From sequence record PV660448: a stretch of 64,000 nt of DNA. One strand, written 5' to 3'. This stretch comes from Escherichia phage LF82-4. The notes under the pieces are model-generated. The model saw nothing but the letters and a program-made list of their open reading frames with translations, was not told the origin of the DNA and searched no databases. The position numbers and the translations under genes were made by a program. Every line of letters starts with the position of its first letter. Positions within the stretch are counted from its first letter, which is position 1. This document shows, one piece after another, positions 1 through 64,000 of the stretch.

Positions 1-89
1 ATACCGTCCATAACAAAAGGCCATTGAGCAAAGTTACTTAATGCACATGACGGCCACTTGAAATTACTTCTTATTTCTAATTCAGACAT
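1..89 (-). CDS. hypothetical protein, N-terminal fragment (gene continues beyond window start)
   Basis: ATG at 87-89 overlapping stop of ORF 82-300; frame open to window edge. Confidence 0.3.
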   Translation of the reverse strand, partial: MSELEIRSNFKWPSCALSNFAQWPFVMDG

Positions 90-300
90 CTTTAACACTT
101 ATAATTTCAACATCAGCCCAATGACCATATCCGGGTATACGGTCTTCGATAGATAAATTTCCGTCATTTTTAGGCATTTTAATTGACGTAACGTATGGTT
201 CTAAACGGTTTTCTGCATAATACGGAAAAACGTCTGTTACACGATAAGTAACTTCAATCATTTCCGTACCAAACAATTTCTGGATTAATTTATTCAACAT
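82..300 (-). CDS. hypothetical small early protein (72 aa)
   Basis: ORF track; part of tightly packed minus-strand array with coupled stop/start overlaps. Confidence 0.4.
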   Translation of the reverse strand: MLNKLIQKLFGTEMIEVTYRVTDVFPYYAENRLEPYVTSIKMPKNDGNLSIEDRIPGYGHWADVEIISVKDV

Positions 301-487
301 GTTTCAACCCTTTAATAGGAGATAACTCTTTACCCATACGTATGTCAGAAGTCCAATCAACCCATTGAACAGCATACGCTTCATTGATAATTCCAGCGGC
401 GGTTTTAAATTCAGGGAGAACTTTAAAAATCACCCCAGGAATTCCAACACCTTTTAATTGGACTGTTTGTGCTATTAAAAATTTCAT
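290..487 (-). CDS. hypothetical small early protein (65 aa)
   Basis: ORF track; early promoter immediately upstream at 512-542. Confidence 0.45.
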   Translation of the reverse strand: MKFLIAQTVQLKGVGIPGVIFKVLPEFKTAAGIINEAYAVQWVDWTSDIRMGKELSPIKGLKHVE

Positions 488-511
488 ATTTTTCCACTTA
501 CTAAAGAAATC

Positions 512-542
512 ATTATACTCTAATCCGTCCTTGGATGTAAAC
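512..542 (-). promoter_or_regulatory. T4-type early promoter (GTTTAC -35, TATAAT -10)
   Basis: minus-strand GTTTACATCCAAGGACGGATTAGAGTATAAT upstream of ORF 290-487. Confidence 0.55.
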
Positions 543-1156
543 TACTTAATGAAATTAATTTCTACCGGATGAACAACAGGTTGAGCAGTGATATATTGAG
601 TAATTGCTTTCATGACTAGAGCTTCAGAGCCAGGATTTTTCTCAACGAATTCACGTGCTTGGTTATGAGCTTCAAGTTCACTTAGTAAACCACTTCGTTG
701 ACATCCACGGTCTTGAGTACCCTGTTCAGATAAAAAGGCGACGATGTATTTTTCATCGTCATAAGGTTTAGGCAGTTGAGCAAACGTTCCTTTACTTCCG
801 AAAGGAGAGTTATGACGCCACATATCGCCGTGAGGAGTTTCAACCTTCGTATATTCGTGCGGGCCATTTTTCTTAATTTCTTGATGTGGAACTTCATGGA
901 CCTTAGGGTTAGGACATTCAATAAAATGCTCGTCTAAATCGGTCGAGAATATTAAAGTAAAACAATTACTGAATTTACCAACACCTGCCTGATAAATTTT
1001 ACCTTCAGAAGTTCTAATTTCACAAACTGAGCCGGCATCAGTAACTTCTAAAACTTCAAAAGGCTCGATAAGGTCATATGAGAACATGTTTTTAAGGCGT
1101 GGAGTAATATCCCCATTTTTAAAATTCATTTTATAAAAAGTATTAACTTTAAACAT
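542..1156 (-). CDS. hypothetical protein (204 aa), His-rich
   Basis: ORF track; no domain recognised by eye. Confidence 0.5.
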   Translation of the reverse strand: MFKVNTFYKMNFKNGDITPRLKNMFSYDLIEPFEVLEVTDAGSVCEIRTSEGKIYQAGVGKFSNCFTLIFSTDLDEHFIECPNPKVHEVPHQEIKKNGPHEYTKVETPHGDMWRHNSPFGSKGTFAQLPKPYDDEKYIVAFLSEQGTQDRGCQRSGLLSELEAHNQAREFVEKNPGSEALVMKAITQYITAQPVVHPVEINFIK

Positions 1157-1191
1157 AATTTCCTCAGTGGGAGCCGAAGCTCCCAGTTAAA

Positions 1192-1620
1192 TTAGATATC
1201 GAATTCATTAAGAACTACATCAAAGATTGCTTCCAGGTGTTCAGGTTTAGCTCGGTTGCTCAGGATGTGACGAATCCAAGTTTTAACCAGAAGCTTACGA
1301 TTAACACCGTTCCAGCAAGGATGAGTACCTAAATCACGCTGACGGAAATCGTCATCTAATGCAATTTTGAAGTTGGAACCTTCCATCGTGATTGAAACCG
1401 TGATGCCATTTTCAAATCGCATATAAACGTAATTAGGAGTCATGCACTGTTCGATTTCACATACTGAACCATTTTTATGTTTCCATAAGCAAATAACTTC
1501 AGAAGAACCAGCGATACCGTTAGAAACATATTTACGTTCGAAGTTGATGTAGTTCATTTTATTCTCCAGATGTTTAAGTTGTTTGTTGGTACAGGTATAT
1601 AATAACATAACCTGTACCAA
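1192..1620 (-). CDS. hypothetical protein (start may be internal Met near 1557)
   Basis: ORF track; N-terminal 21 codons may be untranslated leader. Confidence 0.45.
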   Translation of the reverse strand: MVQVMLLYTCTNKQLKHLENKMNYINFERKYVSNGIAGSSEVICLWKHKNGSVCEIEQCMTPNYVYMRFENGITVSITMEGSNFKIALDDDFRQRDLGTHPCWNGVNRKLLVKTWIRHILSNRAKPEHLEAIFDVVLNEFDI

Positions 1621-1631
1621 AGTAAACTGTT

Positions 1632-2000
1632 TTATGCAACTTTAATCCAATTGTCTAAATTTAAAACACCTTTGGCTTTCATTTTTTCGATCAGGTTATC
1701 TGCTGTAATGCGTCCATTTTGATACCATGTAACATCTTCAGAGTAACCAGTTTCTTCGTCAACATATGTTTCTGAACGAATTTTACCTGTAATAATAGTT
1801 TTTAATTCGTATGTGTCACCTGTGAAAAAGTTTGCTAACACAATTTTCCAAGAGAAATCATCAGAAGGACCTTCAGGGGTCATACAACCTACGAACTCAA
1901 ATTGCTCTTTGTATAACATCCACTGGAATTCTTTAATTTCGATAGCTTTATAACCGTCGTGGTCTTTACATTTGATGTATGAGTTCAGATTGATTTTCAT
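1632..2000 (-). CDS. hypothetical protein (122 aa)
   Basis: ORF track; ATG at 1998-2000; promoter upstream. Confidence 0.5.
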   Translation of the reverse strand: MKINLNSYIKCKDHDGYKAIEIKEFQWMLYKEQFEFVGCMTPEGPSDDFSWKIVLANFFTGDTYELKTIITGKIRSETYVDEETGYSEDVTWYQNGRITADNLIEKMKAKGVLNLDNWIKVA

Positions 2001-2042
2001 TTTGTTCTCCGGTTTGTTTTATTGATTAGGTGGTACAAGTCT

Positions 2043-2071
2043 ATAGTAACACATCCTACAGGAGAGTAAAC
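2043..2071 (-). promoter_or_regulatory. T4-type early promoter
   Basis: minus-strand GTTTAC-N17-TACTAT between terminator hairpin and ORF 1632-2000. Confidence 0.5.
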
Positions 2072-2100
2072 ACTTTTTTTAAACTTTTTCTGCCCTAAAC

Positions 2101-2126
2101 GCACAAAAGGGAGACCGAAGTCTCCC
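2101..2126 (-). terminator. rho-independent terminator hairpin (GGGAGAC-CGAA-GTCTCCC plus T-run)
   Basis: perfect 7-bp stem with tetraloop followed by TTTTGTGC on minus strand, just after stop of small basic ORF. Confidence 0.6.
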
Positions 2127-2131
2127 TAAAA

Positions 2132-2311
2132 TTATGCAACAACCTTTCCAAAACGAGAAGCATCATCTCGAAGAACTGCACGTGCTCTGCGCATGATCTT
2201 CTCAACTGTTTGATTAATACGAGAGTTCGACCCACGCTTGTATCCAGCGCGTTTAGAGGTACCATCAACTTTCTTTTCAACTGCTTTCTTTGCTTTAGCT
2301 TGTTTTGCCAT
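2132..2311 (-). CDS. small lysine/arginine-rich basic protein (59 aa), below ORF-track size cut-off
   Basis: manual translation MAKQAKAKKAVEKKVDGTSKRAGYKRG...; ATG at 2309-2311, TAA at 2132-2134, terminator immediately downstream. Confidence 0.4.
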   Translation of the reverse strand: MAKQAKAKKAVEKKVDGTSKRAGYKRGSNSRINQTVEKIMRRARAVLRDDASRFGKVVA

Positions 2312-2474
2312 TATAAATTCTCTTTAAATGAAAATGCAGGACTTATTGACATTGCCTGCGCAAGCCCTCAAGGGGAACATAGGTTTTGGATATTTAACGA
2401 CAGGATAACCATAAACCCGTCATCATACCTACCATGACTTACACAGCTAACCTTTTGCTGACGCATGATAGCAA

Positions 2475-2723
2475 TTATTTCAAAGTAATAACAAAATGAC
2501 GAACTGCTTTACGAGCTGCAGAAGCCAGAGGCTTAGCATATTTCAGTTCATCTTTTGCTTCCAGTTCAGCAGCCAGAGTAGCCTGAGCAGGATTCAGATG
2601 TTTGAAATATCGCAGGATTTCCAGTGCTTCGGCTTCAACATCAATTGAAGCGCCGTAGTTTTCGTGACCGTTATTCCATGCGTTGCGTTGCAGTTCAAGA
2701 GCGTGTTGTAATTGTTTAATCAT
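2475..2723 (-). CDS. rIII: rIII lysis-inhibition accessory protein
   Basis: 82 aa, same length and position as T4 rIII (downstream of gene 31). Confidence 0.7.
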   Translation of the reverse strand: MIKQLQHALELQRNAWNNGHENYGASIDVEAEALEILRYFKHLNPAQATLAAELEAKDELKYAKPLASAARKAVRHFVITLK

Positions 2724-2847
2724 TTTAAATTCTCAATTCGAGATAATATTTAGTAGCCACGTTCGTCTGAATTTCACCTTCTTTCGACAAGTCTCTCAGT
2801 TGTAGGCTACCGCTTAGAAGAGTGTTCTCTTCATATAGTTATTTATA

Positions 2848-3180
2848 TCACTTATAAAGACACGGAATAGCTTTATAGTGGCATGTTACGAATTTCTGTT
2901 TAATTTCTTTAGGTTGTTTAAGTCCCAAAGCCACAAATGGATGTGGAACATTTCGAATTTGTCCAACTGGTAGTGGAGTCAAATCACCGACTTCAACAAA
3001 ACCTTCAGGAACATCAGGACCTACAGAATGAACTACGCATAGTTCAGGAACTTCACCTTGAACACGTTTACCAATCACAAGTCCTGATTCGGTAACTTCT
3101 TCATCACCTGCTTGAGCGGGTTCAGAAACCAGAATGACATATTCACCAACAGCACGAATTGGGAGTTGTACTTCAGACAT
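2848..3180 (-). CDS. 31: gp31 co-chaperonin (GroES analogue for capsid protein folding)
   Basis: 110 aa; recalled strong similarity to T4 gp31; position between cd and rIII. Confidence 0.85.
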
Positions 3181-3210
3181 CTTATTTCCTTGTTGTTTGA
3201 CGATAGATTA

Positions 3211-3235
3211 ATAATACCATACTATTCGTAAAGCA
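3211..3235 (-). promoter_or_regulatory. middle-type promoter (MotA box TGCTTTA about 12 bp upstream of TATTAT)
   Basis: minus-strand ATGCTTTACGAATAGTATGGTATTAT upstream of gene 31. Confidence 0.5.
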
Positions 3236-3237
3236 TA

Positions 3238-3546
3238 TTACATAAGAAGCAAACGTTCTACCGGAGTACCATCAACCGAAATTACTTTATCAAGGCGGAA
3301 AGAACGCCACTGACCTAACTTGGTATCGAATGCTCGAACTGATTCACGAGGTTCATAACGAACTTCTGTTGCTGGATTGTTATTGACATATTTGACTTCA
3401 AGTTCATCGCGCGAAGCAAACATAGTGCGTACATCACCGTTAGCCTTTTCAAATACAACACAATGAACGCCTACAGACAGAATAGTTTTAATACGTTCAC
3501 GAAGAACCATAGTTTCTTGTTCAGTTAAAATCATATTATTCACCAC
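3238..3546 (-). CDS. hypothetical protein (102 aa), position of T4 31.1/31.2
   Basis: ORF track; synteny. Confidence 0.5.
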   Translation of the reverse strand: MVNNMILTEQETMVLRERIKTILSVGVHCVVFEKANGDVRTMFASRDELEVKYVNNNPATEVRYEPRESVRAFDTKLGQWRSFRLDKVISVDGTPVERLLLM

Positions 3547-4117
3547 AAAAGTTTCGGATTTGTTCCCAATTCAGAGAACGAAGATTATTACGAGAGTACT
3601 GAATTACTTCAATACCAGCTTGTTTTAGAATATCTGCCCAATTTTCAGGAGATCGGTCGTATAATTCTGCGTATACAACCTTTTTAATACCTGACTGCGT
3701 AATAGCTTTAGTGCAATCAGGACACGGAGAAAGCGTAGTATATAACGTAGCACCTTCAATAGAATTACCTTTACGAGCGGCAAACAAAATTGCATTCAAT
3801 TCTGCATGGATTTCATTATTAGCAGACCATGCACTATGAGCAGCTCGATGTTCTTTGGCTAAAACAAAATTATCTACCCGTCCAAATGCTGTAGTGCCTT
3901 CTTTATGTCCAGCAACGATGACTGGGATTGGTTTATTCTTCAACCAACCATTTTCAGATGCATGTTCGCAACAGTTAACGCCACCTGCAGGTGAACCGTT
4001 ATATCCAGTAGAGATAATGCGTCCATCTTTTTCAATGACGGCACCAACTTTCCATGAACAACATTTTGATTCTTGAGAAATCAGATATGCAATCTGAAGG
4101 TATGTGCTAGCTTTCAT
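3536..4117 (-). CDS. cd: dCMP deaminase
   Basis: 193 aa; cytidine/dCMP deaminase zinc motifs (HAE...PC..C); recalled similarity to T4 Cd. Confidence 0.85.
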   Translation of the reverse strand: MKASTYLQIAYLISQESKCCSWKVGAVIEKDGRIISTGYNGSPAGGVNCCEHASENGWLKNKPIPVIVAGHKEGTTAFGRVDNFVLAKEHRAAHSAWSANNEIHAELNAILFAARKGNSIEGATLYTTLSPCPDCTKAITQSGIKKVVYAELYDRSPENWADILKQAGIEVIQYSRNNLRSLNWEQIRNFCGE

Positions 4118-5109
4118 TATTGAACCTTATTAATATAAGTTAACAGCTCTTTAGTTTGTTCCCAACTGATGCACGCATCGGTAACGGAAACGCCATAGGA
4201 CATATTATCAGAAATTTTTTGATTTCCTTCATGTAGGAACGATTCTATCATAATTCCTTTGACCAAATCATTAGCTGCTAAATTTTTACCAATACCAATT
4301 TGATTGCTATAATGCCCATCAGCGTTTGCATGGCTACAGTCAACCATTACATAATGATTCAGACCTACTGCCCTTGCTTTGTTAGAAGCTTCTTGAATAT
4401 CAGAAGAATGATAGTTCGGGCCGTTGGTCCCGCCACGCAATACGATATGCGTATTCTGATTACCTTCAGCTTCAACAATGCCTACAGTACCATCGACGTC
4501 CATACCCATATACCGATGAGGCCAGGCGGCACTATACATCGCGTCTGTAGCTACTTTAATAGAACCATTGGTTGCGTTCTTGAAGCCTACGCACATCGGT
4601 AGACCTGAAGCAATTTCACGATGTGTCTGACTTTCAGTCGTACGGGCGCCAATAGCAACCCATGAGAAAATACCAGAAAGATACTTAATCGTGAATGGGT
4701 CTAATACTTCAGTTGCTAATGGAAGTCCCATACGTAGAAGTTTACGACACAATGTTCGTGCAACTATAAGACCGTGGTTCATATCAAAACTTCCGTCAAG
4801 ATATGGATCATTTACAAGACCTTTCCAACCTACGGTAGTTCGAGGCTTTTCAAAATAAACGCGCATCACTAACAGAACATTAGGAAGACGAGTTTGAAGT
4901 TCAGCCAGACGTTTGCCGTATTCAACCGCGGCAATAGGGTCATGAATTGAACAAGGACCTACAACAATAAGTTTGCGTGGGTCTTCACCGTTCATAATCG
5001 AATTAACTTGTTCGCGATGAGAAGCCACTTGTGATGCGTAAGCTTCCGACAAAGGAATAATCTCAGCCAGTTCTTTTGGAGAAATAAGTTTTCCGACGAC
5101 AGGTAACAT
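4117..5109 (-). CDS. 3-deoxy-D-arabino-heptulosonate-7-phosphate (DAHP) synthase, class I (AroG/AroF/AroH-like)
   Basis: 330 aa with hallmark motifs LIVVGPCSIHD, RVYFEKPRTTVGWKGL, GARTTESQTHRE, GFKN, DCSHAN, ESFLHEGNQ, VTDACI; stop/start overlap with cd. Confidence 0.8.
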   Translation of the reverse strand: MLPVVGKLISPKELAEIIPLSEAYASQVASHREQVNSIMNGEDPRKLIVVGPCSIHDPIAAVEYGKRLAELQTRLPNVLLVMRVYFEKPRTTVGWKGLVNDPYLDGSFDMNHGLIVARTLCRKLLRMGLPLATEVLDPFTIKYLSGIFSWVAIGARTTESQTHREIASGLPMCVGFKNATNGSIKVATDAMYSAAWPHRYMGMDVDGTVGIVEAEGNQNTHIVLRGGTNGPNYHSSDIQEASNKARAVGLNHYVMVDCSHANADGHYSNQIGIGKNLAANDLVKGIMIESFLHEGNQKISDNMSYGVSVTDACISWEQTKELLTYINKVQ

Positions 5110-5229
5110 AACAATCCTTAGGAGATATAAACAGATTCTGATTCAACAATACCTTTAACCGGATTAGACAGGCTAAGTTGGTAGTGCTCAGATTTATGAC
5201 CATTCTCGATAGTAATGAGATAGCTCTCA

Positions 5230-5466
5230 TTATAGTGTTCCATATACTCGAGTTGCTTCAACAAGACCATCACTGCCTAATTTAAGATTAGTAATTTGGT
5301 CACCATCTTTAGGATTAACGATTATGAGAAAAGAACGTGGAGATTCTTGAATAACTCGTAATGTTGCATCCTGGAAACGTTCAGACACTTTATTGATGAG
5401 TGCTTGAGCAAATTCTTTTACTTTAATCTGAAATTCGTGTACTGTAATTGGATTTTCACTTAGCAT
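5230..5466 (-). CDS. hypothetical protein (about 78 aa; start at internal Met after promoter)
   Basis: ORF track ORF 5230-5571 trimmed to first ATG downstream of promoter 5495-5524 with RBS GAGGAAA. Confidence 0.4.
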   Translation of the reverse strand: MLSENPITVHEFQIKVKEFAQALINKVSERFQDATLRVIQESPRSFLIIVNPKDGDQITNLKLGSDGLVEATRVYGTL

Positions 5467-5494
5467 TTCAATTTCCTCATTTGTTGGTAGAGTT

Positions 5495-5524
5495 ATAGTA
5501 TCACAACTCCACCATGTTGTAAAC
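5495..5524 (-). promoter_or_regulatory. T4-type early promoter
   Basis: minus-strand GTTTAC-N18-TACTAT. Confidence 0.5.
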
Positions 5525-5800
5525 TTAAATTGCAAAACATTTAATTTCTTGTGAATCGAAATCAACTTCACACTGAATTACTAGTTCAGCATCAAGACCA
5601 AACACAACAATCACATGAGCCGAGCTGGGCAACAATGTAACAGACACAGAATCCACTTGGTCAGGCACCAGAGTATTCAAAACGTAGAGTAGTTCAGAGT
5701 GGACCTTAAGCTCGGTAGCAGTATCCAGCTTATCAAAGAAATGATTTGCGATAATCTGACTAAAAACGACCTTTACAATTTCAGAATATTTAGGGAACAT
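5525..5800 (-). CDS. hypothetical protein (91 aa)
   Basis: ORF track. Confidence 0.4.
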   Translation of the reverse strand: MFPKYSEIVKVVFSQIIANHFFDKLDTATELKVHSELLYVLNTLVPDQVDSVSVTLLPSSAHVIVVFGLDAELVIQCEVDFDSQEIKCFAI

Positions 5801-5807
5801 AATTACC

Positions 5808-6032
5808 TCAGTGTACAGTATTTACTTTAACTCGAACAACAAATTGCTCGGTCGGTTCGCCTACAGGAACAAACTCTACATGATATTCGCCTTTGTAACG
5901 AGTATTCAGGTCGTTACGAATTTCGGTAAGCTTGTTGATTAATGTAGAACTCATATTAAGTCCTACTAGTTTACGAAGCATTTTGTATGCTTCATCTTCG
6001 ATTTCATGATGTTTATCGTACATAATTTTCAT
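5808..6032 (-). CDS. hypothetical protein (74 aa)
   Basis: ORF track. Confidence 0.4.
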   Translation of the reverse strand: MKIMYDKHHEIEDEAYKMLRKLVGLNMSSTLINKLTEIRNDLNTRYKGEYHVEFVPVGEPTEQFVVRVKVNTVH

Positions 6033-6203
6033 TTAACCATTCAATTGCCTGGTCGACGTTATCAAATATACCACCGTCCAAACGTTCTTCATGCTCATAG
6101 TCCAGCACATCAATACCGAACTGTCCATTTACTAAAGGCCAGGCTACAAACAAATATTCTTTATGCTGTTCGATGGCCTCAATCACTTCATATAATCGTT
6201 TCA

Positions 6204-6204
<1 letters not shown>
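6013..6204 (-). CDS. hypothetical protein (63 aa)
   Basis: ORF track; ATGA overlap with pseT stop. Confidence 0.4.
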
Positions 6205-7290
<1,086 letters not shown>

Positions 7291-7291
<1 letters not shown>

Positions 7292-7590
7292 TATTTTATT
7301 CCTAAGAAAGTTTCAAGAATACGAATGTTATGCTCGCGCCGGTCTTTATTAATTTCAGCAACGTTTTTATTAATTGACGTACTTCTAACGTTTGAAGAAA
7401 TAAATTTAATCATATGACTTTTGAGTTGTTGCAAATCCAACCCTTTTTCTTTAGCAGCTTTACGAAGAGCTTTACCTGCTTCATCTAGTGCCTTTGCTGC
7501 ATCTTTGTCATAATTGCCAAGTGACATTCCACGACAGATATCAATATACTCATCAGACCGTTTGATGTAATTCTCTAGTAATGTTTTCAT
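7291..7590 (-). CDS. hypothetical protein (99 aa)
   Basis: ORF track; promoter upstream. Confidence 0.45.
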
Positions 7591-7618
7591 TTAGATTTCC
7601 TCAATTATCCATAGGAGC

Positions 7619-7648
7619 ATTATAATCTGCTCCTGAGAGTTTGTAAAC
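7619..7648 (-). promoter_or_regulatory. T4-type early promoter embedded in inverted repeat AGGAGCA/TGCTCCT
   Basis: minus-strand GTTTAC-N18-TTATAAT. Confidence 0.5.
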
Positions 7649-7872
7649 TATTTTACTAAAGATTCAATATACTCGTGAAGAGCTTTAGTCGCTACTGCCC
7701 ACTTATTCTGATATTCATTTTTCAGATTAGCACGAGACTGAACTAACAATCGGTCATTAGTCGGAGGCAAAGATTCTAATCGTTGAATCTGGCGCCCATA
7801 AATCATAGCCGCCATTTCAGATTCATAGATAAGCCCTTTAATGTGTTCATGCTGTTCTTTAGTCATTGGCAT
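7648..7872 (-). CDS. hypothetical protein (74 aa)
   Basis: ORF track. Confidence 0.45.
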   Translation of the reverse strand: MPMTKEQHEHIKGLIYESEMAAMIYGRQIQRLESLPPTNDRLLVQSRANLKNEYQNKWAVATKALHEYIESLVK

Positions 7873-8153
7873 TTTTCCTCTTTTAAACCACTACGATAAT
7901 AACATAACATAGTCTTCTGGTCATGTACATATCTTTTTACGTCGTTTAACCAGATACGAAATTCTTGAGAGTCTTCAAATGGCATTCCAACCCATGGATT
8001 ACCATCAATAACCTTTACTTGCCATTTCTGGTTATATTCAACAATAGATTCAGGCCATTGTGGATGTAAAGTTTCTTTAGGGCTTAAGGGCACATCCTGG
8101 GCACATCCAGCCAAAATGCCAATAGATAATACAACTGCGGATAATTTAATCAT
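7863..8153 (-). CDS. predicted lipoprotein (96 aa)
   Basis: N-terminal signal with lipobox LAGC. Confidence 0.5.
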   Translation of the reverse strand: MIKLSAVVLSIGILAGCAQDVPLSPKETLHPQWPESIVEYNQKWQVKVIDGNPWVGMPFEDSQEFRIWLNDVKRYVHDQKTMLCYYRSGLKEEKCQ

Positions 8154-8506
8154 TCTGAGAGCTTCCTGAGGTCTTCTGCAAAGGAATCGAAGGACCTGTT
8201 GATTTGTTTTTCGACCAATCCTGGCTTACTTGCCACCACGTTCTTCTTCTTCGAATCCTTACGGAGCTTTTCATTTTCAGCCTTAAGTTGGTCAACTAAA
8301 ACACGGTTCTTATAAGTCATTTCTTCGATTGACTGATATTGAACTTTGAAGTCGTCTAATACTTTAGCATTGTTTTTAGCAGCCTCTTTAACAGAGGCCA
8401 ATTCAGTATTCAACGAATCAACTTTGTTGTTTAAGACAACTATTGTTACCGTAGAAACTAGAGCAAAAGCTGCTACTATAGCGTAAATCGGATTTACTTT
8501 AAGCAT
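8150..8506 (-). CDS. hypothetical membrane-anchored coiled-coil protein (118 aa)
   Basis: N-terminal hydrophobic helix then charged K/E-rich region. Confidence 0.45.
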   Translation of the reverse strand: MLKVNPIYAIVAAFALVSTVTIVVLNNKVDSLNTELASVKEAAKNNAKVLDDFKVQYQSIEEMTYKNRVLVDQLKAENEKLRKDSKKKNVVASKPGLVEKQINRSFDSFAEDLRKLSE

Positions 8507-8994
8507 GTTTTAATAATCTCAATGATTTCATCTCGGGATAATCCATTGATAAGAACGGTTTTCAAACCATCACACTGGATTTTGTACGATTCAAACAATA
8601 CACACAACTCTTCTGCTGTATGATATGGACTTGAGATTCCGAGGCGGTTGAATTTGTCGGTAAGAGGGTCGCAAATAATGTAGAATTTTATGCCTGCGAT
8701 ATGTACGTTTGGTTGACTAATATTAATGAACACATTAGCGTCATATTTAGTCAAATTGTTTTGAAGAAATTCTACCATAGCATTAACTGCTTCCGGCATC
8801 GCTTCACGTTTCTCTTCGGTGTAACGTGTTGAATATTCCTTTTGCTTTAACTTCTTTTTAGCATTTTTCGCTAGAGTAGTACGAAGGTCCGTAAGATAAC
8901 CAACTGCACGGCCTTTCTTAAAGACCCGGATTCCATCTGTAGAATCACCAAATGCTGCCACAACCATATCGTTAGTAATCAATTGCATATTCAT
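8494..8994 (-). CDS. alc: Alc (blocks host transcription on cytosine DNA), start at internal ATG 8992-8994
   Basis: about 166 aa from ATG preceded by RBS GAGGAG and early promoter; position between pseT cluster and rnlA as in T4. Confidence 0.6.
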   Translation of the reverse strand: MNMQLITNDMVVAAFGDSTDGIRVFKKGRAVGYLTDLRTTLAKNAKKKLKQKEYSTRYTEEKREAMPEAVNAMVEFLQNNLTKYDANVFINISQPNVHIAGIKFYIICDPLTDKFNRLGISSPYHTAEELCVLFESYKIQCDGLKTVLINGLSRDEIIEIIKTCLK

Positions 8995-9024
8995 AATTTT
9001 CTCCTCGTGTTGTTGATAAAAACC

Positions 9025-9054
9025 ATAGTAACACCATCCTTGGTGTTTGTAAAC
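9025..9054 (-). promoter_or_regulatory. T4-type early promoter
   Basis: minus-strand GTTTAC-N18-TACTAT upstream of alc. Confidence 0.5.
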
Positions 9055-9056
9055 CA

Positions 9057-10190
<1,134 letters not shown>

Positions 10191-10207
10191 TCAGTTAGTT
10201 TTTTTAA

Positions 10208-10237
10208 ATTGTACCACAATCCTTGTGGTATGTAAAC
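10208..10237 (-). promoter_or_regulatory. T4-type early promoter with 8-bp inverted repeat in spacer
   Basis: minus-strand GTTTAC-N18-TACAAT upstream of rnlA. Confidence 0.5.
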
Positions 10238-10647
10238 TACTTTTTCTTATGTTGGATATTCCAAGGCGGGTTGAACTTTTTGATAAAAAGTGGTTCTTCA
10301 AGGTCCATTGTTGCAATGGTCATTGAACCAAGTTCGTTAGTGACTGAAAGGTCAAAACATTGGCGGGCCCAGAATTCAACCTTTTTGCCTTGCATTAAGG
10401 CATCCAAAATCATAAGTGATTTTCTTGAATCTGAAGTCTGGTCTTTTCGATTTATGGCTGTTCGATAATAGTTAATGCGTTTCTTTAAATTCTTGGTTTT
10501 ACCAATATACACAAGTTCGTCATCTATAGCAATAGCGTATATGACATTTTTCTTATTAGGGGCATCAATGGTTTTAATTGTTGCATCTTCTAATAGCTCC
10601 AATTCTATATATTTAATAAAGGAATATTCGGCGGCAATATCTTTCAT
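10237..10647 (-). CDS. denA: endonuclease II (GIY-YIG family)
   Basis: 136 aa; motif VIYAIAIDDELVYIGKTKNLKKRINYYR; recalled near-identity to T4 DenA. Confidence 0.85.
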   Translation of the reverse strand: MKDIAAEYSFIKYIELELLEDATIKTIDAPNKKNVIYAIAIDDELVYIGKTKNLKKRINYYRTAINRKDQTSDSRKSLMILDALMQGKKVEFWARQCFDLSVTNELGSMTIATMDLEEPLFIKKFNPPWNIQHKKK

Positions 10648-10649
10648 AA

Positions 10650-10669
10650 TAAAGTGGGACCGAAGTCCC
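10650..10669 (-). terminator. stem-loop GGGAC-CGAA-GTCCC (terminator or RBS-sequestering hairpin)
   Basis: between nrdB stop and denA start. Confidence 0.45.
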
Positions 10670-10673
10670 GTCC

Positions 10674-11852
10674 TTAGAAATATTTTTTGTATGAATTGAT
10701 TACATTTTGGTCTACATCATTATCAATTTGTGCAACAAGATAAGAACTGATTTCAACTTCCTGAGGAGCTGCTTGAACTAAATCAGAGTTCAGATATTCA
10801 CGAATCCAAGGATACGGATGCTTGGTCGGAGCGTCAGTGATTGGGCATGGCAAACCGCACTGTTTCATACGAGACACAGACAAGTAATCAACAAAAGCAC
10901 ACATACTCTGCGTATTGATACCTGGACATGTACCATCTTTAAAAAGGTGTGCAGCCCATTCCTTCTCTTGACTATTTACTTCCATAAAAATGTCAACTGC
11001 TTCTTGTTCACATTCTTTAGCAATTTGAACCCACTCATCACCGTCAGTACCAGATTGAAGTTGACGGATAATGTACTGAGTACCCTTGAGATGGAGTTGT
11101 TCGTCACGAGCAATGAACTTCATAATCTTTGCATTGCCTTCCATAATTTCCATATTTTTATGGAAGTTGAAAGTACATGCAAATGATACGTAAAAACGAA
11201 TAGCTTCTAAGGCGTTGATAACATGCAAACAGAGATAAAGAGACTTCATTAGGTCATGTTTACATTCTTCCATGTGCATAAGACTATTTGAATATGCATC
11301 TAAATCATATTCATTTTCGGAAAAACATTTAAAAATTTCTTTAGCATTTTCCCATTCACGTGTTTTAACTAGAACATCATCATAATATTTGCCGATTGAT
11401 TCCGCACGTTTCATAATTGCTTCATCTAATACAATCTCATCAAATACCTTCGATGGATCAGTATAAAGATTTCGCATGATATGAGTATATGAACGAGAGT
11501 GAATGGTTTCACTGAATGTCCATGTAGCAACCCATGTATCTAATGAAGGGTCAGAAATCAGTGCCATAAGTACCGCAGATGGGGCCCTGCCTTGGATAGA
11601 ATCTAATAACGATTGATACTTAAGATTGTTTGTAAAGATATCCTGTTGAAACTGAGGAAGCTTATTGAACTGCGCAGAGTCCAACATCAAGTTTACCTCT
11701 TCCGGGCGCCAAAAAAACGACAATTGCTTTTCAATAAGCTCTTCAAAAACTTTATGGCGTTGAATATCGTAACGCGCAAGGCCAAGACCGGAACCAAAGA
11801 ACATTGGTTCATTCAAAACATCAACTTTTTGGGTATTAAAAACTGTACTCAT
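10674..11852 (-). CDS. nrdB: ribonucleotide reductase small subunit (uninterrupted)
   Basis: 392 aa; di-iron ligand pattern; no intron. Confidence 0.9.
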   Translation of the reverse strand: MSTVFNTQKVDVLNEPMFFGSGLGLARYDIQRHKVFEELIEKQLSFFWRPEEVNLMLDSAQFNKLPQFQQDIFTNNLKYQSLLDSIQGRAPSAVLMALISDPSLDTWVATWTFSETIHSRSYTHIMRNLYTDPSKVFDEIVLDEAIMKRAESIGKYYDDVLVKTREWENAKEIFKCFSENEYDLDAYSNSLMHMEECKHDLMKSLYLCLHVINALEAIRFYVSFACTFNFHKNMEIMEGNAKIMKFIARDEQLHLKGTQYIIRQLQSGTDGDEWVQIAKECEQEAVDIFMEVNSQEKEWAAHLFKDGTCPGINTQSMCAFVDYLSVSRMKQCGLPCPITDAPTKHPYPWIREYLNSDLVQAAPQEVEISSYLVAQIDNDVDQNVINSYKKYF

Positions 11853-11902
11853 TATATTCTCTCAATAGTGACTCATCCATGAGTCAATTATAAACAAAAT
11901 TC

Positions 11903-14158
11903 TTAAAGCTTACAAGCGGAGCAATCTTCAGCTTTAGGCGTTTCTAACTCATAGTCATCTGTACCAGAACCATCTCGAGTGTTATGATAGTAAAGGTTCT
12001 TACCACCAAAGTACCAGAAGTAAAGCAAGTCATCAAGCATTACAGACATTGGCACTTTGCCTTTCTCAAAGACTGAAGGGTCGTAGTATGTATTAGCAGA
12101 AGCAGATTGGCACACCCATTTTAACATGATAACAACTTGTGTCAGATAAGGCTTATTACCTTTCTTAGAGAGTTTCCACGCATAGTCATAAAGACCCATG
12201 TTGTGTTCAATATTAGGAACTACTTGACGGAAATTACCTTCTTTAGATTCTTTAATACTTACTGGGCCACGAGGTGGTTCAATACCATTTGTGCTATTTG
12301 AGACCTGGCTGCTTGATTCGCATGGCATGAGAGCACTGAGTGTACTGTTACGAATCCCGTGTTCTTTAAGTTCGGCTCGTAGTTCTTCCCAATCACATAC
12401 ATAGTTTGGGGCTGCGATTTGGTCAATCTTTTTATTGTACCAGTCGATAGGTAATTCGCCTCGAGACCATTTAGTGTCTGAATAATACTCGCAAGGTCCT
12501 TTTTCTTTGGCGAGTTTGATTGAAGCTTTGATAAGGCCATATTGCAATCTCTCAAACAATTCATGAGTCAAATCGTTAGCGTCTTCATATGAAGCAAAGT
12601 TAGAAGCTAACCATGCAGCATAGTTCGTCACACCAACACCGAGATTTCGACGCTTTTTGGCTTTTAAAGCTTCTGGAACCGGATAGTCTTGATAGTCTAA
12701 CAGGTTATCAAGTGCACGTACTTGTACTTCAGCAAGTTCATTAATTTTATCTTGGTCTTGCCAATCAAATTTATCTAATACAAAAGCAGATAACGTGCAT
12801 AAACCAATTTCAGCATCAGGGCCATTCACATCATTAGTTGGAATAGCGATTTCACAACATAAGTTACTCTGACGAATTGGAGCTTTTTCACGAATAAATG
12901 GAGTGTAGTTATTCGTGTTATCAACAAACTGTGGATAAATTCGAGCAGTACCAGAACGTTCAGTCATGAACAATTCAAAGAGTTCTAGTGCTTTGATTCT
13001 TTTCTTTCTGATTGTTGGGTCTTTTTCAGCTTTCTCATAAAGCTCACGGAATTTATCTTGATCTTCAAAGAACGAGTAATATAGTTCGCCTGACATTTCG
13101 TGAGGGCTAAATAAAGTAATATAATCATTTTTGCCAAGGCGTTCCATCATGAGGTCATTAATCTGAATTCCATAGTCCATATGTCGAATACGGTTTTCAT
13201 CCACGCCTTTGTTATTTTTCAGAACTAATAGGTTCTCTACTTCTAAGTGCCACATCGGATAATACGCTGTAGCAGCACCACCACGAATACCACCTTGAGA
13301 ACAAGATTTTACTGCAGTTTGGAAATGTTTCCAGAATGGAATAACACCTGTATGTCGAACTTCACCCATACCAATCTTAGAACCTTCTGCACGAAGCATA
13401 CCAACGTTGATACCGATACCAGCTCGTTTAGAAATATATTCAATAATTGATGCTGAAGTTTTGTTAATAGATTTTAACGAATCACCGGCTTCAATAACTA
13501 CACAACTAGAGAACTGGCGAGTTGGAGTACGAGCACCTGCCATAATTGGGGTTGGCAATGAAACTTGATGAGTAGAAACGGCATCATAAAAACGAATAAT
13601 ATGTTTCAAACGGTCATGAGTTTCGTCTTGATGTAAGGCCATGCCAATAGCCATGATAGCAAACTGCGGAGTTTCATAAATCTTACCGGTTGTTTTATCT
13701 TTAACCAGGTATTTTTCTTTAAGCTGCATAGCACCAGCATAAGTCAAGTCAAAGTCTCGTTCATGTTTAATCTGTGAATCGAGATAAATGATTTCTTCTG
13801 CTGAATATTGAGACAACAGCTCAGGGTCGTATTTGCCTTCATTAACACAATAAGAAATATGGTCGATAAAAGCAGGCGGTTCAAACTGCCCATATACATC
13901 TTTACGAAGTGCAAACATTAATCCTTTAGCGGCAACATATTGATAGTCAGGTTCTTCGACAGAAATCAAGTTAGCTGCAACTTTAATACAAATCTTCTGG
14001 ATATCTTTGGTGCTCATCCCATCAACCAGATGAGTCTTAATTTCTTCATACAATTCGTATGGGTCGATTTGTGTTCCTTCACATTGCCAAGTTAAGACTT
14101 GAATAATTTTCTGTGCATCAAAATTTTGGGATACCCCACTGCTCTTAATTACTTGCAT
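11903..14158 (-). CDS. nrdA: ribonucleotide reductase large subunit
   Basis: 751 aa; recalled high similarity to T4 NrdA. Confidence 0.9.
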   Translation of the reverse strand: MQVIKSSGVSQNFDAQKIIQVLTWQCEGTQIDPYELYEEIKTHLVDGMSTKDIQKICIKVAANLISVEEPDYQYVAAKGLMFALRKDVYGQFEPPAFIDHISYCVNEGKYDPELLSQYSAEEIIYLDSQIKHERDFDLTYAGAMQLKEKYLVKDKTTGKIYETPQFAIMAIGMALHQDETHDRLKHIIRFYDAVSTHQVSLPTPIMAGARTPTRQFSSCVVIEAGDSLKSINKTSASIIEYISKRAGIGINVGMLRAEGSKIGMGEVRHTGVIPFWKHFQTAVKSCSQGGIRGGAATAYYPMWHLEVENLLVLKNNKGVDENRIRHMDYGIQINDLMMERLGKNDYITLFSPHEMSGELYYSFFEDQDKFRELYEKAEKDPTIRKKRIKALELFELFMTERSGTARIYPQFVDNTNNYTPFIREKAPIRQSNLCCEIAIPTNDVNGPDAEIGLCTLSAFVLDKFDWQDQDKINELAEVQVRALDNLLDYQDYPVPEALKAKKRRNLGVGVTNYAAWLASNFASYEDANDLTHELFERLQYGLIKASIKLAKEKGPCEYYSDTKWSRGELPIDWYNKKIDQIAAPNYVCDWEELRAELKEHGIRNSTLSALMPCESSSQVSNSTNGIEPPRGPVSIKESKEGNFRQVVPNIEHNMGLYDYAWKLSKKGNKPYLTQVVIMLKWVCQSASANTYYDPSVFEKGKVPMSVMLDDLLYFWYFGGKNLYYHNTRDGSGTDDYELETPKAEDCSACKL

Positions 14159-14245
14159 ATATTCCTCAGTATAGGTTGATAGACATTACTCCAAACGGGA
14201 TAGTATTTATCCCGTTAATTTATTATACACTTTTAAACTGAAGCG

Positions 14246-14500
14246 TTAATTATCCTCAGCAATAATTTCTTCATATTCTTTAGGAGTTAAGACTGTAATA
14301 TCGAAATAAACCAGAGGCTCTTTTTCCATACCGAATCCACCACAGAATTCACGATATTCATAAATTCGTTCATGTGAATGGCAAATGAATCGTTCACCTT
14401 TAACTGTGATTTCACTATTCGGTGAAGGGATATCCAGTTCACTTGGATTTTTCATTTCAAAAATTGTGGTGCCATATGAATTAATAAAACGTAAAATCAT
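14246..14500 (-). CDS. hypothetical protein (84 aa), translationally coupled to td
   Basis: ATG one nt after td stop (TAAAATG); trimmed from ORF 14246-14563. Confidence 0.45.
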   Translation of the reverse strand: MILRFINSYGTTIFEMKNPSELDIPSPNSEITVKGERFICHSHERIYEYREFCGGFGMEKEPLVYFDITVLTPKEYEEIIAEDN

Positions 14501-14501
14501 T

Positions 14502-14813
14502 TTATACCGCCATTTTAGCTTTGATAGCTGGATGTGATTCGTAATTTTTAAGAATGAAATCACTCGGATTCATATGCTCTGTTACCCAATGAAGCTGTAA
14601 TGTCGTGCTCCAATCAGAGAATCCTTCAGGCCAATCAATTTTAAGTTCACACAGTTCTTTAGGCTCACGACGAAGAACTTCTTTGCATTGTTCTACATGA
14701 TTGCTGTAGATATGCGTGTTGCCGCCTGAGAACACTAAATCACCTGGGATAAGGTTACACATCTTCGCTACAATATGCGTCAAGGCAGCGTACGAGGCAA
14801 TGTTGAATGGTAG
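14502..14813 (-). CDS. td: thymidylate synthase, exon 2
   Basis: encodes LPFNIASYAALTHIVAKMCNLIPGDL... C-terminal TS segment; joins exon 1 at 15831. Confidence 0.85.
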   Translation of the reverse strand, partial: LPFNIASYAALTHIVAKMCNLIPGDLVFSGGNTHIYSNHVEQCKEVLRREPKELCELKIDWPEGFSDWSTTLQLHWVTEHMNPSDFILKNYESHPAIKAKMAV

Positions 14814-15830
14814 CATTATGTTCAGATAAGGTCGTTAATCTTATCCCGGAATTATATCCAGCTGCATGTCACCATGCAGAGCAGACTATATCTCCAACTT
14901 GTTAAAGCAAGTTGTCTATCGTTTCGAGTCACTTGACCCTACTCCCTAAAGGGATAGTCGTTAGGCATTTATGTAGAACCAATTCCACTTATCAGATTTT
15001 ACACGGTAAGTAACTAATCCTGATGAAATTTCAAAATGTCTAGCCGCATCGGCTGCACATTCAAAAATAATCCCGTCGCATGAAATCTTTTTGATGTTAG
15101 CTGGCTTTTTGCCTTTCATCTTTTCAGATAGTTTAGTTTTAGTTTTTTCTGAATGTTTGTGATTAAAGAACGGGTTATTTTCAGCTGAACGTTTTCGACA
15201 CTTTCCACAAGTGTTGGCTGAAGTTGGTATACGAACACCACATTTACAAAACTTGTGGTTTTCCGGATTCCATCTACCATTTTTACTTCCGTGTTTACCA
15301 TAAATAGCTTTTCGACCATCAGATCCAAGCTTAAGCATCTTAGCTTTAACAGTTTCAGCTCGTTTCTTAGCAATTTCTTCCTTTAATGGATGATTCGAAA
15401 ATGTATCACCAAAGGACGCATCGGCGATATTATATCCATTAATTTTAGAATTTAGCTCGTTAATCCAAAAATTTTCTCGTTCAATAATCAAATCTTTCTC
15501 ATATGGAATTTCTTCCAATATAGAGCATTCAAAAACATTACCGTGTTTATTAAAAGATCTTTGAAATTTTATAGAAGAGTGAACACCATTTTCAAGGTCT
15601 TTAAAATGTCTCTTCCATCTTTTCTCAAAATCTTTAGCACTTCCAACATACACTTTACCATTTAAAGTGTTTTTAATCTGATAAATTCCACTTTTCATAA
15701 ACACCTCTTTAAAATATAGAAGTATTTATTAAAGGGTGGTCCTACAATTTAGCACGGGATTGTCTACTAGAGAGGTTCCCCGTTTAGATAGATTACAAGT
15801 ATAAGTCACCTTATACCCAGGCCTAAATTA
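14814..15830 (-). mobile_element. group I self-splicing intron in td (about 1017 nt) carrying I-TevI ORF
   Basis: 5-prime end TAATTTAGGCCTGGGTATAAGGTGACTTATACTTGTAATCTATCTAAACGGGGAACC matches recalled T4 td intron; exon 1 ends in U, intron ends in G; splicing restores TS frame. Confidence 0.85.
14961..15698 (-). CDS. I-TevI: GIY-YIG homing endonuclease I-TevI (intron-encoded)
   Basis: 245 aa from MKSGIYQIKNTLNGKVYVGSAKDFEKRWKRH...; recalled near-identity to T4 I-TevI. Confidence 0.9.
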   Translation of the reverse strand: MKSGIYQIKNTLNGKVYVGSAKDFEKRWKRHFKDLENGVHSSIKFQRSFNKHGNVFECSILEEIPYEKDLIIERENFWINELNSKINGYNIADASFGDTFSNHPLKEEIAKKRAETVKAKMLKLGSDGRKAIYGKHGSKNGRWNPENHKFCKCGVRIPTSANTCGKCRKRSAENNPFFNHKHSEKTKTKLSEKMKGKKPANIKKISCDGIIFECAADAARHFEISSGLVTYRVKSDKWNWFYINA

Positions 15831-17201
<1,371 letters not shown>

Positions 17202-17203
17202 TT

Positions 17204-17395
17204 TTATTTCCTCAGATATTTTTTGACCATATAGTATTGGAATTCAAACATTCTTGAATCAATAACAAAAATTTGTTTTCTTGGGCATTCATTTAATCGT
17301 ACAGCTGAACACCCAAACGCAAGTTCATGATATTGTTTCTTTTCTATTTCTGAAAGGAAAGTTCTAAGATAACGGAAAAATAGACAGTTAATCAT
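17204..17395 (-). CDS. hypothetical protein (63 aa)
   Basis: ORF track. Confidence 0.4.
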   Translation of the reverse strand: MINCLFFRYLRTFLSEIEKKQYHELAFGCSAVRLNECPRKQIFVIDSRMFEFQYYMVKKYLRK

Positions 17396-17397
17396 AA

Positions 17398-17646
17398 TTA
17401 TTTCCTCAGATTTTTCTTAACAACTTTCCAATCGGCTTTAAACGATTCAACATCAGAATGGTGAATCCAGAATCCTGCGCTTTCACCATCTTCGTAGAGT
17501 GGACATCCATCACATTCTTCATTCCAACCCATTTCACGTAAAGATGTTTCAGCTTGTTCAAGGAGTTCAGCATCTTTATCAAGGATGTTGAAGTACCATT
17601 TGCCTTTAACTTCAGAGTCGTTAATGCTTTGGCGTTGTAATTTCAT
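17398..17646 (-). CDS. hypothetical protein (82 aa)
   Basis: ORF track. Confidence 0.45.
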   Translation of the reverse strand: MKLQRQSINDSEVKGKWYFNILDKDAELLEQAETSLREMGWNEECDGCPLYEDGESAGFWIHHSDVESFKADWKVVKKNLRK

Positions 17647-17711
17647 TTTATTCTCCGTTGCTTCATTTGTTTTGACAGGGTAATAGTATCACACCATTAC
17701 CCTGTTGTATA

Positions 17712-18074
17712 CTATTTTATTCCAAAAATTTCTTTAATTTCTGCAATCACATCTCGAGCATTTTCTGTAGTCACTTCAAAGATGAGTGATTGTTTAGAAA
17801 TAGACTCTGGAGATACCTCGATGAAGTGTTTAAACTCATCATCATAAAGCTCAAAATATGAACCTGGCTTACCATCAAAACCGAATTCAGTACCGTCTCG
17901 CATAGTTACACGGGTTACACATTTATCATCATCATAATCTGTGTTCATGTCTTTTACAACAAAACTAGGACCATGAAGCTCAATCAAAGCCAGCATATCG
18001 GCGTTTTGTGGGCATTCATTGGCGAAGATAGCTTTACATTCTGGATTGATGATATAAGTTTTTCCAATTTTCAT
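17712..18074 (-). CDS. hypothetical protein, paralog A (120 aa)
   Basis: clear sequence similarity to ORF 18136-18522 (M.IGK.YIINP..K..FANEC...LIE.HGPSFVV...RVTM.DGTE). Confidence 0.55.
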   Translation of the reverse strand: MKIGKTYIINPECKAIFANECPQNADMLALIELHGPSFVVKDMNTDYDDDKCVTRVTMRDGTEFGFDGKPGSYFELYDDEFKHFIEVSPESISKQSLIFEVTTENARDVIAEIKEIFGIK

Positions 18075-18106
18075 TTTGATTTCCTCTCATTTGTTTTGAT
18101 AGGACT

Positions 18107-18136
18107 ACTATAACATAGCCCTATCTGATTGTACAC
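18107..18136 (-). promoter_or_regulatory. T4-type early promoter
   Basis: minus-strand GTGTAC-N18-TATAGT. Confidence 0.45.
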
Positions 18137-18522
18137 TACTTTTTAAAAGTTTTTTGCAAAAGTTTGATGATTTCGTCGACGTTGGTTTCATCTACGATAC
18201 AATGGATTTTTGTTACACCTAAAGTTATACCTTCGTTAGTAGATTGAGGCTTTTCTAAAGTTACCTCAGTAAAGTATTTGAATTCTTCAGAGTAAATCTC
18301 AAAATACGTCTCAAGTGGGCCACCAGCCATGTATTCAGTGCCGTCTTCCATAGTTACACGTACCACACAGTCACCAGCACAATCATCACTTTCCATTTCA
18401 TCTACAACAAAACTAGGTCCGTGCTTCTCTATTAAATTTAGCATCATTACATTGCAACGGCACTCGTTAGCAAAGTCATCTTTAAATAAAGGGTTAATGA
18501 TATAAGATTTTCCGATTTCCAT
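18136..18522 (-). CDS. hypothetical protein, paralog B (128 aa)
   Basis: tandem paralog of 17712-18074. Confidence 0.55.
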   Translation of the reverse strand: MEIGKSYIINPLFKDDFANECRCNVMMLNLIEKHGPSFVVDEMESDDCAGDCVVRVTMEDGTEYMAGGPLETYFEIYSEEFKYFTEVTLEKPQSTNEGITLGVTKIHCIVDETNVDEIIKLLQKTFKK

Positions 18523-18551
18523 TTTGATTTCCTCATGTTGTTGATAGGTTT

Positions 18552-18580
18552 ATACTAACACATTCAGGGAAGAAGTAAAC
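18552..18580 (-). promoter_or_regulatory. T4-type early promoter
   Basis: minus-strand GTTTAC-N17-TAGTAT. Confidence 0.5.
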
Positions 18581-18603
18581 AACTTTTTCAGCAATTTACA
18601 GAT

Positions 18604-18629
18604 ACTCAAAAGGGAGACCGAAGTCTCCC
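18604..18629 (-). terminator. rho-independent terminator after gene 32 (GGGAGAC-CGAA-GTCTCCC plus T-run)
   Basis: same hairpin sequence as at 2109-2126. Confidence 0.6.
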
Positions 18630-18635
18630 AATTTA

Positions 18636-19535
18636 TTATAGACCAGCTAACAGGTCATCGAGGTCGCCATCGTCAGAAGACGAGGAACTCATGAAGTCAT
18701 CTTCAGTTTTTGCAGAACCAAAGGCTTCCATGTCTTTATCAAAATCGTCGAGGTCAGAAGCAACTTTATCTGCAACAGAAGCTGCTGCGGCTGCTGCACC
18801 ACCGAGAGCGGCAGTACCAAGAACCTTAGCGAAAGATTCATTTAATTTTTCAAAGGACTTGAACTGGTCTTTAGCCGTCAAAGTAGTAAGGTCTACCATC
18901 TGGTCATATAGTTCTTTCTGGAATGCTTCGTCATTAATACGAGGAATTTCAGATTGTCCCAAGAATTTAGATTCGTCATAGTTGCTAAAACCAGAAACCT
19001 GCTTAGCTTTCAGAACGAAGTTGGCACCTTCAAACGGGCAAGTAACATCAACCGGAGTTTCACCCATTTCGGTATCAACTGCAATCATTGCATTGATTTT
19101 GTCCCAAATCTTTTTACCGAAACGATATTTAAATACTTTACCTTCATTATCTGGAGCTTGAGGGTCTTTAACAACCAGAATATTAGCCCAATAAGAAGTT
19201 TTACGTTTCAGTTGAGAATATTCAGTTTTGTTGGTATTGTACAGGTCATTTTTACTAATGTACTGACATACAGGACAAGAGTCGTAATCACCATGTGTAG
19301 AAGAGCAATTTTCAATATACCATTTACCATTTTTCTTGAAACCGTGGTTAACAAGAATTGCAAATGGTAGTGCGTCATCAGTTTTTGCTGGCAGGAAACG
19401 AATTACCGCTTGACCATTACCTGATGCATCTAGCTTCAGCTTCCATTCGCCTTTATCTTCTGAAGAGAAACCTTTGTTACCGTTCAGTTTAGCCATTTGA
19501 GCAGCGAGGTCAGCAGTAGATTTACGTTTAAACAT
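18636..19535 (-). CDS. 32: single-stranded DNA-binding protein gp32
   Basis: 299 aa; zinc ligands; acidic C-terminus; recalled high similarity to T4 gp32. Confidence 0.9.
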
Positions 19536-19620
19536 TATATTTACCTTTATTTAGATTATTTAGATTATTTAATTTATTTACAGTTGGTTGCTACGACACT
19601 TATACCTCGTAGCTGGTATG
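19536..19620 (-). promoter_or_regulatory. gene 32 translational operator (A/U-rich unstructured tract with UAAAU repeats plus upstream pseudoknot-forming hairpin)
   Basis: minus-strand ...CAGCTACGAGGTATAAGTGTCGTAGCAACCAACTGTAAATAAATTAAATAATCTAAATAATCTAAATAAAGGTAAATATATG; resembles recalled T4 gene 32 autoregulatory leader. Confidence 0.6.
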
Positions 19621-19623
19621 ATT

Positions 19624-19631
19624 TATTTATA
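19624..19631 (-). promoter_or_regulatory. late promoter motif TATAAATA upstream of gene 32
   Basis: exact TATAAATA on minus strand about 90 nt upstream of start. Confidence 0.45.
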
Positions 19632-19660
19632 AAGTAATTTTAACACACAAGAAATAAAGC

Positions 19661-20314
19661 TTAATACTTACATGATTTGATTGTTTCTATGAACAATTTC
19701 TTAGCAGCATTTCCATCGATTTGAAGTATTTTTCGATATGCCTTTAATTTGGTAGAATAATTTTGCCAGACTAAATTGTCAGTAAGTTCGTCATGCTTAT
19801 CTATAATATTCAAGAATGAATCCAACAACAAGAAGGTTTCAAATGAAATTATATTGCTTTGTAGCAATTTAAATATGTAGCTCGACTGAACTTTATTATT
19901 ATAATCAAATATCTCTTGAAGCGCACTAACTTCCACTTTCTTGCTGAAATAGTAGATGTTACGTACATCTTCAGCAAACGTCTCCTTGGCTTGTTTGAGA
20001 CGTCCAATATATTCCCTATAGAAAACTAATGCATCAGCGTCTGATATCTCACCAATCCACGCATCTTGGTTAGCAACTAAGTTACTGATGAATATCAAGG
20101 TGAGTTCCTTTAACTTATATTTCTCTGCTAGTTTCTCAAAGAAATATTTATCTCGGCGTTTTTGATACGCATTATCCGAAACACGCATGCACCAGTTATA
20201 TTTGATTACGTCATACCGACCACCAAAATGGTTTTTGCACATCAAGTATAGTTTGTATACCGATTTTCCATTAATATAACGTTCTCCATCAGGAGGCATA
20301 CGTATTTTAATCAT
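19661..20314 (-). CDS. 59: helicase loader gp59
   Basis: 217 aa; recalled high similarity to T4 gp59. Confidence 0.85.
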   Translation of the reverse strand: MIKIRMPPDGERYINGKSVYKLYLMCKNHFGGRYDVIKYNWCMRVSDNAYQKRRDKYFFEKLAEKYKLKELTLIFISNLVANQDAWIGEISDADALVFYREYIGRLKQAKETFAEDVRNIYYFSKKVEVSALQEIFDYNNKVQSSYIFKLLQSNIISFETFLLLDSFLNIIDKHDELTDNLVWQNYSTKLKAYRKILQIDGNAAKKLFIETIKSCKY

Positions 20315-20649
20315 AATAAGAAATCTAACGTATTAGTTTTTTCACCACGAGCAACTGATGGGCGAAGCATGTTTTCGTCAATTGCTTCGCTTGTAATTTT
20401 TTCAACAATTCCTGTAGGAATAAATTTAGCAAATTGTGTTTCTGGAATAGAATTTTCTTCCAAGAAAGCAGTTGTTGCTTCTAAATAAGACATACCAAAT
20501 TGTTCAACCATAGATTCGATAATGAATCCGTTTTCTTGACGGTCAAGCAATTTAGCGATATCATCTTTATCGTGTTTTACTGCTAATTCTTGTTCAGATA
20601 AACCGGCCTCATCAACCGGTTTAATATCACTTAGTGAAAACTGTGTCAT
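20311..20649 (-). CDS. 33: late transcription co-activator gp33
   Basis: 112 aa; recalled high similarity to T4 gp33. Confidence 0.8.
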   Translation of the reverse strand: MTQFSLSDIKPVDEAGLSEQELAVKHDKDDIAKLLDRQENGFIIESMVEQFGMSYLEATTAFLEENSIPETQFAKFIPTGIVEKITSEAIDENMLRPSVARGEKTNTLDFLL

Positions 20650-20896
20650 AAAGCTCGACTACCTCTTCGTTTTCAGCTTCAAATTGGTCACGAGCATCTT
20701 TATGATAAAGAGCTAACAAACGATTAAACATTTTTCCATCGACACCAAGCTCTTCTTTAGCACGAGTACGAATGTCTTTAATCAGTTCATTATAACCAGA
20801 AATTTTAAGTTTGTTATCGGAAGCTTCCTTGACTAGTTTAGCCAGTTCTTCACCATGCACATCTTGATTAAATTCAACTGCTTCTTTCTTAGCCAT
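20627..20896 (-). CDS. dsbA: dsDNA-binding protein DsbA
   Basis: 89 aa; position between 33 and rnh as in T4. Confidence 0.7.
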   Translation of the reverse strand: MAKKEAVEFNQDVHGEELAKLVKEASDNKLKISGYNELIKDIRTRAKEELGVDGKMFNRLLALYHKDARDQFEAENEEVVELYDTVFTK

Positions 20897-20903
20897 GTTT
20901 ACC

Positions 20904-21821
20904 TCAGAATTCGTTAATTACACTTGTTAATTTAGAAAGACCCGATTTTACAAAGTATGAATAAATCTTGCCTTTAGGTTGTTGTTTATACGAGTTATAA
21001 TACTCTATAATGGTTGAAGCAATATTATCAGGGATATAATCAAAATCAATGAGAACCAAATTTTCTTGATACCGTTTATATTCTTCTGCACTTAATAATA
21101 CTTCAGCTTGAGAACGGTCATTGGCAATTGCTTCAATAATCGTTGTTTTCATGCTTGGAGTTCGTTCGCCTTCAACTCGAGTAAACCAGAAGTCACCACG
21201 AACTCGAACAGACGCAACACCATCTTTACGGTCGCCTTTAAGAATTTTAGTCATGCAATCAATTTCAGCAGAACCATTCTTAATTTTAACCCATTTTTTC
21301 TGCGGTGGCGACCACTGTTTAACGTTAGGGTACTTGTGTAATTGTGTAAAGTCACCATCTGATGCAACAATACACACCTTATGACCAGCTAATGACAAAT
21401 ATTTAGTTAATACACCGATATGGTCATCCGCTTCGTATTTGTCAATATCCATTACAACGTATGGCATATATTTCTTAATCTCATCAACAACTTGATGAAG
21501 TGCAGTAAAATATCCTTCCCAATCCCACTTTGAAGCTTCACGATCGGTTTTACGATTTTTCTTATAATAGTAAGCAAAGTCACGACGCCAATATCCAGAA
21601 GTAGCGTTATCCATGCACAATACAAATTTTGTATAACCTTGCTTACGGAACATCACTACGTTTTTACGAATTGAATTCAAGACTACATGGCGAACCATCG
21701 GAACAGTAATTTTATCACCGTCTTCAAAGTTGTTTAATGCAGCTGCCAATGCAATGTTACTAAAGTCGGCAAGTGCAATACCTTCTTTGTAATCTTCATT
21801 CAACATCATTTCTAAATCCAT
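20904..21821 (-). CDS. rnh: RNase H / 5-prime to 3-prime exonuclease (FEN family)
   Basis: 305 aa; recalled similarity to T4 Rnh. Confidence 0.9.
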   Translation of the reverse strand: MDLEMMLNEDYKEGIALADFSNIALAAALNNFEDGDKITVPMVRHVVLNSIRKNVVMFRKQGYTKFVLCMDNATSGYWRRDFAYYYKKNRKTDREASKWDWEGYFTALHQVVDEIKKYMPYVVMDIDKYEADDHIGVLTKYLSLAGHKVCIVASDGDFTQLHKYPNVKQWSPPQKKWVKIKNGSAEIDCMTKILKGDRKDGVASVRVRGDFWFTRVEGERTPSMKTTIIEAIANDRSQAEVLLSAEEYKRYQENLVLIDFDYIPDNIASTIIEYYNSYKQQPKGKIYSYFVKSGLSKLTSVINEF

Positions 21822-21899
21822 ATGAACCTCTTGTTCAGTTAGTCAACTTGGACTATAGTAACATACTAGTTCGAAAGCGTAAATAGTCTTTTACTCATT

Positions 21900-21907
21900 T
21901 ATAAATA
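21900..21907 (+). promoter_or_regulatory. late promoter TATAAATA for gene 34
   Basis: exact TATAAATA about 35 nt upstream of gene 34 ATG. Confidence 0.6.
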
Positions 21908-21941
21908 GTAAAATAGAACACATAATGATAAGAGGACTACC

Positions 21942-24900
21942 ATGGTTGACATCAAACGTAAGTTCAGGGCCGAAGATGGTCTTGACGCAGGCGGTGATAA
22001 GATAGTTAACGTTGCGCTTGCTGACCGCACAGTTGGCACCGATGGCGTGAACGTTGACTTTTTGGTGCAAGAAAACACCGTACAGAATTATGACGATACG
22101 CGCGCGTATACAAAAGATTTTATTGTTCTTTATGATAATCGTTTTTATCAAGCTTTAAGCGATATTCCAGCTCCGGCAGGCCCTTTCTCTTTGGCTAAAT
22201 GGAAGGCAACTCGTACAGATGCAGATTGGATTACAGTTCAAGGCGGAGATTTCCAATTATCAGTAGGTAACTCTATTGCGGTTGATACTTCAGCTGGCAC
22301 TGATATTAATTTCACTTTGCCTCAAAATCCTTTAGATGGCGATACAGTTATTTTGTCTGATATTGGTGGTAGAGTAGGCTATGTAAAAGTTCAAATTACT
22401 GCAGAGGCTCAAAGTATTGTAAACTTTAGAGGACAACAGGTTCGTTCAGTTTTAATGACGCACCCAAAATCTAAAATGGTCTTCATTTTTAGCAACCGCC
22501 TATGGCAAATGTATGTTTCTGATTACGAACGTAATGCAGTCACAGTAACTCCTGCTAAGCCATATCAGGCGCAACCTAACGATTTTATCATTCGACGTTT
22601 TACATCAGCCGCTCCTATTAATATTACATTGCCTCGCAATGCTAATAATGGCGATATTATTAATTTAGTTGATTTAGACAAATTAAACCCGTTATATCAC
22701 ACAATTGTCAAAACTTACGATGATACAACTTCTATACGAGAAGCCGGTGTTCATGTAGCAGAAGGACGTAATACTGCGGAAGCATTCTTTGTTTATGATT
22801 CTGCTAATAGCTTATGGCGTGTTTGGGAAGGTGACCAGAAATCTCGTTTACGTATAGTTCGTAATGATACTGATTTACGCCCTAATGAAGAAGTTCTTGT
22901 TTTTGGAACTAATAATGATACAATCTCGACGGTAAATCTTACTTTGCCTACAGATATTTTGTCTGGTGATACTGTTAAAATATCGTTGAATTATATGCGT
23001 AAAGGGCAAACTGTAAAAATTAAAGCTGCTGAAGGCGATACAATTGCTAGCAGTATTTCTTTATTACAGTTCCCAAAACGTTCAGAGTATCCACCTGATG
23101 CACAATGGGTTTCTGTTAGTGAGCTGGAATTTAATGGCGATACTTCGTATGTACCTGTACTTGAGTTAGCTTATATAGAAGATTATTCATCTGAAACAAA
23201 ATATTGGGTAGTTCAACAAAACACTGTAACCGTCGAACGAGTCGATGCATCGAGCAATACAACTCGAGCTCGTTTAGGTGTTATTGCTCTTGCTTCTCAA
23301 GCGCAAGCAAATGTCGATTTAGAAAATGCTCCTGGTAAAGAACTTGCTATTACTCCGGAAACATTAGCAAATCGTACAGCAACTGAAACTCGTCGTGGTA
23401 TTGCTCGTATTGCAACAACTGCACAAGTTAACCAGAATACCGATTTTGCATTCCAAGACGACTTGATTATTTCTCCTAAGAAATTGAACGAACGTACAGC
23501 AACTGAAACCCGTAGAGGTGTTGCTGAAGTTGCAACTCAGGATGAAACTAATGCTGGCATAGATGATACCACTATTATTACTCCTAAGAAATTGGATGCC
23601 CGTCAAGGTTCTGAAGTTTTATCTGGTATTGTAAAATACACATCTACGACTGGTACTACAGCGGCTACTGTTCGTGGTAATGCTGGGACTAACGTTTATA
23701 ACAAAGCCGTAGATAATTTAACTATTTCTCCAAAGGCTCTTGACCAGTATAAAGCTACACATACTCAACAGGGCGCAGTAATTCTTGCTATTGAAAGTGA
23801 AGTTATCGCTGGTGAATCACAAGCCGGTTGGGCTAATGCTGTAGTGACTCCTGAAACTCTGCATAAGAAAACTTCTACTGATGGACGTATTGGTTTAATT
23901 GAAATTGCTACGCAAGCAGAAACTAACACTGGGACTGATTATACTAGAGCAGTAACGCCTAAGACGTTAAATGATAGGAAAGCTACGGAAGGATTATCCG
24001 GCATAGCCGAACTTGCTACGCAAGTTGAATTTGATACTGGAACTGATGATACTCGTATCTCGACTCCACTGAAAATTAAAACTCATTTTGATTCTTCTGG
24101 CCGTACCAGTGTTAATTCTGATTCCGGACTTATTGAAGAAGGAACCTTGTGGAACCATTATACTCTTGATATTTCTAAAGCAAATGAAACACAACGTGGT
24201 ACACTTCGCGTAGCGACTCAGGCAGAATCTAATGCCGGAACTTTAGATGATGTTCTTATTACTCCTAAAAAACTTTTAGGGACTAAGTCCACTGAAACGT
24301 CTGAAGGCGTGATTAAGGTTGCTACTCAGGCTGAAACTGTAACAGGAACTTCTGCTAATACTGCTGTATCGCCTAAGAATTTAAAATGGATTGTCCAGGA
24401 TGAACCAACATGGGCTGCTACTACGGCAATTCGTGGATTCGTTAAAACTTCATCCGGTTCTATTACATTCGTTGGTGACGATACTCAAGGTAGTACCCAG
24501 GATCTGAATCTTTACGAGAAAAATAGTTATGCTATTTCTCCATATGAATTAAACCGTGTACTTGCTAACTATTTGCCATTGAAAGCTAAAGCTGTAGATA
24601 GTAATCTGTTAGATGGTCTAGATTCTCTTCAGTTCATCCGTAGAGACATCGACCAGACGGTTAATGGTTCTTTAAGTCTTACTAAACAGACCAACCTGAG
24701 TGCTCCTTTAGTATCTACAAGCACTGCTTCTTTTGGATCTGAAGCATCTGTTACTCGTAGATTAACTCTTAATGACTCTAGCGGTTCCGAAATAGTTTTC
24801 ACTAAAGGAACTCAATCTCTTAGTAATAAAGAGAATTTCGTTGTTAGAGCATGGGGTAATAGCGCTACAGATGGTGCCCGTGATACAGTATTTGAAGCGG

Positions 24901-25775
24901 GTGACGAAACTGGATACCATTTCTATTCTCAGCGCGCTTCTGATAATAAAGTATCATTTAATATTAATGGAACACTTTATTCAACAGGCATTGTTTCTAC
25001 AAATGGATTAAACGTTACAGGTGTTTCTACCTTTACCGGGCCTATTAGTGCTACAGGCGAAATTGTTTCTAGTTCTCCTATTGCATTCAGAGCTATTAAC
25101 GGTAACTATGGTGTTATGCTTTATAATGCTGGTAACAGTTCTTATATTGCATTAACTAACTCAGGTGACCAGACTGGGACGTTTAATAACTTACGCCCGA
25201 TCACGATTAACAATGCCACAGGACTGGTTCGTCTTGACAACGGTGTTCAAATCACAAGTGGTGCAACAATAACTACCGGTGGGTTAACTGTAAATAACAG
25301 AATTATTTCTAACGGCGTTAAAACTGCCACTGTTTATACCGATAAACCAACAGCTTCTACTGTAGGTTTTTGGTCTATTGACATTAACGATTCTGCTGTA
25401 TATAGCCAATTCCCTGGATACTGGACGCGTGATAACAAAGGTAACCGTGACCAAGAAATTAAATATCCTGGTACTTTGACTCAATTTGGTAATAGCTTAG
25501 ATTCGCTTTATCAGGATTGGATTTGTTATCCTACAGGTGCAAATGGTGGTAGTATTCGTTATACTCGTACCTGGCAGAAAAATAAAGATGCTTGGACTTC
25601 ATTTGCAATGGTATTTGATAGTGGCAACCCACCTTCACCTAGCGATGTCGGTGCTATCCCGTCTGATAATGCTGTTATTGGAAACCTTACTATTCGAGAC
25701 TTCTTACAATTAGGAAATGTGAGAATTGTTCCAGACCCGGTTAACAAAACAGTTAAATTTATATGGGTTGAATAA
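21942..25775 (+). CDS. 34: long tail fibre proximal subunit gp34
   Basis: 1277 aa; first gene of late tail-fibre operon; T4 gp34-like. Confidence 0.9.
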   Translation: MVDIKRKFRAEDGLDAGGDKIVNVALADRTVGTDGVNVDFLVQENTVQNYDDTRAYTKDFIVLYDNRFYQALSDIPAPAGPFSLAKWKATRTDADWITVQGGDFQLSVGNSIAVDTSAGTDINFTLPQNPLDGDTVILSDIGGRVGYVKVQITAEAQSIVNFRGQQVRSVLMTHPKSKMVFIFSNRLWQMYVSDYERNAVTVTPAKPYQAQPNDFIIRRFTSAAPINITLPRNANNGDIINLVDLDKLNPLYHTIVKTYDDTTSIREAGVHVAEGRNTAEAFFVYDSANSLWRVWEGDQKSRLRIVRNDTDLRPNEEVLVFGTNNDTISTVNLTLPTDILSGDTVKISLNYMRKGQTVKIKAAEGDTIASSISLLQFPKRSEYPPDAQWVSVSELEFNGDTSYVPVLELAYIEDYSSETKYWVVQQNTVTVERVDASSNTTRARLGVIALASQAQANVDLENAPGKELAITPETLANRTATETRRGIARIATTAQVNQNTDFAFQDDLIISPKKLNERTATETRRGVAEVATQDETNAGIDDTTIITPKKLDARQGSEVLSGIVKYTSTTGTTAATVRGNAGTNVYNKAVDNLTISPKALDQYKATHTQQGAVILAIESEVIAGESQAGWANAVVTPETLHKKTSTDGRIGLIEIATQAETNTGTDYTRAVTPKTLNDRKATEGLSGIAELATQVEFDTGTDDTRISTPLKIKTHFDSSGRTSVNSDSGLIEEGTLWNHYTLDISKANETQRGTLRVATQAESNAGTLDDVLITPKKLLGTKSTETSEGVIKVATQAETVTGTSANTAVSPKNLKWIVQDEPTWAATTAIRGFVKTSSGSITFVGDDTQGSTQDLNLYEKNSYAISPYELNRVLANYLPLKAKAVDSNLLDGLDSLQFIRRDIDQTVNGSLSLTKQTNLSAPLVSTSTASFGSEASVTRRLTLNDSSGSEIVFTKGTQSLSNKENFVVRAWGNSATDGARDTVFEAGDETGYHFYSQRASDNKVSFNINGTLYSTGIVSTNGLNVTGVSTFTGPISATGEIVSSSPIAFRAINGNYGVMLYNAGNSSYIALTNSGDQTGTFNNLRPITINNATGLVRLDNGVQITSGATITTGGLTVNNRIISNGVKTATVYTDKPTASTVGFWSIDINDSAVYSQFPGYWTRDNKGNRDQEIKYPGTLTQFGNSLDSLYQDWICYPTGANGGSIRYTRTWQKNKDAWTSFAMVFDSGNPPSPSDVGAIPSDNAVIGNLTIRDFLQLGNVRIVPDPVNKTVKFIWVE

Positions 25776-25783
25776 GAGGTTAT

Positions 25784-26908
25784 ATGGAAAAATTTATGGC
25801 AAGGTTTGGACAAGGATACGTCCAAACGCCGTTTTTATCGGAAAGCAATTCAGTTAGATTTAAGCTAAGTATAGCGGGTTCATGCCCGCTTTCAACAACT
25901 AATCCGTATATTTTGTTCCAAAATGAGCCTTTAGGGTTGCAGTCTTTTGGTATTGGACTAAATGTTAGGGTGATAAATCCGGAAAATGGAACTATAGTTG
26001 ATAGTAAATTATATAATTTTGCGCCTACAAATAATGCAACTTCAGCTGCATTTATTTCGTTTGTTAATACATACGCAGATAATTTCATTTTCGCATTTAT
26101 TTCTAATAACAAATTTAATTTGCCGCCGGAAATAATTGAATGGTTTAAAGCTGCTGGGAGTTCAGTTATACCGTCAATTGAAATTGCTAGTCTTGTTGAT
26201 ATTTCATATTCAGCGTTTTATGTTTCAGGTAAAAATACTATTGCATTAGAACACATAAAATACAGTAATAAAAAAACAATTTCTGATTACGCAACCCCAT
26301 TAGATATTGTATATGACTCTATTGCTGATATAGGTGCTACCGGTTATCCTAGACGTACATATGAAGCTCTAGAAACGTTTTTATCTCCTGTTGGAGGAAC
26401 TAACAATGAAATAAAAAGGATGCCTACGTCATCCCTTGTTACTCCTATCGCAAACTACGGATTAAAGCCTACAGATTTTCTTTATTTGAAATTTCAATTA
26501 ATGGCTGATGAAGAATTATTAGAGGAAGGAACCACAAGACTTTCAATTCGTTTCTTTAAGTCTTCATCTAGCTCTCCTATATCATCTAAAGATATAAACT
26601 TTGATGGAACTGCCGGGGAGTGGAAGTTATACGAAGAATACGTTGAAATACCAGCTGAAGCCGATGGCTTTACAGTATATTGTTACCGTACGGCCCCAGT
26701 CGGTCAAGGTGGACTAAGAAATGTTATTTTCACTGAAGTATCATGTAACGGAAGTATAGCAAAACCCGCCGAGTTTGGTATAAACGGTATTCGTGTTAAT
26801 TACATTGATGAATCATTAACCGGTAATGATATAATGGACTTGCCTACCCAGTTATCTAACGACACAGGTAAGGTATTTGGGCAGGAATTTAAAGAGTACA
26901 CAGAATAA
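25784..26908 (+). CDS. 35: long tail fibre hinge protein gp35
   Basis: 374 aa; synteny. Confidence 0.85.
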   Translation: MEKFMARFGQGYVQTPFLSESNSVRFKLSIAGSCPLSTTNPYILFQNEPLGLQSFGIGLNVRVINPENGTIVDSKLYNFAPTNNATSAAFISFVNTYADNFIFAFISNNKFNLPPEIIEWFKAAGSSVIPSIEIASLVDISYSAFYVSGKNTIALEHIKYSNKKTISDYATPLDIVYDSIADIGATGYPRRTYEALETFLSPVGGTNNEIKRMPTSSLVTPIANYGLKPTDFLYLKFQLMADEELLEEGTTRLSIRFFKSSSSSPISSKDINFDGTAGEWKLYEEYVEIPAEADGFTVYCYRTAPVGQGGLRNVIFTEVSCNGSIAKPAEFGINGIRVNYIDESLTGNDIMDLPTQLSNDTGKVFGQEFKEYTE

Positions 26909-26930
26909 AGGAGACTTCGGTCTCCTTTTC
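26909..26930 (+). terminator. rho-independent terminator after gene 35 (GGAGAC-TTCG-GTCTCC plus TTTT)
   Basis: hairpin with UUCG tetraloop and T-run. Confidence 0.6.
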
Positions 26931-26933
26931 GCG

Positions 26934-26941
26934 TATAAATA
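26934..26941 (+). promoter_or_regulatory. late promoter TATAAATA for gene 36
   Basis: exact TATAAATA about 25 nt upstream of ATG. Confidence 0.6.
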
Positions 26942-26967
26942 CTTTAATATTAATAAGGAGACACGAA

Positions 26968-27624
26968 ATGGCCGATTTAAAAGCCGGAAGTACAGTTGGT
27001 GGTTCCGTCATATGGCATCAAGGCAATTTTCCTTTAATGCCAGCTGGCGATGACATCCTATATAAAACATTTAAATTATACACCGAATATAACAAGCCAA
27101 AAGCGGCTGATAACGATTTCGTATCTAAAGCAAACGGCGGGACATATCTCAAAAAGGTAATCTTTAACGAAGGTGTTGCAGTCAAAACAGCTGATGACCA
27201 AACGAATGGTATTTTTTCTGGTGGTGGTGACGCCGCGACATTTGACCAAACAAACATGGATATTGTTTCGTGGTATGGTATTGGGTTTAAATCATCTCAA
27301 GGTACAGGTGAAAGAACTGTTGTAATTGATACTCGCACCGGTAATATAAGTTCTAAAGGCGTTATTGAAGCATCTCAATTCAGAGCCACAACGTTAGCAC
27401 CTTTAAATAATTATGACCTTACTCGCAAAGATTATGTTGATAGTCAAATAAATACAGTTAATGCTAATGCAAACAGTCGTGTACTCCGTTCAGGAGATAC
27501 GATGACCGGTGCGCTAACCGCCCCAAACTTTTTCTCACAGAATCCTGCATCTCAACCATCGCATGTTCCACGATTTGACCAAATTGTTATTAAGGATTCT
27601 GTTCAAGATTTCGGCTATTATTAA
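26968..27624 (+). CDS. 36: long tail fibre distal connector gp36
   Basis: 218 aa; synteny. Confidence 0.85.
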   Translation: MADLKAGSTVGGSVIWHQGNFPLMPAGDDILYKTFKLYTEYNKPKAADNDFVSKANGGTYLKKVIFNEGVAVKTADDQTNGIFSGGGDAATFDQTNMDIVSWYGIGFKSSQGTGERTVVIDTRTGNISSKGVIEASQFRATTLAPLNNYDLTRKDYVDSQINTVNANANSRVLRSGDTMTGALTAPNFFSQNPASQPSHVPRFDQIVIKDSVQDFGYY

Positions 27625-27632
27625 GAGGACTT

Positions 27633-31749
<4,117 letters not shown>

Positions 31750-31779
31750 TTTGAATAAATATCCTTAAAAGGAGGGTCT

Positions 31780-32439
31780 ATGGCAGCACCAAAAGTATCA
31801 TTTTCGCCTAGTGATATTTTATTTGGGTTGCTAGACCGCATTTTCAAAGATAACGCCTCTGGAAATATTCTTATTTCCAGAGTTGCTGTTGTAGTTCTTT
31901 TGTTCCTAATGGCACTAATATGGTACAAAGGGAATATTTTTATGGATTATTACGTGAGGTCGAAATATGATACTTACACAGAAGTAATTCAAAAAGAAAG
32001 AAATACACGATTTGAATCTGCGGCTTTAGAACAACTACAAATAGTCCACGTCACATCAAGGGCGGATTTTAGTTCGGTGTATTCTTTCAGACCTAAAAAT
32101 CTAAATTATTTCGTCGACCTTATTGCGTATGAAGGTAAGTTACCTAGCACAGTAACTGAAAAATCTATGGGAGGATTTCCTGTTGATAAAACGACAGCAG
32201 AATATTCGGTCCATTTAAGTGGACTTCACTTTACTTCTAAAACAGATTTTGCTTTCTTACCTACCAAATCAAAAACTCCGGAACTGGCGTATATGTATAG
32301 TTGTCCTTACTTCAATTTGGATAACATATATGCTGGAACTGTTTCTATGTATTGGTATAAGGGATCGGATGTGCTAAATGAAGAACGCTTGGCTGCAATA
32401 TGCAACCAAGCAGCAAGGATATTAGGGCGGGCTAAATAA
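31780..32439 (+). CDS. t: holin
   Basis: 219 aa; N-terminal TM; recalled high similarity to T4 T. Confidence 0.9.
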   Translation: MAAPKVSFSPSDILFGLLDRIFKDNASGNILISRVAVVVLLFLMALIWYKGNIFMDYYVRSKYDTYTEVIQKERNTRFESAALEQLQIVHVTSRADFSSVYSFRPKNLNYFVDLIAYEGKLPSTVTEKSMGGFPVDKTTAEYSVHLSGLHFTSKTDFAFLPTKSKTPELAYMYSCPYFNLDNIYAGTVSMYWYKGSDVLNEERLAAICNQAARILGRAK

Positions 32440-32712
32440 TTAGTTGTTAGAATACATCGTCAAATGGCGATAAATATTTTCAAAACCTTCATTGAATTCA
32501 CTAATCAGTGTTTTCTTTTCTTCGGCAGTTAAATTTGTAATTAGTTTTCTGAACGAATTCTGATTTAGCTGCCGACCATCTTTTTTAATTCCAATCTCAT
32601 TCAAGAATCCGATGAAATTTGCTCGGTCTTCAACAATATCTTCCCTAGAGAATTTAATCAAAATAGAAGCAATAGTAATAATTTCACGTACGATTTCAAT
32701 GTCTTTATTCAT
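32440..32712 (-). CDS. asiA: anti-sigma70 factor AsiA
   Basis: 90 aa; recalled near-identity to T4 AsiA. Confidence 0.85.
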   Translation of the reverse strand: MNKDIEIVREIITIASILIKFSREDIVEDRANFIGFLNEIGIKKDGRQLNQNSFRKLITNLTAEEKKTLISEFNEGFENIYRHLTMYSNN

Positions 32713-32758
32713 AACGTTTTATTCATTCCACTTAATTGTTAGGAGTATAGTACCATTA

Positions 32759-32920
32759 TCAGTGTTGATTGTAAACGGCTTTTTCTACACTTTTAACGTA
32801 ATCAGTGTAGTCTTCCTGTTCGTACGAGTGTAAGGCCAAGAACGTGGCTAATAGTTCATTATAGACTAAAGCCTCACGCTCACGTTCTGCCTCTACTACG
32901 TTCTGAAGATTATGGCTCAT
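32759..32920 (-). CDS. hypothetical small protein (about 53 aa from internal Met)
   Basis: trimmed from ORF 32759-32974. Confidence 0.3.
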   Translation of the reverse strand: MSHNLQNVVEAEREREALVYNELLATFLALHSYEQEDYTDYVKSVEKAVYNQH

Positions 32921-32921
32921 A

Positions 32922-33296
32922 TCATTCCTTATAACTATCAATGTAGTCCTGTATGTCAAAGAACGACATTTCATATTCTAGGACATTAAGAGCCCGTTCT
33001 TCAGTATAGTCAGAACCAAAGACGATAGTGATTTCACCAGGCTTCATATGATTGAAATCAACGCTAAAAGGAATACGAGAACATACTTCGTCTGCCATAT
33101 CTACGATAACACTACGACACACTTCTCGGTTAACCTGATAAAGCTCTGCAAGTTCTTCACAACGAATAACAAGTTCAGTGGCAGGATTTTCTTTGATTTT
33201 AGTAAACATAGTCTTTACCCTTATGTTTTTGTTTACGCTTAGATTGAAGTTCTGATTTCTTCTTGTCCTTATGGACAGAAGCCTTATTGAAATCAT
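32922..33296 (-). CDS. hypothetical acidic protein (possible Arn-like; start uncertain)
   Basis: acidic C-terminus; position between asiA and motA where T4 has arn. Confidence 0.35.
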   Translation of the reverse strand: MISIRLLSIRTRRNQNFNLSVNKNIRVKTMFTKIKENPATELVIRCEELAELYQVNREVCRSVIVDMADEVCSRIPFSVDFNHMKPGEITIVFGSDYTEERALNVLEYEMSFFDIQDYIDSYKE

Positions 33297-33511
33297 GTTT
33301 TGCTACAAGATTGTTCATAATGATTTATAACCTCGTTTAAACATTTGTCTGTGAAAGAAAACTTTTTAGCCACAGAACATTCGATAATGTGCTCTTTCAA
33401 ATCTTTAGAGTCAGTATAACCCATCTCAGTAATAAAGTGGCGAATTAAAGCTTTATTCTTATCATTAACAGAATTAAAATAATCTGCTTTAGAATCAATT
33501 ATTCTCATCAT
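33293..33511 (-). CDS. hypothetical protein (72 aa)
   Basis: ORF track. Confidence 0.4.
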   Translation of the reverse strand: MMRIIDSKADYFNSVNDKNKALIRHFITEMGYTDSKDLKEHIIECSVAKKFSFTDKCLNEVINHYEQSCSKT

Positions 33512-33776
33512 CTAATTTCCTTAATTGATATTGCAACGAGCTAATAATTTCTTCGTTCATTTTAATATACATGTCACGCAAGAAAGGTTTTAACCCATCA
33601 CGAATAATTGCTAACGTATCACCTTTACATAAATTAACCAAATAAGGATGATCTAAAGCGTCCCAACCAGGCTGATTAGCATACATACCATAGTTTTCTT
33701 CCATCATATGATTAAGACGTTTGATATCTTGGATACGTGATTCAATAGCATCTTTCTGGAGTTGTTTAAGGTTCAT
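33495..33776 (-). CDS. hypothetical protein (93 aa)
   Basis: ORF track. Confidence 0.4.
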   Translation of the reverse strand: MNLKQLQKDAIESRIQDIKRLNHMMEENYGMYANQPGWDALDHPYLVNLCKGDTLAIIRDGLKPFLRDMYIKMNEEIISSLQYQLRKLDDENN

Positions 33777-34237
33777 TAGTAAAGGTCCTCTGAATAAAGT
33801 TCTTTCTCACTTCCGCCACGTTCAATACGTACCTGTCCAGCATACGTTGCAATAATCATTGCTTCTTCACGAGTCCAGTAATTAGAGTATTGGTCGATAA
33901 AGCCTTGGTCGTCACCACAAACTTGTTGCGAGACTAATTGAGGACCAACTATATCAAGTACTTCAGCCATATCTTTAGAGTAATGACGAACTCCAGGAAT
34001 AACCAGAGTTCCACCACTCTTCAATTTAAACCTATTAGCTGCACATACTATAACACGTTGAACTTTTTGGTCATTGTTCCAATAGCACGTTTGCCAACAG
34101 ATTTCAGGAACTTCATTCATTATATCATCAGCAGAATAATTATAACCGTAGGACTGGAATTTTTCTGCTAGACTTTCAGGAGTCTCACGAGACAAGGCTA
34201 AATCTAATAGCTCTAAACGTTCTTTAAATGATTTCAT
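33776..34237 (-). CDS. hypothetical protein (153 aa)
   Basis: ORF track. Confidence 0.45.
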
Positions 34238-34563
34238 TTAAACCATTCCTTAATACGTTGCCAAATAGATTTTTGTGCTTGTTTATTTACACCAATCGAA
34301 CGAATAACCGGTTGCGACTGCTGATATTCTTTATAATCTTCTTTATAGATTTCGTAAGCTGCATCAACAAATGAACTGATCGCTGCCATGTAGTTTTTAC
34401 GAAGGCCAAATGGCGCGTCATTATTTTCACGAATAACCGTATATTGGCCTGCTTTAATCTTTACAATTGTCCCTAAATAAGCCCCGTGGTACCAAATATC
34501 CCATCCTTCCTGAGTAGGTTCTGCACATTTACGAAGTTCGTTAATAATATTCAGCTTATTCAT
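34234..34563 (-). CDS. hypothetical protein (109 aa)
   Basis: ORF track. Confidence 0.45.
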
Positions 34564-34573
34564 TATATATTCC

Positions 34574-35206
34574 TCACAGTACGTTAGTTACAAGGGTAAT
34601 GATTTCTTTGGACACATTAGGGAAGTCAATGTAAGTATATTTACCACCGATTTTAATCTTAACATCATTTTCAAGAGAAGTAAACAGCTTTGATTCAGTT
34701 TCTGACATGTTGTATGCAAAGATTCTAAGAGCGCCATCTCGTCGAATTTCAATTTGGCGAATGCCTAGAACTCGTTTAGCGAATCGAACTTCTAAGTTAC
34801 TACGGTTTTCACCAATTTCTTTAACTTCAACTTTATCTTTAATATTTTCAAAAACAAAGTTCGCTAGTTCATGCATTTCAGGAGTAACTCCACGTGCTTT
34901 TCTGGTGTTACGTTTCTGGAGAAGTTCTGGAGCATTTTCTTGAGCAAATAGGTCTGCAGCTTTTTGGATAATATCCATTGCTTCGCCGGTTGCCACAAGT
35001 CCATCACCGGATTTTTCGACTAAACCTTTTTTAATCAATACACCAATGTTAGAGTTAACAACCGATGCATTGTATTCCGCTTTCAGAGCTTCACGGACAT
35101 TGGCAGCAGTGGTGAAGTTGTTCTTAATGATATAAACCATTATTGCAGCAGTTTTTTCATTCAGAGCGTTTTCAGAAGCTTTGATGATGTAAGTAACTTT
35201 AGACAT
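34574..35206 (-). CDS. motA: middle-transcription activator MotA
   Basis: 210 aa; recalled similarity to T4 MotA. Confidence 0.85.
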   Translation of the reverse strand: MSKVTYIIKASENALNEKTAAIMVYIIKNNFTTAANVREALKAEYNASVVNSNIGVLIKKGLVEKSGDGLVATGEAMDIIQKAADLFAQENAPELLQKRNTRKARGVTPEMHELANFVFENIKDKVEVKEIGENRSNLEVRFAKRVLGIRQIEIRRDGALRIFAYNMSETESKLFTSLENDVKIKIGGKYTYIDFPNVSKEIITLVTNVL

Positions 35207-35242
35207 TTTATTTCTCCAAATTAGTATTTGTTTGATAGGTCT

Positions 35243-35271
35243 ATAATATCATGTTTGAAGCAAAAGTAAAC
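35243..35271 (-). promoter_or_regulatory. T4-type early promoter (also contains TGCTTCA MotA-box-like element)
   Basis: minus-strand GTTTAC-N17-TATTAT upstream of motA. Confidence 0.5.
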
Positions 35272-35308
35272 TTTATTTTGGGCTCTTTTTCAAAAGCCCT
35301 GGTAAAAT

Positions 35309-35524
35309 TTACAAACTCATTTCTTTAATAAGGCTAATAAGTTTTGCCTTTTTAGAACGAAGCTTTTCTAAATGATGTCCATTTGAACCGCGAACCACTA
35401 AAGAATTGATTTCAACTTCTAAGAAATTTAATTCTTCAACAAGTGCTTTACGGAGAGCATTCATACCAGGTTTAACTTTACCGAAACGAGTAGTTGTGTT
35501 TTGGGTTAATTTCATTTTAGACAT
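35309..35524 (-). CDS. hypothetical basic protein (71 aa)
   Basis: ORF track. Confidence 0.45.
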   Translation of the reverse strand: MSKMKLTQNTTTRFGKVKPGMNALRKALVEELNFLEVEINSLVVRGSNGHHLEKLRSKKAKLISLIKEMSL

Positions 35525-35563
35525 TTTATTTCTCCAATTTGGTTGTTTTGTTTTGATAGGTCT

Positions 35564-35592
35564 ATAATATCATGTTTGAAGCACATGTAAAC
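35564..35592 (-). promoter_or_regulatory. T4-type early promoter (near-duplicate of 35243-35271)
   Basis: minus-strand GTTTAC-N17-TATTAT. Confidence 0.5.
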
Positions 35593-35600
35593 TGTTTTGT

Positions 35601-35636
35601 GAGGAAAAAAATGCACAAAAGGGAGCTTCGGCTCCC
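35601..35636 (-). terminator. rho-independent terminator (GGGAGC-TTCG-GCTCCC plus T-run)
   Basis: hairpin followed on minus strand by TTTTGTGCATTTTTTT. Confidence 0.55.
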
Positions 35637-35716
35637 TAATCATGTTTGTCCAACCAATACAGCCAAATCACTAGTGCAGCTATTGCACCGAGAAATCCTA
35701 AGGCTAGGGCACTCAT
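35636..35716 (-). CDS. 26-codon hydrophobic peptide, translationally coupled to gene 52 (ATGA overlap)
   Basis: manual translation MSALALGFLGAIAALVIWLYWLDKHD; GGAGG RBS 5 nt upstream. Confidence 0.35.
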   Translation of the reverse strand: MSALALGFLGAIAALVIWLYWLDKHD

Positions 35717-37038
35717 AGCGCCTCCAAGTCTTTAGTGTACTCAGTAACAACATCAGTGGACTTCCAATACTCATTTTCTTCTTTCTTAGCTTTAGCTTCT
35801 TCTGCTAGTTTACGTGCTTCATCGGAAGTGATATGGAAGATGTTAAGACCTACCAATTTATCGATATGTTCTTTATACATTTCGATTTGTGCTAGCTCTT
35901 CAGTCAAAGCTTTACGAGTCTTGCCTTGAATCACAATTTCGCCACTGATAACTTTTTTGATGAAGTGTGCCTTAGCAAAAGCCAGTTTAAATGCTTTTTC
36001 AGATTCAATGATTTTGTTATCAATACGTTTCTGAACGTAAGTCTTACGGACTTCAACAAAATCTTTGATTAAGTCCACTACGTTATCGTAGACCGTTAAT
36101 TTACCCTTTTCATTAATCACTGTGATGTTTTGTGAACGACGTTCGATGAGACTAAAATCTTTCATGATTTTTTCATGACGTAGCTCTTCATCATCAGGAA
36201 GCGAGTACTCTTTACGGAACTTCACCTTAAACCCAAAACCGTGTTCACCACAATCATCTTCCCATGAGATTAGACCTTTGTCTTCCAACGGGTCAAGAAC
36301 CTTACTCACATACGTTTCACGGTCGAATTTATATGGGATTTCAGTTATCTGCATTTGAGTGCGAGATGTGAACTTATATGTTCCGTGAATCTCATAACGC
36401 CCATCAACTTCATGCACTTCACCGCGGAATTCCGGGAATTCAACTTTTGGTTTAGTGACATTTTTACCTTGAAGAGCTTGTAATACAGCCTTTTTGACCG
36501 ATTTAAAACTATGAGGCAGAATATTTGTTGCGTAACCGGTTGCAATACCAGAGACACCGTTCAAAAGAACTGTCGGAATAATAGGAAGATAGAATTTTGG
36601 TGGAACGTGTTCTTTATCTTCATGAGCTGGAGCATATTCGGTATCTTTATAGACATTATAGAAATTTTTGCTTACACGAGCAAAAATATAACGAGATGCT
36701 GCAGCTTTTTGGACTGTTCGAGAACCAAAGTTGCCTTGACCATCTAATAGTGGATAGTTGTTATTCCATGTGTTAGCCATCAATGCACCTGCATCTTGTG
36801 CAGAAGATTCACCATGGTGATAACCTAAATCTGCAACACCGCCTGCAATTGACGCAAGTTTATGAAATTTTTCTTTATTACCACGAGCCAAATCTAATGC
36901 ACGATGAACCACAAAACGTTGAACCGGCTTAAATCCATCAATCATGTTTGGGATTGCACGGTTTTCAACGGTGTACATCGCATATGCTAAGGCTTCGTTA
37001 TCAATAATACTTTTTAGATTACGAGAATTCAATTGCAT
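35713..37038 (-). CDS. 52: DNA topoisomerase II medium subunit (GyrA-like)
   Basis: 441 aa; recalled similarity to T4 gp52. Confidence 0.9.
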   Translation of the reverse strand: MQLNSRNLKSIIDNEALAYAMYTVENRAIPNMIDGFKPVQRFVVHRALDLARGNKEKFHKLASIAGGVADLGYHHGESSAQDAGALMANTWNNNYPLLDGQGNFGSRTVQKAAASRYIFARVSKNFYNVYKDTEYAPAHEDKEHVPPKFYLPIIPTVLLNGVSGIATGYATNILPHSFKSVKKAVLQALQGKNVTKPKVEFPEFRGEVHEVDGRYEIHGTYKFTSRTQMQITEIPYKFDRETYVSKVLDPLEDKGLISWEDDCGEHGFGFKVKFRKEYSLPDDEELRHEKIMKDFSLIERRSQNITVINEKGKLTVYDNVVDLIKDFVEVRKTYVQKRIDNKIIESEKAFKLAFAKAHFIKKVISGEIVIQGKTRKALTEELAQIEMYKEHIDKLVGLNIFHITSDEARKLAEEAKAKKEENEYWKSTDVVTEYTKDLEAL

Positions 37039-37042
37039 ATTT

Positions 37043-37183
37043 TCACCATATTAATGAACGAATATCCATTATAACATCTGAAATGAAAAGCACTACTTGG
37101 ATTAGTCCAAACATCACACCATAGTACAGAACCGTAAGCAACAACAAGAGCCCGAAGGCTCCTGCTAAGATTTTCTTAATCAT
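37043..37183 (-). CDS. small hydrophobic membrane protein (46 aa)
   Basis: manual translation MIKKILAGAFGLLLLLTVLYYGVMFGLIQVVLFISDVIMDIRSLIW; TAATG coupling to upstream ORF. Confidence 0.35.
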   Translation of the reverse strand: MIKKILAGAFGLLLLLTVLYYGVMFGLIQVVLFISDVIMDIRSLIW

Positions 37184-37329
37184 TACTCGCCTTTTAACAC
37201 GTTAAAAAGAGCTAAGACCGCTAAGGTGCCTTGTGATACGGCCTGTTGAAATACTGTTGTTTCGCCTGTAACTAAAGTGTTAACGAATAAAAACGACCAA
37301 CACAACAATGCAATAATCCATGATACCAT
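37183..37329 (-). CDS. small hydrophobic membrane protein (48 aa; T4 ac-like position)
   Basis: manual translation MVSWIIALLCWSFLFVNTLVTGETTVFQQ...; GAGGT RBS. Confidence 0.4.
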   Translation of the reverse strand: MVSWIIALLCWSFLFVNTLVTGETTVFQQAVSQGTLAVLALFNVLKGE

Positions 37330-37340
37330 TTTAATTACCT

Positions 37341-37374
37341 CAAAAATAAATTAAAGGCCTAACTTAATAGGCCT
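37341..37374 (-). terminator. stem-loop AGGCCT(A)...(T)AGGCCT after ndd with T-rich tail
   Basis: inverted repeat immediately downstream of ndd stop. Confidence 0.4.
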
Positions 37375-37381
37375 GTATAAA

Positions 37382-37828
37382 TTAGTAACTCTGCAGAATG
37401 AATTTGAAATTATCGGCCAGAAGACGGTTCATTTCAGTGAGTGTTTGATATTCTGACGTATGGTTGCGAGTGAATGCCAGAGCCAATTGACCTTTACCAT
37501 AACCAGTAGTCAGGGGTTTCATGTTCTTGGCTGAAACAAAGATTACGTCATATTCAATATTATTAGTGCCCATGGTACGGGCGAGTTGTGAACGGCCTTG
37601 ACGAATGTGAGAAAGAATTGCATCCAACCCTTGTTTAGAACGTTGACGTCCTACAAAGAATCGTGCTGCTACTTGTCGCCAGTCAGATGAACCTTTAACA
37701 AAGAAGTAAAAACCTTCACGAGAACGAAACTCTTTAGAAACTTCAGAACCGTATTCGCCATTACGAACTACTGCAACAACTTCACCGCCAACTGCCAGAA
37801 GGTCTTTACGAGTTAAATATTTGGACAT
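37382..37828 (-). CDS. ndd: nucleoid disruption protein Ndd
   Basis: 148 aa; recalled similarity to T4 Ndd. Confidence 0.85.
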
Positions 37829-37872
37829 GCTAATTTCCTCAATTGATTAATGTTTTTGTAATCCATGAGAGC

Positions 37873-37900
37873 ATTATACTCTGCTCTCAAGAGTTTGTAC
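37873..37900 (-). promoter_or_regulatory. T4-type early promoter embedded in inverted repeat GAGAGCA/TGCTCTC
   Basis: minus-strand GTACAA-N-TATAAT upstream of ndd. Confidence 0.45.
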
Positions 37901-37904
37901 AATT

Positions 37905-38105
37905 TTATTCGGCTATATCAGAACGTTCAAAAAGCTCTTCAACAGTTAAACATTCAGTGTCATCTTCAATAAAGAATCGAGTCCAACACGTTGGGGCGAT
38001 GCAGTTATGAGTTTGTCCGGCTATAGAAGCTACACGAATAAGCTGCTGTCCGTTATTCAGAACAAATTTTTCACCAATTTCAACATCTTTAAAAAGCTTA
38101 GCCAT
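37905..38105 (-). CDS. hypothetical protein (66 aa)
   Basis: ORF track. Confidence 0.4.
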   Translation of the reverse strand: MAKLFKDVEIGEKFVLNNGQQLIRVASIAGQTHNCIAPTCWTRFFIEDDTECLTVEELFERSDIAE

Positions 38106-38133
38106 TTTGTGTTCCTCATGTTTCAGTAGGACT

Positions 38134-38163
38134 ACTATACCATAATCCTACTGTGTTGTAAAC
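38134..38163 (-). promoter_or_regulatory. T4-type early promoter
   Basis: minus-strand GTTTAC-N18-TATAGT. Confidence 0.5.
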
Positions 38164-38355
38164 AATTAAATTACATTAAAATATGTTAAAGCCAACCATG
38201 TTCCAGTGAACGAACATGCAATGTAAAAACCCGTATCACAAATTGTTCTTAGTACAATAAGAAGTGCATTTTTCATAAGTACCTCAACACAATTGAAAAT
38301 ATTATACAAATCATTGGGATACTAAGCAACCATATTCCGATCCACATTTTAGAGC

Positions 38356-38619
38356 TCATATCTCAACTTCCGCGAGTTCCATATATCCTTTGTTGATAAC
38401 CTCTTTAAGGTCTTTAGAAAGAATAACACCAAAATGGTCGTTCATATGCCCGTTAACTAAACGAGTTATTTCAGCTTCAGATGACATATAAGGCACGTCT
38501 GAGTCCCAATGAGATAGACTTAAATGAGTATAAATCATCCCTTCGTCATCTGCGGTGTTGTACATTGAAACAAATTCGCCTGTTACTTTATGTTTTGCGT
38601 AGAAAAATTTAAATTTCAT
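38356..38619 (-). CDS. hypothetical protein (87 aa)
   Basis: ORF track. Confidence 0.4.
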   Translation of the reverse strand: MKFKFFYAKHKVTGEFVSMYNTADDEGMIYTHLSLSHWDSDVPYMSSEAEITRLVNGHMNDHFGVILSKDLKEVINKGYMELAEVEI

Positions 38620-38645
38620 GATGTTATCCTCTTTTAGATAGGACT

Positions 38646-38675
38646 ACTATATCATAGTCCTACTTAGTTGTAAAC
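38646..38675 (-). promoter_or_regulatory. T4-type early promoter
   Basis: minus-strand GTTTAC-N18-TATAGT. Confidence 0.5.
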
Positions 38676-38687
38676 ACTTTTGTGAAA

Positions 38688-39245
38688 TTAAAGATGAAGA
38701 TACCAGCCGTTGTAGTTGCTCTTGCGGACGATTTTCTTTAGGTCTTCATGGTCTCCCACGAACTTTATAGAATAAGAGAAGACGTCAGGTGAGGTTTCTT
38801 TGACATCTAATATAATAATGCAATCTGCGACTCGATGGTTCAAGAATGGCCCTATATTGATTCCATTACCACCCGGATAATCACCACTGTATCCTGTGGT
38901 AACCGAAATCCATTTCGAATCCATCTGATGGGTCTTTACTTCTACGCGTAGACCACAGTACTTAGGATGAGCTAAAACGTCCCATGCATACGTGTACGGG
39001 TCTTCTACGTCTTCATTACCTTTATTAACATATCCGTCTAGCCAATTTGCTACTACATACTCTGCAAAGACTGCAACCTTACAACGTCGAACAACGTCTT
39101 CTTTTATTTGACCTGGATCTTGTTTCAACGAGTACCGAGCAGTATCAGCGATCTTAACCTTCATTTCGCTAGTCAAAAACTCATTCGACAGGATAAATGT
39201 CGGAAGATTCTTCAGCCTCAACAGTCCCAAGTTCGTCTTTACCAT
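38688..39245 (-). CDS. denB: endonuclease IV-like (start uncertain: 39245 or 39308)
   Basis: 185 aa from internal Met matches T4 DenB length; position between ndd and rIIB. Confidence 0.55.
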   Translation of the reverse strand: MVKTNLGLLRLKNLPTFILSNEFLTSEMKVKIADTARYSLKQDPGQIKEDVVRRCKVAVFAEYVVANWLDGYVNKGNEDVEDPYTYAWDVLAHPKYCGLRVEVKTHQMDSKWISVTTGYSGDYPGGNGINIGPFLNHRVADCIIILDVKETSPDVFSYSIKFVGDHEDLKKIVRKSNYNGWYLHL

Positions 39246-39468
39246 AGATACCTCTGATGTGTAGTTCGCCAAAATAAATGCGGTCTCCTTCTTCAAGATA
39301 TTCTGCATCTACAGGCGGGATTTCAATAACAACTTCGTCGCATTCTAACCAGCCGTAGTGTGCATCACCAGGATGTTTTACCAATTTAGCACAATAAACT
39401 GATTTACACTTATGATGACCACGAAGATTAGCAATTTTGGATTCTGATACGTCAAATGGATGAATCAT
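39181..39468 (-). CDS. hypothetical protein (95 aa), overlaps denB 5-prime region
   Basis: ORF track. Confidence 0.35.
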   Translation of the reverse strand: MIHPFDVSESKIANLRGHHKCKSVYCAKLVKHPGDAHYGWLECDEVVIEIPPVDAEYLEEGDRIYFGELHIRGIYGKDELGTVEAEESSDIYPVE

Positions 39469-39481
39469 AATTACCCCTAAA

Positions 39482-39504
39482 GAAAAAAGGGGACCGAAGT
39501 CCCC
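39482..39504 (-). terminator. rho-independent terminator after rIIB (GGGGAC-CGAA-GTCCCC plus TTTTTT)
   Basis: hairpin plus 6-T run on minus strand. Confidence 0.6.
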
Positions 39505-39509
39505 AATTA

Positions 39510-40457
39510 TTATTCTGCAAATAATTCAGTAACGTCTGAAATTACTTCATAACGACAAGTACGCATCTTAGCATCACCGTAGTCAACCGGGATGGATACA
39601 ACATCACGTGGATGAACTTTAACCTTAACAACTTTATCTGAGCTTGAACCAAAGTGGCGAATATAAGATTTAGCACAAACATGGAGACCGCGAGAACAGG
39701 TTTGAGTATCATCGTCGTTAACTCGAGTACGAGGCATTGAAACAACTTTACCTGGGGAGTTATCAAATGTACCACTATAGCAGTCTAAATAGTCCTTACG
39801 AACTACTTTCCATGCATAGAAATACCCATCTTCAGTGATTTCAATATCGTTTGCAACCAAGAAGTCGAATAAACGTTGTACAGCTTTTTCGCTTGGGTTT
39901 TCTAACAGGTTTTCAAGGAACGGCAGATAGAATTTAAAGTCTTCGCCTTTTTCCATAGAATCAATAATACGATTAACCAGGCCAGAACGAATCTCTATAC
40001 CTTGATAAAATAAACTACCACCTTCAATAACAACATTACCATCAACAAACTTACTAATAGCTTTCTTGATGTTAATAAGTTCGACAGCTTTACTAAGGTT
40101 TCCTGCGACCAGATTAGCTTTAATTTCTTCAAAATTTGCATGACTTGATGGGGTCGCATTGTATGCTACGCGTCCTTCAATAATTGAAATAAATTTAGAT
40201 GACGCGTTCCATACGATTTCAGGACGATGTCCGCCGATAATAGGTTCATCATTTTCTGGAACTTCTTCGATTACATAAGAGGCATCGTTTGATTCAGGGA
40301 CAACGCCTTCTGCTTTAAAATTCTTAACAATCTTACGAAGAGTATCTGTTGAAATGTCGAAGTAATCGGCAATTTCTTTACGAGTCCATTTGCCTGATTC
40401 AACCAGGCCGTAAGCTTCTAACTGTTCTTCTTGGGACAAGCATTTGATATTGTACAT
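39510..40457 (-). CDS. rIIB: rIIB
   Basis: 315 aa; recalled similarity to T4 rIIB. Confidence 0.9.
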   Translation of the reverse strand: MYNIKCLSQEEQLEAYGLVESGKWTRKEIADYFDISTDTLRKIVKNFKAEGVVPESNDASYVIEEVPENDEPIIGGHRPEIVWNASSKFISIIEGRVAYNATPSSHANFEEIKANLVAGNLSKAVELINIKKAISKFVDGNVVIEGGSLFYQGIEIRSGLVNRIIDSMEKGEDFKFYLPFLENLLENPSEKAVQRLFDFLVANDIEITEDGYFYAWKVVRKDYLDCYSGTFDNSPGKVVSMPRTRVNDDDTQTCSRGLHVCAKSYIRHFGSSSDKVVKVKVHPRDVVSIPVDYGDAKMRTCRYEVISDVTELFAE

Positions 40458-40466
40458 AATGTTTCC

Positions 40467-42680
40467 TTATTTGGCCGCTTCCACGGCCTTCATGAATTTA
40501 ACGATTTGAGCGACCTGTTCTTTTGAAAGAGTACCACGTCGTCCCATGTATTCTGACACAATATGATAATTGGTTTCGAATTCAATAACCATTTTATCAT
40601 CATTATCGTAAGCATTATCTTTAAGCTTATCGAAAATTTTAGCACACAATTCTAACTTCTTATTCAGGTCTGTATTAGTAGCACCTGCGAATCGATTCCA
40701 TCCCCAGCGATTATTTACTGTGGAGAGTTTTGCAAAGTCTTTACTGATTTCTTTGTTCTTAGAGCTAAAATACTTACTAAGGAAGTTAAGCTCTTCATTA
40801 CGAGTAATATGGTTTAGATAGGGCTGTGCTCTACGACTTGGTGATACATACTCATCATAATCCACTTTATCGATTAGCGTAATATAGTCATTAATTGATT
40901 TTTCGAACAAGCATTCTACTTCGCCAAGTTTACGAACTTTCTTAGCAATCTGTGGACGAACTACAGTGAACTCTTTAATATCTGACAAATCAGCAATACG
41001 AGTCAAGAAATTGGAGTCATAGTTCAACCAACCTTTATCTGCATCAAGACATTCAGCATTAGAACGATTACGAACTATAGCATAACCTTGGATTTCATCT
41101 GCTTCACTTGCCGGAATAAAGAGGTCTTCTGATACCCAAACATCGTTTTCATTCTTAAAGAATCGATGAGCACTTGGCGATTTAGGACGAGGCTCATTAG
41201 TTCGTTTCCTGACTTCAATCCATGGCTTAACGATTTGTAAAAGCTCTGAAGTCTTGTACATGTTAATGTTGTCGCCATCAAAGATAACTTTAAGGCGTTC
41301 CAGAAGTTTCATTGCATCTTCGTCTGTAGGGTCAACGAATAGTACGCTTTTACCAAAACCGCGTGGAACTTTACCAGTTAATTTAACCTCGTCTTTAGAC
41401 ATTTCAATTGAATTAAGAGCTCGCATTAATGGAACGCGTCCCTTAACGTCGTCAATAACAATTTCAACGTTTTTAATGTTAATGCCAATCAGGCTGTTAA
41501 TTGAAATGGTTGATGATGAGCTACCACTTTCACGAATACGACGAAGACGAGGGGATTCAACGATATCGTATACAACGCCAAGATTACACCACTCAGGCCC
41601 CATTTTAAAACGTTTGTACAGCTCAGAATAAGTTAGTTGTTCTTTGGAGTATTTCAGTGATTCAATATTAGACCCGGCCTTTTCCATGTATTTACGAGCG
41701 GTATAGCCAAGAGAATCGATTTCACGGAACACATGACGCGGGTATTTACAATCAATCCATTTCTTAGAATCTTCAGCGAACAATTTAGCATCGATTTCTG
41801 CAACGCGTTTATGGATATTTGCTACTGTACGTTTATCAAATGACAATGCTTCACGAGACGGAGCTACGTCTAGTTCACCCATAGGGAATTTAATATAAGC
41901 TGTAGTGCATCGAGTCATCATCCATGTTTGTTCTTTAATAACACTTCCGATTGGATATACAATACCGCCATAAACAGCCATGATATTACCGCGTTCACCC
42001 CATGGAGCTTCCTTGGCCAAATATACATCGTCAAATTCAGGGAAGTATTTAATATCTTTAACACCACGAACTTCTGCAATATCACCTAGAGGACGCATAA
42101 CATATGCAATTTCGGATGCGAACTTTTCAAAATCTTCCGGGTTAACCGGTACAACTACTTCTACACCAGTACGGTCATCAGGACCCATCTTATCTACAAA
42201 GGTCGGCTTAATTTGTGGACCCGTGTCATCTTGGTAGATTACGTAACCACGAACTTCGCCGTTGTGATAAGACGTAAGGTTAAACGTATCGGTATATGCT
42301 AGCGGAGCTTTAGAGCCGAGTCCGAATCCACCGATGAAATCGTTACTCGATGTTTTAGTTGAAGCAAAATATGAGTTATAGATTCCTGGCTCTTCGTCAT
42401 TACCTCTAATGGTGAAATCGCTCATACCAGGACCAAAGTCTCGAACTACAAAACGTGGGTCTAAACGACCTGGAGCCTGAACAATAAACTTATCAGTGCA
42501 ACCGTTAAGAATTTGTCCATCGATACAGTTTGTAATTAATTCACGTACACAAGCCAATTCTTTGTTTGTATAAAGGTCATTAGACAAAATCTTATAAACT
42601 TTGCTATTGCCTTGAATAGTGAATGCTGTGCTCTTACCACCAGAACCAATAATCGTTTCTTTAGCCGTTTCAATAATCAT
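40467..42680 (-). CDS. rIIA: rIIA
   Basis: 737 aa; N-terminal GHKL-type ATPase-like region; recalled similarity to T4 rIIA. Confidence 0.9.
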   Translation of the reverse strand: MIIETAKETIIGSGGKSTAFTIQGNSKVYKILSNDLYTNKELACVRELITNCIDGQILNGCTDKFIVQAPGRLDPRFVVRDFGPGMSDFTIRGNDEEPGIYNSYFASTKTSSNDFIGGFGLGSKAPLAYTDTFNLTSYHNGEVRGYVIYQDDTGPQIKPTFVDKMGPDDRTGVEVVVPVNPEDFEKFASEIAYVMRPLGDIAEVRGVKDIKYFPEFDDVYLAKEAPWGERGNIMAVYGGIVYPIGSVIKEQTWMMTRCTTAYIKFPMGELDVAPSREALSFDKRTVANIHKRVAEIDAKLFAEDSKKWIDCKYPRHVFREIDSLGYTARKYMEKAGSNIESLKYSKEQLTYSELYKRFKMGPEWCNLGVVYDIVESPRLRRIRESGSSSSTISINSLIGINIKNVEIVIDDVKGRVPLMRALNSIEMSKDEVKLTGKVPRGFGKSVLFVDPTDEDAMKLLERLKVIFDGDNINMYKTSELLQIVKPWIEVRKRTNEPRPKSPSAHRFFKNENDVWVSEDLFIPASEADEIQGYAIVRNRSNAECLDADKGWLNYDSNFLTRIADLSDIKEFTVVRPQIAKKVRKLGEVECLFEKSINDYITLIDKVDYDEYVSPSRRAQPYLNHITRNEELNFLSKYFSSKNKEISKDFAKLSTVNNRWGWNRFAGATNTDLNKKLELCAKIFDKLKDNAYDNDDKMVIEFETNYHIVSEYMGRRGTLSKEQVAQIVKFMKAVEAAK

Positions 42681-42692
42681 ATTTTTCTCTCA

Positions 42693-42893
42693 TCACAAGT
42701 TACGTTTAAAAATTTCTGCTACTTCAAGAAGTTCTTCTTTAGTAGCTGTATCGGTTTGTATTTTATATCGAATTTCTTTAAAGCGTTCTTTAAAGGACTC
42801 TGCTGACTCGATATCAAAAAATCTTTGGATAAGCCGGAATTCCCGGAGCACTGCTTTATCAAAAAGTTCCAAGTCCACGTTATATGTTCTCAT
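42693..42893 (-). CDS. hypothetical protein (66 aa), rIIA.1 position
   Basis: ORF track; synteny. Confidence 0.45.
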   Translation of the reverse strand: MRTYNVDLELFDKAVLREFRLIQRFFDIESAESFKERFKEIRYKIQTDTATKEELLEVAEIFKRNL

Positions 42894-42985
42894 AATATTC
42901 TCTTCAGTAGATTCCTAGGGCACTATTACTAAAGACCATATAATCTATCATCTTATGTGTAATAGTGCCTCAGGCGATTCAGGAT

Positions 42986-44086
42986 TTACGCTGTGAAGAT
43001 TTTATCCCACATCGCAACAACCGCATCTCGGTTATACTTCTTCCATACTGCTTCAGCACGTTTAACTCGAGCTTCGTATGTGTCAGTGAATTCTAATACA
43101 GCTTTTGTGTAAAGCGCAACTACTTCTTTCTTAGGAGTAGAGGAATCAATTTCTACACGCACAGTATCTGGGTCATATTCGAATGTCGCGTGCGGATAAT
43201 CCTTAAAAACTAACTGAATTACAGGGACACCTTTAGAGATGGCTTCAATAGAACTATTCTCTACCGTACCCGTGTCAGGACACGTATTGATAAGTGCTTT
43301 AGCTGTTTTAAGACGTTCCATGATTTCACTGTGTGGAGCATCAATAATAACAGGATACTTAGCCGGTGGTGCCCATTTACTAGGACAATAACCAATACCA
43401 TTTTCGCCTAGTGCTTTAATCGCTTCAAGAGCAACATCAGTACGACGCATTTTAGTGTCATAACGTTGTGCACTAATAATCAGATCAGTCGCCGGAAGAA
43501 CTTCAGGTTTCTCATTCAAACAAATAACCGGATAATCTTCAGCTTCAAACAACGGATTTGCTCGCCAATAATCATAATCAATTTTGTCAGTCAGACCTGA
43601 AGTCATATAACAATATTTGCGTTCAAATTCACGGAAGGCTTTAGTAGGAGCATAACTCTTACCACCGTTCTTATGAATTTGAATAGTCTGGTCCCAAATT
43701 TGAACAATGCCACGAGATACAGGTTCAAATGGTGTTGCCATAAAATTCTTATGAACTTTAGAAAGACCTGCGTCTTTAATTGCCTGAACGGTTAGTTTGG
43801 TCGGTTCCATTGTAACAACGAAATCGTACTCATTAATGCCGGCTAGTTCAACAATCTTACGAGCCATAGTATAACTCATACCTAGACTGAATTTAGTCAG
43901 ATGACCAACAGGATGATGATTAACCTTCCAATCACCAAATGTGTCATTATCAAAGCCGATATAATCAATATCAGCACCGATGGACACAAGATATTTCAAC
44001 ACATTTAAATGTACTGCTTCAAGACCACCTTGTACACGTTCTGGGTTAAATGGGACTGCGCGAGATGGGATAAACATAACTTTCAT
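42986..44086 (-). CDS. putative GT-B fold glycosyltransferase (candidate DNA hydroxymethylcytosine sugar transferase)
   Basis: 366 aa; C-terminal segment TGTVENSSIEAISKGVPVIQL resembles the GT-B donor-binding motif (E-x7-E / EAM..G.PVI); N-terminal Rossmann-like MKVMFIP. Confidence 0.45.
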   Translation of the reverse strand: MKVMFIPSRAVPFNPERVQGGLEAVHLNVLKYLVSIGADIDYIGFDNDTFGDWKVNHHPVGHLTKFSLGMSYTMARKIVELAGINEYDFVVTMEPTKLTVQAIKDAGLSKVHKNFMATPFEPVSRGIVQIWDQTIQIHKNGGKSYAPTKAFREFERKYCYMTSGLTDKIDYDYWRANPLFEAEDYPVICLNEKPEVLPATDLIISAQRYDTKMRRTDVALEAIKALGENGIGYCPSKWAPPAKYPVIIDAPHSEIMERLKTAKALINTCPDTGTVENSSIEAISKGVPVIQLVFKDYPHATFEYDPDTVRVEIDSSTPKKEVVALYTKAVLEFTDTYEARVKRAEAVWKKYNRDAVVAMWDKIFTA

Positions 44087-44100
44087 AATTAAGCCTTATT

Positions 44101-44130
44101 AAAATTAAAATGAAGCTCCCGAAGGAGCTT
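44101..44130 (-). terminator. rho-independent terminator after gene 39 (AGCTCC-CGAA-GGAGCT plus T-run)
   Basis: hairpin plus TTTTAATTTT on minus strand. Confidence 0.55.
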
Positions 44131-44144
44131 AGGACATCTATCAA

Positions 44145-45965
44145 TTAACCAAGCATCCAATCTTTACGGAGTTCAGGGTCGTTACCCATGAGCATTTCAA
44201 ATAGTTCTTTCCAATTTTCAGGAAGTTTAACTACGTCGTACACAGGGTTTTGAATCATTTCTTTATATTCATCCCGCTGAAGTGAGCCCAATCCCTTGAT
44301 GTATCGAATACTATGCTTAGGCAGTGTATCTTTAACTTCTTCATACTCAGCTACAGTATAAAACCATTTTTGAGTTTTGCCAATTTGTGCAATAATTACA
44401 GGCGTTTTAACAAAGCGAATACGTCCTTGTTCAAACAATTCAGGCCAATTACTAAAGAAAGCAAGCAAAGCAGGATAAATACTTCCAAGGCCGTCATGAT
44501 CGGCATCGGTCATAATTGCAATATTACGATAGTTCGTATTCTCTGCCTTTTCACCAAGAATAAGACCTGTGATAGCACAGATATCGAATAACTCTTTGTT
44601 CTTCATCATATCAGCATATGACATACCCCAGCTATTCATCACCTTACCACGTAATGGGAATCCACCGTGTAGTTCACGGTCACGAACATCAATGAGATAA
44701 CCAATTGCCGAATCACCTTCTGTTAAGAACAATGTCGTATCTGCATCTTTACCACATTGGTTAGCTTTAATATGCTTATGAACCTTAGCTTTAGTTGCCT
44801 TTTTAGCTGCTTTAGTTTCTGCAGCCTTTTCTGCTGCCAATTTACGAGCTAATGCTGCTTCAACAATAGGCATAATCAAGGCTTCGTTTTTAAGAAGTGC
44901 CTGAGCAATTTTCTTAGCATCTAATTGGATATGATTACGAATATCACCATACGTTGACGTTAAACGTTCTTTAGTCTGAGAATCAAAACGCATGTTGCTC
45001 ATGTCTCTAATAAACATCAACATTGTGAGACATTCTTTAACACGAGCTTTAGTGACTTCAATACCCTTATATTTCTTTTTAATACCCGGCAAAAGATGTT
45101 CGCAGATATCGTCCATTACACATTCAACATGATGTCCACCATTTTTAGTATGGATGTTATTCACATAAGTTAAATGACGGAAGCCATCTGGTGATGTTGT
45201 GAATGCTATAGAGACTTTATCATTTTCTTGAATGATGTTATCTTCACCAAATTGTTTAGCAAATCGTTTAAAATTACCATCAACCTTTTTACCATTAAAT
45301 GTGAACTTGATATCAGGATAAACGACTGCCAATGTTTGAAGTCGGTCTAAAGTAATATCTAAATAAATTTGAGATAAATTATGCTCTTCAAATGAAGTGA
45401 AATCAGGAGTGAAGATTACTTTAGTGCCTTTACCTTTAGATTTCTTAGAAGACCATGATTTGTTTTCCATTCCGTTTGAACAGTTAACAGTGATTTCATT
45501 TTCACCATCTGACGTGATGCCTGTAAACAACGTAGAGAAGATATTAGTTAAACTACTCCCGACGCCGTTCATACCACCAGTCTTGCGTTCAGAGTCATCA
45601 CCAAAGTTACCACCGGCCTTTGGAATAGTCCAGGCTGCTACAGGCCCAGGAATTTGTTCACCTGTTTGGTCGGTAACTAAACCTTGAGGAATACCACGTC
45701 CGTTATCTTCCACCGAAACTTGATTATTTTTAATTTGCACATCAATTTTATTTGCAAACTTAAATGATGTACGAATAGCTTCATCAACCGAGTTGTCAAT
45801 AATCTCATCGATTAATTTAACCAGACCTGGAACATATTCAACTTGTTGATATTTACCAAACAAAAAACGCTCGTGGGCTTCTTTAGCAGAAGAACCGATA
45901 TACATACCACTACGTTTCTTAATATGTTCTACATCTGACAATACCTTAATTTCATTTTTAATCAT
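44145..45965 (-). CDS. 39: DNA topoisomerase II large subunit (GyrB-like), unsplit 39+60
   Basis: 606-aa continuous ORF; ATPase N-terminus; no bypass or insertion. Confidence 0.9.
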   Translation of the reverse strand: MIKNEIKVLSDVEHIKKRSGMYIGSSAKEAHERFLFGKYQQVEYVPGLVKLIDEIIDNSVDEAIRTSFKFANKIDVQIKNNQVSVEDNGRGIPQGLVTDQTGEQIPGPVAAWTIPKAGGNFGDDSERKTGGMNGVGSSLTNIFSTLFTGITSDGENEITVNCSNGMENKSWSSKKSKGKGTKVIFTPDFTSFEEHNLSQIYLDITLDRLQTLAVVYPDIKFTFNGKKVDGNFKRFAKQFGEDNIIQENDKVSIAFTTSPDGFRHLTYVNNIHTKNGGHHVECVMDDICEHLLPGIKKKYKGIEVTKARVKECLTMLMFIRDMSNMRFDSQTKERLTSTYGDIRNHIQLDAKKIAQALLKNEALIMPIVEAALARKLAAEKAAETKAAKKATKAKVHKHIKANQCGKDADTTLFLTEGDSAIGYLIDVRDRELHGGFPLRGKVMNSWGMSYADMMKNKELFDICAITGLILGEKAENTNYRNIAIMTDADHDGLGSIYPALLAFFSNWPELFEQGRIRFVKTPVIIAQIGKTQKWFYTVAEYEEVKDTLPKHSIRYIKGLGSLQRDEYKEMIQNPVYDVVKLPENWKELFEMLMGNDPELRKDWMLG

Positions 45966-46010
45966 GTTGTCTCCTCGTTATGAAGGTATTCTATCATCCG
46001 AAATCTAAAG

Positions 46011-46028
46011 CAAAAAGGGCCGAAGCCC
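46011..46028 (-). terminator. small hairpin terminator (GGGC-CGAA-GCCC plus T-run)
   Basis: hairpin followed by TTTTTG on minus strand. Confidence 0.45.
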
Positions 46029-46454
46029 TTATTTAAATTTAATTTTCTGAAGTGCATCAATTACAGCCAAACGCCCTTGTTCACTTTTAACTGTAATGAC
46101 CACATCGCCTGATACGATCACCGAACCATCAACAAATTCTATAGAGCCTTTTTTGAAATCGACAGCTGTATCTGGTTCCTGAACTTCTTCAAAGAATTTA
46201 AATTCTGCACCATAAAGCAGAATATCACCTTGCATACTATGAATAGTTCGGCCATAATCGCCTACGGCTTCTACAGCAATCATTGAAACGCCGTAACCAA
46301 TCATCTCTTCCACAATAAAATCTTTGGACAATAAAGTAGTATGCAGATTAGTATTAAGACGTTTACCAGTCGTATTAAGAATTCTCAAGAAATTATCTTC
46401 TTGACCTTTGATAATACGATATTTCTTACCAACTTCAAAACCTTTAAAAGCCAT
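46029..46454 (-). CDS. hypothetical protein (141 aa; possibly goF-like)
   Basis: ORF track; length equals T4 GoF. Confidence 0.4.
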   Translation of the reverse strand: MAFKGFEVGKKYRIIKGQEDNFLRILNTTGKRLNTNLHTTLLSKDFIVEEMIGYGVSMIAVEAVGDYGRTIHSMQGDILLYGAEFKFFEEVQEPDTAVDFKKGSIEFVDGSVIVSGDVVITVKSEQGRLAVIDALQKIKFK

Positions 46455-46456
46455 AA

Positions 46457-46636
46457 TTAACCCTTCTTAAGTAAGTCGTAAAAACCACCGTTCACATGTT
46501 TAGGAGCAGAAACCCGACGAGTAGACAGACGATGACATTCAGGGCAAACATCGTTTTCTCGTTCAGAAATTCTTTTAATTTTTTCATATTCATGACCGCA
46601 ATCTTCAGATTGACATTTATAGTCGTATAACGGCAT
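46457..46636 (-). CDS. FmdB-type zinc-ribbon protein (59 aa), below ORF-track cut-off
   Basis: manual translation MPLYDYKCQSEDCGHEYEKIKRISERENDVCPECHRLSTRR...; CxxC...CxxC. Confidence 0.45.
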   Translation of the reverse strand: MPLYDYKCQSEDCGHEYEKIKRISERENDVCPECHRLSTRRVSAPKHVNGGFYDLLKKG

Positions 46637-46638
46637 TA

Positions 46639-47067
46639 TTATTCCTTAAAATGTGCTTTCAACATTTGATACAAAGACCATGCCTGGTCGTTATTTTCGA
46701 TAGTAATTGTCATCACCGGAAATTCAGACAATTCGTCAAGTTCACCAGAATCTTGCTCTTCGGACGCTTGATACGGATTTCCCACTTCATCAAAAAACTC
46801 TGCTTCACTAGTAGAGAGCCAGATAAAGTTTTCATCAAGAATATCACCGCCTGTTGCGTATCCAACCATGCCAGTAGATGTCACAATTTTAGTAGGACGA
46901 CCAAGATGGTCAACATCTAATACTTTAAATGGTTCCGGGCCAAGACGTCGTGCATAAATCCCATTATCAGTGTGGTTTTTAATAAACTCTTCTTGGACAC
47001 GTTTATCTTTAAATTGGTACCATGAGTTAACGCGGAATTTATTAGCCATTAGTAAGTTTCCTTCCAA
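46639..47067 (-). CDS. hypothetical protein (142 aa)
   Basis: ORF track. Confidence 0.4.
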
Positions 47068-47276
47068 TAAGTTGTACCGTTTTCAGTGATTTCACGGAAG
47101 ATACCGTAGATAGGCATTTCATCGCCGAGTTTTTCGTAAACGTAAACCACTTCGGTGTAGCATAAAAATCCGGTCCAGTTTTTCTGTACAACAACTAAAT
47201 CAGGATTAAACAGAACATCTTCAAACTCATCGATGTTTGAATCAGTAGTTACGTTTTTAATGATTTGACGTTTCAT
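47049..47276 (-). CDS. hypothetical protein (75 aa from internal Met)
   Basis: trimmed from ORF 47049-47321; RBS GAGGAG. Confidence 0.4.
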
Positions 47277-47333
47277 AATATTCTCCTCTTGTTTTGATAG
47301 GTCTATAGTATCATAGACCATAGTTGTTGTACA

Positions 47334-47858
47334 TCATTTTAGCAAAATAAAATCAACTTGTTCTGCCAATGAACGTCTAAACATTAATTGACAACTTCCG
47401 AGGATGAAATCAGGTGCTTCATAGACCGCAATGTAGTATCCTTTAGCTTTCAAGAGTTCAACATCCACCTGGTCATCAAACCATGCATAAACCGCGTCAA
47501 CACTTTCAAATCCAAAATAGAACCCTTGAGCCCAATCTTCACTCAATTCAAATGTGTACTCAATTCTATGGTATCTTAAGATATTTTGTTCAAGAAGTTT
47601 GTCTTCATTTACTGTAGGACGATTAGGGACATTATAGTTGTCGCCGTGATGGTAGAAGTTACCTGAGAGTATTCCATGCTTATCAAGGAACTCCCATGTT
47701 TCTTCAGAGTTGTCAGTGCCAGACCAACCGTAAGGTGAGCGAGGTTCTTTATTCCAAGAGGTTTCCCAAATTCTGACGGCTTTACCGTCTTCGATAGCAA
47801 TTCCTGGTAATGATTCACGTTGAGTGCAAAAACTACGTTCTACGCGATAAACTAACAT
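47334..47858 (-). CDS. hypothetical protein (174 aa)
   Basis: ORF track. Confidence 0.45.
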   Translation of the reverse strand: MLVYRVERSFCTQRESLPGIAIEDGKAVRIWETSWNKEPRSPYGWSGTDNSEETWEFLDKHGILSGNFYHHGDNYNVPNRPTVNEDKLLEQNILRYHRIEYTFELSEDWAQGFYFGFESVDAVYAWFDDQVDVELLKAKGYYIAVYEAPDFILGSCQLMFRRSLAEQVDFILLK

Positions 47859-47884
47859 ATTATTCTCCTCTGGTTGATATGGTT

Positions 47885-47913
47885 ATAATATCAAAACCAG
47901 AGGAGAAGTAAAC
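47885..47913 (-). promoter_or_regulatory. T4-type early promoter within inverted repeat CTCTGGTT/AACCAGAG
   Basis: minus-strand GTTTAC-N17-TATTAT. Confidence 0.5.
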
Positions 47914-47917
47914 AACT

Positions 47918-48337
47918 TTATGCGAAAGCAGCCGGGCTATATTTTTTAATTTGGAATTCAGGAACTACCATGAACTGACCAGCGAAAACGATGTTATAAA
48001 GCTTAACACCATCTTCTACCCAACGGTCGCTAATAAATCCGGCGATTTGCTTAGTTTTCCATGGCGTTCCATCAGTTGCCGCAGCAATAGTGAATTCATG
48101 GTCTTTTTCAACAGAAACTGATCTGCATAGTCCCCATTTGAACGCTTTTTCTTCTGGCTCAATGAACTGGCTTGAGACGTAGCCAATATTACCATTAGCA
48201 TCACGAACTTTAACTTGGTTACGACCAAAAACCGGATCACTCACAGAAAGAACTTCAACCAACTTCCCGGCAACTTTAGAGCGAGAAGCAACAGATACAT
48301 ATACGTAATCACCTGTAGAGAGATTTACAATATTCAT
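47918..48337 (-). CDS. paralog family member 1 (139 aa)
   Basis: shares C-terminal block FISD.WVEDG.KLYNIVF.G.F.VV with next two ORFs. Confidence 0.5.
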   Translation of the reverse strand: MNIVNLSTGDYVYVSVASRSKVAGKLVEVLSVSDPVFGRNQVKVRDANGNIGYVSSQFIEPEEKAFKWGLCRSVSVEKDHEFTIAAATDGTPWKTKQIAGFISDRWVEDGVKLYNIVFAGQFMVVPEFQIKKYSPAAFA

Positions 48338-48346
48338 AATAATTCC

Positions 48347-48802
48347 TTAAGCTTTACGAGGAGACACATAGCGAGTGATTTCAGATTCTTTAACAACTCG
48401 GAAGTCACCTAAGAATACGATATTGTATAACTTTTCACCATCTTCAACCCATTGGTCACTGATGAAGCCGCACATAATATCAGTTTTGTTTGGATAACCA
48501 TATTCGTCGATGAAATCAAATTCTTTATCAGTCCGGAATTCAACGCCTTTGCAAAGGGCCCATTTGAACTGTACATTAGGTTCAGTAGAAGCAAAATGAG
48601 CGCTCACATGAGTTTCCAAGAATTTAGGACTTACGTAAGCGTACTGAGTTTCAGTTTTTCCAGAACTAGGAATGATTCGAACTTTAACTTCTTTAACACG
48701 ACCAGTACCATTAGTACGAAGTCCTACCACTTCAACTAGACGACCTGCAGCTTTAGAACGAGATGCAGATGATACACGCTTAATTTCACCAATAGTAATC
48801 AT
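48347..48802 (-). CDS. paralog family member 2 (about 151 aa)
   Basis: start set at first ATG downstream of promoter 48833-48862. Confidence 0.5.
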   Translation of the reverse strand: MITIGEIKRVSSASRSKAAGRLVEVVGLRTNGTGRVKEVKVRIIPSSGKTETQYAYVSPKFLETHVSAHFASTEPNVQFKWALCKGVEFRTDKEFDFIDEYGYPNKTDIMCGFISDQWVEDGEKLYNIVFLGDFRVVKESEITRYVSPRKA

Positions 48803-48832
48803 AATTTCTCTCTCTTTGTTTAAGTTGAATTC

Positions 48833-48862
48833 ATTATACTCCATCCGTCCTTGGATGTACAA
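48833..48862 (-). promoter_or_regulatory. T4-type early promoter (member of duplicated promoter family)
   Basis: near-identical to promoters at 512-542 and 49390-49419. Confidence 0.45.
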
Positions 48863-48864
48863 CA

Positions 48865-49359
48865 TTAATTAAGGATATTAACCACAGCACTACGTGGAAC
48901 TACACTAAAATCACCTGCATGAACAACGTTCAGAAGTTCAACACCGTCTTCAATCCATTGGTCAGTTACCCATCCATTTACTGGACCAGCGAATGGGCGT
49001 CGAATTGAAACATATTTACACAACAAATCAGTAGGCTCAATAGGCTTAATCAGAGTACCGTACATACAAGCGATATCCATATCAATACAGATATCTTTAA
49101 CGGGTTCTACTTCTTCAATCAACAGTTCAAAGTCGGTGCTTGGAAGGGCGGTAGTAGAAATTGTACCATATGAATTTTTAATTTCTAAGAATAACCAAGG
49201 GCCTTCAACTTGTTTGATGAAGTTAACAATAGTGAAACTATTACCTTGAGTGGCACCTAAAATTTCACAAAACTTTTCATAAGCTCGCACTGAAGCACCA
49301 TACCAGTTGATTTGTTTTTCATCTTTCAGGATGTAAGTAGCCGTAGTATTGATATTCAT
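48865..49359 (-). CDS. paralog family member 3 (about 164 aa)
   Basis: start set at first ATG downstream of promoter 49390-49419. Confidence 0.5.
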   Translation of the reverse strand: MNINTTATYILKDEKQINWYGASVRAYEKFCEILGATQGNSFTIVNFIKQVEGPWLFLEIKNSYGTISTTALPSTDFELLIEEVEPVKDICIDMDIACMYGTLIKPIEPTDLLCKYVSIRRPFAGPVNGWVTDQWIEDGVELLNVVHAGDFSVVPRSAVVNILN

Positions 49360-49389
49360 AATGTTTTCCTGTTTGGTTAAGATAGAAAG

Positions 49390-49419
49390 ATTATACTCCA
49401 ACCATCCTTGGTTGTAAAC
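49390..49419 (-). promoter_or_regulatory. T4-type early promoter
   Basis: minus-strand GTTTAC-N18-TATAAT. Confidence 0.5.
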
Positions 49420-49423
49420 TGTT

Positions 49424-50101
49424 TTATCGCTGTTTTACACTTAACGGATCAGGATTCTCAGGTAAATCTTCAAGGCCAAGCGCATAACGCTGAGCATATT
49501 TTAACATCAAAATATCTTTAGCACAATCATGAATACTATCATGGGCAACGAATCCTTTTAGCGTACCCATCGGTAATGGACACATACTTAATCCTCGTGT
49601 CAACGAGTAAGCTTCGATTGCCGTACGAATATCGCGTTGAGCCCAGAATTTAACCGGTTCTAATTTATCGGTATCAATATCTGGTTCAAGAACACCTTCA
49701 TCACGATAGAGGTCACGAATCAAATCGACCAAGATCGGGAAGTCAAAGCTCATACCACGGCACCACATCTGTGATTTCCATTGGTCAACTTTATTAGCTC
49801 GGCAATAGTCTAAAAAGATTTTAATGCCTTCAAGCGTAGTGACATCGTCTTCAGACGGGGCCAAGTTTTTACGTGCTTCAGCCGATTGTTCTTTCCACCA
49901 TTTCATAGTGGATTTAGCGAAAACTCGCTTCCCTTTCTGAGAAGCTAAATTAAATTTAATTCGCTTACCTCGTTGAACAAGTTCTTCGAATGATTCAACA
50001 ATTTCAGGGTCCGAATTATATGCAATAACCGCAAGGTCAATAACAGCAGCTTTTGACGTATTGCCGAATGTTTCAAAATCTATAATAACATCAGTGCTCA
50101 T
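49424..50101 (-). CDS. dexA: exonuclease A (DnaQ-like 3-prime to 5-prime exonuclease)
   Basis: 225 aa; DxE exonuclease motif near N-terminus (IIDFETFG). Confidence 0.85.
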   Translation of the reverse strand: MSTDVIIDFETFGNTSKAAVIDLAVIAYNSDPEIVESFEELVQRGKRIKFNLASQKGKRVFAKSTMKWWKEQSAEARKNLAPSEDDVTTLEGIKIFLDYCRANKVDQWKSQMWCRGMSFDFPILVDLIRDLYRDEGVLEPDIDTDKLEPVKFWAQRDIRTAIEAYSLTRGLSMCPLPMGTLKGFVAHDSIHDCAKDILMLKYAQRYALGLEDLPENPDPLSVKQR

Positions 50102-50110
50102 AATTTTCTC

Positions 50111-51424
50111 TCAAATAAAATGGACGTCAAAACGACCACGAGTTGTGCCGACATACAATAACTGTTTAGCTAATTCTGAATCGGCATAATGGATACACGG
50201 TGTATAAACAAAGGCCGTGTCAACAGACATACCCTGGGCCTTATGGAAGGTTGATACTGGTAGTGCCTTCACCTTAGTGAACATACGTTTAGCATCCCAG
50301 AATTCACTCCATGGAGCTTTACCACCTTTATTCCAGAATTTGTATGTTTCTGCAGTCTTAGCCAAAAACAAATTGAATTTATAAAGCTCTTCTTCAGAAG
50401 AAATAACCTTTATATCTTCGCGGATGTATTCTTCATCATCCCCATATGTTTCTACTGTAAGATTCCAGTATCGTATCATATATTCGCCCGAAACACCACG
50501 TGCTTTAACGAATGTAGACGTTTCTACAGCATCTCGAATACGAACGAATTGCCCGTTATTGAAAAGCATTTCGGTCATATTTTTACCGTCTAGCTTATAT
50601 GTCTTAGTAAATGGCTCTTGTAGAACAATGACTTCGTCTTTAATAAATGGTTTTTCTGTTTCAAGAAGTTTTCGGCGAATAATTGAATTTAACTTGTCCA
50701 CCGACTTATTTGTGAATGCCATCATTCGATTTTCGAAAAGGTCTTCAGGAGTTTTAACGACGTTAAAATAGTTCATCATATACGATTTAAGGTCTGTATA
50801 TCCATGAACGCCGTGCCCATCAACTACTTTATCGTAAATCCATTTGCCATTACGAATATCAGTCGCAACATCAATAATTGGTGCATTGCTACGTTTAACT
50901 TCTGTAAGGTTGCATTGCACGAAGTCTTTGTGAGTGAAGAAAGGACTTAGATACGCAGTGGATTCGCCTGGGTCTACCGGACGAATCTGACATCGGTCAC
51001 CAATTCCAATTACTGTACACCATTTAGGGATACTAGCTAACATTATTTTAAACAGAGAACGGTCACACATTGACGCTTCATCAAATAACAGTACACGACA
51101 CAAGGCTAAGTCGGGAACCTTTTTCTGTTCAAACAATACGTTTTCTTCGTATGTGGTTGGGTTGATTTTAAGAATGCTATGAATGGTTGATGCTTCTTGA
51201 CCCGCAAGTTTGCTTAGAACCTTTTTAGCAGCATGTGTAGGGGCTGCTAAAATAATACCTGATTCTCCAGAAGAAATAAGGGCTTCAACGATGAATCTAG
51301 TAAGGGTTGTTTTACCTGTACCAGCAGGCCCATTAATAGTTACGTGATGTTTCTTTTCTTTAATAGCGTTCATAACAACGTTGAAGGCGTTTTTCTGGCC
51401 TTCAGTCAAATCATCAAATGTCAT
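50111..51424 (-). CDS. dda: Dda DNA helicase (SF1B)
   Basis: 437 aa; Walker A GPAGTGKT. Confidence 0.9.
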   Translation of the reverse strand: MTFDDLTEGQKNAFNVVMNAIKEKKHHVTINGPAGTGKTTLTRFIVEALISSGESGIILAAPTHAAKKVLSKLAGQEASTIHSILKINPTTYEENVLFEQKKVPDLALCRVLLFDEASMCDRSLFKIMLASIPKWCTVIGIGDRCQIRPVDPGESTAYLSPFFTHKDFVQCNLTEVKRSNAPIIDVATDIRNGKWIYDKVVDGHGVHGYTDLKSYMMNYFNVVKTPEDLFENRMMAFTNKSVDKLNSIIRRKLLETEKPFIKDEVIVLQEPFTKTYKLDGKNMTEMLFNNGQFVRIRDAVETSTFVKARGVSGEYMIRYWNLTVETYGDDEEYIREDIKVISSEEELYKFNLFLAKTAETYKFWNKGGKAPWSEFWDAKRMFTKVKALPVSTFHKAQGMSVDTAFVYTPCIHYADSELAKQLLYVGTTRGRFDVHFI

Positions 51425-51732
51425 CGTAAAGTCCCTGCAATTGGAATACTAACAATACGGCCTGTGTCCAGGATTCGTTGATACAATCTTTGCGTCTCCG
51501 CATCTAGTTTAACGTGTTTCATTTCAAGCTTATTAAACCAGAACTTACGCGGAGTTTCGACCATTCTTAGAACTCCCATTTTTAAATCTGTTTTATACTG
51601 TGTTTTCAAAGTATCGAAAACTTTATCTGCAATATCCTTTCTAAAAAATACTGCAGGACGATGCTCATCAAGTGGAACCGGGACAGTAAATCCTTCCATA
51701 TCTCGATAAACTATTGCATATACATAAACCAT
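51421..51732 (-). CDS. hypothetical protein (103 aa), dda.1 position
   Basis: ORF track; synteny. Confidence 0.5.
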   Translation of the reverse strand: MVYVYAIVYRDMEGFTVPVPLDEHRPAVFFRKDIADKVFDTLKTQYKTDLKMGVLRMVETPRKFWFNKLEMKHVKLDAETQRLYQRILDTGRIVSIPIAGTLR

Positions 51733-51734
51733 AA

Positions 51735-52481
51735 TTAACCTTTAATAAGTTGGAATAATGATGCGCTAAGTGGTAAGCCACGTTTCAATTTTAATTTACC
51801 AATGAAACCAATCTTTTCAAAACGTCGCAGACCTTGGATAACTTTATCATATGTATCGAAAAGCGATTCAGCATCAGTTAATTTAGTTTTAGTTTTCCAG
51901 TCAGAGCCTTTAAGAAGAACGTTGAGTTTAGTAAGTTCATGGCCTTCTGCTTGATGTGAGCCATTAATGCGTGCTTTCAAAGCAACAATTCTAAGTTTAG
52001 ATTCGTTAGATAAAGGTTGATTTTTCATCATGTTCGCCATATGCTTAACACGATTTTCACGTTTTGCTCGGATTTTTAAAATAGTACCATAAACCTTTTT
52101 GATTTGGGCCCATTTCTTCTCGTCGAGATTAAGTTTCTCTACTTTACGGGCAGAAGGATTAGCGATACGTCTTGCAATGGCATCACGTTTCTCAATAAGT
52201 TCTTCTAATGTTAAATCAGAACGAGCCGTATTATATTTTTTCTTAACCGGGATAACATTACCTTTAATGTAGCCTATATCATTATTAAAACGTTCTAAGG
52301 ATAATTTCTCACCTTCAACAGAGTTATTAAAAGATTCACCTGAGTAAGCGCAGACCTTTTGATCAAGAATGTTTTTAAGGTAATTAAAGTCTAAGTTAAA
52401 ATCCTTAGAGCGTCTCTTCGCAGAAGCTCTGGTGTGGTCAAGACGACGATTGATTTTGTTAATTTTATTATTTGATAACAT
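51735..52481 (-). CDS. srd: Srd-like protein (sigma-related early protein)
   Basis: 248 aa, same length and position as T4 Srd. Confidence 0.6.
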   Translation of the reverse strand: MLSNNKINKINRRLDHTRASAKRRSKDFNLDFNYLKNILDQKVCAYSGESFNNSVEGEKLSLERFNNDIGYIKGNVIPVKKKYNTARSDLTLEELIEKRDAIARRIANPSARKVEKLNLDEKKWAQIKKVYGTILKIRAKRENRVKHMANMMKNQPLSNESKLRIVALKARINGSHQAEGHELTKLNVLLKGSDWKTKTKLTDAESLFDTYDKVIQGLRRFEKIGFIGKLKLKRGLPLSASLFQLIKG

Positions 52482-52633
52482 AATATTTTCCTCTGTCTTA
52501 CGGACGTTAAGGTCATTTAGCTGATAAGTCTATAATATCATGCCCTCAGGTAGTGTACACTCTTTTTCATAAAATGCTTTAATTTTTTATGTGTTATAAT
52601 GGTTCTGAGTTCCATCCGGTTATTCCAATTCAG

Positions 52634-53242
52634 TCAGTAACTGACAATAGACAGATTCCAGATTGTATAACGTCCATCTTGAATAATAGAATCTACACGC
52701 AGTGTAGTCCCTATAGGGAGCATAAATTCACATTCGTCAGATATAAGTCTAGCATTAGACCGTCTTGTCGCTTCAGGGAAAGCTCCATTGAACTCACAAG
52801 ATGGCGCAGCCAGAATCATGTTAAGCATATGTTCACGGAAGTTGAAAGCAAATGGTGCATCTTTGATGCAGAACATATTAAATGTTCCATAAAAATTATA
52901 TGAAGCGAAGTTACGTGCTACACCAAACACCGGGCTAAAGCTCATTACTCTGTCAAATTTAATAATACTACCAATGCCTTTATCATCGAGTGTGGCCATA
53001 GTTTTCTTAGAGATTCCACGATACATTGTCTCAGGAACAGAAGACGTCCAATTTCTACGAACGATTGAACTTAACTCCTGTTGAATACAGTCTGGCTTGT
53101 TTTCCATACACTGCCAAAGGATGCTTTGTTCATTATCGTTGAATTGACTATCAATTTCGTACTGCAATTCATCTTGATATTCAGGGCATTGAGCACGGCG
53201 AACCATTTCCTCAATTTCACACTCGTTATACGGCATAAACAT
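52634..53242 (-). CDS. modA: ADP-ribosyltransferase ModA-like
   Basis: 202 aa; R-S-ExE-like ART motif pattern; tandem with paralog. Confidence 0.6.
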   Translation of the reverse strand: MFMPYNECEIEEMVRRAQCPEYQDELQYEIDSQFNDNEQSILWQCMENKPDCIQQELSSIVRRNWTSSVPETMYRGISKKTMATLDDKGIGSIIKFDRVMSFSPVFGVARNFASYNFYGTFNMFCIKDAPFAFNFREHMLNMILAAPSCEFNGAFPEATRRSNARLISDECEFMLPIGTTLRVDSIIQDGRYTIWNLSIVSY

Positions 53243-53299
53243 TTAGGTTTCTCCTGTGGTTGATAAAGGTATAGTATCATCATCGGAAGAGTTTGTACA

Positions 53300-53881
53300 C
53301 TAAAAATTCAACATCTTTAAGTGAATGATTTTGTATACTCGAGACAAAGGGTCATACTCTAACTCTTCGATTTCCACAATCTCGAATCTAGAGATACCTG
53401 AAACCATGTACTCTTGTTCAGATTCAATCATATCTAGGACATCAACACGCGTTTCTTCCATAACATGCTTAGGGTTCTTTCCGGCGAGTACAATGTTAAC
53501 CATGTTTTGGTAGTAATCAAAAATGAATGGAGCATTCCTGAGACTAAGAATAGTGTACGTCTGATATTCCCATCTCCCTGAGAATTGACGAGCTGTACTG
53601 AAATCAGTTGTGAACGATGTTACTCGTCCAGGAGACCATTGGCATCCAACAGAAAGAAGGGAAAGACGTTCTACTTCTTCTGGAGTTACACCACGGTAGA
53701 GTTCTACTGGTACTGTAGAAGTCATATGCTTACGAACAAGACGGTCTAATTCATAGTGAAAATCCGGGTCTTCCTTAGAATCGGTGCAAGCCCAGAGAAT
53801 GTTTTGTTCTTGGCGGGTGAATTTGCTATCAATAAGATTTGTTAGGTATTCGCGTTCTTGAAGTTCAGATTGACATGTCAT
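53300..53881 (-). CDS. modB: ADP-ribosyltransferase ModB-like
   Basis: 193 aa; paralog of preceding ORF. Confidence 0.6.
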   Translation of the reverse strand: MTCQSELQEREYLTNLIDSKFTRQEQNILWACTDSKEDPDFHYELDRLVRKHMTSTVPVELYRGVTPEEVERLSLLSVGCQWSPGRVTSFTTDFSTARQFSGRWEYQTYTILSLRNAPFIFDYYQNMVNIVLAGKNPKHVMEETRVDVLDMIESEQEYMVSGISRFEIVEIEELEYDPLSRVYKIIHLKMLNF

Positions 53882-53908
53882 GATAGACCTCCATTTAAAG
53901 ATAAGCCT

Positions 53909-53937
53909 ATCATAACACGAGAGGAGGGAATGTAAAC
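53909..53937 (-). promoter_or_regulatory. T4-type early promoter
   Basis: minus-strand GTTTAC-N17-TATGAT upstream of modB. Confidence 0.5.
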
Positions 53938-54097
53938 TACTTTTTAAGCTTTCCTACTAAAGGTCCATCAGGGCCAGGTTGTTCTAACATGAATAAGGAC
54001 GCTTTAAAAAGCAATGTCAACCCTTTCACCATTCGATACCATGTCTCAAAGTCTTTTTCCTTGATTTCTAGTAAGAATTTCTCTTTAAATTTCTCTT

Positions 54098-54286
54098 TCA
54101 TTTCCAAGGACTCCATGGTGGAGGGTCGTCATAATAAGAGGCGAGGTCTTTCAGGGCTTCAACAGGTAAACTAAAGCCGTGTCGTTGTATAATACTATCT
54201 AGTTCATCGACAAGTTCACTACGATGAACTTTAGGAGCCTTGACTTCAGGCTCATCAAACATACTCATCAAGTCCATATTATTCAC
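54098..54286 (-). CDS. hypothetical protein (62 aa)
   Basis: ORF track. Confidence 0.4.
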   Translation of the reverse strand: MNNMDLMSMFDEPEVKAPKVHRSELVDELDSIIQRHGFSLPVEALKDLASYYDDPPPWSPWK

Positions 54287-54743
54287 CGAGATAAAAACTA
54301 GGCTGCTCGGAGAATGTTTCTAGCGCTACACCTTTTGTCTTAAAAAATTTCCAAATAGCTCGTTGCAAATGGACTAAATCTGCTAATGATGTAATAAAGT
54401 ATTTTTTGGCAAAATACTTATGGTCCCGCTTTTCAAACAGGTCTAAACGCTTTTCAGGATTCACATAAACAGCATTTTCTGTAGATTCGTACCCTAAATC
54501 CTTTATGCCTTCTTCAAGACTAAACGGAGAATTTTTAGAACGAGTAATAGCTCCAACTCGCTCTACACGAATTTTGTAACCTTTAGGAATCTGCAATTTG
54601 CAGAATTCTTCTACGATATATTGCGGATTATTTAGACTTTTGTTAATGAGAATAGCTATTTCTAGTGGAGTCTTATCTTCCACTGGTATATGTTTAAATG
54701 ACTTGGCTTCAAGCAAATACATTTTAAATAGCATAGCATCCAT
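54279..54743 (-). CDS. hypothetical protein (154 aa)
   Basis: ORF track. Confidence 0.45.
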   Translation of the reverse strand: MDAMLFKMYLLEAKSFKHIPVEDKTPLEIAILINKSLNNPQYIVEEFCKLQIPKGYKIRVERVGAITRSKNSPFSLEEGIKDLGYESTENAVYVNPEKRLDLFEKRDHKYFAKKYFITSLADLVHLQRAIWKFFKTKGVALETFSEQPSFYLGE

Positions 54744-54922
54744 TATAATTTCCTCGATGGTTCACCCATATAAAGTTTTACAATACGTTCGCCTTCATCT
54801 TCGACGAGCTTTTCTTCATGTTTCTGGAATTCTTTAGCCATATTCTCTTCAAGAACATCCAGCCAATCTTCTGGACCGACACCATCGTCCCAGCTTTTAA
54901 ACCATTTAACTATCTTGTTCAT
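54743..54922 (-). CDS. hypothetical protein (about 59 aa from internal Met)
   Basis: trimmed from ORF 54743-54949. Confidence 0.35.
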   Translation of the reverse strand: MNKIVKWFKSWDDGVGPEDWLDVLEENMAKEFQKHEEKLVEDEGERIVKLYMGEPSRKL

Positions 54923-55110
54923 TCGCAGCTCCCTGAGCTTGAACCACAATCAGAATAACTTGTCCCAGAATCACCAGGCCAAGACGATACGTATGAATGA
55001 TTATAACTTGAAGAGCTTGAAGCAGACTTAGGACGAATAACTTCTTCCATCATGCCGTCACCAATGTATTCCCAACTTTTTTCGTGTGTATCAGGAATAG
55101 GCATCATACC
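54919..55110 (-). CDS. hypothetical protein with Ser/Cys-rich C-terminus (start uncertain)
   Basis: trimmed from ORF 54919-55230. Confidence 0.3.
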   Translation of the reverse strand, partial: GMMPIPDTHEKSWEYIGDGMMEEVIRPKSASSSSSYNHSYVSSWPGDSGTSYSDCGSSSGSCE

Positions 55111-55120
55111 TTCGCCTGGT

Positions 55121-55348
55121 TTAACAGCAAATAACTTCTTCAGTATCGTAAGCATTAATTGTTCCTCGAACAAAACGAACACCACCATCATCCCAACGGA
55201 TTTCGGCATTAAATTTGACGTCTTCACCATCCATCATGAATGAGTGTACGACTACGTCATCATAATATCCAAGTCCGTATTTCAACGAAACTTCTTGTGC
55301 AATCAAAGCGCCTAATGTGTTATTAGGTTTAATCCAACGATTTAACAT
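55121..55348 (-). CDS. hypothetical protein (75 aa)
   Basis: ORF track. Confidence 0.4.
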   Translation of the reverse strand: MLNRWIKPNNTLGALIAQEVSLKYGLGYYDDVVVHSFMMDGEDVKFNAEIRWDDGGVRFVRGTINAYDTEEVICC

Positions 55349-55410
55349 AATGTTCTCCTCTTGAGTAAGTAAGAATATCTTAACATAGTTTTTAGTGGAT
55401 GTAAACTCTA

Positions 55411-55441
55411 GAAACGAAAAAAGGAATCCCGAAGGATTCCT
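55411..55441 (-). terminator. rho-independent terminator after soc (AGGAATCC-CGAA-GGATTCCT plus T-run)
   Basis: 8-bp stem plus TTTTTCG on minus strand. Confidence 0.6.
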
Positions 55442-55449
55442 TAAATTAT

Positions 55450-55686
55450 TTAACCACTTACTGGTGTAGGGGTAAACATTGCAGCGTTCTTAGTACGCCA
55501 ATCTGCTGCGTCAGTCACCACAGTAGTGTAAGCAGCTTTTTCAGATGGGAAAGTCTGATAATGAGCATCAGCAATCCGATGTTCGTTTGAATAAATCTCA
55601 AACGGTACAGAAACTTCCATACCTTTAACTTCTTTACCTTCACCAGCAGGATGTGTAAAGGTTTTGATGTTTACATAACCACCCAT
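55450..55686 (-). CDS. soc: small outer capsid protein Soc
   Basis: 78 aa; recalled similarity to T4 Soc. Confidence 0.85.
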   Translation of the reverse strand: MGGYVNIKTFTHPAGEGKEVKGMEVSVPFEIYSNEHRIADAHYQTFPSEKAAYTTVVTDAADWRTKNAAMFTPTPVSG

Positions 55687-55717
55687 AATTAACTCCTTTG
55701 TTGTTTAATTACAGGTG

Positions 55718-55725
55718 TATTTATA
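55718..55725 (-). promoter_or_regulatory. late promoter TATAAATA for soc
   Basis: exact TATAAATA on minus strand about 30 nt upstream of soc ATG. Confidence 0.55.
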
Positions 55726-55731
55726 ACTTAA

Positions 55732-56253
55732 TTAGTACCCATTATCCTGACGTTCAAAGTTGTGTTGGTTTTTCAAGTAGTAAAGTTTAAAGATTTCTTC
55801 AGCCGAAAGACCAAGACCTTGGAACATGTTCAGAACGAAATGCAGAATATCAATCATTTCAAATTTAATTTCAAGCTGGTCTTCAGGAGACAGTTCATCG
55901 ATACGACGATTTCGATATTCAGCATGTTGTGCTTTCCATGGCTTCCATACACTGCTAGCGGCTTTTTCACCATTGCTCATACCACCAAGTGAAGTCAGCA
56001 GTTCACGGAATTCATCATCAATATAATCTTTCTGATTACGCAGCCAATCAACAACATCACCAGCAGTAGCCAATTCATCAGGATGTTTGTTATGTTCAGG
56101 CTTGTCATTTGCCAGACGAACCTGTAAAGATTTCTGCATATCAAGCATTACCTGCAGTGGGTCTTTATCTTCGTGAATCAGAGCATTAAAATAAGCTTCT
56201 TCTGCTTTATCAACACCAGAAATAAGTTGTGAACATTCGTTAAAGTGTGCCAT
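55732..56253 (-). CDS. 56: dCTPase / dUTPase (MazG-like pyrophosphatase)
   Basis: start set at MAHFNEC; recalled similarity to T4 gp56. Confidence 0.85.
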   Translation of the reverse strand: MAHFNECSQLISGVDKAEEAYFNALIHEDKDPLQVMLDMQKSLQVRLANDKPEHNKHPDELATAGDVVDWLRNQKDYIDDEFRELLTSLGGMSNGEKAASSVWKPWKAQHAEYRNRRIDELSPEDQLEIKFEMIDILHFVLNMFQGLGLSAEEIFKLYYLKNQHNFERQDNGY

Positions 56254-56341
56254 TATTTTTCCTTTCAATTCAGTATAAGAGAGTTAATTCTAACATTAAT
56301 TTTATAAAGCGTAATAAATAATAGGTAACCAAGGAGATATT

Positions 56342-56539
56342 ATGTTTAAACTTCCATCGTTAATCAACGCTATTAAAGGCAATAAAAAGAAAACTGCTAT
56401 CGCTGCAATAGTTGTAGGTGGCATTATTTCATGGAACTTCGGTATCGCACCGGTGTTAGTTGCTAATGGTATTATAGTTCCTTCTGTTCCATTGGATACT
56501 GTAGTTGATTTGGCCTTTGCTATTATAGGGCTTGTTTAA
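56342..56539 (+). CDS. small hydrophobic membrane protein (65 aa) on opposite strand to neighbours
   Basis: strong RBS AAGGAG 7 nt upstream; two predicted TM helices. Confidence 0.45.
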   Translation: MFKLPSLINAIKGNKKKTAIAAIVVGGIISWNFGIAPVLVANGIIVPSVPLDTVVDLAFAIIGLV

Positions 56540-57558
56540 ATCTTCGAATAACGAGATAATCTCATTTTAGCATGCAACCCACTTGAAATATTCTGTTTCA
56601 TATATTCTAAAATTTCTTGTGGTGTTGCATTTTCTTTCATTACCATATCATTCACATCCTTTGAACTCCATGGAGCTCGGTCCCAGAACATGACACGTTC
56701 GCCTGCATCAACTAATCGCTTCATGCGAGCTATAGTATCTGGATGCCTAGGTTCATTATCCATTACCCATACCCGACGTTCTTTAAATGGTACCACATCT
56801 AAATCTATTGAGCCGCCTGTAATAGCGATTGCATTGGGTATGAATAAACTATCAATAGGACCTTCCATTACCCAGACGTCCCCTTCCTTAACACGTTCAA
56901 CACCATAAATTTTTGTTGCAGACTCAAACGCTTTAATAGTGATATATTTCTGAGGAGCATCTTTACGAAGTGCACGTCCTTGGAATGACTCAGCCTTCCC
57001 GTCTTTATTAAAAATAGGAATCACTAAACGTGGTTCGGGAATCTCTTTCTTATACGTACCAGGTTGAATCTTGTTGACCAATTTGGGCCATTCTAATGTG
57101 AACCATAATCTGTTCCATGATTCTTTAGGAATACACCGAGACTTAACATATTTCACAATAGGATGCTCTTCAGGCAACTTGTCCAGACGAGAACAAGACG
57201 GCAAAGAATTTATAGTCTTTTTCTCTGGTTCTGGTTTATGTTCAGGAACCTTTTCAATCTTTGGTTCCATTCTAGCTTTTTCTTTACGAACTTCCATTAG
57301 ATACTCGCGATAAAGCTCTTCATCATACTCTTTTAAGTATCCGGAAATTGTATTATGATATTGACAGTTATAGCAATGCACATTACCTGGAGTACCGCCA
57401 TAATACCATCCGCGGGCTTTCATTGCATCTGTCTGAGAGTCACCACAAACTGGGCATCGAAATGTTAATTTAAATGTGCTTGAATTATTGATTTGTCTAA
57501 AACGAGGTAGGTGAGAAAACGCACGATAAGCAAATTCATTATCTATCCATTCAGCCAT
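56536..57558 (-). CDS. 61: DNA primase gp61
   Basis: 340 aa; zinc ribbon CPVCGDS...HCYNC. Confidence 0.9.
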   Translation of the reverse strand: MAEWIDNEFAYRAFSHLPRFRQINNSSTFKLTFRCPVCGDSQTDAMKARGWYYGGTPGNVHCYNCQYHNTISGYLKEYDEELYREYLMEVRKEKARMEPKIEKVPEHKPEPEKKTINSLPSCSRLDKLPEEHPIVKYVKSRCIPKESWNRLWFTLEWPKLVNKIQPGTYKKEIPEPRLVIPIFNKDGKAESFQGRALRKDAPQKYITIKAFESATKIYGVERVKEGDVWVMEGPIDSLFIPNAIAITGGSIDLDVVPFKERRVWVMDNEPRHPDTIARMKRLVDAGERVMFWDRAPWSSKDVNDMVMKENATPQEILEYMKQNISSGLHAKMRLSRYSKI

Positions 57559-57597
57559 AGTATTCTCCAGAGGCCTTAAATTAATAAGGCCATCATA

Positions 57598-58092
57598 TCA
57601 CAACTTATTAATATTTACTTTAATTCGCTTTCTTTTCTTGGAAGGAATTTGTTCTGGACCTTTATTTACGACTGCACCTGTAGTTGTTCCTGATGCAATA
57701 GCTTGAGGGCTGCCACCTGAATCACCAGCAACCATATCCTCGAATAAAGGGAGTTCTTTAAATATTTCTTTCTGCTGTTCTTCCGTAATGTTATAGCGTG
57801 AAGCTACAGCACTCCAGGCAGACATCATTGAGGCCATTCCATTAAGACCTGGAACAGTACTCATCATTCGCTTCATTGAACGAACTGAAGCATGAAAAGG
57901 TGTATAAGCCGCTTTCTCTTCGGGAGTAGAAGGACGTTTAAGAACACTTCCACGTTCGTCGATTATTTTGGCTTCGTACGCTTTCCATTCGGTAAAAGGT
58001 TTTTGCATTAGTCGAATAAACTTATATGCGTAAACAGAATCTATTGCAGTGTTAATAATACCCATAGGTACCTCCTGAGTATATTTAATCAA
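57598..58092 (-). CDS. hypothetical conserved protein (164 aa), 61.1 position
   Basis: ORF track; synteny. Confidence 0.5.
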   Translation of the reverse strand: MIKYTQEVPMGIINTAIDSVYAYKFIRLMQKPFTEWKAYEAKIIDERGSVLKRPSTPEEKAAYTPFHASVRSMKRMMSTVPGLNGMASMMSAWSAVASRYNITEEQQKEIFKELPLFEDMVAGDSGGSPQAIASGTTTGAVVNKGPEQIPSKKRKRIKVNINKL

Positions 58093-58282
58093 TCACAAAG
58101 ATCGCTTTATCACCGTTCGCATCTGTGACTTCATATGTAGTGTCTTCATAGTGTGGAATATTCCAAATTACACCATCATTAGCTTTTACGCTAATATTGT
58201 ATTGGTGTTTTGAAACAACTTCATAATCTTCAAAACTTGTAAAAACACTAATTTTAGAACCAGTGCAAATTGCAGTAGTCAT
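58085..58282 (-). CDS. hypothetical protein (65 aa)
   Basis: ORF track. Confidence 0.4.
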   Translation of the reverse strand: MTTAICTGSKISVFTSFEDYEVVSKHQYNISVKANDGVIWNIPHYEDTTYEVTDANGDKAIFVID

Positions 58283-58283
58283 T

Positions 58284-58943
58284 TTAACCTCGATTCATAA
58301 ATGCATTAAATATTTGGTCATCAACAGAAATTTCTAATTCGACTTCAATTGCTTCAACCTTTTCTTCAGGTGGTAATTCGTATCCACACACTACAATTTT
58401 TTCATCGATATCAAAATATACAGAAGCAATACGATTAATGTTACTTTCAGTTAAGTCTAAATCAACATCAACATCTTTTTGACCTACACTTAAAGGATAA
58501 CTAATACGAGTTATTTTATTATCTTTAACAAAGAGTCCACCAACATACTCTGTACTACGTTTGAAGTTTACACGTTTCCGAATTGAAAGATATGATACAT
58601 CTTTACCGTGAGCTCGGCTCATAGGACATAATGAATAACTAGAATAAGAGATGTCAAATCCTACGCCTTCAACATGTGCTAGAGTATCATGAGTAAACCA
58701 ATTATAGTCGTATGCTAAATCCATTAAATTATAATATGTGAAAGGCACTGGATTAACATCATATGTTGTACCTTTAAAATCTGCCCATGCAACGATTTCG
58801 TTATCTTTAACAATTACAAAAATTACACCAATATGGTATCCATTATTATTTTCATTCGGCGTTATATTATAACATTGTGCATTAGGAAATTTACCATATT
58901 TAAATGGCGCGTTTTTGTGCATGTAATAAATCATATTATTCAC
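58284..58943 (-). CDS. hypothetical protein (219 aa), 61.2 position
   Basis: ORF track. Confidence 0.45.
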   Translation of the reverse strand: MNNMIYYMHKNAPFKYGKFPNAQCYNITPNENNNGYHIGVIFVIVKDNEIVAWADFKGTTYDVNPVPFTYYNLMDLAYDYNWFTHDTLAHVEGVGFDISYSSYSLCPMSRAHGKDVSYLSIRKRVNFKRSTEYVGGLFVKDNKITRISYPLSVGQKDVDVDLDLTESNINRIASVYFDIDEKIVVCGYELPPEEKVEAIEVELEISVDDQIFNAFMNRG

Positions 58944-59229
58944 CTGTGATTTCGGTTACGATATCTTTGTTATCGAAATTAGGGTCACAATACAAAACAT
59001 AGTTGTACTGCATGATACCGCCAGACTTAAGTTGTTCAACAACTTTATTAACCATATTAGGACGGTCTCGTTTAGTGATGTTCATGATATCAGAGAAGAT
59101 TTGTTGTTCAACCTCTTCTTGATTTGCAGTCATTGACCACTCACAGAGGTCTTTATCATAACCTGCTGTAACTGGAGCCGGTGCACATGATACTGCAAGT
59201 AAGATTGCTGCCAATGATAACTTTTTCAT
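58936..59229 (-). CDS. sp: spackle periplasmic protein (superinfection exclusion)
   Basis: 97 aa; signal peptide MKKLSLAAILLAVSCAPA; recalled similarity to T4 Sp. Confidence 0.7.
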   Translation of the reverse strand: MKKLSLAAILLAVSCAPAPVTAGYDKDLCEWSMTANQEEVEQQIFSDIMNITKRDRPNMVNKVVEQLKSGGIMQYNYVLYCDPNFDNKDIVTEITGE

Positions 59230-59258
59230 TTTAACTCCTTAGTTGATTTGATAGGACT

Positions 59259-59288
59259 ACTATACTATAGACCATCTATAATGTAAAC
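59259..59288 (-). promoter_or_regulatory. T4-type early promoter
   Basis: minus-strand GTTTAC-N18-TATAGT upstream of sp. Confidence 0.5.
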
Positions 59289-59292
59289 AAGT

Positions 59293-59541
59293 TTATTCTT
59301 TTTCGCGAATAATAATTACTTGTTGAGGCTGCTGAGCAGATTTCTTTTCGGCAACGATAGACCAAATTAAAGTTCCAATCCAACCAACCATCGTCCAGTT
59401 AAAGAGTAAAGATACAAAGAAGATTGCTGTTGTGCTTTTTGTGCCACGAATAAGTGCGATTACCCAAGGCAACATGTAAATGATGATTGAACCAATACCT
59501 GCGATTAAAACTGCTACTGAACTAGCCACGAATAATTCCAT
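59293..59541 (-). CDS. predicted inner-membrane protein (82 aa, two TM helices)
   Basis: hydrophobicity pattern. Confidence 0.5.
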   Translation of the reverse strand: MELFVASSVAVLIAGIGSIIIYMLPWVIALIRGTKSTTAIFFVSLLFNWTMVGWIGTLIWSIVAEKKSAQQPQQVIIIREKE

Positions 59542-59602
59542 GTTAATTTCCTCTTGATTTGTTATGTTTATAGTATCTTGGTTTAACTTTGGTGTAAACC
59601 AA

Positions 59603-59971
59603 TTAATTAAATTTGTTTAAACGTTCAATACACTGGACGTAGTTATTCGCGATTTGTTTCTGGGTAGGCTCTTTACCAGTTGTTTCAACATAGCGAATAA
59701 ATGCGATTTCAGTAGCCTGTAGACAATGTTCTTTAACGCGTTGTTCTTTTGACATAGCTACAGTATCAGAGTCACGATAACGTTGAGCATGAGCATCAGC
59801 TTGAATCATTCGATTACCTACAGTAACCGGGTCTTCCACTTCAACTTTAGGTTGGTTGTACTGTTTAACATTCGGATTGTAAATCAGTTGGCCAACGTTA
59901 TTAGGGATAAAGCCATGAGCACCACATCCGGTTAATCCAAATACCATTGCTAAAGCGATTAATTTTTTCAT
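59603..59971 (-). CDS. predicted lipoprotein (about 122 aa)
   Basis: start at MKKLIALAMVFGLTGC (lipobox) downstream of promoter 60000-60029. Confidence 0.5.
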   Translation of the reverse strand: MKKLIALAMVFGLTGCGAHGFIPNNVGQLIYNPNVKQYNQPKVEVEDPVTVGNRMIQADAHAQRYRDSDTVAMSKEQRVKEHCLQATEIAFIRYVETTGKEPTQKQIANNYVQCIERLNKFN

Positions 59972-59999
59972 TTCAATTTCCTCTATAGTTGATAGGTCT

Positions 60000-60029
60000 A
60001 TAGTATCACTACCATAGACCCCTGTAAAC
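60000..60029 (-). promoter_or_regulatory. T4-type early promoter
   Basis: minus-strand GTTTAC-N18-TACTAT. Confidence 0.5.
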
Positions 60030-60041
60030 AATTATTTTATT

Positions 60042-60182
60042 TTATTCCTCGTCTTCATGCTCGTAAGCATGTTCTTCAGATTCACGGTCGCAGTCTAAAC
60101 AAGTCGCATTATCATATGCATCGAAAACAGCTTCGTCTTCATAGACGCTACAACCACACACTACACATTCTACTTCTTCCAT
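60042..60182 (-). CDS. small zinc-ribbon protein (about 46 aa)
   Basis: CVVCGC...CLDC plus acidic tail; start at internal ATG adjacent to dmd stop. Confidence 0.35.
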   Translation of the reverse strand: MEEVECVVCGCSVYEDEAVFDAYDNATCLDCDRESEEHAYEHEDEE

Positions 60183-60183
60183 T

Positions 60184-60387
60184 TTAGATTTCCTCTTTAC
60201 GCCAATCGGATTCAAAAACTTTCTTATCATCAACAAATGCTTCAACTAAAGCTTTATTTACTTCAGCAAATTGAGAAGTGGCCCATAGGATTTGGTCTTT
60301 ATCAGACACGTCCATGGTAACTTCTTTGGTAAACATATTCCCATTTTCAAACCAACCAATAAACAACACTTTAGCCATATTTTCCAT
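60184..60387 (-). CDS. dmd: Dmd (antitoxin against host RnlA/LsoA RNases)
   Basis: 67 aa from MENMAKVLFIGWFENGNMFTKEVTM...; recalled similarity to T4 Dmd. Confidence 0.65.
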   Translation of the reverse strand: MENMAKVLFIGWFENGNMFTKEVTMDVSDKDQILWATSQFAEVNKALVEAFVDDKKVFESDWRKEEI

Positions 60388-60388
60388 T

Positions 60389-60706
60389 TTAGATTTCCTC
60401 ACAGAAGGCCCATTCAGCGTGATAAACTGTAGCACCTTTAGTATCATTCATTTGAACTACGTCTACCGGAGAAATTACTCGATAGAGACGTGGTTCACCT
60501 CCATAAGAGCGTGCTGCTCGTCCTGCATAAATCTTTGCTAAACCGATATCTTCAGTAAAGAATACACGATCCAAGTTTTTCTTACGTCCAGTTTCAGACA
60601 GAACTCCTGTTTCTTCAGGAGGACAAAGCATGTTTTCGATGTTAGCTGAACTACTTGAACCGTGATAAAAAATCTTAAATTCTGCTTTACAATCGATGGT
60701 TTTCAT
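60389..60706 (-). CDS. hypothetical protein (105 aa) with Y-H-G-S motif; not present at this position in T4
   Basis: ORF track; KIFYHGSSS...RLYRV pattern. Confidence 0.45.
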   Translation of the reverse strand: MKTIDCKAEFKIFYHGSSSSANIENMLCPPEETGVLSETGRKKNLDRVFFTEDIGLAKIYAGRAARSYGGEPRLYRVISPVDVVQMNDTKGATVYHAEWAFCEEI

Positions 60707-60732
60707 TTTGTTCTCCAGTAGTTGATAGGTCT

Positions 60733-60761
60733 ATAATAACACAACTACTGGAGAAGTAAAC
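60733..60761 (-). promoter_or_regulatory. T4-type early promoter flanked by 12-bp inverted repeat CTCCAGTAGTTG/CAACTACTGGAG
   Basis: minus-strand GTTTAC-N17-TATTAT. Confidence 0.5.
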
Positions 60762-61136
60762 TTAAAAACGTAATTTAGATATATCTGCGTTGATTTCGTT
60801 TTGGTTTGCGTCGTATGCAATTAAACGAACCGCTTTAGATGGGTCATTCAATGCATAGAAATGATGGAACATTGCTCGAACGATATCACCATTTACGAGT
60901 TCTACCTGGATAGGAGAACCTTTTTCGAGTTGGAAATGTTCATAAGCTTTGATGGTTCGCAGATAATCAAGTTTTTGATTTCCGGCTCCGACAATTTGTA
61001 CGATACGTTTGCCCATGTTTTCCATACGAGATACAATAGTTTTAGGGGCAAGAATAACGTAGGTTGCCAGTGGAGAAACTACTTCAACAGTTGTGTTTTC
61101 TGTGATTGCAGTAAAAATTGCTTGAGACATATTCAT
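60762..61136 (-). CDS. hypothetical protein (124 aa); not present at this position in T4
   Basis: ORF track. Confidence 0.45.
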   Translation of the reverse strand: MNMSQAIFTAITENTTVEVVSPLATYVILAPKTIVSRMENMGKRIVQIVGAGNQKLDYLRTIKAYEHFQLEKGSPIQVELVNGDIVRAMFHHFYALNDPSKAVRLIAYDANQNEINADISKLRF

Positions 61137-61195
61137 AATGTTTTCCTCTTGGTTGGTGTAAGTTCATCATATCATGCCTAGAGGAAGATGTAAAC

Positions 61196-61218
61196 CCCGA
61201 AAGGAGACCGAAGTCTCC
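61196..61218 (-). terminator. hairpin GGAGAC-CGAA-GTCTCC after gene 41 (palindromic; T-run is on plus strand)
   Basis: third copy of the GGAGACCGAAGTCTCC element. Confidence 0.45.
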
Positions 61219-61224
61219 TTTTTA

Positions 61225-62667
61225 TTAAAATTTTAACTCGTTGGCTAAGCTATCTAGGTCAGCACGTGTTGCTTTGGCTTTACCTACGCGTTCCGTACGA
61301 TTCACCTCTGCCTGACGCATCTGAGCACCTGCGTTTTCATTTACTGTGTTAGGTGTGTTCATGCCTTCTTGCTCAATCTCAATCCATTTCTGGTTACCTT
61401 TACGTACACCCATCAGGAATTTATTCCACTTATTCTTATCACCATATCGTGATTTGATTTGTTTGATAAGTTGTTGTTCGGCTTGTGCAAGTTCTTCGGT
61501 TTCAATTACAGCCAACATGAAATCTGCTGTCGCCGGTAAACCTGCTGATTCTGCAATATCGCTCATGTTCATGTCTGAAGCATCCCATGCTGCACGTCCT
61601 ACTTGAGCTGCAGTCCATAGAACTGTTTCAGATTCTACTGCTAATGCACGAAGTTCTTCTGCGATAGCTTTAACTAATGTGTAACTATTTTCAGTGTAAA
61701 CTCTGATACGACAAGACCCACAAATACCTAAGTAATCGACTATGATTACAGACGGCACAAAGTTCTTCTTGAGTTTCAATTCATTAAGCAATGCACGGAA
61801 TGTATTAGCATTAGCTCCGCCAGTAGGATACTGTTTGACTACTAAACGTCCTAATGTTGATTTTGAACGCCATTTTTCCATCTTGGCTTTATATTCAGCA
61901 TAAGATACGTTACCATCATCGATATCATCGAGCGATACGTCAAGCATATTTGCATCTATACGCTTAGCACAAACTTCTTCAGCCATTTCCATGGAAATAT
62001 AAAGAACATTATGTCCTGTTTGAAGATAATCTGCAGCAAGTGAACAAAGGCCTAAAGATTTACCAACGTTAACACCGGCCATTAAAACGTTCAGTGTACC
62101 TTTTTCTGCACCACCTTTGGTGATTTTATTAAGAATGTTTAATTTGAACGGGACCTTACGTGCTTTATTTAGATAAGAAAGCCAGCGTGCTTCGTAGTCT
62201 TCCATCCAGTCATGCCCAACATAACTATCAAACGAAATTGAAAGTGCTTGACGCATAATATCAGGAATAGCTCCTACGTCAGGCATTTTCTTGTTACGTT
62301 GTTCTGGAGGTAGTTCAGCATTAGACTGAATCTCAATGATTTTGGATGTAGCATTATACATCGCTTTTTGCTGGACATACTTCTCAGTTTCTTTAACCAA
62401 CCATTCGTGGTCTTCAGGAGTATCAGCCAATTTTTCAATTAGGTCTGAAGTTCCTTTATATTCAGCTTCAGTTAAAGAACTGTTATCTAAAGCCACCTTT
62501 AATGCATTGATAGATGGCATTGCATTATATTCGTTAACGTGGCTCTTTATAATTTTAAAGACATTTTTTGCCGGTCCACGCTCAAAGTAATCAGAATCCA
62601 TATAAGGCCAGACCTTAGAAAAATAAGCCTGGTCGTATACGAGATGAGACAAAATAATTTCTACCAC
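61225..62667 (-). CDS. 41: replicative DNA helicase gp41 (DnaB family)
   Basis: 480 aa; Walker A GVNVGKS. Confidence 0.9.
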   Translation of the reverse strand: MVEIILSHLVYDQAYFSKVWPYMDSDYFERGPAKNVFKIIKSHVNEYNAMPSINALKVALDNSSLTEAEYKGTSDLIEKLADTPEDHEWLVKETEKYVQQKAMYNATSKIIEIQSNAELPPEQRNKKMPDVGAIPDIMRQALSISFDSYVGHDWMEDYEARWLSYLNKARKVPFKLNILNKITKGGAEKGTLNVLMAGVNVGKSLGLCSLAADYLQTGHNVLYISMEMAEEVCAKRIDANMLDVSLDDIDDGNVSYAEYKAKMEKWRSKSTLGRLVVKQYPTGGANANTFRALLNELKLKKNFVPSVIIVDYLGICGSCRIRVYTENSYTLVKAIAEELRALAVESETVLWTAAQVGRAAWDASDMNMSDIAESAGLPATADFMLAVIETEELAQAEQQLIKQIKSRYGDKNKWNKFLMGVRKGNQKWIEIEQEGMNTPNTVNENAGAQMRQAEVNRTERVGKAKATRADLDSLANELKF

Positions 62668-62676
62668 GATAACTCC

Positions 62677-63018
62677 TTAAAAGAATTTAAATTTTTTCTT
62701 GGTTCGTTCATTAAAAGCTTGTTGTACTTGCATTGTAACACATTTTTCAACATGTGGTGCAAGTTCTGCTTTTCTGTCCTGGTCAAGAACTGCAAAGTCC
62801 ATTACGATTTTACCATCAACCCAGTCTAGTTTTGTAATATAGACTATATGATGAGAACCGTCTTCAAGTGTAATCAGAATCTCTTGAATGACATTTTCCA
62901 TTGCTGAACGGATAATTTTAAGAGATTCATTAAACACTCGTTCTTTGCGAATGTCTTCCCCTTCCGAAGAAGGGGATTCATCAACGATTTCTAGATTTAA
63001 ATCATCGAGATTATTCAT
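62677..63018 (-). CDS. 40: gp40 head vertex assembly chaperone (start at internal Met)
   Basis: 113 aa from MNNLDDLNLEIV...; position between uvsX and 41. Confidence 0.6.
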   Translation of the reverse strand: MNNLDDLNLEIVDESPSSEGEDIRKERVFNESLKIIRSAMENVIQEILITLEDGSHHIVYITKLDWVDGKIVMDFAVLDQDRKAELAPHVEKCVTMQVQQAFNERTKKKFKFF

Positions 63019-64000
63019 CGAAATCTTCCATTTCGTCAAGGTCGTTTTCAATATCTGCTGCAGACGGGGCATCAGAAGCTTTAACCGGAACTTTAGTTGT
63101 TGCTTTGCAATTAATAAGGTCGTTAACAGCGTCATCAACTTCTTTAATAGAAGAGATAGCACCTAGTTTATATTTAGTTTCAATTGCATCTCGGAAAGGT
63201 TTGTGTTTAAACAAAGGTCCCCAGAATTCTACACAATCAGTAGCTTTAGCACGCCACGATTTCTCTTCACGAATCATTTCACCTGTTTCTTCGTCAAGGA
63301 ATTCACGAGCATACCAACCGGCTTTAGGCTTAACAACAAATCCAATTTCAGTTGCCATTTCTAACAAGCCACTGAATGGGTCGATACCACCATCAAAATT
63401 AACTGTGATTGGGAAAGTAGATTTTTCTTTAACTGTACGAGATTTTTCTGCTTTCAACGTGAAGTCATAACCGGTCAATTCTGTACCTTCTTTAACCTGA
63501 CGTTTAGAGATAAAGAATACAGTGTTAGCAGAGTAAAGAATACCTGTACCACCACCCATAATCTCTTTAGGATATAGTCCGCCGATTTCCATTGCTGTAT
63601 GGTTGATTGCAACACATGGAATATCTTTAATAGTCAGATAAGGAGTCACAATGCGGAACAGAGATTTAAGTGCCTTAGCACGAGACATATCACCTACGAC
63701 TTTCTCGTTCAATGCATCTTCGGTTTCTTTCTTAGATGCAGTATTACCGATTGAATCGATAAAGATAATAACTTTATCACCGCGTTCAATAGCGTCAAGC
63801 TGATTAGTCATATCAACTTTAAGTTGTTCGACTGACTGAATTGGTGTATGAACTACACGGTCTAAATCAACACCCATTGAACGAAAATAAGATTCCGAAG
63901 CACCGAATTCTGAGTCATAAAACAAACAGATTGCATCTTTATATTTCTTCATATACGCTGCAACCATAGTTAGTCCAAACAACGTTTTAAAGTGTTTAGA
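63011..64000 (-). CDS. uvsX: UvsX RecA-like recombinase (N-terminus beyond window end)
   Basis: C-terminal 323+ aa visible; frame open to window edge. Confidence 0.9.
   Translation of the reverse strand, partial: SKHFKTLFGLTMVAAYMKKYKDAICLFYDSEFGASESYFRSMGVDLDRVVHTPIQSVEQLKVDMTNQLDAIERGDKVIIFIDSIGNTASKKETEDALNEKVVGDMSRAKALKSLFRIVTPYLTIKDIPCVAINHTAMEIGGLYPKEIMGGGTGILYSANTVFFISKRQVKEGTELTGYDFTLKAEKSRTVKEKSTFPITVNFDGGIDPFSGLLEMATEIGFVVKPKAGWYAREFLDEETGEMIREEKSWRAKATDCVEFWGPLFKHKPFRDAIETKYKLGAISSIKEVDDAVNDLINCKATTKVPVKASDAPSAADIENDLDEMEDFDE

Follow-up and report, generated by a model that had tools for sequence, protein, structure and literature searches.

The sp–imm–imm.1 locus of Escherichia phage LF82-4 and its RB69-type arrangement

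The stretch of DNA analyzed here, hereafter the window, comprises 64,000 nucleotides of Escherichia phage LF82-4 (PV660448) and derives from a Mosigvirus, an RB69-like T-even phage; at the locus described below, it is 100% identical to Escherichia phage LF82-9. Within this locus, we observe that sp, imm and imm.1 are known T4 superinfection-exclusion genes lying in the order annotated for RB69, and that the cluster they form is an ordinary one. Taken as a whole, the locus very probably shows how the superinfection-exclusion genes of T-even phages are laid out in Mosigvirus (the RB69 type), a reading built on the orthology, copy number, positions, promoters and breakpoints established in this work.

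A first-pass annotation had described four consecutive small genes in this region. All four ORFs are confirmed at those coordinates, on the minus strand (Table 1), and all belong to conserved families (PF25676, 1e-42; PF14373, 2e-15; PF17578, 4e-9; phrog_13952, 2.5e-29), with the starts of imm.1 and of the fourth gene corrected relative to a mechanical ORF list from TTG 60031 to ATG 59971 and from TTG 60245 to ATG 60182, respectively. The annotation had also described the whole set as envelope-targeted, which holds for sp, imm and imm.1 but not for the fourth gene, whose 46-aa acidic product (Zn46) has a pI of 4.05, a net charge of about -17, no signal peptide and no hydrophobic or transmembrane segment.

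Table 1. Features of the locus, in window coordinates.
Feature	Coordinates	Strand	Description
sp (spackle, T4 gene 61.3 orthologue)	58936..59229	-	97 aa; PF25676, T4 Sp alignment, PDB match
Early promoter of sp, T4-type	59259..59287	-	TTTACA-17-TATAGT, then AAGGAG, ATG
imm (immunity to superinfection)	59293..59541	-	82 aa; T4 Imm, PF14373, phrog_1039
Early promoter of imm, T4-type	59570..59598	-	TTTACA-17-TACTAT
imm.1 (DUF5481)	59603..59971	-	122 aa, predicted lipoprotein; T4 Imm.1, PF17578, phrog_1754
PeSL-type element upstream of imm.1	59994..60029	-	GTTTACA; 12-bp stem-loop 59994-60021; TACTAT 60005-60000
Early promoter of imm.1, T4-type	60000..60028	-	TTTACA-17-TACTAT
Zn46, acidic CxxCxC...CxxC peptide	60042..60182	-	46 aa; phrog_13952 2.5e-29
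dmd (discriminator of mRNA degradation, antitoxin-type; context)	60184..60387	-	PF17587 2.8e-24

Orthology and position of sp and imm

The assignment of sp is based on a match to PF25676 (144.9 bits against a cut-off of 27, 1.1e-42, residues 1-96 of 96), 67% identity to T4 Sp across 97/97 aa, and a match to the PDB entries 6x6o/7cn6, "Protein spackle" (E 5e-40). The N-terminus consists of MKK, a hydrophobic stretch at residues 4-24 and a VTA/G site at 22/23; like the lipobox calls below, this signal-peptide call is rule-based and is backed by conservation. Sp is predicted to be secreted to the periplasm, losing a 22-aa signal peptide to leave 75 aa in its mature form, and 7cn6_A, the mature 75-aa T4 Spackle, matches residues 23-97. 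Both Cys29 and Cys81, the candidate partners of a disulfide in the mature protein, are conserved with T4 Sp, which binds and inhibits the gp5 tail lysozyme (PMC7677548). By homology, the window's Sp would be exported to the periplasm, where it would bind the lysozyme domain of gp5, the tail-spike protein that incoming phages carry, and inhibit it.

The imm product aligns end to end with T4 Imm (82 of 83 aa, 64% identity, E 4e-37) and matches PF14373 (1.8e-15, 56.9 bits against a cut-off of 27.9) and phrog_1039 (1.2e-30). It is a small membrane protein with hydrophobic segments at residues 1-34 and 40-59 on the Kyte-Doolittle scale. T4 Imm is described, in the parts of PMC6832632 and PMC7677548 that summarize the T4 literature, as blocking the DNA entry of secondary T-even phages, and its homologue in the window may likewise act in the inner membrane to stop secondary-phage DNA from crossing. 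Nothing in the cluster or among its neighbors scored above cut-off against PADLOC or NCBIfam, and an Rfam scan of 58000-61400 returned only a sub-threshold chance match to a miRNA.

The arrangement itself was already known, as the RB69 RefSeq record (NC_004928) names sp, imm and imm.1 in this order; the first-pass annotation had missed the identity of Imm and Imm.1. In RB69, the genes RB69p035-RB69p039 are sp, imm, imm.1, 61.4 and dmd; of these, sp, imm and imm.1 share their order and orientation with the window, as well as their flanks, which are 61.2/AdfA on one side and, on the other, dmd, ORF040c, ORF041c and gene 41. The two phages differ between imm.1 and dmd, where RB69 has 61.4 (70 aa) and the window has the unrelated Zn46, and in that the window carries a Dhakavirus-type promoter/stem-loop upstream of imm.1. 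When compared to T4, the three orthologues are of equal length (97/97 aa for Sp, 82/83 for Imm and 122/125 for Imm.1), and in both phages, imm.1 lies directly upstream of imm and follows an early promoter of the GTTTACA-17-TACTAT type. However, imm.1 and imm are 11 nt apart in T4 without a promoter between them, whereas imm has its own promoter here; a small hydrophobic ORF that overlaps the imm stop codon in T4 is absent; and sp adjoins imm.1-imm in the window but not in T4. The T4 orders are 43 > imm.1 > imm > 42 and dmd > 61.4 > sp, such that imm.1-imm lies between genes 43 and 42, roughly 6 kb from sp.

This last difference is one of position alone, as the gene content equals that of T4. 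Imm matches occur in 1040 phage records, exactly one per record, and the sp-imm-imm.1 arrangement is common to about 155 records at at least 95% DNA identity. In LF82-9, the 43-42 interval holds no imm and is instead occupied by an arabinose-5-P isomerase gene and related genes, while in the outgroups (Dhaka-, Gapriver-, Jiaoda-, Moon- and Gelderlandvirus and Serratia 4S), imm stays beside gene 43 or 42. Judging from these sequence comparisons, the imm.1-imm pair left its place between genes 43 and 42 in Mosigvirus and now lies, still single-copy, between dmd and sp, so that all three envelope genes are contiguous. The receiving interval is plastic, with four different contents in four phages, and the slot next to dmd holds Zn46 here, 61.4 in RB69 and nothing in LF82-1.

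These observations bear directly on the proposal that the locus is an expanded exclusion or envelope-remodelling module, in which a membrane protein, a lipoprotein and a zinc peptide have been added to the T4 set. T4 does have only 61.4 between dmd and sp, and at this locus, the window does hold more envelope genes. However, T4 imm and imm.1 account for the two-TM protein and the lipoprotein, which were relocated rather than gained: imm is single-copy, both genes are missing from the T4 position in the genus, the total envelope gene set is that of T4, and the zinc peptide is not envelope-targeted. Orthology and copy number refute an expansion as far as imm and imm.1 are concerned, and the proposal as a whole is extremely unlikely. 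The label of a superinfection-exclusion module suits sp and imm, which are classical T4 superinfection-exclusion genes, but it extends neither to an expansion nor to Zn46. To the letter, the cluster is not identical to the T4 61.x set, which the first-pass annotation had named as a refutation, but the spirit of that objection holds, since these are known T4 genes.

Early promoters and the promoter/stem-loop element

As the first-pass annotation had noted, three of the genes have their own early promoter. These genes are sp, imm and imm.1; their promoters occupy the three intergenic spacers, read along the minus strand and lead into GAGG/AAGGAG and an ATG. Matches to the T4-early pattern GTTTAC-N17-19-TANNAT number 21 in the window, where 0.92 would be expected, and 20 of these matches lie on the coding strand; the promoters are thus not attributable to chance. 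With an early promoter each, sp, imm and imm.1 would be made immediately after infection.

The promoter-early stem-loop (PeSL) cassettes of T4-type phages (Arbiol et al. 2010; Comeau et al. 2014; PMC2839356, PMC4122927) offer a close comparison. In such cassettes, as in the intergenic elements here, a TTTACW-N17-TAYWAT promoter comes with a stem-loop that covers the -35 and -10 boxes or lies between them, and a Shine-Dalgarno sequence and an ATG follow; the genes alongside are small and non-essential, and indels or replacements have their breakpoints within the elements. In the window, strong stems are confined to the elements upstream of imm.1 and of the ORF for a 105-aa ART-like protein. The element upstream of imm.1 folds at -17.9 kcal/mol (z -3.1), and it is the only convincing PeSL among the three promoters, the stem-loops at sp and imm being weak (z -0.4 and -1.7) and these elements essentially plain promoters. 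Homology to LF82-1 ends at 60009, which places a mosaic breakpoint inside the imm.1 element, and the imm.1 spacer is identical to the element upstream of sp in Dhakavirus CLB_P2 and unlike those of RB69 and LF82-1. Recombination at conserved PeSLs would produce changes of the sort seen in the relocation of imm.1-imm and in the variable contents beside dmd.

Zn46 and the dmd-linked block

The fourth gene encodes a putative zinc-binding peptide, with two CxxC pairs conserved in its homologues: Cys6, 9, 11, 28 and 31 (C6-x2-C9-x-C11 and C28-x2-C31) are invariant in five of them. No Pfam match was obtained at E 0.1 or better, and none of the curated zinc-ribbon models reached its cut-off (NCBIfam ECs_2282_CxxC, 17.1 bits against 37). 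T4 61.4 was considered as a counterpart of either the lipoprotein or Zn46 and was rejected, as it is similar to neither; the true 61.4 homologue is a 79-aa ORF in Dhakavirus.

Because Zn46 is contiguous with sp, imm and imm.1 in the window and shares their orientation, all four genes could be taken as one functional unit, with Zn46, for example, regulating or chaperoning the envelope proteins from the cytoplasm. We consider this very unlikely on distributional grounds. Zn46 is found in only 57 phage records and in about 16 of the roughly 155 Mosigvirus records that have sp-imm-imm.1, and it is absent from RB69 and LF82-1, both of which have the three envelope genes. In Dhakavirus, Zn46 follows dmd, and imm is 8.7 kb away. 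The local arrangement in the window points the same way, as a single base separates the dmd stop codon from the ATG of Zn46, and imm.1 is set apart from Zn46 by a promoter/stem-loop element. Zn46 is a cytoplasmic protein carried along with a dmd-linked block and lies outside the envelope module. An exact 19-bp direct repeat (D4), GAGGAAATCTAAAATGGAA, flanks dmd at 60177-60195 and 60382-60400.

Imm.1 and its possible relation to Imm

Imm.1 is 99% identical to its RB69 counterpart and 32% identical to T4 Imm.1 over its full length (BLASTP E 1e-18), and it matches PF17578 (37.3 bits against a cut-off of 27) and phrog_1754 (4.5e-29 over residues 1-120). Its N-terminus consists of MKK, a hydrophobic stretch and, by rule, an LTGC lipobox at residues 13-16 (MKK...FGLTGC, Cys16). 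Among the ten Imm.1 relatives examined, nine have a lipobox of the form L[TAS]GC, while one family member, P0002, reads LAGF, with Phe replacing the lipobox Cys; the lipid anchor is not universal in the family. In E. coli, Asp at position +2 governs the membrane sorting of lipoproteins. The +2 residue of the window's Imm.1 is Gly, and Asp never follows the lipid-modified Cys in any homologue, so sorting to the outer membrane by the Lol pathway is predicted. Imm.1 would thus be a lipid-anchored periplasmic protein that is made early.

In the AF2 model of Imm.1 (mean pLDDT 63), residues 1-44 have pLDDT <50, and helices span residues 48-67, 75-98 and 104-120, with the C-terminal helices being the only confident part. 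The model is consistent with a disordered tether followed by a C-terminal three-helix domain carrying Cys83 and Cys114; compared with its relatives, the window's Imm.1 is without the first Cys pair and about 3-15 tether residues. A Foldseek search of the PDB gave no match (best E 3.8), and apart from DUF5481, there was no match in Pfam, NCBIfam or PADLOC. A deep homology search recovered eight representatives among 1.84 billion, all of them T-even-like. A full-text search, which was swamped by unrelated "Imm. 1" strings, found no literature on Imm.1 function, and the T4 CRISPRi-ART paper contains nothing on imm.1.

What is conserved about Imm.1 is its neighborhood. In eight T-even lineages, which between them show two gene orders and two loci, imm has a phrog_1754 lipoprotein nearby, in every case with a lipobox: imm.1 is 61 nt upstream of imm in the window, it adjoins imm in T4, RB69, JD18, Merlin, NP4 and 4S, and in CLB_P2 and RZ, a lipoprotein of this type is one small ORF from imm. 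An apparent restriction of Imm.1 to Tequatro- and Mosigvirus in tblastn was discarded as a sensitivity artefact, as the PHROG profile matched imm neighbors in other genera. A comparison of the Imm.1 alignment by hhalign with the lipoproteins of JD18 and CLB_P2 matched no more than 30-57 columns at the N-terminus, so the family membership of these two rests on the PHROG profile. That the lipoprotein keeps its place beside imm across eight lineages, in either of two gene orders and despite a relocation, suggests that Imm.1 is a partner of Imm, and from its context as a conserved neighbor across T-even phages, Imm.1 may assist Imm. Because the relocation was possibly a single event, joint presence at the new locus is in itself weak evidence of function, and the two genes have come to have a promoter between them in Mosigvirus. 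The fuller proposal that Imm.1 is a conserved third component of T-even superinfection immunity, anchored in the outer membrane and working with Imm by, for example, engaging the tail tip of an incoming phage or positioning Imm where penetration occurs, is offered tentatively, and we regard it as somewhat unlikely in that form.

An alternative to which we give slightly less than an even chance is that the adjacency of sp to imm.1-imm is functionally meaningless, reflecting neutral shuffling of cassettes in a hyperplastic region, and that the role of Imm.1 is unrelated to Imm. The plasticity of the dmd-sp interval and the location of breakpoints at promoter elements are both consistent with shuffling; moreover, with a promoter for each gene, adjacency is not needed for co-expression, and T4 sp and imm function from separate loci. 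Nothing counts against neutrality where the position of sp is concerned, and that part is compatible with the RB69-type layout. It is the second part, an unrelated Imm.1, that sits poorly with the recurrence of the lipoprotein beside imm described above.

Imm.1 could also act independently of Imm by masking a receptor, in the manner of T5 Llp or lambdoid Cor, thereby blocking adsorption or triggering at an outer-membrane receptor. The receptor that Llp and Cor block is FhuA, whereas exclusion by T-even phages takes effect once adsorption has occurred. Llp and Cor are small phage lipoproteins, expressed early or from a prophage and implicated in excluding secondary phages, and Imm.1 resembles them as a small early lipoprotein with a predicted outer-membrane location (no Asp at +2). 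Llp in particular provides a precedent for a phage lipoprotein in exclusion (PMC9586334). However, Imm.1 has no detectable homology to these proteins, and neither sequence nor fold similarity to Llp or anything else was found in our searches. T4-infected cells still adsorb secondary phages, with exclusion following adsorption (PMC6832632), and the Imm.1 family is kept in phages of hosts with different receptors. Receptor masking is therefore improbable.

As first described, the cluster has little significance, being the standard Mosigvirus arrangement of three named T4 genes together with a variable small ORF. Two points have modest value. The locus shows cleanly, in nature, how genes are moved and replaced at promoter/stem-loop elements within a hyperplastic region of T-even genomes. 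In addition, T4 Imm, a protein whose mechanism has stayed unclear since the 1970s-90s, has a near-universal genomic companion in the lipoprotein Imm.1.

Relocation of imm and imm.1 to the sp locus

The region is 100% identical to that of Escherichia phage LF82-9 (Mosigvirus, Tevenvirinae) and at least 99% identical to that of several further Mosigvirus genomes, and every gene between 56.5 and 62.7 kb of the window lies on the minus strand. The four small genes are as the first-pass annotation described them, with the Sp profile match, two hydrophobic segments, lipobox and cysteine pairs all found. That annotation had also suggested that they form a superinfection-exclusion or envelope-remodelling module expanded relative to T4. 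An exclusion cluster is indeed present, but it is built from known T4 genes alongside an unrelated zinc peptide (Zn46), and imm and imm.1 have been relocated rather than added, with imm in single copy.

In T4, one locus has the order 43, imm.1, imm, 42, and a second, about 6 kb away, has dmd, 61.4, sp, 61.2. The 43-42 interval of LF82-9 contains no imm and instead holds an arabinose-5-phosphate isomerase gene and related genes. By tblastn, Imm was found at exactly one place in each of 1040 phage records; thus, imm has not been duplicated. In the sampled outgroups (Dhakavirus, Gaprivervirus, Jiaodavirus, Moonvirus, Gelderlandvirus, and Serratia phage 4S), imm adjoins gene 43 or 42, and therefore the T4 position is ancestral and the sp-adjacent position a Mosigvirus trait. 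Contiguous sp-imm-imm.1 is common to about 155 records at at least 95% DNA identity, and the RB69 RefSeq record gives, by name, the order sp, imm, imm.1, 61.4, dmd; the arrangement is an already known, RB69-type layout of known T4 genes.

Coordinates of features; genes of the 56.5-62.7 kb map are listed in transcription order
Feature	Sequence	Coordinates	Strand	Remark
gene 41 helicase	window	61225-62667	-	first of map
124-aa ORF	window	60762-61136	-	flanks 60733-60761 and 61166-61224
105-aa ORF	window	60389-60706	-	
dmd	window	60184-60387	-	
46-aa Cys-rich ORF (Zn46)	window	60042-60182	-	one of the four genes
122-aa ORF (imm.1)	window	59603-59971	-	one of the four genes
82-aa ORF (imm)	window	59293-59541	-	one of the four genes
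sp	window	58936-59229	-	one of the four genes
61.2 / AdfA	window	58284-58934	-	
65-aa ORF	window	58085-58282	-	
61.1-like ORF	window	about 57598-58065	-	
gene 61 primase	window	56536-57558	-	last of map
Promoters flanking 124-aa ORF	window	61194..61166 and 60760..60733		
19-bp repeat	window	60177-60195 and 60382-60400	-	
imm.1 promoter/stem-loop	window	59994-60021 (12-bp stem)	-	GTTTACA + stem + TACTAT; -17.9 kcal/mol, z -3.1
Sp motif region	window	59184-59229		Sp residues 1-15, compared with T4 Sp residues 1-15
Hydrophobic ORF	T4 locus (L002)	10230-10377	-	
Hydrophobic ORF	CLB_P2 locus (L005)	2707-2844		
Hydrophobic ORF	RZ locus (L008)	1740-1883		

Early promoters and mosaic boundaries

Three of the four genes had been proposed to have their own early promoter, which is borne out by spacer position, orientation and pattern enrichment. 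Each spacer of the cluster contains one correctly oriented sigma-70/T4-early promoter (three in all), followed by a Shine-Dalgarno sequence and an ATG. In the window, GTTTAC-N17-19-TANNAT has 21 occurrences versus 0.92 expected, 20 of them on the coding strand; the spacer promoters are therefore true early promoters of T4 type and not a by-product of AT-richness. The reported T4/PST-type consensus is TTTACW-N17-TAYWAT (PMC4122927).

When compared to phage LF82-1, the window is 99.2% identical over 56500 to 60009, where similarity ends; identity is regained over dmd and the 105-aa ORF (87%), is gone again over the 124-aa ORF, and reaches 98% in gene 41. The break at 60009 falls within the promoter/stem-loop element upstream of imm.1. 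The spacer of this element is identical to the one found ahead of sp in Dhakavirus CLB_P2 and differs from its RB69 and LF82-1 counterparts. The Shine-Dalgarno and coding sequence of imm.1 are of Mosigvirus type. Break and swapped spacer match the modular shuffling mediated by promoter-early stem-loop (PeSL) elements described for T4-type phages (PMC2839356). The 124-aa ORF, which has a promoter on either side, the downstream one covered by a 14-bp stem (z -5.35), looks like a PeSL-bounded indel; a strong terminator-like hairpin lies past gene 41. This ORF is a homologue of RB69ORF041c (phrog_10668), present in the window and RB69 and absent from LF82-1.

The dmd junctions and neighboring ORFs

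An exact 19-bp direct repeat, GAGGAAATCTAAAATGGAA on the minus strand (Shine-Dalgarno, stop, ATG), forms both the 105-aa ORF/dmd and dmd/Zn46 junctions, so that dmd is precisely bracketed by identical translational-coupling junctions; the repeat is a possible substrate for precise gene gain and loss in the dmd operon. The Zn46 ATG lies inside this motif, one base past the dmd stop codon. Zn46 (pI about 4, net charge about -17) has five invariant cysteines (C-x2-C-x-C ... C-x2-C) and lacks both a signal and a TM segment. Only 57 phage records contain it, comprising a minority of Mosigvirus and the Dhakavirus genomes; its slot holds 61.4 in RB69 and is empty in LF82-1. In CLB_P2, Zn46 stands between dmd and 61.4, sp comes next, and imm lies 8.7 kb off. 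The missing signal and TM segment, patchy occurrence and distance from imm in CLB_P2 speak against the earlier placement of this zinc-ribbon peptide in an envelope cluster, and Zn46 is a passenger unrelated to the exclusion module. T4 61.4 was rejected as a counterpart of either Zn46 or the lipoprotein, as neither resembles it.

Directly upstream of dmd, the 105-aa ORF is a homologue of RB69ORF040c and is absent from T4. Its product has no match in Pfam, NCBIfam, PADLOC or PDB sequences. The 149 homologues show 60-99% conservation, and among them are proteins of phages named after Pantoea, Serratia, Proteus, Erwinia and Vibrio hosts; H15, G16, R41, Y60, R63 and E103 are invariant. The confident AF2 model (pLDDT 86.8) has as its top PDB neighbor the Arr rifampin ADP-ribosyltransferase (9iaf; prob 1.0, E 0.03, TM 0.58), followed by Tpt1/KptA and then ART toxins. 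The ORF probably encodes a minimal enzyme of the ART fold in an anti-defense neighborhood, although the E-values are weak. Directly downstream of sp, the orthologue of T4 61.2 matches Pfam AdfA (anti-DarT factor A, 4e-118).

Imm, Imm.1 and Sp

The 82-aa protein with two hydrophobic segments is 64% identical to T4 Imm end to end (E 4e-37) and matches PF14373, identifying it by sequence as the Imm orthologue. A hydrophobic ORF of 45-49 aa overlaps or abuts the imm stop codon in T4, CLB_P2 and Gaprivervirus RZ; the T4 copy (MKSKIIAALLLILMIIISIYY...KYECIN) is without annotation in NC_000866, and the CLB_P2 copy matches phrog_3610. The Mosigvirus locus has no such ORF after imm, with a promoter and sp there instead. 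With this ORF, the imm module may have a third small membrane component.

The 122-aa protein begins with MKK, followed by a hydrophobic stretch and then the LTGC lipobox. Its full-length similarity to T4 Imm.1 (32% identity, E 1e-18), matches to PF17578/DUF5481 (above cut-off) and phrog_1754 (4.5e-29), and 99% identity to the RB69 protein annotated 'Imm.1' mark it, at the sequence level, as the Imm.1 orthologue. In its AF2 model, residues 1-44 are disordered and a C-terminal helical hairpin is confident; a PDB search with this model gave no structural neighbor. Cys83 and Cys114, invariant across the family, sit on the hairpin and would most simply form a periplasmic disulfide. In eight phages including ours, the imm-adjacent protein combines membership in phrog_1754 with a lipobox of the form L[TAS]GC and a pair of C-terminal cysteines (T4 6e-43, CLB_P2 2e-52, RZ 5e-47, JD18 2e-15, Merlin 2.5e-48, NP4 7e-46, Serratia 4S 5e-9). 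The lipoprotein precedes imm in six lineages, while two have imm, a 45-47-aa hydrophobic peptide (phrog_3610) and then the lipoprotein; a Providencia phage, in which the Imm-like match is only weak, has no phrog_1754 lipoprotein neighbor. Imm.1 is thus the usual companion of Imm, and genomic context makes it possible, if doubtful, that the two act together. Lipoprotein sorting in E. coli is governed by the +2 rule, and because Asp never follows the lipidated Cys, either in this Imm.1 or in the relatives examined, outer-membrane sorting is predicted. In a 45% identical metagenomic homologue (P0002), LAGF-SAHA replaces the LxGC lipobox and resembles an ordinary SPase I signal peptide; as the lipobox Cys is missing, some Imm.1 proteins may be soluble in the periplasm rather than lipid-anchored.

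Sp matches PF25676 (1e-42) and shares 67% identity with its T4 counterpart; it also matches the solved chains of Spackle, the mature 75-aa chain aligning to residues 23-97. The Sp signal peptide carries a motif resembling a lipobox ahead of the accepted cleavage site (A-V-S-C15; L-A-S-C15 in T4), which is probably not used, since the solved mature protein begins at residue 23. T4 Spackle is a periplasmic inhibitor of the gp5 lysozyme domain, which it binds in a 1:1 complex (PMC7677548). Imm is an inner-membrane protein that, with Sp, stops translocation of the secondary-phage genome and leaves adsorption unaffected (PMC6832632, PMC7677548). Given the respective identities of 67% and 64%, the Sp of the window would likewise inhibit gp5 lysozyme in the periplasm, and its Imm would impose the same block on genome translocation. 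These exclusion genes sit inside an anti-defense hot spot, with the AdfA gene downstream of sp and Dmd upstream.

Follow-up and report, generated by a model that had tools for sequence, protein, structure and literature searches.

T-even phages are the classic viral ADP-ribosylation system, with the ADP-ribosyltransferases (ARTs) Alt, ModA and ModB. All three are early or injected enzymes of host take-over, 200–680 aa long and members of the R-S-E clade (PMC5512222 and background knowledge). Arr (PDB 2HW2/9IAF; PF12120; integron Arr-2/Arr-3) is a rifamycin-modifying ART of ~140 aa that acts on a hydroxyl group. The RNA 2'-phosphotransferase Tpt1/KptA (PDB 9LD3, 7KW9) acts on phosphate and has two lobes, the N-terminal one binding RNA and carrying most of an Arg-His-Arg-Arg tetrad. 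AcrIF11 (PDB 6KYF/8DWQ), an anti-CRISPR ART of phages and plasmids, targets Asn250 of Cas8f; it has a helical target-recognition insert and a catalytic D115 (or D146/E147). ART-PolyVal domains (PF18760; Iyer et al., 2017) occur in giant proteins delivered by virions or by conjugation, and proteins of this polyvalent architecture have been proposed to be delivered together with the invading DNA (PMC5512222).

Accessory genes of T4-like phages may be organized as PeSL cassettes (PMC2839356, PMC4122927; Arbiol 2010; Comeau 2014). In these, a stem-loop is joined to an early promoter of the form TTTAC(A/T)-N16-17-TAxxAT with a repeated core, in a hyperplastic region where related phages differ in which adjoining genes they carry. 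These papers did not include RB69-type phages; the locus described here comes from one.

Locus organization

The window is a 64,000-nt stretch of DNA from Escherichia phage LF82-4 (PV660448), a Mosigvirus of the RB69-like kind; its gp41 is 99% identical to RB69 gp41 and 86% identical to T4 gp41. The order of genes on the minus strand is gene 41, ORF124, ORF105, dmd (Table 1). An earlier note, made from the sequence, had placed two additional ORFs between dmd and gene 41, and both are found there. They are real genes under purifying selection, with dN/dS of ~0.10 for ORF105 (pS 0.43–0.62) and ~0.21 for ORF124 (pS 0.43–0.76 over both).

Table 1. Genes, candidate promoters and stem-loops of the gene 41–dmd region
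Feature	Position	Strand	Description
dmd	60184..60387	-	Antitoxin vs RnlA/LsoA-type toxins; Pfam Dmd E=1.4e-24; phrog_2102; junction GAGGAAATCTAAAATGGAA
ORF105 (RB69ORF040c; phrog_2110)	60389..60706	-	105 aa, stand-alone, Arr/Tpt1-like H-G-[ST] type, predicted ART fold
Stem-loop I2	60706..60760	-	19-nt arms, 89% complementary; inverted repeat and RNA fold
ORF105 promoter (candidate)	60733..60760	-	Early-type, sigma-70-like, TTTACT-16-TATTAT, TG ahead of -10
ORF124 (RB69ORF041c; phrog_10668)	60762..61136	-	124 aa, lineage-restricted
Stem I13 (weaker)	61143..61186	-	10-nt arms; in MFE fold, z = -2.3
ORF124 promoter (candidate)	61166..61194	-	Early-type, TTTACA-17-TATGAT, 10/12 matches; directly upstream of ORF124
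Hairpin I20	61200..61221	-	9-bp perfect stem, UUCG loop; inverted repeat and fold
Gene 41	61225..62667	-	Replicative helicase, upstream limit of the insertion; RB69 annotation

In T4, 58 bp separate the gene 41 stop codon from the dmd start, with no gene in the gap. The two genes are thus neighbours, as the note had said, but in the opposite order: gene 41 is transcribed first and dmd follows. The six-frame-translated T4 genome contains no homologue of ORF105 or ORF124, at this locus or elsewhere, by tblastn and family profiles (best E 0.055 and 0.2). The locus therefore has three states: 41-dmd in T4, 41-ORF105-dmd in most Dhakavirus and 41-ORF124-ORF105-dmd in Mosigvirus. From these states we infer recombination at the stem-loop/promoter elements of ORF105 and ORF124.

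Only one base lies between the ORF105 stop codon and the dmd ATG (TAA-A-ATG), so the two genes are probably co-transcribed and translationally coupled. A 19-nt perfect direct repeat (D5) covers this junction (60382..60400, minus strand), and its second copy (60177–60195) covers the junction of dmd with the next ORF.

Promoters and stem-loops

Each ORF had been credited with an early promoter of its own, and a candidate site does lie directly upstream of each, on the coding strand. The -10 and downstream core of the ORF105 promoter is a 27-nt repeat (D1) in common with a promoter at 60000–60028, and the promoter core TATAGACCTATCAA is found 7 times in the window (expected 0.24). Taken over the whole region, promoter-like sites are not in excess (6 versus a shuffle expectation of 4.5 ± 2.0), so our promoter calls are based on position, the GTTTAC form of the -35 element, the adjoining hairpins and the dispersed core.

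Stem-loop I2 is interleaved with the ORF105 promoter. Its 5' arm lies between the -35 and -10 elements, its loop contains the -10 element, and the ORF105 Shine-Dalgarno sequence GGAG is part of its 3' arm. The predicted RNA fold has an energy of -25 kcal/mol (z = -5.8), and none of 200 shuffles was equally stable. Hairpin I20 follows the stop codon of gene 41 directly and is immediately ahead of the ORF124 promoter, with which it forms a composite stem-loop/promoter element of PeSL type. The weaker stem I13 pairs the ORF124 promoter region with the ORF124 Shine-Dalgarno sequence (AGAGGAA). A terminator-like match within the ORF105 coding sequence (60604–60621) was taken as chance.

The locus thus has what defines a PeSL cassette: a stem-loop joined to a sigma-70-like early promoter, with repeats elsewhere in the genome and variable ORFs alongside, in a hyperplastic region. 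It resembles the T4-like cassettes both in promoter form with repeated core and in the presence or absence of the adjoining genes between related phages.

ORF105 and its relation to Arr

ORF105 is predicted to be an ART-fold protein, both by its structural model and by family profiles. The AF2 model (pLDDT 85.5, pTM 0.77) has the split beta-sheet of the ART fold, with its lowest confidence at residues 38–40, in the most conserved loop of the family. A confident assignment to an unrelated fold did not emerge. In the model, ORF105 appears structurally nearest to the NAD+ lobe of Tpt1/KptA.

ORF105 itself has no match in Pfam (E ≤ 10), NCBIfam or PADLOC, and PDB searches with the single sequence or the close-family profile also gave none. 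The link to Arr became visible only once distant homologues from an exhaustive search (223 cluster representatives) had been added to the profile. This family profile aligns with genuine Arr (Arr-2, Arr-3 and mycobacterial) over 70 columns (hhalign probability 95.2%, E 2.5e-8; ORF105 residues 9–84 to Arr 12–81), and its sole match in the PDB is Arr (2hw2, 9iaf), in register. Pfam Arr-ms is matched at E ≤ 1e-3 by 31 of the 55 multidomain relatives; the best match has E 1.8e-9, and several relatives, at 26.9–31.5 bits, exceed the Pfam gathering score (GA). Among close homologues Arr-ms is reached by 2 of 34, at E 0.12 only. The note's comparison of the 105-aa product to small Arr-type ARTs is well supported by these matches, through a link that is transitive or profile-level and covers residues 9–84 only.

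Alignments of the relatives with Arr-ms only ever span positions 1–67 of 99. Four genuine Arr proteins share an invariant C-terminal block, E-D-D-P-N...P-G-N-P-T-x-S-Y-R, that includes Asp84. The ORF105 family has no equivalent of this block or of Asp84, and every Arr alignment ends just before it. The NCBIfam rifampin_ARR equivalog (NF033144) has a cut-off of 130 bits, and the multidomain relatives score ~26 bits.

Conserved residues

The two motifs quoted in the earlier note, K11-I-F-Y-H-G-S-S-S19 and R73-L-Y-R-V77, are present, and the first was read correctly. YHGS corresponds to the H-G-S/T element, with H15 aligned to His19 of Arr. H15 and G16 occur in all 143 aligned domains, so the H-G motif is not a chance match, and Y14-H15-G16-S17 lies on predicted strand 13–18 of the model, as expected of the NAD+-contacting element that ARTs carry on strand 1. 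RLYRV, in contrast, is not a catalytic Tyr motif and pairs with the RIFIVEP strand of Arr.

Across 150 cluster representatives the near-invariant residues are H15, G16, T/S17, P29, P30, E38, R41, K43, V48, F49, T51, A57, Y60, A61, G69 and G70. ARTs have an aromatic residue (Tyr) on strand 2 and, about 10 residues further on, a second one that stacks on nicotinamide. Arr Tyr49 is matched by F49 of RVFFT (Phe in 140 sequences, Tyr in 9), which retains the aromatic ring and loses the hydroxyl. Y60 is kept in 145 of 151 aligned sequences. An invariant acidic/basic loop, S37-E38-x-G-R41-K-K43-N44, characterizes the family, and the canonical acidic residue of protein-modifying ARTs is absent. The C-terminal half of the family has no invariant acidic residue and no canonical strand-5 Glu/Asp/Gln: the predicted fifth strand of the model begins at position 93, which is Thr here (T 56, E 19, S 15 in the family), and D82 is matched by Asp or Glu in just 71 of 151. 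E103 was considered as a general catalytic Glu and rejected, being invariant in the T4-like clade and absent across the wider family. We also set aside the equation of E38/R41 with Arr-ms E40/R43 given by hmmsearch; these residues are loosely conserved in genuine Arr and shifted in the hhalign alignment.

ORF105 is 84–90% identical to its Dhakavirus homologues, versus 68–69% for gp41, and its dS is lower (0.65–1.3 versus 2.0–2.7). Lateral exchange at a more recent date, in place of tighter constraint, could explain part of the lower dS.

Comparison with other ARTs

ORF105 differs from Arr in more than length. The homology covers the first two-thirds of Arr only, Phe replaces Tyr49, the Asp84 block is missing and scores stay below the NCBIfam equivalog threshold. 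Its loop (GRKKN) is longer, strongly basic and near-invariant, and its context is the early operon of a lytic phage and not a resistance cassette. Compared to Tpt1/KptA, ORF105 entirely lacks the N-terminal RNA-binding lobe and with it the two-lobe architecture, nor does its sequence detectably match Pfam PF01885. AcrIF11 has no sequence similarity to ORF105, which has no conserved counterpart of the AcrIF11 insert or catalytic residues. Like Alt, ModA and ModB, ORF105 is predicted to act early; unlike them it is of the H-G-[ST] type, at most half the size of ModA and absent from T4. ORF105-type domains are carried by the same giant proteins as ART-PolyVal but form a separate ART family, matching Arr-ms and not ART-PolyVal, and ORF105 is here a free-standing early gene without fusion.

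Distribution and domain fusions

ORF105 homologues were found in 609 phage records, from phages of Escherichia, Klebsiella, Acinetobacter, Aeromonas, Vibrio and other hosts. ORF124 homologues were found in 134 records of few lineages, and every one (down to 35% identity) is immediately upstream of an ORF105 homologue, with dmd next. Most Dhakavirus, and also Slopekvirus, Lazarusvirus, Biquartavirus and Vibrio phages, have ORF105 without ORF124; ORF124 is not needed wherever ORF105 occurs. The association of dmd and ORF105 may be plain synteny, since the ORF105 neighbourhood is variable outside Tevenvirinae. A conserved partner gene beside ORF105 (macrodomain, NADAR or immunity gene) was not found in six genera, and the genomic context of two distant relatives (P0168, P0127) is uninformative.

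Fusion partners of ORF105-type domains are ART-PolyVal, NUDIX, 2H/Acb1-like phosphoesterase, portal, tape-measure, CHAP, GNAT, Toprim, LPD23 and ddrB-ParB domains; ART-PolyVal adjoins the ORF105-type domain in 8 of 55 multidomain relatives. Occurrence in polyvalent proteins and in portal and tape-measure fusions speaks for a general role as an early effector.

PADLOC has no match for ORF124 either, and PHROGs 2110 and 10668 are both annotated 'unknown function'. We searched the literature on RB69ORF040c/041c, on Arr-like phage ARTs and on Mosigvirus counter-defence; no functional study came to light, and HIDEN-SEQ covered T4 and Bas37 only. Absence from T4 probably explains why ORF105 was never studied.

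ORF124

The ORF124 model is poor in the N-terminal half and shows an SH3/Tudor-like beta-barrel in the C-terminal half, for which fold searches returned generic SH3/Tudor-like barrels only. Pfam, NCBIfam and PDB sequence matches to HSBP1, YmzC, phosphoheptose isomerase and dehydroquinase were dismissed as noise. Neither these databases nor the fold searches support an ART role. ORF124 evolves faster than ORF105 (dN/dS ~0.21; identity 35% versus 84–90%). A role as a non-enzymatic binding protein is probable.

Proposed role and alternatives

We consider it fairly probable that the locus consists of two independent accessory cassettes and that ORF105 is a minimal Arr-homologous ART of early host take-over or counter-defence. 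The two cassettes would occupy the hyperplastic region between gene 41 and dmd, each with its stem-loop and early promoter. The product of the downstream cassette would be ORF105, a minimal stand-alone ART-superfamily protein homologous to the N-terminal two-thirds of Arr, predicted to form one transcription unit with dmd. Soon after infection it would bind NAD+ through H15-G16-S17 and the aromatic pair F49/Y60, and move ADP-ribose onto a host or defence-related target. Its acceptor may not be a protein side chain but a nucleophile of another kind, for example the end of a nucleic acid or a small molecule, because the canonical acidic residue is missing, the invariant acidic/basic loop is there instead, and the relatives modify hydroxyl (Arr) or phosphate (Tpt1). 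The second cassette would encode ORF124 as a separate, fast-evolving SH3-barrel protein. The earlier note thought an anti-defence role plausible from the proximity of Dmd; such a role is suggested by the predicted early expression, the one-base dmd junction and the fact that virion-delivered polyvalent proteins also contain the domain. A bolder version, to which we give a small chance, makes ORF105 the smallest active ART known, with the E38/R41/K43 loop in place of Glu, a non-protein acceptor and a place beside Dmd in an anti-abortive-infection module. It would then belong to an effector family widespread among T4-like phages and polyvalent virion proteins. Acceptors could be phosphate ends of RNA or DNA, or immune signals derived from nucleotides, and ORF105 with the coupled Dmd could neutralize toxin- or signal-based abortive-infection defences.

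Phages deploy small binding proteins against NAD-derived signals, and ORF105 could likewise be a catalytically dead ART fold whose effect comes from binding: it might act on NAD+, ADP-ribose or an ADP-ribose-derived immune signal as a sponge or decoy, or inhibit a host protein by docking to it. Its very small size, the Phe at the Tyr49 position and the want of an invariant acidic residue at the canonical catalytic position would fit. We regard this as unlikely: H-G-[ST] in all 143 domains together with a charged loop of near-invariant E38, R41 and K43 is a pattern seen more typically in active sites than on binding surfaces, Arr and Tpt1 are the nearest relatives and are active though they also lack the canonical Glu, and polyvalent proteins place the domain amid enzymatic effector domains. 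On another reading ORF105 would be a Tpt1/KptA-like enzyme that transfers ADP-ribose onto an RNA or DNA phosphate (a 2'-phosphate or 5'-phosphate end). That reading has a slim chance; its role would be RNA repair, or the capping or blocking of nucleic-acid ends after attack by a host ribonuclease toxin.

A two-component system, in which ORF124 would regulate the ART, serve as its immunity protein or be its targeting subunit, would account for the invariable position of ORF124 directly upstream of ORF105 and then dmd. It is improbable all the same, as ORF105 often occurs without ORF124 (609 versus 134 records), each gene has a separate promoter and hairpin, and the evolutionary rates are far apart. 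Homology to Arr, GenBank labels and the Arr-family ARTs noted in some actinophages (PMC9503650) could be taken to mean that ORF105 is a true rifamycin-modifying Arr. This is extremely unlikely: the rifampin_ARR cut-off is far from reached, the Arr-ms match stops at position 67 and leaves out the Asp84-containing block, and a strictly lytic coliphage would gain little from rifamycin resistance.

On the reading of ORF105 as an Arr-homologous ART, it would be a fourth ART-fold protein of T-even-type phages, much smaller than Alt, ModA and ModB and unrelated to them. If active, it would define a minimal catalytic ART unit. It may also extend phage-host NAD+ conflicts to a new class of acceptor, because its nearest relatives act on hydroxyl and phosphate.

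Many therapeutic phages of Klebsiella, Acinetobacter and E. coli carry a gene of the ORF105 family, and several family records in GenBank are labelled 'rifampin ADP-ribosyl transferase'. The sequence comparisons do not support this label, which could lead to therapeutic phages being wrongly flagged as carrying an antibiotic-resistance gene.

Gene content and conservation

As the earlier note proposed, two additional ORFs lie between the antitoxin gene dmd and the replicative helicase gene 41: ORF105 (105 aa) and ORF124 (124 aa). Both are real genes. They belong to phrog_2110 and phrog_10668, respectively, each labelled 'unknown function' in PHROGs. Homologues at this locus in T4, which the note took as counting against its proposal, are lacking: tblastn and family-profile searches of the T4 six-frame translation found neither gene, and 58 bp separate the gene 41 stop from the dmd start. 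All genes of the region are on the minus strand, in the order uvsX, 40, 41, ORF124, ORF105, dmd, and a single base separates the ORF105 stop from the dmd start (TAA-A-ATG). The window is an RB69-like Mosigvirus; over 60000-61300 it matches Escherichia phage LF82-9 at 100% identity and most other Mosigviruses at 93-95%.

Genes, promoters and repeats of the dmd-gene 41 region, with copies of the promoter core
Feature	Position	Strand	Remarks
Gene 41	61225-62667	-	replicative helicase
Hairpin	61200-61221	-	9-bp perfect stem, UUCG loop; directly after gene 41 stop codon
Promoter TTTACA-17-TATGAT	61194..61166	-	predicted; after UUCG hairpin, then ORF124
ORF124	60762-61136	-	RB69ORF041c; 'hypothetical protein' in RB69 reference genome
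Promoter TTTACT-16-TATTAT	60760..60733	-	predicted; upstream of ORF105, within inverted repeat
Inverted repeat, 19-nt arms	60706-60760	-	RNA fold -25 kcal/mol, z = -5.8
ORF105	60389-60706	-	RB69ORF040c; 'hypothetical protein' in RB69 reference genome
dmd	60184-60387	-	Pfam Dmd E=1.4e-24
Direct repeat, 19 nt, perfect	60177-60195 and 60382-60400		flanks dmd
46-aa acidic protein	60042-60182	-	directly after dmd
PeSL-like promoter	60000-60028		
Counterpart of RB69 imm.1	59603-59969	-	downstream of PeSL-like promoter
TATAGACCTATCAA(CTA) copies	18538, 35229, 35550, 47291, 52518, 59986, 60719	-	

A homologue of ORF105 is present in 609 phage records, mostly at >60% identity; the hosts include Escherichia, Klebsiella, Acinetobacter, Aeromonas, Enterobacter, Cronobacter and Vibrio, among others. 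ORF124 homologues are found in 134 records, almost all Mosigvirus, and form only six protein clusters among 5.8 billion sequences. Against Dhakavirus-type homologues, dN/dS is about 0.10 for ORF105 (pS 0.43-0.62, amino-acid identity 84-90%), about 0.21 for ORF124 (pS 0.70-0.76, identity 35-36%) and about 0.10-0.13 for the essential helicase gp41 (pS 0.70-0.73, identity 68-69%). Accessory ORF105 is thus far better conserved between the two genera than the helicase it adjoins. Since dS is also lower for ORF105 (0.65-1.3) than for gp41 (2.0-2.7, saturated), recent lateral exchange may add to its high identity, beside constraint. The identity reflects either extreme constraint or transfer between lineages later than the divergence of the core genome.

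Relationship to Arr

Taken alone, the ORF105 sequence has no match in Pfam, NCBIfam, PADLOC or PDB. When 1.84 billion cluster representatives were searched exhaustively by profile, 223 relatives came up, many of which carry the ORF105-type domain within proteins of 270 to 3,900 residues. In 31 of 55 long relatives, the homologous segment matches Pfam Arr-ms, the rifampin ADP-ribosyltransferase (Arr) family, at E<=1e-3 (best 1.8e-9), several above the gathering score. A PDB search with a profile including the long relatives returned Arr only (2HW2, 9IAF). Aligned by hhalign to four genuine Arr proteins from plasmids (Arr-2, Arr-3, Enterobacter Arr and mycobacterial Arr), the family profile matches over ORF105 residues 9-84 with 95.2% probability (E 2.5e-8). 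Further down the ranking of ADP-ribosyltransferase (ART)-fold resemblances come diphtheria toxin, OspC3, PARPs, pertussis-like toxins, DarT and ParT/RES. Within the ART superfamily, ORF105 is a minimal member that is widespread and under strong constraint; its family is homologous to Arr yet distinct, with an unusual active-site composition. The Arr resemblance that the note had drawn loosely from short motifs was largely right. The RLYRV part of its pattern is not a catalytic tyrosine motif: the alignment places it on the next strand, equivalent to Arr R-I-F-I-V-E-P.

The partner domains of the 55 long relatives are ART-PolyVal (8/55), NUDIX and DUF7178 (3/55 each), GNAT and Toprim (2/55 each), and tape-measure, lambda-type portal, LPD23, CHAP, 2H/Acb1-like phosphoesterase and ddrB-ParB (1/55 each). 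One protein of 954 aa (P0168) joins a lambda-type portal, an Arr-like domain and a 2H/Acb1-like phosphoesterase; another of 1955 aa (P0165) has ART-PolyVal, Arr-like and NUDIX domains, and in a third of 3735 aa (P0141) the Arr-like domain adjoins ART-PolyVal. These fusions have the architecture of polyvalent proteins, which are proposed to enter together with the invading DNA and to modify targets in the host (PMC5512222). Fusion to domains of the NAD/ADP-ribose network may hint at the product of the ART domain. Where viral NAD+/ADP-ribose systems were surveyed in 2022, Arr-family ARTs were mentioned only for Sinorhizobium phage PBC5 and a few actinophages (PMC9503650). Our literature search found no paper on the ORF105 family. 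The fold is of a known enzyme kind, already recognised by some annotators; the family, which T4 lacks, is uncharacterised and unusually well conserved, and can be tested directly.

Active site and possible function

ARTs hold NAD+ through the histidine of H-G-[ST] and aromatic residues of strand 2 and a helix, and a glutamate or aspartate polarises the ribose and the acceptor. Arr His19 aligns with ORF105 H15, and Arr Tyr49 with F49 of the R-V-F-F-T segment (140 aligned representatives have Phe here and 9 have Tyr). Near-invariant among 150 representatives are H15, G16, T/S17, P29, P30, T33, E38, R41, K43, V48, F49, T51, A57, Y60, A61, R/K63, A64, G69, G70 and P72. The C-terminal half has no conserved acidic residue in these representatives. 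At the canonical catalytic position, the start of the fifth strand, ORF105 has Thr (family: Thr 56, Glu 19, Ser 15), and E103 is conserved in the T4-like clade only. The NAD+-binding half of the site is thus kept and the usual catalytic acid replaced, possibly by the invariant S-E38-x-G-R41-K-K43-N loop, which is the lowest-confidence segment of the structure model. ORF105 could instead be a catalytically inactive binder of NAD or ADP-ribose, though this is the less likely reading.

If the domain is an active transferase, a non-protein acceptor is a serious possibility, since its two closest relatives, Arr and the RNA 2'-phosphotransferase Tpt1, both lack the classical glutamate and act on a small-molecule hydroxyl and an RNA phosphate, respectively, and ORF105 has four conserved basic residues. 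ORF105 does not qualify as Tpt1 itself, since it lacks the N-terminal RNA-binding lobe. That it is a rifampin Arr is very unlikely. All alignments are confined to positions 1-67 of the 99 in Arr-ms and end just short of the Arr-invariant block E-D-D-P-N...P-G-N-P-T-x-S-Y-R, the site of Asp84, which has no counterpart in the alignments or conserved positions of the ORF105 family. ORF105 does not match the NCBIfam rifampin_ARR equivalog (cut-off 130 bits), and relatives score about 26 bits.

Several GenBank submitters label homologues 'rifampin ADP-ribosyl transferase' or 'ADP-ribosyl transferase' (e.g. PP444686.1, PP526028.1, NC_018855.1), and such labels stand on several records of therapeutic-type phages of Klebsiella, Acinetobacter and E. 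coli. Because of the failed equivalog and the missing C-terminal block, these comparisons do not support the 'rifampin' label, which could wrongly mark such phages as carriers of a resistance gene.

The best-supported guess for the role of ORF105 is anti-defence or host take-over. The ORF105-dmd pair is kept in Mosigvirus and Dhakavirus, and this linkage is suggestive of a common function. Lazarusvirus also has the homologue next to helicase gene 41, between it and primase gene 61, but without dmd. Slopekvirus, Biquartavirus and one Vibrio phage carry it at other locations, and no conserved partner gene was found in those neighbourhoods.

Promoters and cassette exchange

A separate early promoter for each ORF, also anticipated by the note, fits the two promoter-like sites. 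The 3' arm of the inverted repeat ahead of ORF105 holds its Shine-Dalgarno sequence. If it works as in e, soc and similar genes of T4, the hairpin would hide the ORF105 ribosome-binding site in read-through transcripts, and transcripts from the local promoter would expose it.

The seven copies of TATAGACCTATCAA(CTA) in the window (up to three mismatches) compare with 0.24 expected. Both copies that were inspected coincide with the -10 and the downstream portion of early-type promoters, and one copy lies 733 bp downstream, ahead of an imm.1-like gene (27-nt repeat). The sequence is probably the conserved core of the window's early-promoter or promoter-early stem-loop (PeSL) elements. In their stem-loops, early-type promoters and repeated core, these elements agree with PeSL cassettes, proposed drivers of modular gene shuffling in hyperplastic regions of T4-like genomes (PMC2839356, PMC4122927).

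Three states of the locus, 41-dmd (T4), 41-ORF105-dmd (most Dhakavirus) and 41-ORF124-ORF105-dmd (Mosigvirus), are consistent with stepwise gain or loss of cassettes. All ORF124 homologues that were found have gene 41 on one side and a homologue of ORF105 on the other, but ORF105 is widespread without ORF124. ORF124 is treated here as a separate cassette, most likely encoding a binding protein.

The window's Dmd is 54% identical to RB69 Dmd and 86.7% identical to that of RB7 and IME340; around it, ORF105, ORF124 and gp41 share 99-100% identity with their RB69 counterparts. The direct repeat flanking dmd, GAGGAAATCTAAAATGGAA, comprises a stop codon, one base and the next start. It looks as if dmd alone was swapped as a cassette, by recombination at gene junctions. 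The 46-aa protein after it has two CxxC pairs (MEEVECVVCGC...CLDCD; phrog_13952, E 9e-29) and is probably a zinc ribbon. DNA similarity to most other Mosigviruses ends below about 60204, so this segment varies among close relatives. In the positional counterpart of RB69 imm.1, the protein start, MKKLIALAMVFGLTGC, resembles, in translation, a lipoprotein signal that includes a lipobox.

Follow-up and report, generated by a model that had tools for sequence, protein, structure and literature searches.

Candidate RNA stem-loops in T4-type early-promoter cassettes, a minority of which are predicted to close the next translation start in read-through transcripts

The stem-loops known as PeSLs lie most often between the -35 and -10 hexamers of a promoter or overlap the -10, and G-T pairs have been noted in them (Arbiol et al. 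2010, PMC2839356; Comeau et al. 2014, PMC4122927). In T4, a hairpin that encloses a promoter controls genes e, soc, 49, and I-TevI, and translation of gene e drops 100-fold (PMC3014915); related cases with a late promoter in a hairpin are I-TevII/III, segB, and Aeh1 mobE (PMC3014915). Our literature search, conducted outside subscription papers, retrieved no earlier description of early-promoter hairpins that involve the Shine-Dalgarno sequence (SD) and no maps of T4 start and termination sites.

We examined early promoters across the window (the whole 64-kb stretch of DNA analyzed), which belongs to a Mosigvirus, an RB69-like T-even phage. The annotation of LF82-9 (PV660452) was tried as a coordinate frame and dropped; the window is not colinear with it below ~56 kb, and promoters and starts were therefore called in the window directly. 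The calling rule (GTTTAC with at most one mismatch, N16-18, TAnnnT with at most two mismatches, and an SD-preceded start 16 to 96 nt downstream) returned 27 early promoters on the minus strand and none on the plus strand. Two more were added by eye, for a set of 29, all on the minus strand, and each with A-rich sequence holding a stop codon directly upstream and an SD-preceded start within the same 16 to 96 nt downstream. Promoters and +1 positions were assigned by consensus and spacing only and are predictions throughout. Rfam gave no matches at the gathering threshold in the 64-kb window.

Inverted repeats at these promoters were far above both spacer-shuffle and cross-pair controls, as the initial annotation had anticipated in describing early promoters as repeatedly embedded in such repeats. 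Its six examples were all recovered on the minus strand, several of them longer than first stated (14 bp at promoter 60761, 13 bp at promoter 47913). Across 27 promoters, the mean repeat length was 6.37 bp versus 4.73 ± 0.17 bp in 500 spacer shuffles (maximum 5.41), with nine repeats of at least 7 bp (1.2 in spacer shuffles, maximum 5) and six of at least 8 bp (0.32 in spacer shuffles, maximum 3). When the upstream part of one promoter was paired with the downstream part of another, at least 7 bp was reached in 7% of pairs and at least 8 bp in 2.7%; because cross-pairs so rarely reach 7 to 8 bp, the repeats are promoter specific and not a by-product of the shared consensus. Local folding from -35 to +8 gave z ≤ -2 at 12 of the 29 promoters and z ≤ -3 at 10, and a convincing hairpin was absent at about 10. 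The downstream arm had been said to cover the +1/RBS region: the arm usually includes the predicted +1 and stops between -1 and +6, but contact with the RBS or AUG is limited to four or five cases.

The hairpins act at the RNA level, or are at least strand asymmetric. Among the 13 strongest, the sense strand gave the more stable fold (-13.7 versus -10.8 kcal/mol for antisense; Wilcoxon p = 0.013), and the extra sense-strand stability comes from G.U pairs; over all 29 promoters there was no asymmetry of G.T versus A.C (mean 8.10 versus 8.03), which was seen only among real hairpins. Repeats without RNA function could be DNA-level recombination signals, hitchhikers from the shuffling of promoter cassettes, or chance. 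PeSLs have indeed been proposed as recombination sites, and mini-circles have been observed; orthologous genes carry different cassette types (the 105-aa gene, the sp-like gene, and others), and near-identical cassettes recur in the window (35592 and 35271; 49419 and 48862). Chance, however, is excluded by the shuffle and cross-pair controls, and a DNA-level signal predicts neither the sense-strand G.U asymmetry nor, as described below, changing stems that always pair with the local SD or AUG and unstructured leaders in the promoters' own transcripts. We therefore regard this explanation as very improbable. The near-identical cassettes at 35592 and 35271 flank a 71-aa ORF.

The promoter hairpins were assigned to two classes. 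In class a, found at about 9 to 12 of the 29 promoters, a compact hairpin of 7 to 15 pairs encloses the -10, part of which lies in the loop or the 3′ arm, and has its end between -1 and +6 relative to the predicted start, leaving the SD free; no U-tract follows. At promoter 60029 (59994..60021, minus strand, as are all hairpins below), arms GGGTCTATGGTA and TACTATAGACCT place the -10 inside the 3′ arm, which ends at -1 with the SD free (E = -17.3, z = -5.0). The repeat at promoter 17712 (ACAGGGTAATGGTG / TACTATTACCCTGT; 17675..17705; z = -6.2) comprises 10 Watson-Crick bp, or 14 bp counting G.U, and ends at +1 with the SD 28 nt downstream; that at promoter 38163 (CAGTAGGATTAT / GTAGTCCTACTG; 38124..38153; z = -5.7) comprises 8 bp, or 12 bp counting G.U, and ends at +3 with an unpaired SD 18 nt further on. 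Repeats of 8 and 7 bp, respectively, occur at promoter 37902, whose -35 is TTGTAC (TCTTGAGAGCA / TGCTCTCATGGA; 37862..37892; z = -4.0), and promoter 7648 (AGGAGCA / TGCTCCT; 7613..7634; z = -3.5). G.U pairs on the sense strand contribute at promoter 18136 (GATAGGGCTAT / GTAGTCCTATC; 18098..18125; z = -4.6), and many are present at promoter 5524 (TGGTGGAGTTGTG / TATAACTCTACCA; 5485..5514; z = -5.0). The remaining members are promoter 38675 (AGTAGGACTAT / GTAGTCCTATCT; 38636..38664; z = -4.1) and promoter 1627 (TTGGTACAGGT... / ...ACCTGTACCAA; 1586..1620; z = -5.5), whose hairpin has the same design as that of the T4 30.7 promoter. Two further hairpins are internal to the spacer: (TA)CCACA-AGGAT-TGTGG(TA), with an AGGAT loop, at promoter 10237 (10212..10230; z = -2.5), and AACACCA-AGGA-TGGTGTT, with an AGGA loop, found by local folding at promoter 9054 (9030..9047), upstream of an alc homologue. 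Four of the six initially quoted examples (17712, 38163, 7648, and 37902) are thus compact hairpins that end near +1, with the SD 18 to 33 nt downstream and unpaired, contrary to the start-region occlusion proposed for them. We equate class a hairpins with the published PeSL element. On upstream or read-through RNA they likely serve as an attenuator, a pause signal, or a 3′-end barrier, although this role is the weakest part of our account.

Termination is the function proposed for PeSLs, and the one experimental result concerns an RB49 stem-loop that, inserted between a promoter and lacZ, lowered expression to the same degree as rrnB T1; attenuation was proposed (Arbiol et al. 2010, PMC2839356). 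The hairpins described here are intergenic, at cistron boundaries, and all of them, including those that contain an SD, might be terminators or attenuators of upstream transcription, the SD pairing being an incidental use of a G-rich segment. The sequences make this unlikely. The 10 nt after each hairpin are A/C-rich, with 0 to 3 T, and a terminator scan of positions 1..20000 flagged only one of nine promoter hairpins (9054), whereas canonical UUCG-loop terminators with a T-run were found elsewhere; terminator-like sites were not enriched (13 versus 12.9). Attenuation also fails to account for two observations: at modB the 3′ arm keeps to the SD or AUG although the stem sequence takes about ten different forms, and the leaders of the promoters' own transcripts have less structure than shuffles.

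In class b, the 3′ arm of the hairpin is the SD and/or AUG of the next gene. Four of the 29 promoters are of this type (60761, 47913, 53937, and weakly 18580). To quantify occlusion, we computed what it costs to open positions -14..+2 around the ATG in read-through RNA and subtracted the cost in the promoter's own transcript, an equilibrium calculation that ignores cotranscriptional folding and ribosomes on the upstream gene. At the flagged promoter, the -35 GTTTAC (60756..60761, minus strand) and the -10 TATTAT (60733..60738), called by consensus, are separated by a 17-nt spacer, and the predicted +1 is the A at 60726, in a recurring cctAtcaac context. Repeat scanning and folding place the 5′ arm TTCTCCAGTAGTTG (60742..60755) wholly inside the promoter spacer, and it is present only in read-through RNA. 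The 3′ arm CAACTACTGGAGAA (60711..60724; +2..+15) covers the SD GGAG (60716..60713) and extends to 4 nt short of the ATG (60706..60704) of a 105-aa gene (phrog_2110; 60706..60389). The hairpin comprises 14 bp rather than the 12 bp first reported, with a 17-nt loop that contains the -10 and the predicted +1, and the stop codon TAA (60764..60762) of a 124-aa gene upstream adjoins the -35. The fold of read-through RNA reaches -25 kcal/mol (z = -4.8), against a minimum free energy (MFE) of 0 for the transcript from the promoter itself; the opening-cost difference is +18.2 kcal/mol. Conservation of this hairpin across 50 orthologous loci was considered and rejected: the pairing is strong only in L003 and L004, which belong to this phage's lineage, and other orthologues of the 105-aa gene have only a 5- to 6-bp TCTCC/GGAGA contact (2 to 6 kcal/mol). 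The 60761 hairpin is lineage specific.

Two further class b loci are strong. At promoter 47913 (-35, 47913..47908; -10, 47890..47885; minus strand), a stop codon TAA lies 4 nt before the -35, and repeat scanning and folding identified a hairpin (47863..47907) with arms TTCTCCTCTGGT(T) / (A)ACCAGAGGAGAA and a 13-bp repeat, TTCTCCTCTGGTT / AACCAGAGGAGAA. The SD lies within the 3′ arm, and the ATG at 47858 opens a 174-aa gene homologous to T4 motB.2; read-through RNA folds at -28.4 kcal/mol (z = -5.95), the promoter's own transcript has an MFE of 0, and the opening-cost difference is +20.2 kcal/mol. At promoter 53937 (-35, 53937..53932), folding and orthologue comparison identified a hairpin (53876..53917, minus strand) whose 5′ arm TGTTATGATAGGCT holds the -10 TATGAT (53914..53909) and the discriminator and whose 3′ arm GGTCTATCATGACA holds the ATG (53881) of a 193-aa gene, the first Mod ADP-ribosyltransferase and a homologue of T4 modB. 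The opening-cost difference there is +15.0 kcal/mol, with z = -3.2 for read-through RNA and an MFE of -3 kcal/mol for the promoter's own transcript. In an independent folding, from which the read-through z scores of the three strong loci (60761, 47913, and 53937) also come, their own-transcript leaders are less structured than shuffles (z = +1.2 to +1.6). Pairing is weak at promoter 18580 (18529..18574, minus strand), where spacer TTCTTC (18574..18569) meets SD GAGGAA (18534..18529) together with an inner helix; the MFE is only -6.9 kcal/mol and the opening-cost difference +10.4 kcal/mol. A UUCG-loop terminator (18629..18612) lies just upstream, and read-through there is therefore probably limited. 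Moderate anti-SD pairing with one mismatch occurs at promoter 61195 (TTCCTCTAGG / CCAAGAGGAA; 61143..61186, minus strand; opening-cost difference 4.0 kcal/mol), whose -35 is preceded by a terminator-like hairpin. Canonical terminators immediately precede both 18580 and 61195, so read-through RNA may be scarce at these two promoters. Pfam was uninformative for the genes behind these hairpins, except for FRD2 in a 128-aa protein.

The initial annotation had reasoned that transcripts from the promoter itself lack the upstream arm. This geometry is borne out: since the 5′ arm is the spacer or the -10 itself, the local transcript must lack it, and only read-through RNA can fold. The further proposal, that start sites are occluded in this way across many early genes, is not supported in this window. 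Folding of read-through against promoter-proximal RNA gave an occluded start, with a difference of at least 10 kcal/mol, at only 4 of the 29 promoters, strongly at 60761, 47913, and 53937; at about 20 others the difference was at most 3 kcal/mol. In class b, the start costs 12 to 22 kcal/mol to open in read-through RNA (60761, 47913, 53937, and weakly 18580), a difference of 10 to 20 kcal/mol, and the promoters' own leaders, taken from predicted starts, cost 1.5 to 4.1 kcal/mol, with MFEs of 0 to -3 kcal/mol. The class b count of 4 compares with 0.56 in 100 shuffles (maximum 3) and 0.32 expected from cross-pairs (P = 3e-4). Moderate SD occlusion (at least 4 kcal/mol) was rejected as a general property, seven cases being observed versus 5.1 in spacer shuffles, which is background. 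Promoter-dependent translation is thus partly supported, and well supported only for a minority of promoters; the effect of class b hairpins on ribosomes is suggested by thermodynamics and by the precedent of T4 gene e, which was shown experimentally.

Upstream stop codons lie close to the -35 at two of these loci, abutting GTTTAC at 60761 and 4 nt before it at 47913, an arrangement that would suit translational coupling. Ribosomes terminating on the upstream gene would melt the 5′ arm and free the SD, and downstream translation from read-through RNA would then need upstream translation. A terminating ribosome reaches roughly 7 to 10 nt beyond the stop. The 5′ arm begins 6 to 10 nt past the stop at 60761 and 47913 and ~19 nt past it at 53937, so at most the first few of 12 to 14 pairs could open, and in the modB design, with its 5′ arm at the -10, the arm is out of reach in all lineages. 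Coupling is accordingly a quite improbable explanation.

We also analyzed T4 and orthologous loci of other lineages. The T4 RefSeq record carries no promoter annotation, so T4 promoters were called by the same consensus rule. Class b was found at 10 of 37 T4 promoters versus 1.18 in shuffles (maximum 2) and 0.6 from cross-pairs; the excess is statistically clear in both phages. The T4 genes concerned include modB, motB.2, regB, alc, nrdC.8, ndd.4, 30.8, and alt.-3, with an opening-cost difference of 16.7 kcal/mol at regB's own promoter. T4 alc is strongly occluded, whereas its homologue here, behind promoter 9054, is not (2.2 kcal/mol), which makes this a labile trait at many genes. For the motB.2-like and Mod loci, single-protein searches gave close relatives only, and alignment-based searches were needed. 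Every modB-like orthologue for which a promoter was found differs by 11 to 19 kcal/mol, through about ten stem sequences (for example, TATGATAGC/GCTATCATG, AATGACCTC/GGAGGTCAT, GCATCGTGA/TCACGATGC, AGCCATGATAT/ATATCATGGCT, and TGATGTCTTCC/GGAGGACATCA), and the helices contain three to four G.U pairs and no A.C pairs. All 17 motB.2-like loci differ by 10.5 to 18.8 kcal/mol, in five stem designs. RNAalifold on a MAFFT alignment of 17 modB leaders showed compensatory changes at 6 of 10 predicted pairs but captured the helix incompletely, since lineages differ in arm register and loop length; folding each lineage separately was more informative. Comparison and folding together indicate that the predicted class b arrangement is deeply conserved, with changed stem sequences, at modB-like and motB.2-like genes.

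From the literature, the GGAG of early SDs is the target of the RegB endoribonuclease, whose cleavage is prevented by secondary structure, and most middle transcripts are resistant. In vivo, RegB cuts the SDs of both T4 motB.2 and modB; in vitro, modB RNA withstands it, presumably via stable secondary structure. Resistance in vitro together with cleavage in vivo is what promoter-dependent opening predicts. The regB gene lies outside the window. SD hairpins might accordingly serve mainly to shield GGAG from RegB and the RNA from decay in long transcripts, keeping polycistronic RNA intact for downstream genes, with any translational effect secondary; that the T4 regB promoter is itself class b fits such a role. 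Some class b helices (L086 and L096, for example), however, sequester mainly the AUG rather than GGAG, and shielding does not exclude translational gating, since a sequestered SD is closed to ribosomes and RegB alike. As the main function, shielding seems to us rather unlikely.

Taken together, these results lead us to an account of both classes that we consider fairly probable as a whole, in which RNA stem-loops are built into T4-type early-promoter cassettes, their 5′ arm lying in the spacer or the -10. Such a hairpin would exist only in transcripts entering from an upstream promoter, and locally started RNA would begin inside or after it, leaving an unusually unstructured leader. In class b, read-through RNA would lock the translation start in a helix of about -19 to -24 kcal/mol (60761, 47913, and 53937; about -7 kcal/mol at 18580), and the gene would be translated, and its GGAG open to RegB, only while its own early promoter fires. 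Proteins of this set, the ModB ADP-ribosyltransferase among them, would then be made in a brief immediate-early burst. The repeats, their enrichment and promoter specificity, the energy difference, and conservation with changed stems are shown by the analysis; the positions of transcription starts, read-through, and the effects on ribosomes and RegB are inferred. Its more specific form is tentative, a little short of an even chance in our estimation: T-even phages may use the early-promoter spacer or -10 as an anti-SD or anti-AUG strand, such that only own-promoter RNA of defined takeover genes is translatable and RegB sensitive (modB and motB.2 subfamily-wide; in T4 also regB, alc, nrdC.8, ndd.4, 30.8, and alt.-3).

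If this gating is real, it would provide a simple cis-acting cause for the abrupt end of some immediate-early protein synthesis: once early promoters are off at 2 to 4 min, synthesis would cease despite the continued presence of read-through RNA (delayed-early or middle) over these genes. It would likewise explain the dependence of RegB cleavage on transcript class, giving a structural reason why GGAG sites are cut in early and not in longer transcripts, and in its more specific form would constitute a general, previously unrecognized layer of the early-to-middle switch. Class b genes in T4 also include takeover genes that are toxic or under tight control, among them regB and alc.

Stem-loops in early promoters have already been published as PeSLs, and for class a the evidence added here is mainly negative: the RBS is untouched, and the hairpins are unlike intrinsic terminators. 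The likeness to PeSLs is close. Like the strong sigma-70-type early promoters of PeSLs, all 29 have an AT-rich upstream region and occupy the interval that runs from a stop codon to the SD and ATG that follow; a stable stem-loop lies within or overlaps the promoter in 12 of the 29 (z ≤ -2, 3′ ends at -1 to +6), with G-T pairs, many copies per genome, and different cassettes at orthologous genes. Class a fits the PeSL description directly. Class b differs in having a 3′ arm that is the SD or AUG, which published PeSLs lack. The published role is termination and recombination, whereas the hairpins here lack U-tracts, and stem-loops of T4 and PST were described just upstream of the promoter, whereas many here and in our own T4 scan lie inside it. 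With intrinsic terminators the hairpins share a place between genes at a cistron boundary. An intrinsic terminator is a G+C-rich hairpin with a U-tract within 0 to 2 nt, whereas the stems here are not especially G+C-rich and no U-tract follows, the 9054 spacer hairpin alone being flagged by the terminator scan of positions 1..20000; the phage's own canonical terminators look different (GGGAGAC-UUCG-GUCUCCC, then a T-run).

The part that merits following up is the subset predicted to sequester the SD or AUG, a mirror of the classic T4 mechanism tied to early promoters. The logic is that of T4 e, soc, 49, and I-TevI: long transcripts entering from upstream promoters have their SD and/or AUG in a helix, here by prediction at 60761, 47913, 53937, and weakly 18580 and not at about 20 others; RNA from the internal promoter lacks the 5′ strand and, at the predicted starts, has an open translation start (in the T4 cases it is translated); and the arrangement is kept in related phages, at modB-like (about ten designs) and motB.2-like (five designs) genes though not at the 105-aa gene. 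In the T4 cases the internal promoter is a gp55-dependent late promoter (TATAAATA), whereas the promoters here are early ones (called as GTTTAC-N16-18-TAnnnT; sigma-70 early form GTTTAC-N17-TAnnAT), whose own spacer or -10 supplies the 5′ strand. The genes differ as well, being modB and motB.2 here and in T4 also regB, alc, nrdC.8, ndd.4, and 30.8, with class b control predicted. The expected timing mirrors that of the T4 cases, with expression restricted to the first minutes instead of being held back until late. Given early instead of gp55 late promoters, class b is best placed as a putative variant of the T4 e-type mechanism rather than a member of the described set.

By sequence comparison, the window belongs to an RB69-like T-even phage (genus Mosigvirus), 99.7 to 100% identical to Escherichia phage LF82-9 (PV660452.1) in the parts compared. 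Colinearity with this phage, the best database match, is incomplete within 1-56000; the left end is offset by ~980 bp and the region around 53 kb by 27 bp, and at least two indels therefore separate the early regions of both phages. Gene order begins with uvsX/40/41, dmd, sp, imm, 61, mod genes, dda, motB, topoisomerase genes, rIIA/B, and motA, followed by plus-strand tail-fibre genes and the rnh-32-frd-td-nrd-pseT-cd region. Early genes lie on the minus strand.

A single fixed rule defined early promoters (GTTTAC with up to one mismatch, N16-18, TAnnnT with up to two mismatches, and an SD-preceded ORF start 16 to 96 nt downstream), which are named here by the first nucleotide of the -35. The rule returned 27 promoters on the minus strand and 0 on the plus strand; two TTGTAC promoters found by eye were added (n = 29). 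Most share a conserved discriminator and initial transcribed sequence, (a)gaCCTATCAA(c/a), ~6 nt past the -10 (e.g., 60732-60720, 60000-59988, and 35563-35551, minus strand), in which the A of ATCAA is the predicted +1. The initial annotation had reported inverted repeats embedded in these promoters, and this observation was confirmed: all six quoted repeats were found, several exceeding their stated length. In a promoter-anchored scan, the longest Watson-Crick repeat between the -35..-10 and -10..ATG segments averaged 6.37 nt, compared with 4.73 ± 0.17 nt in 500 spacer shuffles. Repeats of at least 7 bp occurred at nine promoters (1.2 expected from shuffles, maximum 5) and of at least 8 bp at six (0.32 expected, maximum 3). 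When the upstream half of one promoter was paired with the downstream half of another, 7 bp was reached in only 7% of pairs. The excess over shuffles and the rarity of cross-pair matches show that the repeats are real, enriched, and promoter specific.

On the sense strand, mismatches within the real hairpins are of the G.T type, and six stems of the compact class described below (class a) were extended more by permitting G.T than A.C. For the 13 strongest hairpins, the sense-RNA form is more stable than the antisense form (-13.7 versus -10.8 kcal/mol, p = 0.013), and helices at modB contain three to four G.U pairs. Together, these results point to structure in the mRNA-sense strand. No Rfam family matched in the 64-kb window.

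Folding separated the hairpins into two classes. Class a comprises minus-strand promoters 60029, 38675, 38163, 37902, 18136, 17712, 7648, 5524, and 1627, with a weaker case at 59288. These hairpins (-12 to -19 kcal/mol, z = -3.5 to -6.2) have 7 to 15 pairs and a short loop, with the 5' arm inside the spacer and the 3' arm beginning within the -10 and ending between -1 and +6 relative to the predicted start. The SD is unpaired, 16 to 33 nt beyond the hairpin. Downstream T-runs are lacking: the 10 nt past the hairpins are A/C-rich, with zero to three T residues. A terminator scan of 1..20000, which recovered canonical phage terminators (GGGAGAC-UUCG-GUCUCCC plus T-run), flagged a single promoter hairpin, that in the spacer of 9054. 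Class a neither occludes the RBS nor resembles a canonical terminator; plausible roles are attenuation or pausing, or shielding of the upstream cistron's 3' end after cleavage. Two promoters, 18580 (terminator at 18612-18629, minus strand) and 61195 (terminator at ~61196-61215, minus strand), do have a canonical UUCG-tetraloop terminator directly before the -35, a terminator-then-promoter cassette type apart from the promoter-internal hairpins. At promoters 9054, 10237, 49419, and 48862, a small hairpin of related type lies entirely within the spacer (9030-9047, 10212-10230, 49400-49413, and 48843-48860, respectively, minus strand), with a constant, SD-like AGGA(T) loop on a variable stem (ACACCA-AGGA-TGGTGT, CCACA-AGGAT-TGTGG, AACCA-AGGA-TGGTT). 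This design was also seen in T4 (L053, near 2458 and 50973), where it lies upstream of rIIA.1 and nrdC.4, and in records L069-L071.

In class b (minus-strand promoters 60761, 47913, and 53937; weakly, 18580), the 3' arm is itself formed by the SD and/or AUG of the next gene. Opening -14..+2 around the ATG costs 12 to 22 kcal/mol in RNA reading through from an upstream promoter versus 1.5 to 4.1 kcal/mol in the promoter's own transcript, which lacks the 5' arm, a difference of 10 to 20 kcal/mol; at most class a promoters the difference is below ~2 kcal/mol (4.8 at 38675). A second, independent folding tool gave z = -4.8, -5.95, and -3.2 for read-through RNA at the three strong class b loci. The promoters' own transcripts at these loci have folding energies of 0, 0, and -3 kcal/mol, with less structure than shuffled sequence (leader z = +1.2 to +1.6), which suggests that open 5' leaders are selected for. 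Differences of at least 10 kcal/mol occurred at 4/29 promoters, compared with 0.56 in spacer shuffles (maximum 3 of 100) and 0.32 expected from cross-pairs (binomial P = 3e-4). Those of at least 4 kcal/mol, at seven promoters versus 5.1 in shuffles, are background. Moreover, four of the six repeats for which RBS occlusion had been proposed are class a, with the SD left unpaired. The logic of promoter-dependent translation is therefore supported for a minority of promoters in the window, not across many early genes as first suggested.

At 60761, the -35 GTTTAC (60761..60756) is followed on the minus strand by the 5' arm TTCTCCAGTAGTTG (60755..60742), the -10 TATTAT (60738..60733), the predicted +1 (60726), the 3' arm CAACTACTGGAGAA with GGAG inside (60724..60711), and the ATG (60706). 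The gene (60389-60706, minus strand) encodes a 105-aa protein of phrog_2110 without a Pfam match, common across T4-like phages at 55 to 100% identity. Among orthologous loci, the strong hairpin is confined to the immediate lineage of LF82-4; others have a 5- to 6-bp TCTCC/GGAGA contact, a hairpin of class a, a terminator in the position of the -35, or, as a further upstream cassette type, a TTGACA-type promoter.

The genes behind 53937 (193 aa) and 47913 (174 aa) are homologues of T4 modB (38% identity) and motB.2 (33% identity). Among loci collected from IMG/VR via Dda and alignments of both protein groups, the difference was 11 to 19 kcal/mol in every modB-like gene for which an early promoter could be called and 10.5 to 18.8 kcal/mol in 17/17 motB.2-like loci, while stem designs varied by lineage (~10 at modB, 5 at motB.2). 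Typically at modB, the spacer 3' end, -10, and discriminator form the 5' arm, and SD plus AUG the 3' arm. The sequence around the start codon changes in step with the -10 region (e.g., TATGATAGC/GCTATCATG, AATGACCTC/GGAGGTCAT, GCATCGTGA/TCACGATGC); RNAalifold on 17 distinct leaders found compensatory changes at 6/10 pairs in an alignment with register problems.

The same promoter rule called 37 promoters in 126 kb of T4, 10 of them with differences of at least 10 kcal/mol (shuffles, 1.18, maximum 2; cross-pairs, 0.6). The genes below are modB, motB.2, regB (16.7), alc (15.8), alt.-3, nrdC.8, ndd.4, e.8, 30.8, and gene 1, the last behind a doubtful promoter call; denV (9.8) and mrh.2 (8.4) fall just short. 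For the regB and alc early promoters (-35 at 62797 and 136336 in L112/L113), the prediction is a hairpin that surrounds the promoter and sequesters the SD. The alt.-3 cassette (123093) is a near-identical duplicate of that of alc; unlike T4 alc, the alc homologue of the window (promoter 9054) is ungated. Compact local hairpins (E ≤ -10 kcal/mol) occur at eight T4 promoters, seven class a-like (dmd, ipI, trna.4, e.7, ipII, mobD.2, and 30.7) and the eighth, motB.2, counted as class b.

Beyond the demonstrated structures, enrichment, and covariation, we propose that transcription from the early promoters begins at the predicted +1 and that upstream RNA would continue across these junctions where they lack terminators. 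In this read-through RNA, a helix of -19 to -24 kcal/mol (three strong cases) would shut out 30S and RegB. Ribosomes terminating on the upstream gene could instead couple its translation to that of the next, but this is unlikely because the 5' arm starts 6 to 19 nt past the stop codon of that gene, with helices of 12 to 14 pairs. Under promoter-dependent opening, expression of class b genes would be limited to the time when their own early promoter fires, an immediate-early pulse that would suit toxic or tightly controlled proteins such as ModB and, in T4, RegB and Alc. Durand et al. found that RegB cuts the T4 motB.2 and modB SDs in vivo, whereas modB RNA resists RegB in vitro, presumably from stable secondary structure. 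This behavior of modB is what promoter-dependent opening predicts and is supportive of it.

Most of the observed hairpins are the known architecture of PeSLs (promoter-early stem-loops), which are built into T4-like early promoters and were described first in RB49/phi1, then in PST/T4 and nt-1/KVP40 (PMC2839356, PMC4122927). PeSLs most commonly lie in the -35 to -10 interval or overlap the -10, with G-T pairs recorded, and class a matches this description. They have been proposed to serve as terminators/attenuators and as recombination cassettes (PMC2839356, PMC4122927), and a lacZ reporter was used to assay one stem-loop (PMC2839356). Two near-identical cassettes 321 bp apart in the window (35564-35592 and 35243-35271, minus strand; GTTTAC(A/T)T(G/T)TGCTTCAAACATGATATTATAGACCTATCAAA), with a 71-aa ORF between them and MSK beginning both downstream genes, are of the direct-repeat type through which, in the PeSL model, a gene can be excised as a mini-circle. 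Five positional subclasses of PeSLs have been published and, unlike class b, none extends to the SD. T4 transcriptional and post-transcriptional reviews make no mention of start-sequestering hairpins at early promoters, and we found no description in the literature searched, mostly non-subscription papers, so that earlier mention elsewhere is possible. SD/AUG gating by an early promoter appears to hold for a conserved minority of genes and is seemingly undescribed before. Its closest precedents are T4 e, soc, 49, and I-TevI, along with I-TevII/III, segB, and Aeh1 mobE; in long transcripts of these genes a hairpin closes off the translation start, and a late promoter within the hairpin yields translatable RNA (PMC3014915). 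Class b shares this logic but places an early promoter where these genes have a late one.
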